A stretch of 32,169 bases of DNA, taken from Deltaproteobacteria bacterium (GTDB taxonomy: Bacteria; Desulfobacterota; Desulfobacteria; Desulfobacterales; JAUVGT01). The notes under the pieces were generated by a model. It did not search any database and was not told the DNA's origin. It saw only the letters and a program-made list of their open reading frames with translations. This document shows, piece by piece, positions 1 to 32,169 of the stretch. The DNA is taken from contig JAUVGT010000002.1 in NCBI GenBank assembly GCA_030593645.1, forward strand, positions 1-32,169, written 5' to 3'. Every line of letters starts with the position of its first letter. Within the stretch, counting starts at the first letter, position 1. The translations under genes and the position numbers were made by a program.

Positions 1-1471
1 CCCATCTGCCGTTGATATAGACCAGCGCCCAGGCATGCGCGTGGCGGTCCCTGACAATATACCTGTTCTCGAATTTACTGAATTCATGGATCGAGTATCC
101 TTTTGAATAGCGCGCCGGCATGCCGGCAGTGCGAAGAAGAAGTATTGAAGCCGTGGCAAAAAACTCACAATGTCCTTTTCTGGAGTTGGTTAAAAATTTT
201 GCAATCGGTGTCCCTTTATCATTATCTTTACCCTGAACAAGAGAGTATTTAAACCGGTCTTTAAAAAACTTTTCCACACTGTTCAGAATTTTTTGAGGGG
301 ATTTCCCGTTGAGTTTAAGCTCTTTCGCGATCCTGTTTAAGACCGGTTTTTCACTTTCCGGCACAAGCAGATCATGCGCGTTCGGTGGACCGGCAGTCGG
401 GACTGATGGATCGAAACTCACATCATAAACCGCCAACCCCGGTCCGCCTTCAACTTTTACAGTCCCGAACCTGTTTCTTTCCATGTTGATGACTTGCAGT
501 TTTTCTACTTTGAAAACACCCCGGGGCAGTTTTAAAAGCCCCTCTCCCTTATTCAGGTAGGAAAAAACCGTAAACCTGCTGCTTGGTTCCGGCCCTTCTG
601 AAAAATTCCAGCTGGTCTGGTTTTTGTCCGGCTGTATTAATACAAAACCGGGCTCCGCGCTAATCCACCTGGAATAATTATATATATTATAACCCGCTTC
701 CTGGAGAAGCAGTGGAAATACTTCTGTATTATCAGTACTTACCCTGAAGATAATCCTGCTTGACGGTTTCAGCGCTCCGATATCCCCAATCGCCGTCTTT
801 GTCTGGAACGGATCCGTTTCACCCTGCCTGAACTTACTGAACCATTCCAGATCTCTTCCTTCCAGGTAGAGCTGCAGCCGGTTAAGCTTCTCATATCCGA
901 CTGCACCGATAACACCTGCCAGAGCCATAAGCATTAAAAATAATGCGATTGAAAACCTTTTTGACCTTACAAACCAAAGCAGGGGAATCGCAAACAAAAG
1001 GAGACCCGCGTAATAATATCCATCCATTACATTGGCTACCCCTGCCGAAAGCACACAAACAGCATAATATGGATACGACAGGTTAAGTCTGATCTGTTTT
1101 TTATTCTTCGCAATCACGTCCTTTTTCTTCCTCCGGAGTGTGAAAAAAAGGGCGCTGATATCCAACTTCTCCCGGGTGGAATATCTCTGCACAATTAAGA
1201 GCGGAAACAAGATCATCGGCAGCCACTGGAGAAGAACCAGGATGATATTGGCAGACCTGTCCCTGACAATCAGGTAGGCGAGCAGTATGATAAAAAGGAG
1301 TGTGCAAAGATCTGAGATACGCCTGAAATCATGATCAGACAGGTCCCACCTGATACTGACAAAGCGGGCTCCTTCATAAAGCAGGAGCATGATTCCCGCC
1401 AGTACCAGCAGTCCGGTATACCAGCCCCAGAAAAGAAGTGAAGCACCGAGGAGAAAAAATGGTGTCTTCAT
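1..1471 (-). CDS. Membrane-anchored transglutaminase-like domain protein (TgpA/DUF3488-like); 3' end runs off the window
   Basis: Absent from the ORF track because there is no stop in the window. ATG at 1471 overlaps the DUF58 stop (ATGA). Manual translation gives MKTPFFLLGASLLFWGWY..., several hydrophobic helices, then RKGHCEFFATA (catalytic Cys motif) and HAHAWALVYINGRW (catalytic His motif), in frame to position 2. Confidence 0.9.
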   Translation of the reverse strand, partial: MKTPFFLLGASLLFWGWYTGLLVLAGIMLLLYEGARFVSIRWDLSDHDFRRISDLCTLLFIILLAYLIVRDRSANIILVLLQWLPMILFPLLIVQRYSTREKLDISALFFTLRRKKKDVIAKNKKQIRLNLSYPYYAVCVLSAGVANVMDGYYYAGLLLFAIPLLWFVRSKRFSIALFLMLMALAGVIGAVGYEKLNRLQLYLEGRDLEWFSKFRQGETDPFQTKTAIGDIGALKPSSRIIFRVSTDNTEVFPLLLQEAGYNIYNYSRWISAEPGFVLIQPDKNQTSWNFSEGPEPSSRFTVFSYLNKGEGLLKLPRGVFKVEKLQVINMERNRFGTVKVEGGPGLAVYDVSFDPSVPTAGPPNAHDLLVPESEKPVLNRIAKELKLNGKSPQKILNSVEKFFKDRFKYSLVQGKDNDKGTPIAKFLTNSRKGHCEFFATASILLLRTAGMPARYSKGYSIHEFSKFENRYIVRDRHAHAWALVYINGRW

Positions 1472-2826
1472 AATTTCATCAGTCCTTCCTGGATTTTCCC
1501 CAGTTTCAACTCAAGAACGTTTCCAGGTTCATGTTTCATTGGCCACGGTTTAATTTTTTCTTTCGTTTTCCCGTTTCCCGTGATGACCATGGCAAGTACC
1601 GGGATCCCAAACCCTTTTAATAAATTGATAAAGTCTTCTCTTTCTTTATCCCAGGAAAGAAAAATGCATATGCATCCGCTTAAAAGATGCGCGCGGTTCA
1701 TCGTAACCGGTGTCAGGCTGCTAAACGGTTTATCTGTACATGGGATCACAGAGGCTAATATTTTAAGAATTTTATCGATATGTGAAATCCCCCTGCCCGA
1801 TGTAAAGCAGTATGCTTCAGTCCCGACAAACATAAGATCCAGAAGTGATTCCTGGGTCTGGATTGAAAAAGCAAAAGAAGCCGCGATCGATATCGCTTCT
1901 TCAAAAATATCGCTGGTACCGGTCTCCTGAAACGTATCCAGTATCAAAGCGTGCCGGACAAAAAATTCATCCTGGTATTCCTTTACAACCGGCTTCCCGG
2001 TTTTTGCCCAGCTCTTCCAATGAAACCGTCTTATGGGATCACCCGGACGGTAATCCCTCAAAGATGTGAACTCCTCAGAATCCCCTATGGAAGAAGCCAG
2101 GGCCACACCGCCTGTCTGATATTTCCTTGTTCCGGAAAGCCCAACAGGCGGAAGCATATATCGTTTCGGAAGTATCAGCAAAGATTTCGGGAGCGGTATG
2201 GTGGTACAGGAATTGAACAGCCCAAGCGGATCAGGACGTGCGATGGTCAGGGCGGTCAGTTTAATCACCCCCCTGTTGGGCGGAACAAATTTAACAGTGA
2301 CATCACAACTGCCGCCGGGTTCAACCGCCGGCAGTTCAGATCCCTTTGATTCTGTATTCTGCTTTCTTGATATCAGCCAGAGCCACCTGTAATACCCAAA
2401 AGTCCGGTCATAAAGATTGCGTTTATTTTCATCCGGTTCGGGTGTATTGATAAATTCTTTAAAACCGGGCAGCGGGTCTTCAAAATTTTCAAAAAGCAAT
2501 AGTCCTTTTTGAACTTTACCGGTATTATTTTTTATGGTGATACGATATTCAACGATCTCCCCTGCCGTACCAAATCTGGGAAGTACCCTTACACCGGTAA
2601 ACCGGAAACGAAAAAAAAGACTTGATACCATGGAAACCGCAAGCAGGGATAAAAAAAAAGTAAACGCCTGGTATACCAATGTCCGTTTGGTATCGACCCC
2701 AACCACGGCGGATGCCGCAAGGCAGATTAAAACAAACACACCGGCCATGGTAAATCGACGCAGGAACCATTTCTTTACCCGGTAAATGTTACGATATGTT
2801 CGATATAAGACGCGTTTGATGATCAA
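1468..2826 (-). CDS. DUF58 domain protein (MoxR partner)
   Basis: Two N-terminal TM segments, DPLGLF, EFTSLRDYRPGDPIRRFHWKSWAK and VKEYQDE motifs; lies directly downstream of moxR. TTG start is approximate. Confidence 0.9.
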   Translation of the reverse strand: MIIKRVLYRTYRNIYRVKKWFLRRFTMAGVFVLICLAASAVVGVDTKRTLVYQAFTFFLSLLAVSMVSSLFFRFRFTGVRVLPRFGTAGEIVEYRITIKNNTGKVQKGLLLFENFEDPLPGFKEFINTPEPDENKRNLYDRTFGYYRWLWLISRKQNTESKGSELPAVEPGGSCDVTVKFVPPNRGVIKLTALTIARPDPLGLFNSCTTIPLPKSLLILPKRYMLPPVGLSGTRKYQTGGVALASSIGDSEEFTSLRDYRPGDPIRRFHWKSWAKTGKPVVKEYQDEFFVRHALILDTFQETGTSDIFEEAISIAASFAFSIQTQESLLDLMFVGTEAYCFTSGRGISHIDKILKILASVIPCTDKPFSSLTPVTMNRAHLLSGCICIFLSWDKEREDFINLLKGFGIPVLAMVITGNGKTKEKIKPWPMKHEPGNVLELKLGKIQEGLMKL

Positions 2827-2834
2827 TGGATTTC

Positions 2835-2858
2835 CTCTGTGATCTCTGAGCCTCTGTG
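2835..2858. repeat. Short tandem CTCTG(T/A)G repeat, 3 units
   Basis: CTCTGTG-AT-CTCTGAG-C-CTCTGTG in the moxR/DUF58 intergenic gap. Confidence 0.5.
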
Positions 2859-2893
2859 AGAAATTTATCTTTTTTGCCTCTCTTTTGTCATTT

Positions 2894-3856
2894 TCATGAG
2901 GGAACTTTCACAGATTCAAGGATATCTTTCACAATCCTTTCCGCGGTGCGTCCGGAGAAACGCGCCTGGGGATCCATGACGATCCTGTGAGCCACCACAG
3001 GTATCGTTATTTCCTGAACATGCTCCGGTGTAACGAATCCGTTCCCGTCAAACAATGCCAGGGCCTGGGACACTTTCATCAGAGCGAGAGATGCCCTGGG
3101 GCTGGCTCCTAGCTCAACCCCGTCCATTGTCCGGGTCGCGTCCACGATATCAACAATATAGCGTTTCATCTCAGCACTGATCCGCACCTGTTTCACCTGC
3201 TGTTTTAATTCATTCACATCCTCGATTGTCACGCATGCTTTAATCTTATCTACCGGGTGATCCTGAAGCTGGTCCGTCAAAATGGTGACTTCATCATCCG
3301 GTGACACATAACCAAGACTAAACTGCAACGCAAACCGGTCCATCTGTGCTTCCGGCAGCGGGTATGTCCCGCGGGACTCAACCGGGTTTTGAGTGGCGAC
3401 CACAAAAAACAACTCCTCAAGCCTGTATCGCTTTCCGTCCACACTCACCTGTGATTCGCCCATAGCTTCAAGCAACGCGGACTGGGTTCTGGGTGACGCA
3501 CGGTTGATCTCATCTGCCAGCACGATATTGGCAAAAATCGGTCCTTCATGGAAATGAAATGATTGATCTTTCTGGTTAAAAACAGAAATACCGAGAATAT
3601 CCGATGGAAGCAAATCAGGTGTAAACTGAATACGCTTAAACTTCGCGTCAATCGAAAGTGTCAGAGCTTTTGCAAGCGTGGTTTTCCCGGTGCCCGGGTA
3701 ATCTTCCAAAAGCACATGGCCCCCTCCCGCAAAGGCCGCCAGTAATTTCCGAATCGATTCGGTCTGCCCCTTCATCACCTTTTCAATATTTTCCTTAATC
3801 TTCTGATAAATCTTCCTGCCCGATGTACTGCCGTTTCCATTTTTTGTATTATCCAT
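2894..3856 (-). CDS. moxR: MoxR family AAA+ ATPase
   Basis: HVLLEDYPGTGKT (Walker A), RIQFTPDLLPSD, LADEINRA (Walker B), ATQNPVE, YPLPEAQMDRF, GASPRAS. Confidence 0.95.
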   Translation of the reverse strand: MDNTKNGNGSTSGRKIYQKIKENIEKVMKGQTESIRKLLAAFAGGGHVLLEDYPGTGKTTLAKALTLSIDAKFKRIQFTPDLLPSDILGISVFNQKDQSFHFHEGPIFANIVLADEINRASPRTQSALLEAMGESQVSVDGKRYRLEELFFVVATQNPVESRGTYPLPEAQMDRFALQFSLGYVSPDDEVTILTDQLQDHPVDKIKACVTIEDVNELKQQVKQVRISAEMKRYIVDIVDATRTMDGVELGASPRASLALMKVSQALALFDGNGFVTPEHVQEITIPVVAHRIVMDPQARFSGRTAERIVKDILESVKVPS

Positions 3857-3946
3857 GTGATTTCACCCTGTTATCGGCCAACCTGGACGATAATGGCTTG
3901 CCTGTTGAATTGTAAATAACAATTTATCGGTTTCAGGTGCAATATT

Positions 3947-4143
3947 GACGGTTTCGTAAAAAGTCCAACTTCTGCGTTCCGCTGTGTTACGCTGCATTTT
4001 GCAATGATTCAACTCCCCTGTTAAATAAAAAAACAGTTTTAACAGGGCGGGTCCGATAAGTACACTTCATCATTACAAAAATTGCACGCCTTGAATTTGA
4101 ACTCTTTACGAAACCGTCTAATCGGACTTTTTACGAGTTCATC
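3947..4143 (-). mobile_element. MITE-like non-autonomous element, copy 1 (opposite orientation to copies 2 and 3; carries an extra 37-bp hairpin insert)
   Basis: Terminal inverted repeats GACGGTTTCGTAAAAAGTCC ... GGACTTTTTACGAGTTCATC with AATATT on both sides; the reverse complement aligns along its length with 30747-30897. Confidence 0.8.
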
Positions 4144-4458
4144 AATATTCGGTATTCAAATCCTCCAATCACCTGTAGGGGTGGATCCCAGATACGCACT
4201 ATTAATTACAGAGATCTGACTCGATGGGAGGTTTCGAAATCACTGTTAACCTTATCACACAATGAACATTCAGCCAAAGTTTTTCACGGTTTGGTGGAAC
4301 CCGGAGGCGCAAAAAACAGTTCAATGGTTATTGCATACTTGACAGCCATTGCACATGCCGTGGACTAATTTGGATATTGCCTTTTTCTGGTCCGAGATCA
4401 CCCACCGCTGTAGTTTAGATTGCGATTACTGTTACCAGAATAATCTCCCCAATAGTGA

Positions 4459-5045
4459 CAAAGATATTTCTCAACTGGAAAAGAAAATACAGACTCAGGT
4501 TCACCCACGGCCATAGAAAATCGTAAGGAAAAAGATCTTTGGTTTAAGTGCCGTGAAGATCTTCTAATAGAAAAAATATCTGTTCGGTTCAGTAACTTGA
4601 CCCTGGAAGATGGTTTTAAACGAATTTTATCTCCCATGAATTATAGTTTTATATTTAACAGCAACAGGCAACTCGAAGGAATAGTCATTATAGGTAAAAC
4701 ATCAGGCAAATCGGATATTTCTTCTTCATCCTCGAAAATCATTAAAAATCCGGTAAAGCCGACAACCGGGTCAATGGATACTGCCCAGCGGCAACCTGAT
4801 GCGTCAGGGGTCAAGAAGAATACACACCCGGAGGTGAGGTTAAATCCACTGTTGATAATACCAAAGCATTTACTGTGGTTAAAAACAGTCCACCCCCCGG
4901 AGGAAATAACGATAAAACCCCTCAAGACTTATCAAGCTTTACAATCGTCAAGAATAGTTCGCCCCCAGGCGGTGCAATAAAGAAAACTAAGAAAAAGAAG
5001 TTGAACTTTGTAGTAATTAAAAACAGTCCACCTCCTGGAGAATAG
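4459..5045 (+). pseudogene. Frameshifted, 5'-truncated gene: secretin/TonB N-terminal (STN)-like segment plus C-terminal KNSPPPGG peptide repeats
   Basis: Frame 1 reads WFKCREDLLIEKISVRFSNLTLEDGFKRILSPMNYSFIF...KKNT. A shift to frame 3 near 4826 continues PGG...FTVVKNSPPPGG...FTIVKNSSPPGG...FVVIKNSPPPGE to TAG at 5043-5045. Upstream in-frame stops at 4441-4458 and no start codon. The STN resemblance is by eye. Confidence 0.6.
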
Positions 5046-5119
5046 TTAAGTCGGGTGCATTCCCTGCAACAAATTTTCTTACTCCGCCATCGGTCCCCGA
5101 GCCCTTTGGATCCAGATAT

Positions 5120-5701
5120 TTATTTCTCAATCTGCTTTTTGACACTATATAGGATATCTAATACTCTTTCCCGTATTTCCTTGATTTTGGGAGTCACTGC
5201 ACCCTTTACTATCAGTTCCACGGCAAAGTTTCCGATCCAAAGGTCAGGGAGCCACATTCTCTGGCCCATAGAAAACTCTTCATAGCTTGTAAATGAGATA
5301 TAAAGATCGATCCCGTCTTTTTCAGGATAGTATGATATGGTTTTTTCGGGAAAAGGTCTTTTTGCAGGGGACTGGGTTTTTCTTTTTGCGATCTCTTTTT
5401 CATATTCGGGGTTTGGCTTCTGCAAGATATTGTTTTGGTACCAGATGAGTGAAGTTGCGTATATGGCAGCACCCGCATTAAATTTTTTCAAATGCGGATA
5501 CTTTGGCTTAAGCTTTTCTATTTGATTGACAATATCGTTTATAGCTTTTTGCAGATCTTTTTCATCAAGAACTTTTTTTGAGTCCGGTTTCATGGGATCC
5601 TGCAGCTCGCTGGTGTTTGACTCATTGCCTTTGTTTTGCGCCATGACTGCCTCCACGAAGAAGCTGTTGAACATAAGTATGATGAGTAATACATATTTCA
5701 T
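5120..5701 (-). CDS. Hypothetical exported protein
   Basis: 193-aa ORF with a signal-peptide-like N-terminus (MKYVLLIILMFNSFFVEAVMA) and AAAGGTGA RBS; no family recognised. Confidence 0.75.
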   Translation of the reverse strand: MKYVLLIILMFNSFFVEAVMAQNKGNESNTSELQDPMKPDSKKVLDEKDLQKAINDIVNQIEKLKPKYPHLKKFNAGAAIYATSLIWYQNNILQKPNPEYEKEIAKRKTQSPAKRPFPEKTISYYPEKDGIDLYISFTSYEEFSMGQRMWLPDLWIGNFAVELIVKGAVTPKIKEIRERVLDILYSVKKQIEK

Positions 5702-5794
5702 AGTTTCACCTTTCAGTATGTATCAACCTGGATATGTTCGCATGATGGAAAGTATTAAAACACGAACTGCGAAAATAATTTAAAACCGTTTCAA

Positions 5795-6907
5795 TTAAAG
5801 AAGCTCATCGATCGGAGTATAATCAAGACCAAAAGCGTCAGAAACCCCTTTGTATGTTACTTTTCCATTGATCACATTGGCACCCAGTTTGATTTCTTTG
5901 TTTTCCTTCATGGCCTTTTTCCAGCCTTTGTTGGCAATTTCAACCGCGTAAGGGAGGGTCGCGTTGGTCAGAGCCATTGTGGAAGTCTTGGCTACAGCAC
6001 CGGGCATATTGGCCACACAATAATGGACCACACCGTCAACAGTATAAATGGGATCCCCGTGTGTGGTTGCCTTGGAGGTTTCAAAACATCCTCCCTGGTC
6101 AATAGCCACGTCAACCAGAATGGAACCGGGTTTCATTGTACTTAACATTTTTCGAGTCACCAGCTTGGGTGCTTTCGCGCCGGGAATCAGTACAGCACCG
6201 ACCACCACATCGGCTTTTGTAACCAGGTCCCTGATCACGGCCGGACTGGACATGAGCAAAAAGCAGTTACTCGGCATCACATCACTTAAATATCGAAGCC
6301 GGTCAAGATTCATATCCAGGAGATAGACCTTGGCGCCAAGGCCGCAGGCCATCTTTGCCGCGTTTACACCGACCACGCCGCCGCCGATCACAACCACTGT
6401 ACCTGAATCCACACCCGGTACACCACCCAAAAGAATACCGTGTCCGCCTTGAGCCATTTCCAGGTATTTTGCACCCTGTTGAATCGCCATACGTCCCGCG
6501 ACTTCACTCATCGGGGTCAGAAGAGGCAGTGAACCGTCAGTTTTTTGAATGGTTTCATAGGCAATATTGATTGAATTGCTTTTGATCAGAACGTCTGTCA
6601 ACTCCCTTGCCGCGGCCAAATGGAGATAGGTAAACACAATCTGGTTTTCCCTGATTAAATCATACTCCGCAGAAAGGGGTTCCTTAACATGCATGACCAT
6701 GTCTGAACGATCAAATATCTCTTTTGCGGTTTCAACCATTTCAGCACCGGCATCAACATATGCTTTGTCATCGAATCCGCTTCCTTTACCGGCGCTCACT
6801 TCAACAAGAAGCGTATGCCCGTTCTGCTTCATGACCTCTACCCCTATGGGTGTCATGCATACGCGATTTTCTTCGGTTTTAATTTCTTTCAGAATTCCTA
6901 CAATCAT
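5795..6907 (-). CDS. ald: Alanine dehydrogenase
   Basis: [67 protein letters not shown]. Start moved to ATG 6907, which follows a GGAGG RBS. Confidence 0.97.
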
Positions 6908-7032
6908 TTTTCTTCCTCCCATGCAAAATTTCTAATTTAAATGTATCGATGAAATGATAAAAATATACTTTAAAACTGTCTTTTTACATCGCTTTCATTT
7001 ATCAGCAATCGTCATATAACCCCTCGTTTAGT

Positions 7033-7048
7033 AGCAATATCCATGCCA
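7033..7048 (-). promoter_or_regulatory. sigma54 (-24/-12) promoter for ald
   Basis: Minus strand reads TGGCATGGATATTGCT, matching TGGCAC-N5-TTGCW with exact spacing, ~125 bp upstream of ald and next to a sigma54 activator gene. Confidence 0.85.
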
Positions 7049-7316
7049 TCGATACACCTCCATGATAATTAATAGTTTATCGGGAGATGCATTAAAAGAT
7101 TTGATTCATTTTTATATTTATTTACAGATAGTTATAGAATTTACCCATTGATAGTGACTAAAGTAAATCGATGGTTTAACGCATGATAGAGGGGTTACTG
7201 AAGGAAGGGAATGGGTGATATCTGGCAAGAAAACAAACCACTATATCATTCATTTGAGACGTATCCGGTTGATTATAAAATAAATATTGCCAATGGTACG
7301 TTTTATTACCACCGGT

Positions 7317-8906
7317 TCATTTTGTTTCCGGTGGAATATCGTACTTTTTAATCTTATTTAATAGAGCTGTATGAGAAATTCCCAATGTTTTTGAGGCTTT
7401 TCGAATACTTGCTGAGATTTTCAAGGTATCGGTAATAATTCTTCGCTCAAGATCATTTACAAGCGATTTGAGAGACTGCCCTTTATCTCCGGACAAATAA
7501 CGCCGGTTTTTCATATTTTTTATGTTTTTTCCAATTTCAAAGCTGAAAAGGATATGCTCAACCTCAACCTTGCTCGAATCACAGAGAATGGCCGCCCGTT
7601 CAATGACGTTTTTCAGTTCCCTGATATTGCCGGGCCAATCATGGCTGTATAATTTATTTAATGATTCCCGGGTCACCGCCTGAAGATCTTTTTTTAACTG
7701 TGATGCCAGTTGGAAAAGGAAATGCTCAACCAGCAGCGGAATATCATCTTTTCTCTCTTTTAACGGAGGAATATGTATGGGAAGAACATTGATTCGATAG
7801 TACAGATCCTGCCGAAAACTTTTCTCCTCTACCATTCGTTCCAGGTTCCTGTTTGTGGCGGTAAGAATACGGACATCAATGGAAATTTCTTTCTCTCCGC
7901 CAAGCCTTCGGACCCGTTTTTCCTGGATCAGTCTCAATATTTTTACCTGGGGTCCCGGCGGCATTTCAGCGATTTCGTCCAGAAATACCGTGCCGTTTTT
8001 CGCAAGCTCAAACAGACCGGGTTTACCTCCCTTTCGGGCTCCGGTGAAAGCCCCCTCCATATAACCGAACAGCTCACTCTCGAGTAATGATTCCGGCAGG
8101 GCCGCGCAGTTGATCGGCACAAAAGACCCTGTACGGCCGCTGGCTGTATGTATGGTGCGGGCAAACAACTCTTTACCGGTCCCGCTTTCACCCCGAACCG
8201 ATACGATTGAACCGGTATCGGCAATTTTTTGGGCAAAGGATATGGCCGCTTTAATGGCCGGTGTTTTACCAATGATATCACTGAATGTAATCTGGCTGGG
8301 CTCGGAAATAGATTGGGCCAGCATCTTGATTTCCTGCATATCTCTGCCGATCTCCACGGCACCCACAATACGCTTTGAAGAATCATATATGGGTCTTCCC
8401 GTGGCAAAAAACTGGAAACGTCCCTTTTCGTTGATGATATTCTTCTTTACATTGCTGAATTTTTTCCCGTTCAAACAATCCAGTATATCAAAATCAGGCA
8501 GATTGAGCTCTTTAATGTCCCGACCAATGGCTTCTTTTCGGTTTCGGCTGAAAATCCTGCCGGCAACCCGGTTAATCGTCGTGATCCTCCCGTTTTTATC
8601 TATGGAAATCACACCATCGCTCACATTGTCCAGCACCACACGGGACCTGTTTTCCCTCTCTTCCCTGGGAAGGGTTTTAATAAAACGGATCTCCGAAAGA
8701 CCGGAAATTTTCCCAAGAATCTCAAATACTTCTTCCCGGTTTATTTCTGCATTTTCTTTTTCAGCCTCAAGATATACATCTGCCATATCCGCCGTTCTCT
8801 CCACTTCCATGGAAATGATATTAAGATTTTTCTCGGCGATAAGAGAGGAAATGTCCGCGACAATCCCAAGACGATCATTAAACAGCAATCGCAGTTTGAT
8901 ATTCAA
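7317..8906 (-). CDS. sigma54-dependent transcriptional activator with TyrR-like ACT-PAS-AAA+-HTH architecture
   Basis: ACT (NDRLGIVADIS), PAS (LDNVSDGVISIDKNG), GESGTGKE, intact GAFTGA, FLDEI, WPGNIREL, TyrR-type HTH (SIRKASKTLGISHTALLNK). Confidence 0.93.
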   Translation of the reverse strand: MNIKLRLLFNDRLGIVADISSLIAEKNLNIISMEVERTADMADVYLEAEKENAEINREEVFEILGKISGLSEIRFIKTLPREERENRSRVVLDNVSDGVISIDKNGRITTINRVAGRIFSRNRKEAIGRDIKELNLPDFDILDCLNGKKFSNVKKNIINEKGRFQFFATGRPIYDSSKRIVGAVEIGRDMQEIKMLAQSISEPSQITFSDIIGKTPAIKAAISFAQKIADTGSIVSVRGESGTGKELFARTIHTASGRTGSFVPINCAALPESLLESELFGYMEGAFTGARKGGKPGLFELAKNGTVFLDEIAEMPPGPQVKILRLIQEKRVRRLGGEKEISIDVRILTATNRNLERMVEEKSFRQDLYYRINVLPIHIPPLKERKDDIPLLVEHFLFQLASQLKKDLQAVTRESLNKLYSHDWPGNIRELKNVIERAAILCDSSKVEVEHILFSFEIGKNIKNMKNRRYLSGDKGQSLKSLVNDLERRIITDTLKISASIRKASKTLGISHTALLNKIKKYDIPPETK

Positions 8907-8944
8907 TGTTATACACCTTAAGGTAGATTACACTTGATTATTTC

Positions 8945-11047
8945 TTACACCTTGAACTTGCCGACCATTTCTTTTAAGCGCGCCGCCAGTTCAGATAAAT
9001 CTTTTGAACTCTTACTTAAATTGGTACCGCTTTTTGATATTTCATTGGCCGAAATATTTACATCGGAAATATCCTGGGCGATTTCACCGGCAACCGCGGA
9101 GCTTTGAACCACATTCTCACTGACTTCCTGTATCCCGGTCGACGCCTGGGATACATTATCTGCGATTTCTCTCGTGGTAACAGCCTGTTCTTCAACAGCT
9201 GCAGCAATCGTTGACACAATATCATTGATATCATTAATGATGCTGGTGATCTGCTCAATCTCCTTTACGGTTCTGATAGTCGATTCACGGTTGGTACTTA
9301 TTTTTCCCTTAATTTCCTGGGTGGCGGCCGCAGTTTGTGTCGCGAGTTCCTTTATTTCGCTGGCAACTACCGCAAATCCCTTACCCGCGTCACCGGCCCG
9401 AGCCGCTTCAATCGTGGCATTTAACGCAAGCAGGTTGGTCTGTTCGGAAATCTCGGTGATGGTCTCAGTAACCATACCGATTTCATGGGCTGCCCGACCA
9501 AGCTCTTCCACCATATCCGAAACACTTCGGGCCTGGACAACCGCCTGACCGGTAATATTTCGCGCTTTTTCTGAATTCTGAGCAATTTCATTAACAGAAG
9601 ACGTGATCTGCTCAGCCGCGGTTGCAACAAGGTTCACATTTGTTGCCGCCTGTTCCATGGCCGCGGAAACAGAAATGATACTTGTGCTCATTTCCCCGGC
9701 TGACGCGGTAACCACATTGGATATTGAGGACATATCATCAACAACCTTTGACATCTGACCTGAAAGTGCTGAAAGATTTCCGGAAGAAGATTCCAGTTCA
9801 TCAGCATTTCCCATGATATTTTTAATAATCGTCTGGAGCTTCTCAATAAAAATATTAAACCATTTGGCAAGTTCCCCGATTTCGCCCTTACCCGCTATAT
9901 CCAGTCTCATCGTAAGATCGCCTTCCCCTTCCGCGATATTTTTTAGGCCGGTCACAACTTCTGATATTGGTTTGAACATGGATTTTGAGAAAAAGAATAC
10001 AGCCGCAAAGGCGATCAAAACAAAAAGAAATGCCATGATAGTTAACAGAACAATCAACTGATATGTATTAATCTGGGTTTTCTCATATGAGGATAGAAGT
10101 ACGATTGCACCGATTATTTGAGAATTTTCTTCAACAGGAAAAATGACCCTGGCAAAATCTTTCCCGCCAATTGTAACTTCATCAAAGAACTCATTCGAGT
10201 CCGTTGATTTTGTATTTGTTTTCAAATCCTGAAACGCCGCAATATTGAAAAAATCAAACTCTTCCAGGGTACCTATTCCGGATCCTGTTTTTGAAAAAAT
10301 ATTAACCTCTGTCCCGGATAGCCTGGATATTCTATCTGCAAAGTCCTTTCTGATTATTTGTTTTACTGTCAGCATTCCCACGACCTGATTTTCCCGTTTC
10401 TTTTTATCAATATCAAAAACCTCAGTAATGGATGGAACCCGTGTAACAATTCTGATACTTTTTTCATCCGGTTCAAACCCGTCAGATTCTCTGCTGTATA
10501 CCTTGGCGGTCATTATGAGTTGTTCAAAAGGCAATGTTTCAACGATTTTATAAGATTCTTCTTTTATTTCATCCCCTGTTTTAATGACTGCAAATAAAAA
10601 GACATCTTTTTCATCGTCTTTAAATGGAAAGCCCATTTGAGTTTTTTCACCCTCAATATTCACGAACACAATCAGCTTCCCGTTAGCGTCATGAACAATC
10701 GCCTGGTAAAATTTGTGTACCAGCATCACCTTATACAGATCTTCAATCATGCTTTGATGGGTATACCGGGCCATCTGGTAACCATCCGGGCGTCCCTCGT
10801 AGGAACTAATCAATCTTAAATCCCGGCCGATTTCCCCATTCAGGATCATCTGTTTTGAATCATTAATGCTTTTATTTTTTATATTTTCCAATTCATAGTG
10901 AACAATTGTTAAAGCCCTTTTTAAAGAATCAGATGTGATCAATTTGTTTTGCTTATGGACAGTCAGTGATACAATGACGATTGACCCAACGATTATCATT
11001 ATGACAAGCCCCAATGCGCCAATGATAAGCCTGTTTTTGAATGTCAT
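8945..11047 (-). CDS. Methyl-accepting chemotaxis protein (2 TM, large periplasmic sensor, HAMP, signalling domain)
   Basis: [37 protein letters not shown] hairpin tip; HAMP (GEGDLTMRL...[10 protein letters not shown]). Confidence 0.96.
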
Positions 11048-11102
11048 ACGTTGCTGTTCCTTTCAAATATCTGAAGCGGTAAGAGATTGATTTCTAATTA
11101 TA

Positions 11103-11131
11103 ATTTTACTCAAAAACCACCGACATGTCAA
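11103..11131 (-). promoter_or_regulatory. sigma70-type promoter for the MCP gene
   Basis: Minus strand TTGACA (11131-11126), 17 bp spacer, TAAAAT (11108-11103). Confidence 0.65.
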
Positions 11132-11200
11132 GAAATCAGGATGAACTGAAAACAAGTCCCGTATAATAATTCCCATCATTCGATCAGTCAGTTTTTTTTA

Positions 11201-11230
11201 TTGACATGGATGGGAAAAAAAGTTTATGAT
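11201..11230 (+). promoter_or_regulatory. sigma70-type promoter for tetR and probably the acyl-CoA cluster
   Basis: TTGACA (11201-11206), 18 bp spacer, TATGAT (11225-11230). Confidence 0.65.
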
Positions 11231-11231
11231 C

Positions 11232-11247
11232 TCCATCATTTGATGGA
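11232..11247. promoter_or_regulatory. Candidate TetR operator
   Basis: Perfect palindrome TCCATCA-TT-TGATGGA immediately after the -10 box; degenerate second copy CCATCATTCGATC at ~11173-11185. Confidence 0.6.
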
Positions 11248-11271
11248 AACAAACACTGGAAATGGTATAAC

Positions 11272-11901
11272 ATGGCGACACCGCTGGAAAAAGCCCGTAA
11301 AGCCCCGAATTCGATGAAAGCCAAAATCCTGAAGAAAGCCCGTCGGGTATTTGGTGAGTACGGCTTTCACGGAACCACCACACGAATGATCGCACAGGAA
11401 GTGGGCATCGATATTTCAACCCTGTATTATCACTGGGGTGAAAAGGGAGACCTGTATGAATCTGTCATTGTAGATATTAATGAAGATCTACGACAAAAAC
11501 TGGTTGAGGTTGAGGGTATTATTCATGGCCGGCCCCTTCCGGATCGAATGGATATTGCCATAGATTTGATGACTGATTTTCTTTTCAGACACCCTGAAAT
11601 TTCAAACCTGGTCCTTTTTCAATACTTCGGGAAAACCCGAGGTAAAAAATTAATTAATGTTGAAATTCCCGAATTTGTTTCAGGTATTGCACGGTCCATG
11701 GAGTTGTGTCGGTCGACGGATGATGTTCCCGGCCGTGTCCGCCTTCAGGTCCTGGCAATTATGAATTCAATTCACAGTTTTATCTCAGGCGAACACTTTT
11801 TCCGCAAAATGGTTGAACTGGAAAAAAACGACTACATGGCCGAGGTTAAAAAAACGTTAAAATTCATTTTGATCCCCGCCTTTACAGGGAAGAACAAATA
11901 G
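11272..11901 (+). CDS. TetR/AcrR family transcriptional regulator
   Basis: ILKKARRVFGEYGFHGTTTRMIAQEVGIDISTLYYHWGEKGDLY HTH; 209 aa. Confidence 0.95.
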   Translation: MATPLEKARKAPNSMKAKILKKARRVFGEYGFHGTTTRMIAQEVGIDISTLYYHWGEKGDLYESVIVDINEDLRQKLVEVEGIIHGRPLPDRMDIAIDLMTDFLFRHPEISNLVLFQYFGKTRGKKLINVEIPEFVSGIARSMELCRSTDDVPGRVRLQVLAIMNSIHSFISGEHFFRKMVELEKNDYMAEVKKTLKFILIPAFTGKNK

Positions 11902-12012
11902 AAAATGAACATTGAATGAGGAAAAGCTTGGCTTTGTCTTTTTTATATGGATGTTGAATTAAACCCAAATAAATGTGATTTCAAAACTTTCAAGAAGGTG
12001 CAGACCAAGAAA

Positions 12013-12109
12013 AATTATGAGTTTTGAGTTTCAAGTTATGAATGAACGGACAATAAATCAATTTAAATGCTTCAACTTAAAACTAATAATTTATAACTCA
12101 AAACTTAAA
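12013..12109. repeat. Inverted pair of 7-bp-period repeat arrays
   Basis: Left arm TTATGAG TTTTGAG TTTCAAG TTATGAA; right arm ...TTAAAAC TAATAAT TTATAAC TCAAAAC. A related arm occurs at 19941-19979. Confidence 0.6.
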
Positions 12110-12123
12110 CCGGAGGTTTACAA

Positions 12124-14253
12124 ATGACCCTCAACCTGAACGCCATTGGGAAAAAAATCGGCCCGCTGGTTAAAGAATACACATGGAAAGACCCGGTTCT
12201 TTATGCCCTGGGTGTGGGTGCGGGCTTTGATGACCTTGAATATGTCTGGGAAGACGGTCTCAAGGTCATACCGAGTTTTTCCATCGCCAGTATCTTCGAT
12301 TTTCTGGCTGAAACAGCCATAAAGGCAGAAGTGGATCTTTCAGGTATTCTTCACGGGGAACAGGATATAATTTTTCACAACCCCATTCCGCCTGAGGGGA
12401 CACTCACAACAGAAGGCCGGCTTACCGATATCTATGATAAGGGGAAAGACAAAGGCGCCATTGTAATCGCCGAGGCCAACACCTTCCATTTAAACGGTCA
12501 AAAACTCTACACAAATATATTCAAGCTGTTTTGCCGCAAAGACGGCGGTTTCGGCGGCGACCCCGGTCCAAAGGAAACAATAAAAATTCCGGATCGAGAA
12601 CCCGATTATACGGAAAATGCCGTCCCCACCAAAAATCAGCCATTACTCTACAGACTCTCAGGGGATATATTCGCCCTTCATATCGACACCGAATACGCGA
12701 AACAAAGCGGTTTTGAAAGACCAATCATGCACGGACTCTGCACACACGGTTATGCCTGCCGGGCTGTAATCAAACATCTATTCCCGGGAAATCCCGAGCG
12801 TATGAACCGTTTCAGGGTTCGCTTTTCAAAAACGGTTTATCCGGGCACACCCATAAAGACCCAAATTTGGAAAACCGGTGAAAATGAAGCTGTCTTTCGC
12901 ACGATCAATGCGGAAACCCAGGATGTCATCCTCGATCTGGGGAAGGTGGAATGGCTCAGCAGCGGTGAACAGGCGCGAAGAAAAAAACTCGGAGATATAA
13001 ACTTTGACGGGAAAGTCGCAGTGATTACAGGCGCTGGTGCGGGTCTTGGAAAAGCCTATGCCCTGGAACTTTCCAGACGGGGGGCCAAAGTACTGATCAA
13101 CGACCTTGGCGGCGCGCCGGATGGTACAGGATCTTCTTCCTCTGCCGCGGACCTTGCTGTAAAGGAGATTAAAAACACGGGAGGAGAAGCTTCTGCCAGT
13201 TATGATTCCGTGGCCACACCCGAAGGCGGCAGGGCCGTCATTGACAAGGCTGTTAAACTCTGGGGCAGGGTCGACATACTGATTAACAATGCAGGTATTT
13301 TAAGAGACCGGACGCTGGCAAAAATGGAACCCGATACATGGAAGTCTGTAATGGATGTACACCTGAACGGAGCATTTCACGTCACAAAACCGGCATATGT
13401 AAAGATGAAAGAGCAGGGTTACGGCCGCATCGTGTTTACCACATCCGCGGCCGGACTCTACGGCAATTTCGGTCAGTCCAATTATTCATCAGCCAAAATG
13501 GGGCTTATCGGATTAATGAACAGTATTAAAATCGAAGGTGAAAATGCCGGTATTAAGGTGAATACCATTGCCCCGATCGCCGGCACACGGCTCACCAGGG
13601 AAGTCATTCCGCCGGACCTTTTTGAAAAGCTCAAACCCGAGTTCGTGGTACCGATCGTACTGTACCTGTGCTCGGAGCTATGTCCGGTATCGGGAAATGT
13701 TTATAACGCGGGGATGGGATATTTTAATCGGGCAGCCGTGGTTACCGGACCCGGTGCCGTGATCGGTGATGGTCAAACCCCGCCGACTCCTGAAGAGATT
13801 GCTTTAAAAATGGCATCCATCAAATCAATGGATCCGCCCAAAGAATACTTCAATGCCACGTCCGCCCTGTCACCAATGCTGGATGCCTTTAATCCTGAAA
13901 GTATCGATGCGGGTGAAACTGCCGGATGCCCTGAAATCACTGTGGCTGCTATTTTTGAAAAAATGCCGGATGCCTTCCAGCCCGATGCCGCAAAAGGTGT
14001 GGATGCAATATTCCAGTATACCATCAGCGGCCCCAATGGCGGAGAGTGGTATTCTGTAATCAGTAAAGAGAATTGTACGGTTGATCAGGGTAAACATGAA
14101 AACCCCACGACGACCATCAAGATGAACGATGATGATTTTCTGGCATTGATGGGAGGCAAGCTCAACCCCATGACAGCTTATACCAGCGGCAAGCTGAAAA
14201 TTGAGGGCGACATAATAAAATCTCAACTGATTGATAAACTATTTAAGTTCTAG
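12124..14253 (+). CDS. Fusion: (R)-specific enoyl-CoA hydratase 2 (double hot-dog/MaoC) + SDR 3-hydroxyacyl-CoA dehydrogenase + SCP2; MFE-2/HSD17B4-like with permuted domain order
   Basis: LYALGVG, LHGEQ, YRLSGDIFALHID...HGLCTHG (hydratase 2); TGAGAGLG, NDLGG, INNAGILRD, GNFGQSNYSSAK (SDR); QYTISGPNGGEW...LNPMTAYTSGKLKIEGD (SCP2). GGAGG RBS. Confidence 0.92.
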   Translation: MTLNLNAIGKKIGPLVKEYTWKDPVLYALGVGAGFDDLEYVWEDGLKVIPSFSIASIFDFLAETAIKAEVDLSGILHGEQDIIFHNPIPPEGTLTTEGRLTDIYDKGKDKGAIVIAEANTFHLNGQKLYTNIFKLFCRKDGGFGGDPGPKETIKIPDREPDYTENAVPTKNQPLLYRLSGDIFALHIDTEYAKQSGFERPIMHGLCTHGYACRAVIKHLFPGNPERMNRFRVRFSKTVYPGTPIKTQIWKTGENEAVFRTINAETQDVILDLGKVEWLSSGEQARRKKLGDINFDGKVAVITGAGAGLGKAYALELSRRGAKVLINDLGGAPDGTGSSSSAADLAVKEIKNTGGEASASYDSVATPEGGRAVIDKAVKLWGRVDILINNAGILRDRTLAKMEPDTWKSVMDVHLNGAFHVTKPAYVKMKEQGYGRIVFTTSAAGLYGNFGQSNYSSAKMGLIGLMNSIKIEGENAGIKVNTIAPIAGTRLTREVIPPDLFEKLKPEFVVPIVLYLCSELCPVSGNVYNAGMGYFNRAAVVTGPGAVIGDGQTPPTPEEIALKMASIKSMDPPKEYFNATSALSPMLDAFNPESIDAGETAGCPEITVAAIFEKMPDAFQPDAAKGVDAIFQYTISGPNGGEWYSVISKENCTVDQGKHENPTTTIKMNDDDFLALMGGKLNPMTAYTSGKLKIEGDIIKSQLIDKLFKF
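13003..14253 (+). repeat. SDR-SCP2 module, paralogous copy 1
   Basis: Collinear with 15770-17023 (1251 vs 1254 bp); both start FDGKVAVITGAGAGLGKAYA and end KSQLIDKLFKF. Confidence 0.9.
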
Positions 14254-14284
14254 AAGTGGATTTATTACAAGGGAGAGTATATCC

Positions 14285-17023
14285 ATGATCGGAATCACAT
14301 CATACGGCGCACATATACCAAAACTCAGGTTAAACCGAATGAGTATTGTAGAAAACATGGGCTGGTTTGCCCCGGCGATTGTAATGGTTGCCCAGGGAGA
14401 GCGTTCCTATTGTAACTGGGACGAAGACAGCCTCACCATGGCCGTTGCCGCGGCAACGGACTGTCTAAAAAATATGGACAAACAATCAGTTGACTCCATA
14501 TTTCTCTGCTCAACAACACTGCCCTTTAACGACCGCCTTAACGCGGGTATTCTTAAAACCGCCCTGAACCTTCATGACCAGGTGTCTGCCGCAGACATCA
14601 CATCTTCTGTTCGTGCCGGTACCATCGGTCTTGTGCAGGCGCTTGAGGTAGTGAAAAACCGGGGAAAAAAACAGGCCCTGGTAGCCGCCACCGATAAACG
14701 AAAAGCCAAAACCGCTTACTTTTATGAAATGTGGTTTGGTGACGGCGCTGCCGCGGTCCTTACCGGACGGGACAATGTCATCGCGGAATATTTGGGTTCT
14801 TATACGGTGACCCATGATTTTGTTGACCATTACCGTGGATCTGACAGCGATTTCGATTACATGTGGGAAGAACGATGGACCCGTGACCAGGGTTACTCAA
14901 ACATTATTCCGGAAGCGGTCAACGGTCTTTTTAACACACTTTCAATGACCATGGATGATGTTGACCATTTTGCCTTTCCCTGTTTTTTTGCTGCCGAACA
15001 CAGCAAAATCGCTGCCAAACTGGGCGCCTCCCCTGAAAAAATCATCAACAATATGCATGATGTGTGCGGTGAAACCGGTGCCGCGCATCCCCTGATGATG
15101 TTAATCACAGCACTGGAAAAAGCATCCCCCGGCGACACAATACTTGCCGCGGGCTTTGGCCAGGGAAGCGACGCGCTGCTCTTTAAAGTAACAGATGCCA
15201 TTAAAGATCTGCCTGAACGAAACGGTGTATCCGGGTGCCTTAAAAACGGTAAAACGGTTTCAAGCTATACAAAATTCCTCAAGTTCCGTGATCTTATTGA
15301 TACAGAAATGGGTATCCGGGCAGAAGCTCCCACCCAGACGGCCATGACCGTGCTCTGGCGAAAACGCGATATGCTCCTGGGCATGGTCGGAGGCCGCTGC
15401 ACTGATTGCGGTACTCCCCAGTTCCCCAAAGCAGATATCTGTATTAACCCTGCCTGTAGAAAAAAAGATACTCAACAGCCCTATGAATTCGCGGATAAAC
15501 CTGCATATGTAAAAAGTTTCACAGGGGATCTTCTGGCCGTATCGGTTGATCCGCCTGCAATATACGGTATGGTGGAATTTGAAGACGGCGGCCGGTACAT
15601 GGCAGATTTTACGGATTGTGAGATGGATGATGTCGCTGTGGGGCAGCCTGTAACCCTTAGCTTCAGAAAGCGCTACGTTGACCGGGAACGCGGGTTCAGC
15701 GGCTATTTCTGGAAAGCGATCCCTGAACCGGGACAAACCGAATCACCGGAATCCGATCAAACCATAAGATTTGACGGCAAGGTGGCTGTGATTACAGGTG
15801 CCGGCGCGGGCCTGGGCAAAGCATACGCCATAGAGCTTTCCAGGCGGGGAGCCAAAGTGCTTGTAAACGACCTCGGCGGATCGACGGATGGAACCGGATC
15901 TTCTTCCAGTTCCGCGGATCTGGTTGTAAAAGAAATCACGGACGCGGGCGGAGAAGCCGCGGCCAATCACGAATCCGTGTCCACACCCGAAGGCGGCAGG
16001 GCAATTATTGATCAGGCTGTTAAGCTCTGGGGCCGGGTCGATATATTGATTAACAATGCGGGTATATTAAGAGACAAAACCCTGGCAAAAATGGAACCGG
16101 ACATGTGGCAGCCTGTTATGGATGTACATCTCAACGGCGCATACCATGTGACACGGCCGGCTTTTATAAAAATGAGGGAACAGGGTTACGGTCGCATCGT
16201 CCTAACCACTTCCGCAGCCGGGCTTTACGGTAATTTCGGGCAAACCAACTACTCATCTGCCAAACTGGGCCTGGTCGGTTTTATGAACACACTTAGAATC
16301 GAAGGTGAAAAAGCAGGGATAAAAATCAACACCATTGCCCCGATCGCGGGGACAAGGCTGACCCGGGATATCATTCCGCCGGATCTTTTTGAAAAGCTCA
16401 GTCCCGAATTTGTAACACCCATGGTCATCTATCTTTGCTCTGAAAAATGCACGGAAACAGGTATTATCGTTAACGCGGGCGGGGGATATTTTAACAGGGC
16501 GGCGATCAGTACCGGTTCCGGCATCGCTGTGGGTGACGGCAAAAAACCGCCTGAACTTGAAGAAATACATCGCAAATGGGAAGACATTAATGATCTCTCA
16601 GACATCAGGGAATATGACGATGTAACAAGTTCTTTGAATCCCATGCTTGAGGCTTTCAATCCTGACAATGAAAAAAAAGCTGGAGTTAAAAATGATTCAT
16701 CAAAACCGACCGTACAAAACATATTCGACAAAATGACTGACATGTTTCAGGAGGAAGCAGCAGAAGGCATCGACGTGGTCTTTCAGTATAACATCAGCGG
16801 TCCCGGAGGCGGAGAATGGTATTCTGTTATTAAAAATCAAACGTGTACCATTCAGGAAGGCACACATGAAACCCCGGATACGGTTATAAAGATGAATGAT
16901 GAAGACTTCATCTCCCTGATGTCAGGCGGTCTTAATCCGATAACCGCCTATACCAGCGGAAAACTGAAAATTGAGGGGGACATCATGAAGTCACAGCTTA
17001 TTGATAAGTTATTTAAATTCTGA
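14285..17023 (+). CDS. Four-part fusion: HMG-CoA-synthase-like thiolase fold (catalytic Cys apparently absent) + DUF35 Zn-ribbon/OB fold + SDR + SCP2
   Basis: MIGITSYGAHIP, WDEDSLTMA, DITSSVRAGT, GDGAAA, GETGAAHP, GFGQGSDA; CTDC-x10-CINPAC and OB fold ending GYFWKAIP; SDR (TGAGAGLG, NNAG, YSSAK); SCP2. Start moved to ATG 14285 after a GGGAGAG RBS. Confidence 0.9.
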   Translation: MIGITSYGAHIPKLRLNRMSIVENMGWFAPAIVMVAQGERSYCNWDEDSLTMAVAAATDCLKNMDKQSVDSIFLCSTTLPFNDRLNAGILKTALNLHDQVSAADITSSVRAGTIGLVQALEVVKNRGKKQALVAATDKRKAKTAYFYEMWFGDGAAAVLTGRDNVIAEYLGSYTVTHDFVDHYRGSDSDFDYMWEERWTRDQGYSNIIPEAVNGLFNTLSMTMDDVDHFAFPCFFAAEHSKIAAKLGASPEKIINNMHDVCGETGAAHPLMMLITALEKASPGDTILAAGFGQGSDALLFKVTDAIKDLPERNGVSGCLKNGKTVSSYTKFLKFRDLIDTEMGIRAEAPTQTAMTVLWRKRDMLLGMVGGRCTDCGTPQFPKADICINPACRKKDTQQPYEFADKPAYVKSFTGDLLAVSVDPPAIYGMVEFEDGGRYMADFTDCEMDDVAVGQPVTLSFRKRYVDRERGFSGYFWKAIPEPGQTESPESDQTIRFDGKVAVITGAGAGLGKAYAIELSRRGAKVLVNDLGGSTDGTGSSSSSADLVVKEITDAGGEAAANHESVSTPEGGRAIIDQAVKLWGRVDILINNAGILRDKTLAKMEPDMWQPVMDVHLNGAYHVTRPAFIKMREQGYGRIVLTTSAAGLYGNFGQTNYSSAKLGLVGFMNTLRIEGEKAGIKINTIAPIAGTRLTRDIIPPDLFEKLSPEFVTPMVIYLCSEKCTETGIIVNAGGGYFNRAAISTGSGIAVGDGKKPPELEEIHRKWEDINDLSDIREYDDVTSSLNPMLEAFNPDNEKKAGVKNDSSKPTVQNIFDKMTDMFQEEAAEGIDVVFQYNISGPGGGEWYSVIKNQTCTIQEGTHETPDTVIKMNDEDFISLMSGGLNPITAYTSGKLKIEGDIMKSQLIDKLFKF
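15770..17023 (+). repeat. SDR-SCP2 module, paralogous copy 2
   Basis: Collinear with 13003-14253; many differences fall at synonymous positions. Confidence 0.9.
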
Positions 17024-17038
17024 AAGATTTAAATAACA

Positions 17039-17143
17039 AAGGGTTCGAGGGGTCAAGGGTTCGAGTATTATTTCCCCGGCGGGGCGATGCATTACTTCCC
17101 GCATTTCACTTGAACCCTTGGCCCCTTGAATCCTTGAACCCTT
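17039..17143. repeat. Intergenic inverted repeat built from 8-bp units (REP-like hairpin)
   Basis: AAGGGTTCGAGGGGTCAAGGGTTCGAGT (17039-17066) pairs with ACTTGAACCCTTGGCCCCTTGAATCCTT (17108-17135), followed by one extra unit; small CCCC-GGC-GGGG hairpin in the loop. Confidence 0.75.
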
Positions 17144-17209
17144 ACATCTCAAACTCTTTAAGGCGGTAAACAAGGGATTTTCAAATACACAAATTTCCCG
17201 GAGGAAAAT

Positions 17210-18418
17210 ATGACTGACGGTATCAGAGACAAAGTGGCAATCATCGGAATGGGCTGCTCCCGATTTGGCGAACGATGGGACATGGGTGCCGAAGAATTGA
17301 TCGTGGAAGCATTTACGGAATGCGTCGAAGACGCCGGGATCGATCAAAAAGAAATACAGGCGGCCTGGGTGGGTAACTGCTTTGAAGAAGTCAGCCTGGG
17401 CAAAAGCGCCCTGGGTGCGGCCATGGCCCTTCGCCTTGACTATGTTCCGTTCACCCGTGTGGAAAATTACTGCGCCAGCGGTACGGAATCATTCAGGGGC
17501 GCGGTTTACGCGGTCGCTTCCGGTGCCTATGATACCTGTCTCGCGATTGGGGTTGAAAAACTTAAGGATACCGGGTATGGCGGTCTTCCCAACCCCGGCT
17601 CAAATATGGGACCCCTTAACTGGCTCTGGTATCCCAATATCTCCGCGCCCGGTGCATTCGCCCAGCTTGCCACAGCCTATGCTGCCAAATATGGTATTAA
17701 AGATCAGGATCTTAAACGGGCCATTGCGCACGTTTCTGTTAAAAGCCATGAAAACGGTTTAAACAACCCCAAAGCCCATCTCAGAAAAAAAGTGACAATT
17801 GATCAGGTTATGGCATCCCCGATCATTGCTCACCCGCTCGGCCTTTTTGACTGCTGCGGTGTGAGCGACGGTGCGGCCTGCGCGATCGTGACAACAGTAC
17901 AAAAAGCCAGGGAGCTTGGCATTAAAAACCCGGTCACCGTAAAAGCCCTCCAATTGGCCTTAAGTAACGGGGAAGAAATGTCATTCAATGACTGGGACGG
18001 CACTTATTTTCCCACCACATCAAAGGCAAGTAAAAAAGCATATCAAGAAGCAGGAATCACAGACCCAAAAGAAGAAATTTCAATGATGGAGCTGCACGAT
18101 TGTTTCTCAATCACAGAGCTTGTGACCTACGAAGATCTTCACATATCCGAGCGGGGTCATGCATGGCAGGATACACTGGATGGAATGTACAACCGTGATG
18201 GAAAAATTCCGGCACAGATTGACGGGGGCCTCAAATGTTTTGGCCATCCCATCGGGGCTTCGGGACTTCGCATGCTGTATGAAATGTATCTGCAGTTAAA
18301 CGGCCGGGCGCAGGACCGGCAGCTTGAAAACCCGCGTTTCGGTCTCACCCACAATCTTGGCGGAGTTCCATTTATGAGCGTGGCCAGTATCGCTATTGTG
18401 GGACTGTATAAAACATAA
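17210..18418 (+). CDS. Thiolase, SCP2/SCPx type (acetyl-CoA acyltransferase)
   Basis: Fingerprints ENYCASG, ELHDCF, GHPIGASG and HNLGG; GGAGG RBS. Confidence 0.93.
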   Translation: MTDGIRDKVAIIGMGCSRFGERWDMGAEELIVEAFTECVEDAGIDQKEIQAAWVGNCFEEVSLGKSALGAAMALRLDYVPFTRVENYCASGTESFRGAVYAVASGAYDTCLAIGVEKLKDTGYGGLPNPGSNMGPLNWLWYPNISAPGAFAQLATAYAAKYGIKDQDLKRAIAHVSVKSHENGLNNPKAHLRKKVTIDQVMASPIIAHPLGLFDCCGVSDGAACAIVTTVQKARELGIKNPVTVKALQLALSNGEEMSFNDWDGTYFPTTSKASKKAYQEAGITDPKEEISMMELHDCFSITELVTYEDLHISERGHAWQDTLDGMYNRDGKIPAQIDGGLKCFGHPIGASGLRMLYEMYLQLNGRAQDRQLENPRFGLTHNLGGVPFMSVASIAIVGLYKT

Positions 18419-18450
18419 ACAAAACCGAATTCAGCAAGGCTGCATGAACA

Positions 18451-19593
18451 ATGGAAATACTAAAATATTCAGCAGAACATGATTCATTCCGCGAAACGTT
18501 AAGGAAATTCCTGGGAAAAGAAGTGGTTCCTTTCGCGGATCAATGGGAACAGGAAGGTATTGTGCCTCGTGAAGCCTGGAAAAAGGCCGGGGAACAGGGA
18601 TTTTTATGCACGAGTGTTCCGGAAAAATATGGCGGGGCCGGAGCTGATTTTTTGTATTCCATAATCGTGATCGAAGAAATGATACATACCCGTCAATTCG
18701 GTCTGCTCACTCCCCTTCACAGTGATATAATTGTTCCGTACATTACATCCTATGCTTCTGAAGAATTAAAGCAAAAATACCTTCCCGGCTGTATTTCAGG
18801 AGATATTATTACTGCTGTGGGTATGACCGAACCGGGTGCGGGGAGCGATCTCACTTCCATATCGACCACCGCGACCAGGGCGGGGGATGAAGTCATTATA
18901 AACGGTCAAAAAACCTTTATCAGCTGCGGGATCAATTGTGATCTGGTCATCGTCGCGGCAAAGGATCCGGATATCGACGATCCTTATAACGCCCTTGATT
19001 TATACCTGGTGGATGCTTCCACACCGGGTTTTAAAAAGGGAAACAAACTGGATAAAATGGGATGGCGCAGTCAGGATACCGCGGAGCTGTTTTTTTCAGA
19101 CTGCCGCATACCCGTCACAAACCGGCTGGGACAAAAAGGGGGCGGTTTTCTGATGCTCATGGATAAACTCCAGCCCGAACGGCTGGTTTGTACTGTGGGT
19201 GCCCTGACCGCGGCTGAAATTATGATCGATTTAACAATCGATTTTTGTAAAAACCATAATGAATCAGGAAAACCACTTTCCAAGTACCAGGCAACCCAGC
19301 ATAAAATAATTGATATGCTCACAGAAATAAAACTGGGCCGCACATTTACAGACAAACTGATCGCGGATCATATTGAGGGGATTAAAGTACCCATCGAAGT
19401 CTCCATGGCAAAGGCATGGGTCACCGATATGGCCAAACGTGTGGCCGACGGGTGCATGGATTTGTTCGGTAATTACGGATATTATGAAGAATATCCGATT
19501 GCCCGCTTCTGGCGCGACATTCGCGTGATGTCCATTTTTGCCGGTACCAATGAAATTATGAAGGGCATTGCGGCTAAATTTATGGGGCTATAA
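18451..19593 (+). CDS. Acyl-CoA dehydrogenase (LCAD/IVD-type catalytic base position)
   Basis: GMTEPGAGSDL, INGQKTFIS, KMGWRSQDTAELFF, LQPERL, and IFAGTNEIMK with no Glu at the MCAD-376-equivalent site. Confidence 0.95.
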   Translation: MEILKYSAEHDSFRETLRKFLGKEVVPFADQWEQEGIVPREAWKKAGEQGFLCTSVPEKYGGAGADFLYSIIVIEEMIHTRQFGLLTPLHSDIIVPYITSYASEELKQKYLPGCISGDIITAVGMTEPGAGSDLTSISTTATRAGDEVIINGQKTFISCGINCDLVIVAAKDPDIDDPYNALDLYLVDASTPGFKKGNKLDKMGWRSQDTAELFFSDCRIPVTNRLGQKGGGFLMLMDKLQPERLVCTVGALTAAEIMIDLTIDFCKNHNESGKPLSKYQATQHKIIDMLTEIKLGRTFTDKLIADHIEGIKVPIEVSMAKAWVTDMAKRVADGCMDLFGNYGYYEEYPIARFWRDIRVMSIFAGTNEIMKGIAAKFMGL

Positions 19594-19612
19594 TAACGTG
19601 CTCAATCGAAAT

Positions 19613-19639
19613 TCGGGGTCGGTATCGGTATCGCAATCG
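19613..19639. repeat. 6-bp-period tandem repeat (TCGNNN)n
   Basis: TCGGGG TCGGTA TCGGTA TCGCAA TCG. Confidence 0.55.
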
Positions 19640-19651
19640 TCTTTTTTTAGT

Positions 19652-19676
19652 GTAGGGGTGCCTCTTGCGGGTACCC
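19652..19676 (+). repeat. GTAG-type REP element
   Basis: GTAG tetranucleotide directly followed by the hairpin GGGTGCC-TCTTGCG-GGTACCC (one G-T pair). Confidence 0.6.
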
Positions 19677-19940
19677 AGTAATGAGCGTTGAACACTTGTC
19701 AGGCCATAACCTCGGCGACGGCTGATCGAATAATGATGCCGCTTTGCTCTATCTTATTTAAATCAGGCAGTATTCCTAAGATTTTCAATCAATCGGGTAA
19801 TGATTTATTGAATTTTTTAGTATTTAGCAGTACAAGCGTTTAAGGTGTTTTTTAAACCTTGCCTCCAGAGTGGAAATTATGAATATTGAGTGATAAATTA
19901 TCGTTTCAAGGATTAAATTCGATTTAGAATTTAGGGTTCC

Positions 19941-19979
19941 TTCAACTCAAAATTCAGAATTATTAACTCAAAACTCAAT
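19941..19979. repeat. 7-bp-period repeat arm related to 12071-12109
   Basis: TTCAACTCAAAATTCAGAATTATTAACTCAAAACTCAAT matches 12071-12109 at 31 of 39 positions by manual count; a degenerate left arm lies near 19876-19891. Confidence 0.55.
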
Positions 19980-20050
19980 CGCACGCGCGATTGCCAGGGG
20001 GGTCTGCGGTCCGTAACGTTTTATTAACTCAAATACAGGAAAATACTGCA

Positions 20051-21748
20051 ATGGAAATCTATGACAGCAAGCCATGGCTAAAGTCCTATGATCCAGGTGT
20101 CGAAACCAGTCTTCATATTCCGGATGAACCGGTAACTGCCGGTTATGAAAGGATCAGAAAACGTTTCCCGGACAGACCGGCCTTCCATTTTCATGGGGTA
20201 ATGTGGACATTTGAAAAAATGTTTAATGCCGCTGATCGTTTTGCCCGGGCGCTGTCGGACCGGGATATCGGTAAAAATGATGTCGTGGCCATTAATTTAC
20301 CGAATCTTCCCCAATATCTTATCGCCCAGCTGGGTGCGACAAAAATGGGCTGCTGGATAACCGGAATTTCCCCACTTCTCCTGGCCGATGAAATGGCATT
20401 CCAGCTCAAAGATTCCGGTGCAAAAGCTCTTGTCACACTGGATCCAATTTATGAACATCGCCTTTTACCGGTTATTGACCAATTACCGGAACTTAAATTT
20501 ATCGTTTCCACGGGTATCCTCGATTTTTTACCCAGGTTTAAACAAATCATGGCCGCACTGCTGAAAAAGGTTCCAACCGGTAATGTAAAACCCATACCCG
20601 GCAAAGATGTGATCAAATTTATGCCGCTTCTAAAAAAACATGAACCGAATCCGCCCCGGGTAGATATCCACGCGGATGATATTCACCTCCTCCAGTACAC
20701 CGGCGGCACCACAGGTACTCCAAAAGGCGCCATGCTGACCCACCGCAACATTCTGAGTCAGGCTTTATTCTGGAATACCTGGTTTGATATGAATATAGGC
20801 ACGGATGTTTCATGTTCAGGTTATCCATATTTCCATATCGGCGGTCAATGCTCTTTTGTTGCAACCATATGGCTCGGCGCAACACAGATATTAATACCCA
20901 ATCCCCGGGATACCAAACATATTGTTAAAGAAATTGCCAGGTACAAACCTCATTTTATAAATAATGTGCCGTCACTTTACATGCTTCTTTTAGATACTCC
21001 CGGTTTTAAAGATCTTGACTTTTCATCGGTCCGCTTTGCCACCGCCGCCGCCGCTCCGTATCCTGTTGAGCCCTTAAAAAAGCTTGAGTCCGTGATCGGA
21101 GCCGATAAGGTGGTGGAACTCTATGGGCTGACTGAAACGTCCCCCCTTGTGACCATGAATCCGGTTAAGGGAACAAAAAAAACAGGAAGCGTGGGTATTC
21201 CCGTTCCGAATACTGAAATCAGACTCGTGGATATCCTCACCGGTGATACCCAGGTACCCCAGGGTGAAAAGGGGGAACTGATCGTACGCGGTCCCCAGAT
21301 TATGAAAGGTTACTGGAACAAACCTGAAGAAACAGCGAATGCAATGCGTCAGCATGACGGTAAAACCTGGCTTCATACCGGCGATATTGCCGTTATGGAC
21401 TCTGACGGTTATATCAGTATCGTAGACCGTTCCAAAGACATGATAAACGTCAGCGGATTCAAGGTTTTCCCACGTGAAGTTGAAGAAAAACTCTACAACC
21501 ACCCCGCAGTCAAAGTATGCGCGGTGGTCGGTGTCGATGATCCGGATCGGCCCGGAAGTGAGATGGTCAAACTGATCGTCCAGATGAGCGATGACTGGAA
21601 AGATAAATCCGAAACAGAAATAATTGATGAAATCAACACCTTTTGCAGGGAGAAACTCGGTGCACATAAAAAACCGAAACTGATCGAAATTATCGATGAA
21701 ATACCGATGACTGCAGCCGGTAAGGTTGACCGCAAAGTACTTCGGTGA
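20051..21748 (+). CDS. Long-chain-fatty-acid--CoA ligase (FadD-like AMP-forming ligase)
   Basis: QYTGGTTGTPKG, YGLTETSP, GPQIMKGYW, WLHTGDI, DRSKDMI, GKVDRK. Start moved to ATG 20051 (MEIYDSKPWLKSY). Confidence 0.95.
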   Translation: MEIYDSKPWLKSYDPGVETSLHIPDEPVTAGYERIRKRFPDRPAFHFHGVMWTFEKMFNAADRFARALSDRDIGKNDVVAINLPNLPQYLIAQLGATKMGCWITGISPLLLADEMAFQLKDSGAKALVTLDPIYEHRLLPVIDQLPELKFIVSTGILDFLPRFKQIMAALLKKVPTGNVKPIPGKDVIKFMPLLKKHEPNPPRVDIHADDIHLLQYTGGTTGTPKGAMLTHRNILSQALFWNTWFDMNIGTDVSCSGYPYFHIGGQCSFVATIWLGATQILIPNPRDTKHIVKEIARYKPHFINNVPSLYMLLLDTPGFKDLDFSSVRFATAAAAPYPVEPLKKLESVIGADKVVELYGLTETSPLVTMNPVKGTKKTGSVGIPVPNTEIRLVDILTGDTQVPQGEKGELIVRGPQIMKGYWNKPEETANAMRQHDGKTWLHTGDIAVMDSDGYISIVDRSKDMINVSGFKVFPREVEEKLYNHPAVKVCAVVGVDDPDRPGSEMVKLIVQMSDDWKDKSETEIIDEINTFCREKLGAHKKPKLIEIIDEIPMTAAGKVDRKVLR

Positions 21749-21758
21749 TGAGGCGCAT

Positions 21759-23867
21759 ATGGACGAATTAAAAATAAAGCAGCTTGAAAATGGTATAGCT
21801 GTTGTGAGCATTGATGATCAAGAGCGGACTGTTAATACGTTGACACCCGATCTGCTGCTGGAATTTGCCGAAAAGATTGTCCCTCTTTTAGAGAATCCTG
21901 CTGTCCGGGCCATGGTATTTATCTCGGCAAAAAAAAATACATTTATCGCCGGAGCAGATATCAAACTCTTTTCTTTGATAGATGATCCAAATCTTGTCAT
22001 AAGAGTTGACCGGGCATATAGCCGACTTTTTTCTCGATTTTACAATTGTCCCAAGCCTCTGGTTGCAGCCATTCATGGCGCAGCCCTTGGCGGGGGACTG
22101 GAGCTGGCTCTCTCCTGCGGGTTTATCCTGGCTACTGATCACCCCAAAACAGTATTCGGATTACCGGAAGTCAAACTGGGCATCCTGCCCGCGGCGGGCG
22201 GGACACAAAGGCTGCCAGATCGCGTGGGACTTTTCAGGGGTCTTGAGATGATGCTGACCGGGCGGCACATACGCGCACGAAAAGCACTTGGTATGGACCT
22301 GGTTGATGAAGTGACCCCGCATGAAAGCCTGTTAGACCGTGCCATTGAGATCGCCCTGGTACTCAGCCATAAGAATAAGAAGCATCGGAAGAAAAAAAGA
22401 TCTTTTATGGAATCCATTGTTTCACTTCCGCCGGCTCGCAAATTTGTATTTAATAAACTTCGAAAAAAAGTAATTTTAAAAACACGGGGGAATTATCCCG
22501 GGCCGCTGAAAATTATCGACTGTGTGGAAACCGGTATAAAAAATGGAACAAAAGCAGCATTAAAACAAGAGATAAAAGATATTGGTGAACTCTTCGCAAC
22601 TCCACAGTGTCGCGCCCTGGTGTGGCTATTTTTAACATCACAGGGATTGAAAACTCAACCCGATGGGTTCTTACCTCCTGACAGCATTGCTGTAATCGGG
22701 GCCGGCCTGATGGGTTCGGATATTGCTTCGACCAGTCTTTCCCTTCACCCGGTAGTCGTACAGGACAATTTAAAAGAAGCGCTTGAACGGTCTGAAGACC
22801 GGATCAAAACCGGCTTAAAAAAACAGGTCCGATCACAGGCGATTACAGAAGATGAGCAAAAAAAACGTCTGGCATCATTTAAAACCACCATGGATAAAAA
22901 TGATATTGCCGATTCTGATTTCATCATTGAAGCGGTATATGAAGATCTTGAATTGAAACAGCGCGTCCTTGCTGAAATGGAAAAAATAATATCACCTGAA
23001 GCAGTTTTTGCCTCCTGCACATCCGCCCTGCCGATTTCAAAAATAGCAGAAAAAGCACTTCACCCTGAAAGGGTGATCGGGATGCATTACTTCTCACCCG
23101 CGCATAAAATGCCTCTTTTAGAGCTCGTGGCGCACAAATCAGTGTCTGAGCAAACAGTAAATAAAGCCCGATCCCTTGCGGCCGCTCAGGGCAAATCTGT
23201 TATCCAGGTCAAAGATGAACCGGGATTCTATACCACGCGTATTTTCGCGCTTTACCTGAATGAAGCACTTCTTCTTCTCGCAGAGGGTGCTCGAATTGAT
23301 ATCATCGATAAAACCATGAAAGATTTTGGTTATCCGATAGGCCCGGCAGCTTTGATGGATGAAGTCGGCCTTGACGTCATCGCGCGGGTCGCGAACGATT
23401 TGGGAAAATCATTTTCCGACCGCTGGAAACTCAGTCATGTCACTTCAAGAATGCTTGGGGCCGGCTGCCTGGGACGAAAAAGCCAAAGGGGATTTTATAA
23501 ATACACTGAAGCGAGGAAGAAGAAAAAGAGAATCAATCACAATATTTATTCATTTTTTTCAGATACCGCGTTAAGACCGCCGGCAGTGTCGCAAATTAAA
23601 AACCGCCTGGTCCTTGCAATGGTCAACGAGGCCGCCCTTTGCCTGCAGGAAGGTGTGATTTCATCCCCGGATGATGGTGATATTGGAGCTGTGCTGGGAT
23701 TGGGTTTTCCGCCTTTTATTGGAGGTCCATTTCATTATATTGATTCAAAAGGGGCGGATGTGATCCTGTCCCGTCTGGATCATCTTGCGGATGACGATAA
23801 ACCCCATTTTCAACCGGCACAAATTATAAAAAATATGGCCAAATCCGGCAAAAGGTTTTTCAAATAA
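21759..23867 (+). CDS. fadJ: Fatty-acid oxidation complex alpha subunit (crotonase-type enoyl-CoA hydratase + (S)-3-hydroxyacyl-CoA dehydrogenase), FadJ/HADHA-like
   Basis: FIAGADI, GGGLELAL, LPEVKLGILPAAGGTQRLP, GAGLMG, IEAVYEDLELK, GMHYFSPAHKMPLLE, GDIGAVLGLGFPPFIGGPF. Start moved to ATG 21759 after a GAGG RBS. Confidence 0.9.
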   Translation: MDELKIKQLENGIAVVSIDDQERTVNTLTPDLLLEFAEKIVPLLENPAVRAMVFISAKKNTFIAGADIKLFSLIDDPNLVIRVDRAYSRLFSRFYNCPKPLVAAIHGAALGGGLELALSCGFILATDHPKTVFGLPEVKLGILPAAGGTQRLPDRVGLFRGLEMMLTGRHIRARKALGMDLVDEVTPHESLLDRAIEIALVLSHKNKKHRKKKRSFMESIVSLPPARKFVFNKLRKKVILKTRGNYPGPLKIIDCVETGIKNGTKAALKQEIKDIGELFATPQCRALVWLFLTSQGLKTQPDGFLPPDSIAVIGAGLMGSDIASTSLSLHPVVVQDNLKEALERSEDRIKTGLKKQVRSQAITEDEQKKRLASFKTTMDKNDIADSDFIIEAVYEDLELKQRVLAEMEKIISPEAVFASCTSALPISKIAEKALHPERVIGMHYFSPAHKMPLLELVAHKSVSEQTVNKARSLAAAQGKSVIQVKDEPGFYTTRIFALYLNEALLLLAEGARIDIIDKTMKDFGYPIGPAALMDEVGLDVIARVANDLGKSFSDRWKLSHVTSRMLGAGCLGRKSQRGFYKYTEARKKKKRINHNIYSFFSDTALRPPAVSQIKNRLVLAMVNEAALCLQEGVISSPDDGDIGAVLGLGFPPFIGGPFHYIDSKGADVILSRLDHLADDDKPHFQPAQIIKNMAKSGKRFFK

Positions 23868-23889
23868 AAAAAATTAAAAAAAGGAAACC

Positions 23890-25026
23890 ATGAACACTGA
23901 AATTTATAAGAAACTGGCTTTGCATCTTGATGACCTTCCTGCAGGCTTTCCGGCAACAGAAAGCGGTGTGGAATTGCGGATTCTGAAACGACTGTTTACA
24001 CCCGAACAGGCTGAGCTTGCCCTGCACACCACAATCATTCCTGAGAAAGCAAAGGTTATCGCGCTTCGTGCCGGAATGAATACCGATGAAACAGAGCAAA
24101 AGCTTAGGGAGATGGTCGACAAAGGGTTGCTTTTCAGCATCGAGTTCCCGGATAAACCGGCCTTATATATGGCCACCCAATATGTGATTGGTATTTGGGA
24201 ATACCAGGTCAATACACTGGACAAAGAATTGATCCGGGACATGAATGAATACATTCCCGAATTTGTTAATTTCGACACCTGGAAAAAATCACCGCAGCTT
24301 CGGACCATCCCGGTCAATCGCAGCGTTGACGCTTCCCTTGAAATCCTGCCCCATGAAATGGCCGCGGAAATGGTCAAAGACCAGAGTAAAATACGTGTTT
24401 TCCCCTGTATCTGCCGCAAGGAGCACTCCATGATTGGAGAAGGCTGCGACAAACCCGAAGAATCATGCCTGGCATTCGGAATGGGTGCTTATTATTACGA
24501 ACGGAGAGGAATCGGTCGTGATATCGACGCTGAAGAATGCATTGAAATTCTCAAACGTGCGGATAAGGCCGGTCTGGTTCTTCAACCGAATAACGCGAAA
24601 AAACTGGTCAATATATGCTGCTGTTGTGGATGTTGCTGCCAGATTCTCAAGAACCTGGGAAAACACCCCAAACCCGCCGAGCTGATTTCCACGCCGTTTG
24701 TAGTCAGGTTTAACGAAGAGACATGCAAAGAGTGCGGGGTTTGTGAAAAACGATGCCAGATTGACGCGATCACAATCGAAGATGATAAAGTATCCCTGGA
24801 TGAAGGACGCTGCATCGGATGCGGGCTGTGTGTATCCACATGCCCCAGCGGATCCATGACACTGGAGCGCAAACCCGATGAAGAGCAAACCTACATCCCT
24901 TCTAACCAGATCAAAAGCCATCTCAGGCTGGCAAAGTCAAGGGGAAAACTCAACCGGGTGAAAATGACCAAAATATCAATCCAATCCAAATGGGACAGGT
25001 GGTTGGCTAATAACCGGAAGAACTGA
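23890..25026 (+). CDS. Cys-rich 2x[4Fe-4S] ferredoxin-domain protein with an N-terminal wHTH-like region
   Basis: CKECGVCEKRC and CIGCGLCVSTCP ferredoxin motifs, plus CICR...C...C and ICCCCGCCC; AAGGA RBS. Confidence 0.88.
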   Translation: MNTEIYKKLALHLDDLPAGFPATESGVELRILKRLFTPEQAELALHTTIIPEKAKVIALRAGMNTDETEQKLREMVDKGLLFSIEFPDKPALYMATQYVIGIWEYQVNTLDKELIRDMNEYIPEFVNFDTWKKSPQLRTIPVNRSVDASLEILPHEMAAEMVKDQSKIRVFPCICRKEHSMIGEGCDKPEESCLAFGMGAYYYERRGIGRDIDAEECIEILKRADKAGLVLQPNNAKKLVNICCCCGCCCQILKNLGKHPKPAELISTPFVVRFNEETCKECGVCEKRCQIDAITIEDDKVSLDEGRCIGCGLCVSTCPSGSMTLERKPDEEQTYIPSNQIKSHLRLAKSRGKLNRVKMTKISIQSKWDRWLANNRKN

Positions 25027-25080
25027 ATCATATCAGGAGAGAACTCAAATGGAGTGCAATAAAGAAAAAAATATTGAATC

Positions 25081-27114
25081 CTATTTCTTGAGCATAAAAC
25101 TATCGAATGCTTTTTTTATCGCAGAAGCCGGTCCGATGAAAATAACACGATCATCAACCTCGATAGTTGTCGTGCCGCGCGGGACCACAAATTTGTTATC
25201 CCTGATTATCGCGGCAATCAAGCACCCTTTGGGTATATCAACATCCCGGATGAGCGTTCCAGTTACCTTCGCGTTTTCAGGAACGCTCACTTCCAAAAGA
25301 CTTGCTGCTCCGATTCCAAATTCGAAAAGCTGCGCTAAAACGGGGTTGTCGAGAATATTTTCAACCATCGCCGCAGTCGCCCAGGGTGCGTTTACCACCT
25401 GTACTTTGTTCTGCTCAAGGAGCTGTGTATATTCTTGATTTTGGACAATTGCGATGATTTTTTCAAGTTTTAACTCTCTGGCCTGGAGGGCCGCGATTAC
25501 ATTCCGGCCATCATCTTCAAAGGCAGCGATGACAACATCAATATTATCAATGCCTACCTGTCGCAATAATTCCCTCTTTGTGCCGTCTCCCTGGTAAATT
25601 GGAACATTGTAGCGTCTTTCAAGTTCCTTACATAATGCCCCGTCTTCTTCAATGAAGGTAACCTGATGTTCCGCTGAACGAAACATCATCTGGTACTCAT
25701 CTTTTGCCATGAGGCGATCAGCTATGTTTTGACCCTGTTTTCCTCCACTTATGATAAGCACCCGCATACGCATTCTCCTTAATTTATATATAAACAATTT
25801 CAATGATTTTACATGGGTTTTTGCCAATTTAATCACTTCAGCGCGGTTATCGAAATTGAAAAGATATATTCCGCTTCCAACCAGTGTCAGTATCCCTCCC
25901 AAAATAAAACTTCTTGTTTCCAATGCCGGAACGAACATCCAGGTGGTTACCACTCCCAGGTAAGGTATCCAGGGAAACAATATGGTTCGAAATGGACGTC
26001 TCAAATTTGGCATCCGTCTGTGCAATGGAATCACCGCATAATTGATTATCCCGAGTCCCATCAGGTAGCCAAAATCACTCAAAGAAGCCACAAATTTTAC
26101 GATACCTGAAGAGCTGAAAATAATCACAATCAGGGCACACACACAAAGAGCGATATGCGGAGTTTGAAATTTCGGGTGCAGCCGGGCGAAAATGGTGGGA
26201 AAATGCTCATCGCGCCCCAATGCGTACAAAATGCGGGCACTGGCGCCCAATGTCACGCTGAACGCGGAAAGGCTAGCCATTATAGTCGCTATGATTCCAG
26301 CCCAAAGTCCCCAGGCACCGAAAAGCCGCTCAGCAGTATAGATGAACGGAATGTCACTTTTGGCAAGTTCAGAATAATTGACAGTACCCATCATGACACC
26401 GACCACAAATACATAGATTACTGTACTCACACCCAGTGTGATCAGAATCGCTCGAGGAATGTTCTTACCCGGTTCAATAATTTCTTCGGCCGCGTTCGAG
26501 ATCAGTTCGAACCCGACATAGGAAATATAGATGAGGGCCATCGCCGGAACAAAGGGACCCCATCCCATGGGAGCAAAAGGTTCCAAATTGGGCGGTTCAA
26601 TATCAGTACAGCCGAGCACGGCAACTCCAACCAGAACCACCAACTCCACCAGATTCATTATAGTAATAACTATAATGGCTTCCTTCATTCCCCTTAAGTT
26701 GATGGCAGCGAATACAATAGTGGTGATCAGGCTGATGAGGGCAATATTGGCACCCGGTAAAAAGTAGGCGCGGATCGTCATGGCAAAGATAAGGGCGTAC
26801 ATCGAACAGGCGAGAGTGTTGCCGATCCAGAAAAACCAGCCGGTAAAAAACGCCACAGGTCTGTTAAGTGTTCTACTGGTAAAGGAGTATCCGCCGCCGG
26901 CTAAGGGAATGGCTGCACTGAGCTCGCTGTAATTTAACGCGGTAAATACAGTTAAAAAACCCATCGCCAGATAAACGAGAATTCCAAGCGGGCCGATCAT
27001 ATGCGCCAGCTCACCCGGCAGGGCAAAAATTCCGGGTCCCATGGTGGCGCCAATGCCGATCATTACCGCCATAAACAAGCCCATATTCCGTTTGACACTT
27101 ATTTGTTCCGGCAT
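25081..27114 (-). CDS. APC-family amino acid permease fused to a C-terminal TrkA/KtrA-like RCK_N + RCK_C module
   Basis: IGATMGPGIF, YSELSAAIPLAGGGYSF, YVGFELI...EEIIEPGKNIPRAI, ARILYALGRD; then VLIISGGKQG, YQGDGT, IAAIIRDNKFVVPRGTTTIEVDDRV. Confidence 0.92.
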   Translation of the reverse strand: MPEQISVKRNMGLFMAVMIGIGATMGPGIFALPGELAHMIGPLGILVYLAMGFLTVFTALNYSELSAAIPLAGGGYSFTSRTLNRPVAFFTGWFFWIGNTLACSMYALIFAMTIRAYFLPGANIALISLITTIVFAAINLRGMKEAIIVITIMNLVELVVLVGVAVLGCTDIEPPNLEPFAPMGWGPFVPAMALIYISYVGFELISNAAEEIIEPGKNIPRAILITLGVSTVIYVFVVGVMMGTVNYSELAKSDIPFIYTAERLFGAWGLWAGIIATIMASLSAFSVTLGASARILYALGRDEHFPTIFARLHPKFQTPHIALCVCALIVIIFSSSGIVKFVASLSDFGYLMGLGIINYAVIPLHRRMPNLRRPFRTILFPWIPYLGVVTTWMFVPALETRSFILGGILTLVGSGIYLFNFDNRAEVIKLAKTHVKSLKLFIYKLRRMRMRVLIISGGKQGQNIADRLMAKDEYQMMFRSAEHQVTFIEEDGALCKELERRYNVPIYQGDGTKRELLRQVGIDNIDVVIAAFEDDGRNVIAALQARELKLEKIIAIVQNQEYTQLLEQNKVQVVNAPWATAAMVENILDNPVLAQLFEFGIGAASLLEVSVPENAKVTGTLIRDVDIPKGCLIAAIIRDNKFVVPRGTTTIEVDDRVIFIGPASAIKKAFDSFMLKK
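25765..25780 (-). promoter_or_regulatory. Internal Shine-Dalgarno plus in-frame ATG at the start of the RCK module
   Basis: Minus strand AAGGAG-AATGCGT-ATG; the ATG at 25767 is Met450 and would give a 228-aa stand-alone RCK protein. Confidence 0.6.
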
Positions 27115-27231
27115 AAATGAATACTCCCAGAATTGATATGAATATCACTAATGACAAAAAATAGCCCAGGTCAATAAAAAATCGCCTCGTGAATCATAAA
27201 GGCGTCGCTTACTGCGATCACATATCTCCTG

Positions 27232-29073
27232 TTATTTCAAATGCTCTTCAGTATATAATGACAGCTCGATCATCCGCTCAAGAAGTTCATCGGTCTGCAT
27301 TCCCGGAAAATTGTGACGGATCAGCTCTTTACAAAACAGGCGGCAAATATACCTGAGTTTCCGCCTTTTCACCTTGCCGGCATAGACAAAGTCCCTGTGT
27401 CCATTATTGATAATCACAACGTTTTTGTCCACATCGAATTGTGAGCGCCACATTTCACCCGGTGCACGGCGATAGGTGTATCCCGGAAGTCCTTTACGAT
27501 GACCCGCATCTTTAGAAGATTGATCCAGGAGAGTTTCGGTGACGGTGATTAAGGCTTCATCCCTGCATTCCGTGTCTCCCTGCCGGACAATGACTATCAA
27601 TGTAGTCAGACATGGTTCCGGAGGCGCGCTAAACGTGACCGATTCCGTATTATTCTCGAGAAGCTGACCGTCTCCATCACTAATTTCCCATTGATATTCC
27701 AGGTTTTCCAAAACAGTCCGCCGCGAGCGGTCCCGGCAGACCACGCGGTATGTCTTGCGTTTATCGACTGAAACAACACTCGATTTCGGCGTAATCAACG
27801 CGCTGAATAAAGGGCCGGCATATTCAAAAAACTGCATTTGTCCGGTTTCATCGATATTCCGTTCGGATAAATCGGCAGGCTCACTTTCGCGACCGTTTTC
27901 ATTTTCAGGGCTCACGGACAACGGCCCGGTCGAAAAAACAGTACCCGGCTTTTTTTTTGCCATCCCGGCATGGATATCGAACCAGTCATACTCCTCTTCC
28001 GGGAGCCGTAAAAACGCTTCTTTGAGTGCGCGCTGAACCCGGCGTAAAATAAGACGGCTCGATCGCTCCTCTTCCGCTTTACGCTGGTCATCGATGATTT
28101 CCTGCAGATGACTTTCGACGGGCACCATCGCCTGGGAAAATGTGTGAAAACGGTCATCACGTATAATGCCTTGACGCGTCCCCGGTGTGAGGTTTAAAAA
28201 CGGCGCGTCCACAATTCCTTCCACGTATCCGGCCGTCCACGGCTCTTTTTGAAATTGTTCCAGTTCAGTTATTGAAGGAAGCACCCGCGTGCCCCGCCGA
28301 TACAGACCGACCCGGTTTGAAGGGCCCGGGTCGGTGAGATAAAGCTCCAGGTAGATATCACCGTGCAGAGTTTCAGCCGGTTTTAATTTGTGAAGCAGAC
28401 GCCCGGTAAATTGCCGCGGGACAACAATAAGCTCTTTTCTACCTGTACGGTCGATAATTTTTACCGTCACTTCAGCAGATTTTATCCGGTCCCGGAGTTC
28501 GGATGCGAGGTAGCGCTGGATTTTTTCACCGGTCAGAGACCGCAGGCCGGGAAGTAATGGATGGATCATCAGGTCCGTTCCCTTAATGGGGAGCATTATC
28601 CGCTTATCCTTGACGGTAAAATCGGGCGAATCCTTGGCCATGGTCATCTCATACGTTTTACCGTCCGCACCGCTGCTGGCCATGTTCAGGTTGTGACCCA
28701 CCGTCCAGAAACTAAGGAGACCGATGCCGAATTCACCCTGGATATCAGCCGATCTTTCGGACTTGAACTGCCGTTTGATGGAATCACAAATGTGGGTGGC
28801 CACGCGGCGGAAATCGGGAAGCCCGTCTTTATTTCTTGGAATTCCCTCACCATCGTCACTGATCTTGAGATAGAATTCACCTTTCTTTTTCCCCCTGATG
28901 ATAACGATCTGCTTTGCGCGCGCGTCAATGCTGTTTTCCACAAATTCGGCCACCGCTTTCAGGGGATTGGCCTGAGAATTGGCGATGATGCTGATGGCGT
29001 TCCAATGATCGGCAATGCGCAGCTTTCCAGTACGAACGTCTTTCCTTTTCTTTTTACGCATGGATTTTGACAT
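27232..29073 (-). CDS. GHKL-family (MORC/Hsp90-like) ATPase with a C-terminal beta-rich, Ig-like region
   Basis: AEFVENSIDA (N box), SDDGEGI (G1), QGEFGIGLLSF (G2), KGT. Start is probably ATG 29073 or 29061 rather than the TTG at 29130. Confidence 0.85.
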   Translation of the reverse strand: MSKSMRKKKRKDVRTGKLRIADHWNAISIIANSQANPLKAVAEFVENSIDARAKQIVIIRGKKKGEFYLKISDDGEGIPRNKDGLPDFRRVATHICDSIKRQFKSERSADIQGEFGIGLLSFWTVGHNLNMASSGADGKTYEMTMAKDSPDFTVKDKRIMLPIKGTDLMIHPLLPGLRSLTGEKIQRYLASELRDRIKSAEVTVKIIDRTGRKELIVVPRQFTGRLLHKLKPAETLHGDIYLELYLTDPGPSNRVGLYRRGTRVLPSITELEQFQKEPWTAGYVEGIVDAPFLNLTPGTRQGIIRDDRFHTFSQAMVPVESHLQEIIDDQRKAEEERSSRLILRRVQRALKEAFLRLPEEEYDWFDIHAGMAKKKPGTVFSTGPLSVSPENENGRESEPADLSERNIDETGQMQFFEYAGPLFSALITPKSSVVSVDKRKTYRVVCRDRSRRTVLENLEYQWEISDGDGQLLENNTESVTFSAPPEPCLTTLIVIVRQGDTECRDEALITVTETLLDQSSKDAGHRKGLPGYTYRRAPGEMWRSQFDVDKNVVIINNGHRDFVYAGKVKRRKLRYICRLFCKELIRHNFPGMQTDELLERMIELSLYTEEHLK

Positions 29074-29280
29074 GGTTGACTCTATTTGGTTTCCATATAT
29101 TTGACACGCCAGGTGAATAATGCGTCCCAATTTTACCCTTCAAGAAGGAAAATGCAAGAATATTATAGATGTTATGTTTTAAGAAGAAATCTCTCTGAAC
29201 CAAATACAGCTAAATTAGGTGGTGATTACCACATTTTGCGGCCATATAAATATGATAAATATCACAAAATATGCTCGAAT

Positions 29281-29459
29281 CTTGAAGTGAAAGCCGGTAT
29301 TAATCCCCGAGTAAAAGCCTGCACTCATACAACAAACAGTATTCACCACCAATTCTTTTAAGATCAACCATTCTGAATCTTAAAAAGGACGGGAAAATAG
29401 TTAATCTGCCGCTTTACGCCATATCTCAATTAGGACTGGTCACACATGCCAGTCAATAA
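29281..29459 (+). pseudogene. Frameshifted C-terminal remnant of an AAA ATPase/DUF4143 (COG1373-like) gene
   Basis: LEVKAGINPR in frame 1, shift at ~29310, then SKSLHSYNKQYSPPILLRSTILNLKKDGKIVNLPLYAISQL in frame 3. EVK...KSL...NLPLY resembles the C-terminus of that family as recalled, not searched. Confidence 0.65.
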
Positions 29460-29719
29460 CGGCTTTCTGTCAGCTCAATTGGTGATAACCCATTTGTTCT
29501 ACCTAAATTGACTGCAATTAATTGGGAGAAGATCCCTCAAAAAAGAACCTTGTATTGTAATTCCTGTTGAAGTCAAATCATGCGACTATTTATAGAGGAA
29601 TATAATGGAGTCGATTACAGCCTATAATCGACTCAAAAAATAATCCGGAAGAATATATTATGGAAAATCTATCCGATTGAAACAATTAAAATCGATTTAA
29701 AACCCCTACAACTATTAAC

Positions 29720-30229
29720 TCAATCGCGCTTCTTGCTAAATGCTTTCTTTAGGGTAGCAAAAGGTAAAAAAAGCTCAAGCGGGTTATCAGGAAGAGAAAA
29801 AAAACCAAACTGCCCGTAATAAGTTTTTGCCTCTTCCTTTGCATCAACAAAGAAACCGAAAATACCGAGATGTTCGGACACTTTTAGTACGCGTTCAATC
29901 GCGTTTACCAGCATATACTTCCCCAAACCTGTTTTCTGATGTTTTTTACGAACAGCAAGTCTGGCTAGTTTTGCAGCAGGTGCTCGCAAAGGATATTTTT
30001 TTGAATATTTCCGTGGTAATTTATCTACAACTATTTCGCATGAAGACAAGGTAAAATAACCCAGGATTTCAGTCATATTGTTTTCATTCACCAGCACAAA
30101 AGTTCTTGAAATACCTTTTTCCGCATGCTGCCTTGCGGTATTTCTTAGATAACGATTTAAATCATTGTTACCGCAGTCAAAACCTTTCCTGTCATGATGT
30201 TGGGCAAGGGGTTCAATTTTCAGCTTCAT
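29720..30229 (-). CDS. GNAT acetyltransferase toxin (TacT/AtaT/KacT-like) of a type II TA system
   Basis: HDRKGFDCGNNDLNRYL, ILGYFTLS, LARLAVRKKHQKTGLG, VDAK...YYGQFGF; overlaps the upstream DUF1778 gene by 17 bp. Confidence 0.93.
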   Translation of the reverse strand: MKLKIEPLAQHHDRKGFDCGNNDLNRYLRNTARQHAEKGISRTFVLVNENNMTEILGYFTLSSCEIVVDKLPRKYSKKYPLRAPAAKLARLAVRKKHQKTGLGKYMLVNAIERVLKVSEHLGIFGFFVDAKEEAKTYYGQFGFFSLPDNPLELFLPFATLKKAFSKKRD

Positions 30230-30500
30230 CGGCTAAACCATCATAAGCTCTAACAGCATTAACCAATTTTTGATTCGGATCCGGTGGGTTTTCAAGTGTA
30301 TCAAAAAACTTCTTTGAAGATTTCTTTGACATGATTATGAAATGGCTGTGCTCGATAACTTTTTGTGCTTTTTCATAAGCGGATTGCACAAGAAACTGGT
30401 TAAGTGTTGAGCCTGTAACTTCAGCCGCTTGTGCCAGTATTTCATAAACCTGCTGAGGGACTCTTGCTGATACACGCTGGTTTTGCTTTTCTAATGCCAT
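30213..30500 (-). CDS. DUF1778 ribbon-helix-helix antitoxin (TacA/AtaR-like)
   Basis: RVSARVP...ILAQAAEVTGSTLNQFLVQSAYEKAQKVI...FFDTLENPPDPNQKL. Start moved to ATG 30500 (95 aa) after a GGAG RBS. Confidence 0.93.
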   Translation of the reverse strand: MALEKQNQRVSARVPQQVYEILAQAAEVTGSTLNQFLVQSAYEKAQKVIEHSHFIIMSKKSSKKFFDTLENPPDPNQKLVNAVRAYDGLADEAEN

Positions 30501-30546
30501 AGCTTCCACTCCATAATTAATTTTTCGATCATATTTCTTAGAACTA

Positions 30547-30575
30547 AACATAACAATTTGGCGCCAAAATGGCAA
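30547..30575 (-). promoter_or_regulatory. TA operon promoter with a palindromic operator in the spacer
   Basis: Minus strand TTGCCA, 17 bp spacer, TATGTT with extended TGn; perfect palindrome TTTGGCGCCAAA at 30557-30568. Confidence 0.6.
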
Positions 30576-30746
30576 CAAATTTATTTTCTTCCTGGTATGC
30601 GTGGCAGATGAAAAAGGCATGAGCTATTACGGTGACAAGTCCATTATGAACAAGCTTTCCATGGATCTGAGCACCCTTCAAGATACACGATCAGGCTTGA
30701 TACAAAGTATAGTTTGCCCCGATTTTTTTCAACGGTGTCTATAATT

Positions 30747-30897
30747 GATGGTCTCGTAAAAAGTCCGAATTAGACGGTTTTGTAAAAGGTTCAAATTCAA
30801 GGCGTGCAATTTTTGTAATGATGAAGCGTACTTATCGGACGTTGAATCATTGCAAAATGCAGCACAACGCAGAAGTTGGACTTTTTACGAAACCGTC
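30747..30897 (+). mobile_element. MITE-like element, copy 2
   Basis: GATGGTCTCGTAAAAAGTCC ... GGACTTTTTACGAAACCGTC with AATT on both sides; nearly identical to 32035-32169. Confidence 0.82.
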
Positions 30898-31089
30898 AAT
30901 TTTCGTTTTCAACAATTCTGCTGATCGATAGGGCAATAGAAAAAGTATTTGACCCTATACTGTAATTAATATATATAAATTACCATATTTTTCCATATAA
31001 AGAATATTATTTTTGTATTAGTTGTTGGATAAAGAAACAAGCTATTACAAACAGTTCATTTTTGAAACTATGCTTAAAAGGAGTTTGTT

Positions 31090-31935
31090 ATGAATTTCAA
31101 GTTACGTGTCCGGACCTGGATAGCAATCGTTTCCACCATGTTGGTTCTATCTTGGGCCATGTGGATTTTTCTCAATTATGTTCCCTTTTATCTGCCGAGT
31201 TACATGGTGTGGGGCGGGATTCTTGTTATTGGTGGCGGATGTGTCGGTATGATATTTCCGGTCAAAAAATTTGGATTTGTAACTCGAAAACATTCAGCGA
31301 TTGCCGCCCTATCTGGTTTGTTACTGGTAGTAATCACTATTCTTTGGCCCCCATCCGTCGCTCCCTCCCGGCGAGAGTATCAGCGGCTTGATGACTTCCT
31401 TCCTCGATTTCAGTGTTCCGAATATCACCAGGAGATTGCATCCGTGTCTGCCAAAACGATGATCGAAGCGGCACCGAAGGTAAGCCTGTCCGATATCCCA
31501 ACAGCCGTTTTTCTGTTACGAGTGCGTGCCTGGGCTGGTGGAAAAAGATAGCAACCCGATCCCGAAACTGTTCTGCTTCTTGATTTCAAGCCGGGTTCAG
31601 GATTTCTGGTATTGGATGATTCGGATCCTTCTGAGTTAGTTTATGGTATGGTTGGCCGGCCATGGATCAATGAGGTCCCACCAGATGTTCGTACGGCAGA
31701 ACAGTTCAGAGCATTTAATCAACCGGGACATATCAAAGTCGCCTTCAACATTCGAACGATAGATCAAGGTAAGCAGAACACGCTTATTTCTACGGAAACA
31801 CGAATTCTTGGTAACGATAAGTTGGCACAAACGCGTTTCGCCCGTTACTGGCGAGTTATCTACCCCGGCAGTTCTATTATTCGCAGGATATGGTTAAACG
31901 CCATCATCAACAAGGCTAAAAAGTCTGAACAATAG
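31090..31935 (+). pseudogene. Membrane protein with a DUF2867-like C-terminal domain, interrupted by one in-frame TAG at 31549-31551
   Basis: ORFs 31090-31551 and 31612-31935 share a frame and the intervening codons are open (QPDPETVLLLDFKPGSGFLVL). LDDFLPRFQCSEYH and STETR...RFARYWRVIYPGSSIIRRIWL look like two halves of one domain. AAGGAG RBS. The family name is tentative. Confidence 0.7.
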
Positions 31936-32034
31936 GTTGAGCCTGAATCCAGTATGTTGGTTCGAAACTGTGTAGTTATTACAATTCAGAGCCTATGGGT
32001 TTTCGATGCTTTTTAGCAACTCATTCGCAATATT

Positions 32035-32169
32035 GATGGTCTCGTAAAAAGTCCGAATTAGACGGTTTCGTAAAGAGTTCAAATTCAAGGCGTGCAATTT
32101 TTGTAATGATGAAGCGTACTTATCGTACGTTGAATCATTGCAAAATGCAGCACAACGCAGAAGTTGGAC
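32035..32169 (+). mobile_element. MITE-like element, copy 3 (truncated by the window end)
   Basis: Near-identical to 30747-30881, same orientation, preceded by AATATT. Confidence 0.82.

Follow-up and report, generated by a model that had tools for sequence, protein, structure and literature searches.

The window, i.e. the whole stretch of 32,169 nucleotides that was analysed, carries on its forward strand two adjoining open reading frames (12124–14253, 709 residues, and 14231–17023), here termed genes A and B, and next to them a third (17210–18418, 402 residues) that encodes a thiolase. Downstream of gene B, the operon continues with this thiolase gene and then an acyl-CoA dehydrogenase (ACAD) gene (Table 1). 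The start of gene B had been placed at TTG 14231 in an earlier note, made from the letters of the sequence, but it is most likely ATG 14285, because the database copy of the protein (P0005) has 912 residues and is 100% identical from M19 onwards, and because the relatives that were fetched start with MIGITSYG or MVGITSYG. The stop codon of gene A is separated from the start codon of gene B by 31 nt.

Table 1. Coordinates of the features of the operon, with the evidence for each assignment.
Feature	Coordinates	Strand	Evidence
TetR-family regulator	11272..11901	+	Pfam TetR_N 1.2e-14
Gene A, hydratase 2 (double hot-dog, MFE-2 type), N-terminal	12124..12993	+	Pfam, PDB, motif
Gene A, MFE-2-type SDR core (A residues 291-515)	12994..13668	+	PDB, active-site residues
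Gene A, SDR C-terminal extension (A 516-600), A-specific version	13669..13923	+	Discriminating patches, tree
Gene A, SCP2 lipid-binding domain and stop codon	13924..14253	+	Pfam SCP2 67.6 bits, cut-off 21.3
Gene B, HMGS-like domain, catalytically dead, putative scaffold	14285..15301	+	PDB matches, lost tetrad
Gene B, DUF35 (zinc ribbon and OB fold), predicted thiolase-docking part	15314..15709	+	Pfam, PDB, model
Gene B, MFE-2-type SDR core	15761..16435	+	PDB 1gz6_A 6.8e-85
Gene B, SDR C-terminal extension, B-specific (canonical MFE-2-like); approximate bounds	16436..16693	+	HMMER alignment
Gene B, SCP2 domain and stop codon	16694..17023	+	Pfam SCP2 65.2 bits
Long hairpin, probable REP-like repeat, B-thiolase spacer	17039..17135	+	Folding energy, repeat counts
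Thiolase, DUF35-associated, SCP2-thiolase-like type	17210..18418	+	NCBIfam, PDB, invariant residues
Acyl-CoA dehydrogenase	18451..19593	+	Three ACAD Pfam domains
Acyl-CoA synthetase; start codon uncertain	19991..21748	+	Pfam AMP-binding 297.8 bits

Genes of the operon and their domains

Pfam and the nearest PDB structures confirm the reading of both fusions: gene A joins a hydratase 2, an MFE-2-type SDR and SCP2, and gene B (14285–17023) joins an HMGS-like domain and DUF35 to the same SDR-SCP2 module. In A, the matches above curated cut-offs are MFE-2_hydrat-2_N (residues 18–138; 83.6 bits), MaoC (155–267; 86.4 bits; cut-off 27 for both), adh_short (297–484) and SCP2 (615–708), and its hydratase part matches PDB chains 3khp_A (2.7e-48) and 1s9c_A (5.8e-46). 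The motif Y-x-L-S-G-D-x4-H-x5-A, which we take to be that of hydratase 2, is found with its Asp and His in 67/68 orthologues of the A hydratase; Phe-Ala or Phe-Gln stands where the canonical motif has Asn-Pro, which counts against the explanation preferred below. The two genes do end in a common module, as had been noticed (at a length of about 416 residues): by BLASTP, A 292–709 and B 512–930 align over 419 positions, with 297 identical (71%), 354 positives, one gap and E = 0, a likeness that, as aligned, is far above chance. The SDR core of A matches 1gz6_A and 1zbq_A at about 9e-87, and the next SDR outside MFE-2 at 3.9e-43. Both SDRs are apparently active, judging from their residues: 53/53 A modules retain the Gly-rich motif (with one Gly-to-Ala exception), the ‘NDLGG’ Asp and Ser-Tyr-Lys, 53/53 B modules retain the NAD motif and Ser-Tyr-Lys, and the Asp is invariant across all 106 modules of both types.

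The Pfam domains above curated cut-offs in B are ACP_syn_III_C (238–313), OB_ChsH2_C (437–479; 31.3 bits, cut-off 27.1), adh_short (517–704) and SCP2 (841–929), with zf-ChsH2 (386–412), at 22.8 bits, narrowly missing its cut-off of 23.2. The nearest PDB chains to the HMGS-like domain are those of PhlA (9skh_A, 9.5e-32; 5m3k_A, 3e-31) and an HMG-CoA synthase (6esq_I, 1.2e-24); the DUF35 part matches 6esq_E, annotated ‘Pfam DUF35’, at 4.2e-11, and its four zinc-ribbon Cys are kept in 38/38 fused-type rows. The archaeal tetrad E82/C114/H238/N270 corresponds in B to T95/V127/P250/E281 (P0002 numbering; positions counted by hand on the PDB alignment). The first three of these positions hold no Glu, Cys or His, respectively, in any of 80 aligned rows, and the NCBIfam HMGS model scores 195.4 bits, under its cut-off of 244. 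By this loss of catalytic residues, the HMGS-like domain is a dead enzyme and not an HMG-CoA synthase.

The thiolase carries Thiolase_N and Thiolase_C_1 and matches NCBIfam NF004810 with 675.7 bits (cut-off 403). Its C88, H296-D-C-F299 and G345-H346 are invariant in 39/39 aligned rows. The nearest PDB chains are acetyl-CoA acetyltransferases (7yvy_A, 3.7e-59; 6esq_A, 6.5e-57), and entry 6esq also contains HMG-CoA synthase and ‘Pfam DUF35’ chains. Its description as an SCPx-type thiolase holds for its HDCF, a motif of SCP2-type thiolases; the protein itself has no SCP2 domain, and SCP2-thiolase type 1 is more distant (6hsj_A, 5e-42). The ACAD is an ordinary one of 380 residues that reaches no NCBIfam equivalog cut-off, and the top NCBIfam matches of the acyl-CoA synthetase are long-chain fatty-acid-CoA ligases, all under their cut-offs. 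A sigma-70-like site (11/12 matches) lies at 11201–11230, upstream of the TetR gene, whose product would likely act as the repressor of the operon. Because the window also contains a FadJ-like gene, 3.3 kb downstream, independence of FadAB/FadIJ, as once proposed for this locus, cannot be claimed. The spacer between gene B and the thiolase gene folds into a hairpin with a 28-bp stem (-58.5 kcal/mol; z = -7.6 from 200 shuffles). Its arm motif is absent from 93/93 other loci searched; there are four copies in the window, all in this spacer, and three more elsewhere in the window's own genome, the pattern of a REP-like repeat.

Conservation and mosaic evolution of the modules

Gene order was compared in the best 80 of 270 related genome loci, all of them on MAG contigs, with the loci long enough to judge as denominators. 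SDR-SCP2 is fused to B in 66/66, gene A lies upstream of B in 67/67 and the thiolase lies downstream of B in 58/58; the three genes are co-conserved, in support of the earlier note. A TetR homologue is upstream of A in 49 of the 60 loci with enough upstream DNA, an ACAD homologue follows downstream in 37/47, and synthetase homologues (50–54% identity) come after the ACAD in several loci, e.g. L009, L018, L036 and L048. When a probe spanning the DUF35-SDR junction was compared with 400 sampled genomes of the phylum, 23 of them, belonging to 11 coded families, gave a full-length or almost full-length match in one open frame. Less fused forms occur in other genomes of this phylum: a split form (five loci), in which a family III CoA-transferase gene comes first and separate genes for HMGS-like-DUF35, the thiolase, two half-hydratases and the SDR follow in that order, and a half-fused form (two loci).

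The modules of A and B are mosaics. On trees from quick searches (LG+G4, with SH-aLRT support only), the A/B label needs to change four times for the extension, 26 times for the SDR core and 25 times for SCP2, and the cores of A and B are 99–100% identical in 6/53 genomes. This is most simply read as a pair of tandem repeats whose cores and SCP2 domains have been homogenised repeatedly by gene conversion, while selection would keep the 85-residue SDR extension A- or B-specific despite its homogenised flanks. Each module matches both SDR domains of the Candida protein 2et6_A strongly, and this is the best PDB match for both (about 1e-125). The analogy that the earlier note drew with Fox2, with its two specialised SDRs, is nevertheless unsupported, since the cores have been homogenised up to such identity.

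Thiolase docking and the pairing of the SDRs

It is very probable that B binds the thiolase. Part of the text of PMC12960953 describes a fused HMGS-DUF35 protein of P. fluorescens that lacks the tetrad and, with its HDxF thiolase, splits acetoacetyl-CoA but fails to condense acetyl-CoA. Homology to this complex supports the docking put forward earlier, as does a model of B 19–510 with the thiolase, which reached a median score of 0.72 (best of three controls, 0.00) at a stoichiometry of one B and one thiolase that is not the real one. The mark is attained by 58/80 solved complexes and 2/110 mismatched pairs, and the score may reflect memory because similar complexes have been solved (6esq, 5m3k, 9skh, 9vbo, 7pxp). 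The runs agree in at least 96% of contacts, with a pLDDT of 90 or more for the partner, and the confident contacts of B all fall within DUF35 (query residues 344–475, P0002 362–493), its predicted thiolase-docking part.

The pairing of the SDRs is a closer question. Passages of PMC3538638 describe all MFE-2 domains as dimeric on their own and E232 and W273 as a contact pair across the human MFE-2 dimer. In MFE-2 the extension crosses to the partner subunit, and it is the extension that stays type-specific in A and B, with both discriminating patches (A 519–527 and A 559–568) inside it. The HMMER alignment of B with rat 1gz6_A is ungapped from 210 to 300 of both, and B has Glu at 232 and Trp at 273. 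At the equivalent positions, (Glu or Asp, Trp) is present in 46/53 B modules and in 0/53 A modules; the first is Val in 46/53 A modules, with the acidic residue lost in 50/53, and the second is not Trp in 43/53 and Trp in 10/53. Among 18 positions taken from the passages of PMC3538638 on contacts, dimerisation and substrate binding, these two are the only ones at which the consensus residues of A and B differ (16/18 are the same). The argument concerns one contact pair mapped by alignment, and because the HMMER alignment for A has a three-residue gap at that spot, A-563 is equated with W273 through the A/B alignment, which is ungapped. The retained E232-W273' pair in B is best explained by B–B pairing, and the pattern weakly favours A2 plus a B2-thiolase complex. 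Hydratase 2 and HMGS-like domains are themselves homodimerising folds (PhlA forms A2 units within Phl(A2C2)2B4, according to the part of its description available), and avidity would therefore favour A2 and B2.

These observations speak against the A:B heterodimer through the SDRs that the earlier note proposed, in which, with DUF35 holding the thiolase, hydration, dehydrogenation and thiolysis would take place in one particle. Pairing of this kind could also give an A2B2 ring, closed where hydratase meets hydratase and HMGS-like domain meets HMGS-like domain. Such an assembly is unlikely, although several features are compatible with it. MFE-2 SDRs do dimerise (in the same passages of PMC3538638), both SDRs of 2et6_A resemble each module, A and B adjoin in 67/67 loci, and 31 nt lie between them in the window. 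Most of the SDR interface would be unable to discriminate A from B, given the shared positions and the near-identical cores, and V-W and E-M/I contacts in an A:B pair are physically possible. An obligate asymmetric heterodimer would likewise show type-specific extensions. In the split form one SDR gene serves both neighbours, and in the fused form each has its own copy, as would fit an SDR dimer that links them. At L012 and L064, B has an A-type extension (modules 98.3% and 99.5% identical), and the interface there would be blind to A versus B unless these are assembly artefacts. Weighed against the absence of both contact partners from most A modules and the avidity of the N-terminal folds, homodimers are somewhat more probable than an obligate heterodimer.

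Proposed route, rival readings and closest known systems

That the operon encodes a catabolic MFE-2-type route is highly probable; with modest confidence, it is read as serving MFE-2-like beta-oxidation in uncultured Desulfobacterota, relatives of sulfate reducers, with a TetR protein as its regulator, and an A2 homodimer and a B2-thiolase complex most likely act in sequence. The domains, residues, co-conservation, the series from split to fused forms and the mosaic evolution are read directly from the sequences, whereas we infer the complexes and, from family membership only, the direction, stereochemistry and substrate. After activation by the acyl-CoA synthetase, the ACAD would form 2-enoyl-CoA, the hydratase-2 domain of A would add water to give (3R)-hydroxyacyl-CoA, the NAD-dependent SDRs of A and B would oxidise it, and the thiolase would cleave the 3-oxoacyl-CoA. 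This agrees by domain family with the MFE-2-like chemistry first suggested for the locus. A, which joins hydratase, dehydrogenase and SCP2, would be a permuted bacterial MFE-2, and the dead HMGS-like domain and fused DUF35 of B would hold the thiolase as in the P. fluorescens complex, so that B would tie a dehydrogenase and a lipid-binding SCP2 to the thiolase. The substrates are probably long, branched or bulky acyl-CoAs, a suggestion whose only grounds are the presence of SCP2 and the analogy with peroxisomes.

A synthetic role, with the thiolase condensing and the SDRs reducing in reverse beta-oxidation or in the supply of (R)-3-hydroxyacyl-CoA, e.g. for storage polyesters, is very unlikely. 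Both MaoC hydratases and SDRs of the MFE-2 type work reversibly and with (R) specificity, the stereochemistry of polyester precursors, and several carriers of the operon are labelled Syntrophales or Syntrophaceae, groups known for reversible pathways. The archaeal relative of the complex is biosynthetic, as part of PMC12960953 states, but the tetrad-less relative in the same source cleaves and does not condense. The invariant Asp of ‘NDLGG’ suggests NAD rather than NADPH, of which it is a recognised sign, and the conserved partners are the ACAD, acyl-CoA synthetases and the TetR regulator, with no reductase or polymerase seen among those of the related loci. More plausible, if still somewhat unlikely, is a dedicated route for side chains or substituted acids, like benzylsuccinate (bbs) or steroid side-chain degradation, in which SCP2 would hold a bulky hydrophobic moiety. 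The bbs system, like the split form, uses a family III CoA-transferase, the thiolase matches BbsB (7pxp_C, 6e-43), though the SDRs match BbsD only distantly (7pcs_B, 2.2e-25), and peroxisomal MFE-2 with SCPx processes branched and bile-acid substrates. DUF35 pairs with thiolase-fold proteins among steroid side-chain enzymes (Shy-Sal, in the part of its description available), and at L010 an old-yellow-enzyme-type reductase gene stands directly 3' of the thiolase gene. On the other side, the acyl-CoA synthetase of the window is of long-chain type and its ACAD is ordinary, and neither in the window nor in the inspected loci was a hydrocarbon- or steroid-activating enzyme seen beside the operon.

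The operon of the preferred catabolic reading is a new arrangement of known parts and not a new kind of system. The earlier view that no characterised example is known holds for the SDR-SCP2 fusions, of which the literature searched gave no account, but not for the pseudo-HMGS-DUF35/thiolase core, characterised in 2026. That system, PfACAT/HMGS-DUF35 (PMC12960953, Nat Commun 2026), shares, by the parts of the paper that describe it, an HMGS-like-DUF35 fusion without the E-C-H-N tetrad and a neighbouring thiolase with catalytic Cys, HDxF and GHx; it is there regarded as an intermediate in evolution that no defined pathway has yet recruited, and the main text makes no mention of hydratase or MaoC. 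Compared by that description, only B has a C-terminal MFE-2 SDR and SCP2, and its operon is one for beta-oxidation that also includes a hydratase-SDR-SCP2 gene. All three chains of the archaeal thiolase/HMGS/DUF35 complex (6esq) are matched here, but the archaeal HMGS is active and its complex biosynthetic, whereas here the HMGS site is dead, DUF35 is fused to it and the context would be catabolic.

Peroxisomal MFE-2 (HSD17B4; 1gz6, 1zbq, 1s9c, 3oml) with SCPx resembles the operon in the three domain families of A, in SDRs alike at about 1e-85 with the C-terminal extension included, and in an HDCF-type thiolase alongside. The order is, however, hydratase-SDR-SCP2 here and SDR-hydratase-SCP2 there, and here a second SDR-SCP2 sits on the thiolase scaffold, the thiolase has no SCP2 and the setting is bacterial and cytosolic. 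Fox2 and the Candida tropicalis (3R)-hydroxyacyl-CoA dehydrogenase A+B (2et6) also have two paralogous MFE-2 SDR units; in Fox2 both are specialised and in one chain, whereas here they are on two proteins with homogenised cores. In BbsAB/BbsCD (7pxp, 7pcs) a DUF35 protein likewise holds an SCP2-type HDxF thiolase in a beta-oxidation operon of an anaerobe, but BbsA lacks an HMGS-like domain, the SDRs BbsCD are of the ordinary kind and there is neither SCP2 nor fusion. In PhlACB (5m3k, 9skh) and the steroid enzymes Shy-Sal and ChsH2-Ltp2, DUF35 also binds a thiolase-fold partner. PhlA, the nearest solved relative of the HMGS-like domain, is also without the Cys; PhlC lacks HDxF and acylates phloroglucinols, and Sal and Ltp2 are aldolases, whereas the thiolase here keeps the full thiolytic residue set.

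Layout and spread of the two fusions

An earlier note on this DNA described an SDR-SCP2 part duplicated on two neighbouring genes and followed by a thiolase, and Pfam matches and pairwise alignment show that the observation was right. Residues 292-709 of the first gene product (A) and 512-930 of the second (B) have 297 of 419 residues in common, with one gap. Residues of B are numbered here from an earlier TTG start; the start is placed instead at the ATG at 14285, since the database copy has 912 aa and the fetched relatives start with MIGITSYG or MVGITSYG. No source looked at gives a specific name for A or B.

Features of the operon and its surroundings. Domain positions are residues of the encoded protein; the last column gives the related loci with the feature out of those counted.
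Feature	Position	Strand	Remarks	Related loci
DUF58 protein, MoxR-type AAA ATPase, alanine dehydrogenase, sigma-54 activator (ACT + PAS), methyl-accepting chemotaxis protein	1-11047	-		
TetR gene			5' of the operon	49/60
Gene A	12124-14253	+	709 aa; directly 5' of B	67/67
A, MFE-2 hydratase-2 N	residues 18-138		Pfam, above curated cut-off	
A, MaoC	residues 155-267		Pfam, above curated cut-off	
A, adh_short	residues 297-484		Pfam, above curated cut-off	
A, SCP2	residues 615-708		Pfam, above curated cut-off	
Gene B	14285-17023	+	SDR-SCP2 fused to B	66/66
B, HMGS/KAS III-like	residues 238-313 (Pfam), 19-357 (NCBIfam)			
B, DUF35 zinc ribbon	residues 386-412		slightly below Pfam cut-off	
B, DUF35 OB fold	residues 437-479			
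B, adh_short	residues 517-704		Pfam, above curated cut-off	
B, SCP2	residues 841-929		Pfam, above curated cut-off	
Hairpin	17039-17135	+	B-thiolase spacer	
Thiolase	17210-18418	+	third gene; 3' of B	58/58
Acyl-CoA dehydrogenase (ACAD)	18451-19593	+	3' of thiolase	37/47
Acyl-CoA synthetase			3' of the operon	
FadJ-like gene	21726-23867	+	3' of the operon	0/80
Fe-S protein (4Fe-4S dicluster domain)	23890-25026	+	378 aa; after the FadJ-like gene	
Amino-acid permease-TrkA fusion, HSP90/GHKL-type ATPase	25081-29130	-		

The spread of the operon was followed in a scan with one genome per species, in which 270 stretches encoded relatives of the N-terminal half of B and the best 80 (65-74% identity) were kept. 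All 80 are titled MAGs, the relatives being MAG contigs throughout, and nearly all are labelled as Desulfobacterota lineages, with a few Rickettsiales, Myxococcales and others. Counts for a given neighbour include those loci with sufficient DNA on the relevant side, so that the denominators run from 47 to 67 of the 80 loci, and only HSPs spanning at least half of the query were listed as neighbour matches. The check that the earlier note had named, co-conservation of both fusions and the thiolase, held in every locus counted (Table). A probe spanning the DUF35-SDR junction was run against 400 other genomes sampled evenly from the phylum. In 23 of them, from 11 coded families, it matched (almost) full-length in a single open frame, mostly with an A-type match 2.3-2.9 kb away.

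The FadJ-like gene was found in none of the 80 related loci; it is thus a neighbour in the window only, and (S)- and (R)-type enzymes adjoin only in the window's genome. Its product, of the enoyl-CoA hydratase/(S)-3-hydroxyacyl-CoA dehydrogenase type, scores 732 bits against a cut-off of 869. The gene content of the outer stretches, 1-11047 and 25081-29130, looks unrelated to the operon.

The same parts also occur unfused. Five split loci were examined, chosen because each half of the junction probe gave a match of its own, at most 3 kb from the other. In each of them an HMGS-like-DUF35 gene (52-54% identity) is followed by the thiolase (69-71%) and, after a gap of some 0.9 kb, by a stand-alone MFE-2-type SDR (52-58%). 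In the two inspected gene by gene, the gap holds the hydratase hot-dog halves as separate genes (149 and 143-144 aa), a family III CoA-transferase opens the set, and no match to an SCP2 domain was found. A half-fused form, with A as in the window and B without SCP2, is present in two genomes of the window's own order. Since the parts exist elsewhere as separate genes, the operon of the window is the fused edition of an operon existing in pieces, and the split-to-fused series supports a shared function of all five domains.

Residues 19-510 of B, compared with 1.84 billion representatives, matched 562 proteins at E <= 1e-30, mostly stand-alone HMGS-like-DUF35 fusions of about 470-490 aa. Among the variants are an HMGS-like-DUF35-SDR protein without SCP2 (P0133, 800 aa), an HMGS-like-DUF35 protein with two SCP2 domains and no SDR (P0125, 722 aa), and two B proteins in which the SDR is followed by two tandem SCP2 domains (P0025 and P0077, 1038-1040 aa); SCP2 and SDR thus appear to have been gained and lost independently. 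In a further match (P0266, 723 aa), residues 1-375 resemble the HMGS-like domain of B at 37% identity and are followed by ATP-grasp and molybdopterin-binding domains; either the fusion is an odd one or the gene call is chimeric. One related contig (L009) carries the full A-B-thiolase operon and, at 282-2952 on the - strand, a second set in which a stand-alone HMGS-like-DUF35 gene (53% identity) lies beside a second thiolase (70%) without SDR-SCP2, so that plain and fused scaffolds can coexist in one genome. In another (L010), a 668-aa flavoprotein of the old-yellow-enzyme type (Oxidored_FMN + Pyr_redox_2; 14416-16422, +) lies directly 3' of the thiolase, replacing ACAD; it resembles 2,4-dienoyl-CoA reductases, which hints at unsaturated substrates in that lineage.

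Enzyme domains and a predicted thiolase scaffold

In comparisons with solved structures, the SDR of A matched the MFE-2 dehydrogenases 1gz6_A and 1zbq_A at about 9e-87, against 3.9e-43 for the next SDR, and that of B matched MFE-2 dehydrogenase at 6.8e-85, against 9e-45. Both match the rat and human MFE-2 dehydrogenases at about 1e-85 and the Candida two-SDR enzyme (2et6) at about 1e-125, with the next SDR at about 1e-43 to 1e-45, and by these matches both belong to the MFE-2 (3R)-hydroxyacyl-CoA dehydrogenase type. The C-terminal extension of the SDR is present in both modules, the alignment to 1gz6_A reaching chain position 300 at least. The Gly-rich NAD motif and the Ser-Tyr-Lys residues are kept in 53 of 53 A and 53 of 53 B modules, one A module having Gly-to-Ala, and both SDRs therefore look active. 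The column guessed to hold the fourth catalytic residue (Asn) varies between N, K and D in both modules, and the choice of column is probably wrong.

The hydratase of A matches solved hydratase-2 structures, and both hot-dog halves (PF22622 and PF01575) score above cut-off. The canonical form of the hydratase-2 motif with its catalytic Asp and His, which we take to be G-D-x-N-P-x-H, is replaced here: the Asp and His are present in 67 of 68 orthologues, and all 67 read G-D-[IVT]-[FL]-x-L-H, in which the Asn is replaced by Phe (by Leu in one) and the Pro position has Ala or Gln, with a single case each of Pro and Leu. No specific NCBIfam cut-off is reached by ACAD or the acyl-CoA synthetase.

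The thiolase scores 675.7 bits against NCBIfam NF004810 (cut-off 403), and its Cys88, HDCF (296-299) and GH motifs are invariant in all 39 aligned rows. It had been described as SCPx-type. The HDCF motif and the Thiolase_C_1-type C-terminal domain (PF22691, 112.4 bits) speak for this description and the absence of a fused SCP2 against it: the protein has 402 aa and thiolase domains only, and the SCP2 domains of the operon sit on A and B. The closest structures are the acetyl-CoA acetyltransferase chains 7yvy_A and 6esq_A, followed by BbsB and then by SCP2-thiolases (6hsj_A, 5e-42); the 6esq entry also contains HMG-CoA synthase and DUF35 chains.

The closest relatives of the HMGS-like domain of B are PhlA and the HMG-CoA synthase of 6esq. 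All four residues of the archaeal tetrad (E82/C114/H238/N270) are replaced in B, by Thr, Val, Pro and Glu. Across 80 rows (38 fused-type and 42 stand-alone relatives) the first three positions are never occupied by Glu, Cys or His, and the four zinc-ribbon cysteines are retained. To judge from these residues, the domain is a dead enzyme. A function of B as HMG-CoA synthase was considered and is ruled out by the loss of the tetrad; the family scores also fall short (195.4 against 244 bits for NF003274, 121.9 against 353 for TIGR00748).

A complex of this type has been described from Pseudomonas fluorescens, with a fused HMGS-DUF35 protein that has lost the tetrad and a thiolase that retains Cys, HDxF and GHx. 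It is active in cleaving acetoacetyl-CoA but not in condensing acetyl-CoA, and the authors regard it as an intermediate not yet recruited to a pathway (main text of PMC12960953). The same text counts 1,030 bacterial loci with HMGS, ACAT and DUF35 genes, 1,001 of them without secondary-metabolism neighbours, and makes no mention of a hydratase or MaoC. B and its thiolase agree with the P. fluorescens PfACAT/HMGS-DUF35 in every sequence feature of that type, including the HMGS-like-DUF35 fusion and its co-location with a thiolase, which follows 3' in every related locus counted.

The earlier note also had the HMGS-like/DUF35 part of B dock the thiolase. This was modelled with one B (residues 19-510, 80-row alignment) and one thiolase (39 rows), with three controls. 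The model scored 0.77, 0.71 and 0.72, against 0.00 in all three controls; 58 of 80 complexes of solved structure attain the mark used, as do 2 of 110 mismatched pairs. Partner pLDDT was at least 90, and at least 96% of contacts were common to the runs. All confident contacts of B lie within its DUF35 part (P0002 362-493, same numbering), and those of the thiolase at 122-159, 205-209, 254-264 and 388. Docking is favoured by 0.72 against 0.00 for the best control, but since like complexes have been solved the score may derive from those structures, and the model is a likeness, not proof.

A mosaic module and its putative dimer contact

Both modules are complete in 53 genomes (52 of the 80 loci and the window), the excluded loci having a module of less than 93% coverage. 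A quick tree search with these 106 modules gave 16 changes of the A/B label, of which supported branches force 15 or more. The two modules of the window are sisters (SH-aLRT 100), and in 12 of 53 genomes the sister of A is the B of its own genome. Median identity is 72.4% for A-B within a genome, 68.1% for A-A between genomes and 67.5% for B-B. The three segments of the module, each also given a quick tree of its own for the label changes, differ in this respect. The SDR core (A 291-515) has a within-genome median of 82%, an orthologous one of 76% and 26 label changes; for SCP2 (A 601-709) the values are 68%, 63% and 25, and for the extension between them (A 516-600) 48%, 50% and 4. Cores are at least 90% identical within the genome in 10 of 53, and 99-100% in six (L012, L015, L019, L040, L061 and L064). 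The segment identities and trees indicate that cores and SCP2 domains have been overwritten repeatedly, most simply by gene conversion between tandem copies; the 85-residue extension is old and type-specific. This pattern goes against the Fox2-type pairing of two specialised SDRs suggested before, as only the extension separates the types. Module identity between A and B reaches 98.3% in L012 and 99.5% in L064, type-specific extension included, which points either to conversion of the whole module in the very recent past or to a repeat that MAG assembly collapsed or copied.

The two types are separated by only two short patches, at A 519-527 ('QCPV[TS]GxIY' in A, 'xCxETGMIF' in B) and A 559-568 ('VAxx[MIWF]xKIxS' in A, 'IHxxWxAIN[SD]' in B). 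B aligns by HMMER with rat MFE-2 dehydrogenase ungapped over 210-300, which puts its Glu on E232 and its Trp on W273. According to the passages of PMC3538638 on these contacts, E232 of human MFE-2 bonds W273 of the other monomer and contributes to dimerisation, the extra C-terminal extension of the dehydrogenase takes part in dimerisation, and each MFE-2 domain alone is a dimer. Eighteen positions were chosen from its passages on contacts, dimerisation and substrate binding; at 16 the consensus residue is equal in A and B, and only the equivalents of E232 and W273 differ. The pair of Glu or Asp with Trp is found in 46 of 53 B and 0 of 53 A modules. A modules have Val for the Glu in 46 of 53 and, if residue 563 is equated with W273 as in the ungapped A/B alignment (HMMER gaps A there), Met, Ile, Phe, Leu, Ser or Val for the Trp in 43 of 53 and Trp in 10. 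In L012 and L064, B has an A-type extension, real or an assembly artefact.

The differences at E232 and W273 imply that the modules are kept different at the dimer contact, and two readings of the assembly can be compared on this basis. In the earlier note A and B form a heterodimer through their SDRs within a single particle. Because B conserves both partners of the pair, the simpler reading is that B pairs with B and A with A, the latter through a Val-Met/Ile contact. Hydratase 2 and the HMGS/PhlA-type domains, the latter as in Phl(A2C2)2B4, are folds that form homodimers, which fits this reading. The heterodimer is accordingly the weaker reading, and we consider it unlikely.

A wider reading would join the heterodimer to the loci reported in 2026. 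The 1,001 'orphan' bacterial HMGS/ACAT/DUF35 loci would then include the thiolase stage of (R)-specific beta-oxidation, which in Desulfobacterota would be welded to its dehydrogenase and, by way of the SDR dimer, to a permuted MFE-2. The type-specific extension would encode an asymmetric A:B interface. A2B2 and the thiolase would form one particle that carries four SCP2 domains and corresponds, in bacteria, to peroxisomal MFE-2 + SCPx, and direct hand-over to thiolysis would pull the unfavourable NAD-linked oxidation in energy-starved anaerobes. Taken as a whole this seems quite improbable. Homodimers of A and of B remain the preferred reading.

Proposed route and its expression

The route proposed for the operon would start with an enoyl-CoA made by ACAD, which A would hydrate to the (3R)-alcohol. 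Oxidation of the alcohol with NAD+ would fall to the SDRs of both A and B, and the product would be cleaved by the thiolase held on the DUF35 and dead-HMGS scaffold of B, while the SCP2 domains might hold hydrophobic chains. With a dehydrogenase on the thiolase scaffold, favourable thiolysis could pull the unfavourable oxidation, which would echo the coupling logic described for the archaeal complex (main text of PMC12960953). MFE-2 + SCPx is the functional analogue of the operon. The domain families and the DUF35 scaffold principle are already known, and the pseudo-HMGS-DUF35/thiolase core was characterised in 2026, so that this is no new kind of system. The novelty lies in the fused architectures hydratase-SDR-SCP2 and pseudo-HMGS-DUF35-SDR-SCP2, which are strictly paired within an operon, in the series from split to fused forms and in the mosaic evolution of the duplicated module. 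No description of SDR-SCP2 fusions or of a bacterial A-type architecture was found in open-access full text and bioRxiv; the supplement of PMC12960953 (list of 1,030 loci, Supplementary Figs 25-26) may show such neighbours.

As the tetrad-less scaffold is fused to a beta-oxidation dehydrogenase and always lies beside a hydratase and a thiolase, the operon would provide a pathway context for a thiolase complex that its discoverers placed in no pathway. It would also represent a prokaryotic permuted MFE-2 (hydratase-SDR-SCP2) with a split-to-fused series of the same five domains, so that two or three recombinant proteins would suffice for a direct test of enzyme clustering in anaerobic beta-oxidation. 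The module would be a clean natural case of mosaic concerted evolution, with cores and SCP2 overwritten and the dimer-contact segment distinct, and bears on how homodimer paralogues stay apart or together. As the carriers belong to uncultured Desulfobacterota of sediment and the subsurface, the substrates of the route (probably long, branched or bulky acids) would matter for anoxic carbon turnover.

A scan of 11000-25200 gave 29 promoter-like sites (22.6 expected) and 12 terminator-like sites (17.3 expected); its sole conclusion is a good promoter-like site before the TetR gene, and it placed no + strand terminator-like site in the gaps between operon genes. A search of 11000-12200 for a TetR operator palindrome returned only two short AT-rich repeats, both inside the TetR gene, and no operator is put forward. 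No RNA run was found to contain the window sequence in the sequencing-run listing searched for it. Run X1 contains 0.99 of the sampled words and may be the source of the sequence, for which reason its habitat label does not count as independent evidence. From the RNA runs X2 and X3 of the same study came short pieces only, for the most part 90-95% alike and located largely on a repeated hairpin in the spacer between B and the thiolase, pieces of which are abundant in DNA and RNA contigs of runs X1-X3. An animal microRNA family placed on the hairpin by Rfam (11000-20500) was sub-threshold (28.5 against 90 bits) and was taken as chance. The hairpin is very stable (28-bp stem, -58.5 kcal/mol, z = -7.6) and is built from a CTTGAACCC-type motif that is confined to this place in the window and absent from 93 other loci. 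Three further copies are present in the window's own genome, on contigs C30, C104 and C327; the hairpin looks REP-like and may affect the relative expression of B and the thiolase.

Follow-up and report, generated by a model that had tools for sequence, protein, structure and literature searches.

A four-domain protein encoded within a conserved operon most likely has the role of holding a dehydrogenase against the neighbouring thiolase in fatty-acid breakdown. The protein was found in the window (the whole stretch of 32,169 nucleotides that was analysed) and joins, in one reading frame, a PhlA/HMGS-like domain, a DUF35 domain, an MFE-2-type dehydrogenase of the SDR family and an SCP2 domain. 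It is real and uncharacterised, and docking and channelling are what we infer for it: with a probability of roughly 0.7 it is a non-catalytic docking subunit with a catalytic passenger, in which the dead HMGS-like and DUF35 domains would bind the thiolase and the SDR-SCP2 part would feed fatty-acid breakdown.

Gene and Domain Architecture

A single open frame extends from 14231 to 17023 on the forward strand, and the likely start is the ATG at 14285, which has a GGGAGAG ribosome-binding site 8 nt on its 5' side; the N-termini of PhlA and archaeal HMG-CoA synthase (HMGS) are matched by residues 2–8 of the product. Pfam places ACP_syn_III_C at residues 220–295, zf-ChsH2 at 368–394, OB_ChsH2_C at 419–461, adh_short at 499–686 and SCP2 at 823–911, and full-length relatives of the protein are 60–72% identical to it. 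The motifs named in the original prediction, each testable part of which passed, were located at residues 104–113 (DITSSVRAGT), 46–48 (DED), 372–375 (CTDC), 386–391 (CINPAC) and 656–660 (YSSAK). The features of the locus are collected in Table 1.

Table 1. Coordinates of the four-domain gene, its parts and the surrounding operon within the window.
Feature	Position	Strand	Size or basis
TetR-family regulator, operon head	11272..11901	+	Pfam; same place in most related loci
Hydratase-2 (MaoC)-SDR-SCP2 protein, upstream gene	12124..14253	+	709 aa; Pfam
Four-domain gene: PhlA/HMGS-like, DUF35, MFE-2-type SDR, SCP2	14285..17023	+	912 aa plus stop; translation, Pfam
PhlA/HMGS-like thiolase-fold domain, residues 1–345	14285..15319	+	PDB profile matches; four HMGS catalytic positions replaced
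Val109 codon, at the place of HMGS nucleophilic Cys114	14609..14611	+	Alignments, column counts
DUF35, residues about 350–480 (rubredoxin-like zinc ribbon and OB fold)	15332..15724	+	Pfam, PDB matches
DUF35-SDR linker, residues 481–493	15725..15763	+	Translation
MFE-2-type (3R)-hydroxyacyl-CoA dehydrogenase SDR domain (predicted), residues 494–790	15764..16654	+	PDB matches
SCP2 lipid-binding domain, residues about 809–912	16709..17020	+	PF02036
Long hairpin, 28-bp stem, built of a short repeat	17039..17143	+	Between four-domain gene and thiolase gene
SCP-x/archaeal-type thiolase	17210..18418	+	402 aa; PDB matches, NF004810, intact catalytic motifs
Acyl-CoA dehydrogenase (ACAD)	18451..19593	+	380 aa; Pfam

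Loss of the Catalytic Residues in the HMGS-like Domain

Searches of PDB chains with the single sequence (phmmer) and with a profile built from 41 sequences matched the N-terminal domain to the archaeal HMGS chain 6esq_I with E-values of 1.2e-24 and 1.7e-36, the latter over profile positions 2–339, that is, with homology along the whole thiolase-fold domain. In both alignments Val109 stands at the nucleophilic Cys114 (AADITSSVRAGT opposite AADLEFACKAGT), which bears out the predicted exchange of Cys for Val. Among 120 family members the same column holds Leu in 106, Val in 4, Met in 3, Gln in 3 and Glu in 2, and Cys is absent from these five commonest residues, which cover 118 of the 120 sequences.

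The catalytic tetrad of archaeal HMGS is given as Glu82-Cys114-His238-Asn270, with Glu82 in the GSES motif of 6esq_I (PMC12960953). In the sequence and profile alignments to 6esq_I all four positions are replaced, by Thr77, Val109, Pro232 and Glu263, respectively, and the replacing residues are themselves conserved (Thr77 in 52/52, Pro232 in 120/120 and Glu263 in 119/120 sequences). By profile the domain is closer to PhlA (9skh_A, 3.1e-48; 5m3k_A, 1.5e-43) than to archaeal HMGS, and the NCBIfam equivalog models for HMGS stay below their curated cut-offs (NF003274, 194.8 vs 244 bits; TIGR00748, 121.9 vs 353.35 bits). As in PhlA, then, the whole E-C-H-N tetrad is gone and the domain is, as judged from these alignments, catalytically dead and could not make HMG-CoA, in agreement with its earlier description as a pseudoenzyme. 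With PhlA as closest relative, the tetrad lost and both a DUF35 domain and a thiolase partner co-located, the arrangement is of the PhlA type. The DED motif (Asp46-Glu47-Asp48) is indeed kept, as had been claimed, in 120/120 sequences, but it fails as a sign of the catalytic Glu and says nothing on activity, because the true position of that residue is Thr77.

The DUF35, SDR and SCP2 Domains

In the DUF35 domain a zinc ribbon with four Cys precedes an OB fold. OB_ChsH2_C (PF01796) scores 31.3 bits against a cut-off of 27.1, zf-ChsH2 (PF12172) falls just below its own (22.9 vs 23.2), and the archaeal chain 6esq_E is matched at 4.2e-11 with the single sequence and 1.3e-12 with the profile (PhlB, 2.2e-4). 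The zinc cysteines Cys372, 375, 386 and 391 are invariant in 120/120 sequences, as are Tyr656 and Lys660 of the SDR domain, so that the zinc ligands and the Y-x-x-x-K motif are intact as first described.

The SDR domain matches MFE-2 dehydrogenases, with 2et6_A at 7e-123 over residues 494–810, including the C-terminal extension, followed by 1gz6_A (5e-84), 1zbq_A (5.5e-84) and 3oml_A (1.1e-82). The motifs TGAGAGLG (504–511) and NNAG (590–593) and Ser643 are invariant or nearly so, and Asn528-Asp529, at the end of β-2, is invariant; Asp529 is what we take to be a mark of NAD preference. Family membership and Asp529 together suggest an R-specific, NAD+-dependent enzyme. The SCP2 domain reaches 65.3 bits in PF02036 (gathering cut-off 21.3) over residues 823–911.

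Operon Context and the Partner Thiolase

The order TetR, hydratase-2-SDR-SCP2, four-domain gene, thiolase and ACAD is conserved, and an acyl-CoA ligase also belongs to the operon. Among 78 related loci the hydratase-2-SDR-SCP2 gene lies upstream in at least 63, the thiolase downstream in at least 61 and an ACAD after the thiolase in at least 43, all of these being lower bounds since contigs end. Within the YRLSGDxFxLH motif of hydratase-2, Asp and His never vary (65/65).

The thiolase matches 7yvy_A (3.7e-59), 6esq_A (6.5e-57) and BbsB (7pxp_C, 6e-43), and reaches 675.7 bits in NF004810 (cut-off 403). Cys88, His296-Asp-Cys-Phe299 and Gly345-His-Pro347 are invariant in 46/46 sequences and Ser90 of Cys88-Ala-Ser is nearly so; with CxS, HDxF and GHx thus kept, the partner is a thiolase of the Pf type (predicted to be degradative) and not one of the Phl/Muc type.

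Between the four-domain gene and the thiolase gene lies a 186-nt spacer with a long hairpin (MFE –66.3 kcal/mol, z –5.19), of which related copies occur on three other contigs and at which read depth has a spike with many different flanks. Rfam models, at gathering thresholds, gave no match in the window.

Conservation of the Fusion

The DUF35-SDR junction is genuine. The four-domain frame is intact, across the junction, in 64 of the 78 independently assembled related loci, including contigs of 4.8 and 5.2 Mb (of the other 14, nine are cut by contig ends and five are interrupted inside the gene), and all 120 protein clusters listed have it as a single frame. In four sequencing runs, taken as assembled contigs, no listed piece crosses 15725–15770, a hole of a kind that is uninformative either way; 0.99 of the sampled words occur in one probable source run, and no RNA run is among those listed as containing them.

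The full-length form occurs in at least 19 of 401 sampled Desulfobacterota genomes. Among anaerobic Desulfobacterota, sulfate-reducing and syntrophic alike, the family is common, and the host of the present gene is an uncultured relative of sulfate reducers. Among proteins closely related in the N-terminal module, some have the SDR alone and others the SCP2 domain alone; the full set of four is therefore not obligatory. Contigs break at the SDR repeat, so that many “two-domain” proteins above 60% identity probably owe their shortness to a contig end; the true two-domain forms found in whole genomes of the same phylum are at most 59% identical. A tree of 143 N-terminal modules gives 28 label changes for the C-terminal domains, a number on which no weight is placed, given such probable truncations.

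The Duplicated SDR-SCP2 Module

The SDR-SCP2 part of the upstream hydratase gene is 71% identical to residues 494–912 of the four-domain protein. The module is thus present twice within 2.8 kb, in copies that are 70–80% identical in DNA with a longest shared exact word of at most 22 nt, and the two evolve in concert, an observation that is new here. The original prediction that the scaffold had captured a dehydrogenase stands as far as the fusion is concerned and has to be amended as to its source, since the fused part duplicates the module of the neighbouring hydratase gene and still exchanges sequence with it. MFE-2 dehydrogenase domains pair in homodimers. A tentative and rather doubtful extension is that gene conversion keeps the two modules alike as they pair with each other, with hydratase, dehydrogenase and thiolase docked in one particle.

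Docking Model and Proposed Mechanism

A complex model of residues 1–485 with the thiolase, built on author-made alignments, scored 0.69, the best of three controls giving 0.00, and so passed a mark that 116 of 157 solved complexes reach, as against 2 of 215 mismatched pairs, although this pass does not prove binding and may reflect likeness only, because similar complexes have already been solved. The modelled interface sets DUF35 residues 344–475 against thiolase residues 122–264; at least 86% of contacts agree between runs, and the partner has a pLDDT of 90.

In the proposed mechanism the HMGS-like domain and the fused DUF35 would bind the product of the adjoining thiolase gene, by analogy with the archaeal thiolase/HMGS/DUF35, PhlACB, MucABC and Pseudomonas fluorescens ACAT/HMGS-DUF35 complexes. 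The SDR would convert (3R)-hydroxyacyl-CoA to 3-oxoacyl-CoA with NAD+ while the SCP2 domain would hold the acyl chain, and the tether would place the product of this unfavourable dehydrogenase step beside the thiolase that consumes it. The operon would supply the other steps of R-specific β-oxidation through the acyl-CoA ligase, ACAD and hydratase-2-SDR-SCP2 protein, under TetR control. Physical docking, flux direction, R-stereochemistry, NAD+ use and channelling are all predicted features, and the substrate is probably a long or branched acyl-CoA. Some observations speak against this reading: the pocket (Cys233, Cys261, His268, DED) is conserved beyond what a pure scaffold might need, the window also encodes an S-specific FadJ-like enzyme (21726–23867), beside which a parallel R-specific route has no evident need, and the four-domain set is not obligatory among close relatives.

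Relation to Known Systems

Of the systems already known, the P. fluorescens ACAT/HMGS-DUF35 complex comes closest (PMC12960953); it confirms that HMGS-DUF35 fusions alone were known, as had been stated. It likewise has a fused DUF35, a lost tetrad, a thiolase with Cys, HDxF and GHx kept, and, as described there, no PKS/NRPS context. Its dead fusion supports acetoacetyl-CoA cleavage by thiolysis and, in the assays reported, makes no HMG-CoA; the complex was interpreted as an intermediate of evolution that belongs to no pathway (PMC12960953). In contrast, the fusion here extends into an MFE-2-type SDR and SCP2, and the operon is a complete β-oxidation set whose context points to a catabolic role. 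The four-domain form, with SDR-SCP2 added to HMGS-DUF35, had no description in the literature searched in full text.

The N-terminal domain has its best structural relatives in PhlA/PhlB/PhlC (5m3k, 9skh) and MucA/MucC/MucB, where likewise an inactive HMGS-like subunit is bridged to the thiolase-fold subunit by DUF35, which in the present protein is fused in frame. These are three separate proteins with neither SDR nor SCP2, and are described as C-acetyltransferases of secondary metabolism with a thiolase-like subunit lacking HDxF, where the HDCF of the present partner is invariant. The archaeal thiolase/HMGS/DUF35 complex has the same three folds (thiolase 6esq_A, 6.5e-57; DUF35 6esq_E, 1.3e-12) and the common principle of coupling an unfavourable step to a favourable one, but its HMGS is active and anabolic, in the mevalonate pathway (as summarised in PMC12960953), whereas here a dead HMGS-like domain comes with a coupled, fused dehydrogenase.

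In Shy-Sal and ChsH1-ChsH2-Ltp2 of steroid side-chain degradation, DUF35 is also fused to a β-oxidation enzyme, the one acting a step earlier, and anchors it to an aldolase of thiolase fold, a coupling argued to pull an unfavourable equilibrium; there the passenger is a MaoC hydratase, the partner an aldolase, and the systems are described with no HMGS-like domain (PMC11321319). Peroxisomal MFE-2 (HSD17B4; 1gz6, 1zbq, 2et6) and SCPx share with the present operon the SDR, hydratase-2, SCP2 and SCP-x-type thiolase. The host here is bacterial, the orders are hydratase-SDR-SCP2 in the upstream gene and scaffold-SDR-SCP2 in the four-domain gene, and SCP2 is carried by the dehydrogenase proteins instead of the thiolase.

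Alternative Explanations

The same proteins could be synthetic, the thiolase/DUF35 pair condensing acyl-CoA with acetyl-CoA, the SDR reducing and hydratase-2 dehydrating, together making fatty acids or storage lipids independently of ACP, in the way of the archaeal fatty acid synthase complex that has been proposed. Thiolases are reversible, and the archaeal system, which combines a ketothiolase/DUF35 pair and an SDR reductase of R specificity, has the same enzyme types (bioRxiv 10.1101/2024.07.05.601840). We consider this unlikely, as the operon has an ACAD instead of an enoyl-CoA reductase, together with the acyl-CoA ligase and TetR of catabolic operons; the nearest matches of the SDR are NAD+-dependent MFE-2 dehydrogenases, and it retains the acidic residue that follows β-2, while the archaeal reductase is described as strictly NADPH-dependent (same preprint); and the P. 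fluorescens relative, in the assays reported, made no acetoacetyl-CoA from acetyl-CoA (PMC12960953). A retro-aldolase of the Ltp2/Sal type, with steroid or isoprenoid side chains as its substrates, is very unlikely as the partner: DUF35 fusions do dock hydratases on such aldolases (PMC11321319), and steroid side-chain pathways typically feature SCP2 and MaoC domains, but the nucleophilic Cys88, HDCF and GHP are kept in all 46 partner sequences, the best matches are the true thiolases 7yvy_A, 6esq_A and BbsB, and a dehydrogenase ahead of a retro-aldol step would be pointless.

It is also quite unlikely that the N-terminal domain has been repurposed, with Cys233, Cys261, Glu263 and His268 as a new active site for acyl transfer or another reaction of CoA esters. 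The old pocket is highly conserved (Cys233 and His268 in 120/120, Cys261 in 118/120, Glu263 in 119/120), and by profile alignment Cys233 adjoins the position of the former catalytic His, where PhlA has Gln-Gln and no Cys. Such conservation would equally fit folding, a CoA chamber shared at the interface or subunit contacts; moreover, the canonical nucleophile elbow is Leu or Val, and in the nearest assayed relatives (PhlA, MucA and the P. fluorescens fusion), described as lacking the E-C-H-N tetrad, catalysis belongs to the thiolase subunit. An assembly chimera at the DUF35-SDR junction, produced by the repeated SDR-SCP2 module, is next to impossible. The repeat does disturb assembly, as contigs end exactly at the SDR start in 9 of the 78 loci, but the copies are too divergent to share long exact words, and the conserved fusion refutes the chimera for practical purposes.

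Significance

The first assays of bacterial thiolase partners of the dead HMGS-like/DUF35 kind date from 2026, and 1,001 of 1,030 bacterial HMGS-ACAT-DUF35 loci were classed as “minimal” (Nat Commun 2026, PMC12960953). Here such a scaffold is placed within a conserved fatty-acid-degradation operon, with the preceding enzyme fused to it, and on the docking-subunit reading the roughly thousand minimal loci would gain a function open to testing, that of a docking platform for β-oxidation. Because members of the four-domain family are usually annotated only as “SDR family oxidoreductase”, they escape reconstructions of carbon flow in sediments and seeps. The SDR-SCP2 modules in two neighbouring genes are a clean natural case of how repeated catalytic modules stay alike. 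If the two modules do pair within one particle, this would be a complete R-specific β-oxidation machine on a core of the archaeal-mevalonate type, a bacterial counterpart of peroxisomal MFE-2 and SCPx and a third independent solution beside the FadBA-type trifunctional enzyme.

Domain Organization and Genetic Context

The window spans a complete contig (32,169 bases) from a 4.31-Mb metagenome-assembled genome in 446 contigs with a completeness of 79%, and a frame search found one open frame spanning the four-domain gene. The ATG of this gene at 14285 is 32 nt past the stop of the upstream gene, behind a GGGAGAG ribosome-binding site. The product has five Pfam-supported segments. Among PDB sequences, the N-terminal 345 residues are best matched by PhlA-type chains (9skh_A, 9.5e-32; 5m3k_A, 3e-31), after which ranks the archaeal HMG-CoA synthase (HMGS) chain 6esq_I (1.2e-24); residues 357–480 resemble the DUF35 protein 6esq_E of the same archaeal complex (4.2e-11) and PhlB (2.2e-4), and residues 494–810 resemble the MFE-2 (3R)-hydroxyacyl-CoA dehydrogenase from yeast and mammals (2et6_A, 7e-123; 1gz6_A, 5e-84). 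All the strings quoted in the original prediction were found in the protein, and the DUF35 zinc ligands (Cys372, 375, 386 and 391) and the SDR Tyr656 and Lys660, which it had read as intact, are invariant in 120/120 family members.

Features of the window and of the four-domain protein
Feature	Position	Strand	Details
MoxR-type AAA ATPase/DUF58/transglutaminase-like trio	2–3856	–	
Hydratase-2 (MaoC)–SDR–SCP2 gene	12124–14253	+	upstream gene
Four-domain gene	14285–17023	+	912 aa
ACP_syn_III_C	residues 220–295		Pfam
zf-ChsH2	residues 368–394		Pfam
OB_ChsH2_C	residues 419–461		Pfam
adh_short	residues 499–686		Pfam
SCP2	residues 823–911		Pfam
Counterpart of HMGS Glu82	Thr77		6esq_I VGSESHPY; family consensus LCSTTLPF
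Counterpart of HMGS Cys114	Val109		6esq_I AADLEFACKAGT; family consensus AADLTSSLRAGT
Counterpart of HMGS His238	Pro232		6esq_I VFHQP; family consensus VFPCF
Counterpart of HMGS Asn270	Glu263		6esq_I LGNTYSG; family consensus CGETGAA
Hairpin	17039–17143		28-bp stem, short GGGTTCRAGG-type repeat; in spacer 17024–17209 between four-domain and thiolase genes
Thiolase gene	17210–18418		archaeal-type/SCP-x-type; 7yvy_A 3.7e-59, 6esq_A 6.5e-57, BbsB 7pxp_C 6e-43
FadJ-like gene	21726–23867	+	S-specific enoyl-CoA hydratase/3-hydroxyacyl-CoA dehydrogenase
Ferredoxin-domain protein gene	23890–25026	+	378 aa

A one-genome-per-species scan returned 286 stretches that encode a relative, of which the best 78 loci were kept. 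The gene order TetR, hydratase-2–SDR–SCP2, four-domain gene, thiolase and ACAD recurs wherever contigs allow, the hydratase gene being present in 63 of these best 78 loci, the thiolase in 61 and the ACAD in 43. The upstream gene encodes a bacterial MFE-2 in permuted order, with N and C halves of hydratase-2 followed by SDR and SCP2, whereas the animal MFE-2 is arranged SDR–hydratase–SCP2; the catalytic hydratase-2 Asp and His of the upstream protein are invariant (65/65). The thiolase passes the NF004810 model (675.7 bits against a cut-off of 403), and its Cys88, His296-Asp-Cys-Phe and Gly345-His-Pro are invariant in 46/46 sequences, namely that of the window and 45 of the 61 thiolases.

Farther along the window, the operon continues with a long-chain-type acyl-CoA ligase, followed by the FadJ-like S-specific hydratase/dehydrogenase (732 bits against a cut-off of 869), so that R- and S-specific routes are both encoded in the cluster, and by an Fe-S protein. 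Apart from a C-terminal 2x[4Fe-4S] ferredoxin domain (residues about 272–323), nothing in this Fe-S protein is recognised; it might provide the ACAD with an electron outlet. The trio at the beginning of the window is ordinary and bears no relation to the four-domain gene.

The hairpin in the spacer preceding the thiolase gene has an RNA minimum free energy of –66.3 kcal/mol (z –5.19), and its arms are unlike, G.U pairs being possible in the plus-strand RNA only. Related copies occur on 3 other contigs of the same genome, and stacks of metagenome contigs with diverse flanks cover 17101–17144 (depth 140 and 95). Since the same spacer measures 10–295 nt in 60/62 related loci, the hairpin may be a lineage-specific insertion.

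Loss of the HMG-CoA Synthase Active Site

A 41-sequence profile of the N-terminal module raises its matches to 9skh_A (3.1e-48), 5m3k_A (1.5e-43) and 6esq_I (1.7e-36), and the alignments are unambiguous. They leave no member of the E-C-H-N catalytic tetrad in place (numbering E82/C114/H238/N270 as given in PMC12960953), with Val109 at the position of Cys114, in agreement with the original prediction that the nucleophilic Cys of HMGS is replaced. The five commonest residues in the nucleophile column of 120 family members are L (106), V (4), M (3), Q (3) and E (2), and Cys is not among them; Thr77 is invariant in 52/52 family sequences, Pro232 is kept in 120/120 and Glu263 in 119/120. The DED motif, which had also been noted as retained, is indeed kept in 120/120 members; it is silent on activity, because PhlA retains it too in the alignment and it is not the catalytic Glu. 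The protein also scores under the cut-offs of the NCBI HMGS equivalog models, and an identity as HMG-CoA synthase was rejected, neither of the two defining features tested being present. Judged from sequence, the four-domain protein falls in the inactive PhlA-type branch, and there in the degradative (Pf-type) kind, with an MFE-2 dehydrogenase and SCP2 added to it.

Residues of the former pocket are unusually conserved, namely Cys233 and His268 (both 120/120), Cys261 (118/120), Glu263 (119/120) and Asp-Glu-Asp 46–48 (120/120), and PhlA differs in having no Cys at the position of Cys233. These residues may form the lining of a shared CoA chamber or a new site.

Conservation and Spread of the Fusion

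The upstream gene holds a second SDR–SCP2 copy, its last 419 residues being 71% identical to residues 494–912 of the four-domain protein, so that a repeat-driven misjoin had to be weighed as a source of the chimera at the DUF35–SDR junction that the original prediction named as a possible refutation. Such a chimera is ruled out by the divergence of the two copies, which are only 70–80% identical in DNA with a longest common exact word of 22 nt, and more decisively by the conservation of the fusion across relatives. Among 5.8 billion clustered proteins searched, the 120 clusters listed measure 893–1040 aa and cover 98–100% of the query; the cluster of the window itself is at 100% identity and the others are at 60–72%. 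All 120 carry Pfam families for the HMGS-like, SDR and SCP2 domains, and 119 the DUF35 OB family PF01796, the remaining one (P0097) having the zinc-ribbon PF12172 instead. Among the best 78 of the 286 loci, the four-domain frame is intact in 64, is cut by a contig end in 9 and is interrupted inside the gene in 5 (L031, L034, L042, L053 and L076), in 4 of them past the SDR start. The relatives are Desulfobacterota/Thermodesulfobacteriota metagenome-assembled genomes, and carriers include contigs of 4.8 and 5.2 Mb.

Of 401 genomes sampled evenly across the phylum, 128 contain a PhlA-like–DUF35 frame (E of 1e-60 or better). Matches sharing at least 60% identity with the N-terminal module number 27, of which 19 are in four-domain open frames of at least 890 aa, one in an 868-aa frame with its N-terminus cut, two in frames of 811 and 815 aa (lengths of the SCP2-less form), one in a frame of 601 aa (the length of the SCP2-only form) and two in frames of 710 and 755 aa, while two are fragments at contig ends. 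Below 60% identity nearly all frames measure 470–545 aa and are true two-domain forms, some of them in single-contig genomes. Similar variants occur in the protein database, where forms of 786–816 aa lack SCP2, such as the 788-aa three-domain protein listed for the cultured Desulfatirhabdium butyrativorans, and others of about 600 aa carry SCP2 but no SDR. Two distant modules, at G269:C378:2358-3809 (genome:contig:positions; 48% identity, open frame of 1206 aa) and G165:C38:17667-19100 (41% identity, 714 aa), are candidates for further fusion architectures. The four-domain protein is real, conserved and uncharacterised; a full-text literature search found no paper describing the SDR–SCP2 extension of HMGS-like/DUF35, and public annotations read "SDR family oxidoreductase" or "HMG-CoA synthase/dehydrogenase".

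Concerted Evolution of the SDR–SCP2 Modules

A tree of the SDR–SCP2 modules of both genes was built for 57 genomes (56 loci and the window), the other 22 loci being without one complete copy. It mixes upstream-gene and four-domain copies: the labels change 18 times, well-supported branches leave no alternative to 16 of these changes, and the two copies are sister leaves in 12/57 genomes, including the window (SH-aLRT 99). The median identity within a genome is 72.9% (range 59.8–99.8%), and the cross-genome medians are 67.9% between upstream copies, 67.3% between four-domain copies and 66.0% between the two kinds; the two copies of one genome are more alike than the cross-genome median in 52 of the 57 genomes, and more alike than in any cross-genome comparison in 17. 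Moreover, the window's two copies have in common 23 rare residues (each in <10% of the other 112 sequences), against a median of 3 and a maximum of 8 when the upstream copy is taken from another genome.

The simplest reading of these patterns is repeated gene conversion between the neighbouring modules, which would also be the reason why contigs elsewhere often stop at the SDR start: the nine that end inside the four-domain gene (L013, L018, L051, L052, L060, L061, L066, L068 and L074) do so in the DUF35 part, at the SDR start or just past it. Together with pairs of copies nearly identical in protein (L023, 99.8%; L009, 98.3%), these ends reflect recent gene conversion or assembly collapse, and the near-identity in these two loci could partly be an assembly effect; diverged sister pairs, such as that of the window, cannot. 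Homogenisation by gene conversion may be selected, for example via pairing of the two modules like the MFE-2 dehydrogenase domains.

A Putative Dehydrogenase–Thiolase Assembly

The nearest assayed system is the ACAT/HMGS-DUF35 complex of P. fluorescens, described in PMC12960953 as cleaving acetoacetyl-CoA and making neither HMG-CoA nor acetoacetyl-CoA; the same source describes its HMGS-DUF35 as fused and tetrad-less, the partner thiolase as keeping Cys, HDxF and GHx, and a shared CoA chamber at the HMGS–thiolase interface as kept even in inactive complexes. In Shy-Sal and ChsH2-Ltp2, according to PMC11321319, the enzyme that acts one step earlier is fused to a DUF35 domain, which docks it on the thiolase-fold enzyme; this coupling is argued there to pull the reaction against an unfavourable equilibrium.

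When residues 1–485 were modelled in complex with the thiolase, the model passed with a score of 0.69 (best of 3 controls, 0.00); the mark is reached by 116/157 solved complexes and 2/215 mismatched pairs. The model shows likeness, not binding, since similar complexes have been solved and the alignments were supplied by the analyst. At least 86% of contacts agree between runs, the partner pLDDT is 90, and the modelled thiolase interface on the four-domain protein lies in DUF35 residues 344–475.

As to docking, flux direction, stereochemistry, cofactor and substrate, we infer that the dead HMGS-like domain and DUF35 would, by analogy, dock the thiolase, that the fused NAD+-type SDR would make 3-oxoacyl-CoA directly beside it, and that a long or branched acyl chain would be held by SCP2. 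NAD+-linked oxidation of 3-hydroxyacyl-CoA is unfavourable, so that product removal by thiolysis would help. The four-domain protein extends the already known inactive PhlA-type branch, and the present analysis adds the concerted evolution of its SDR–SCP2 module with that of the neighbouring gene.
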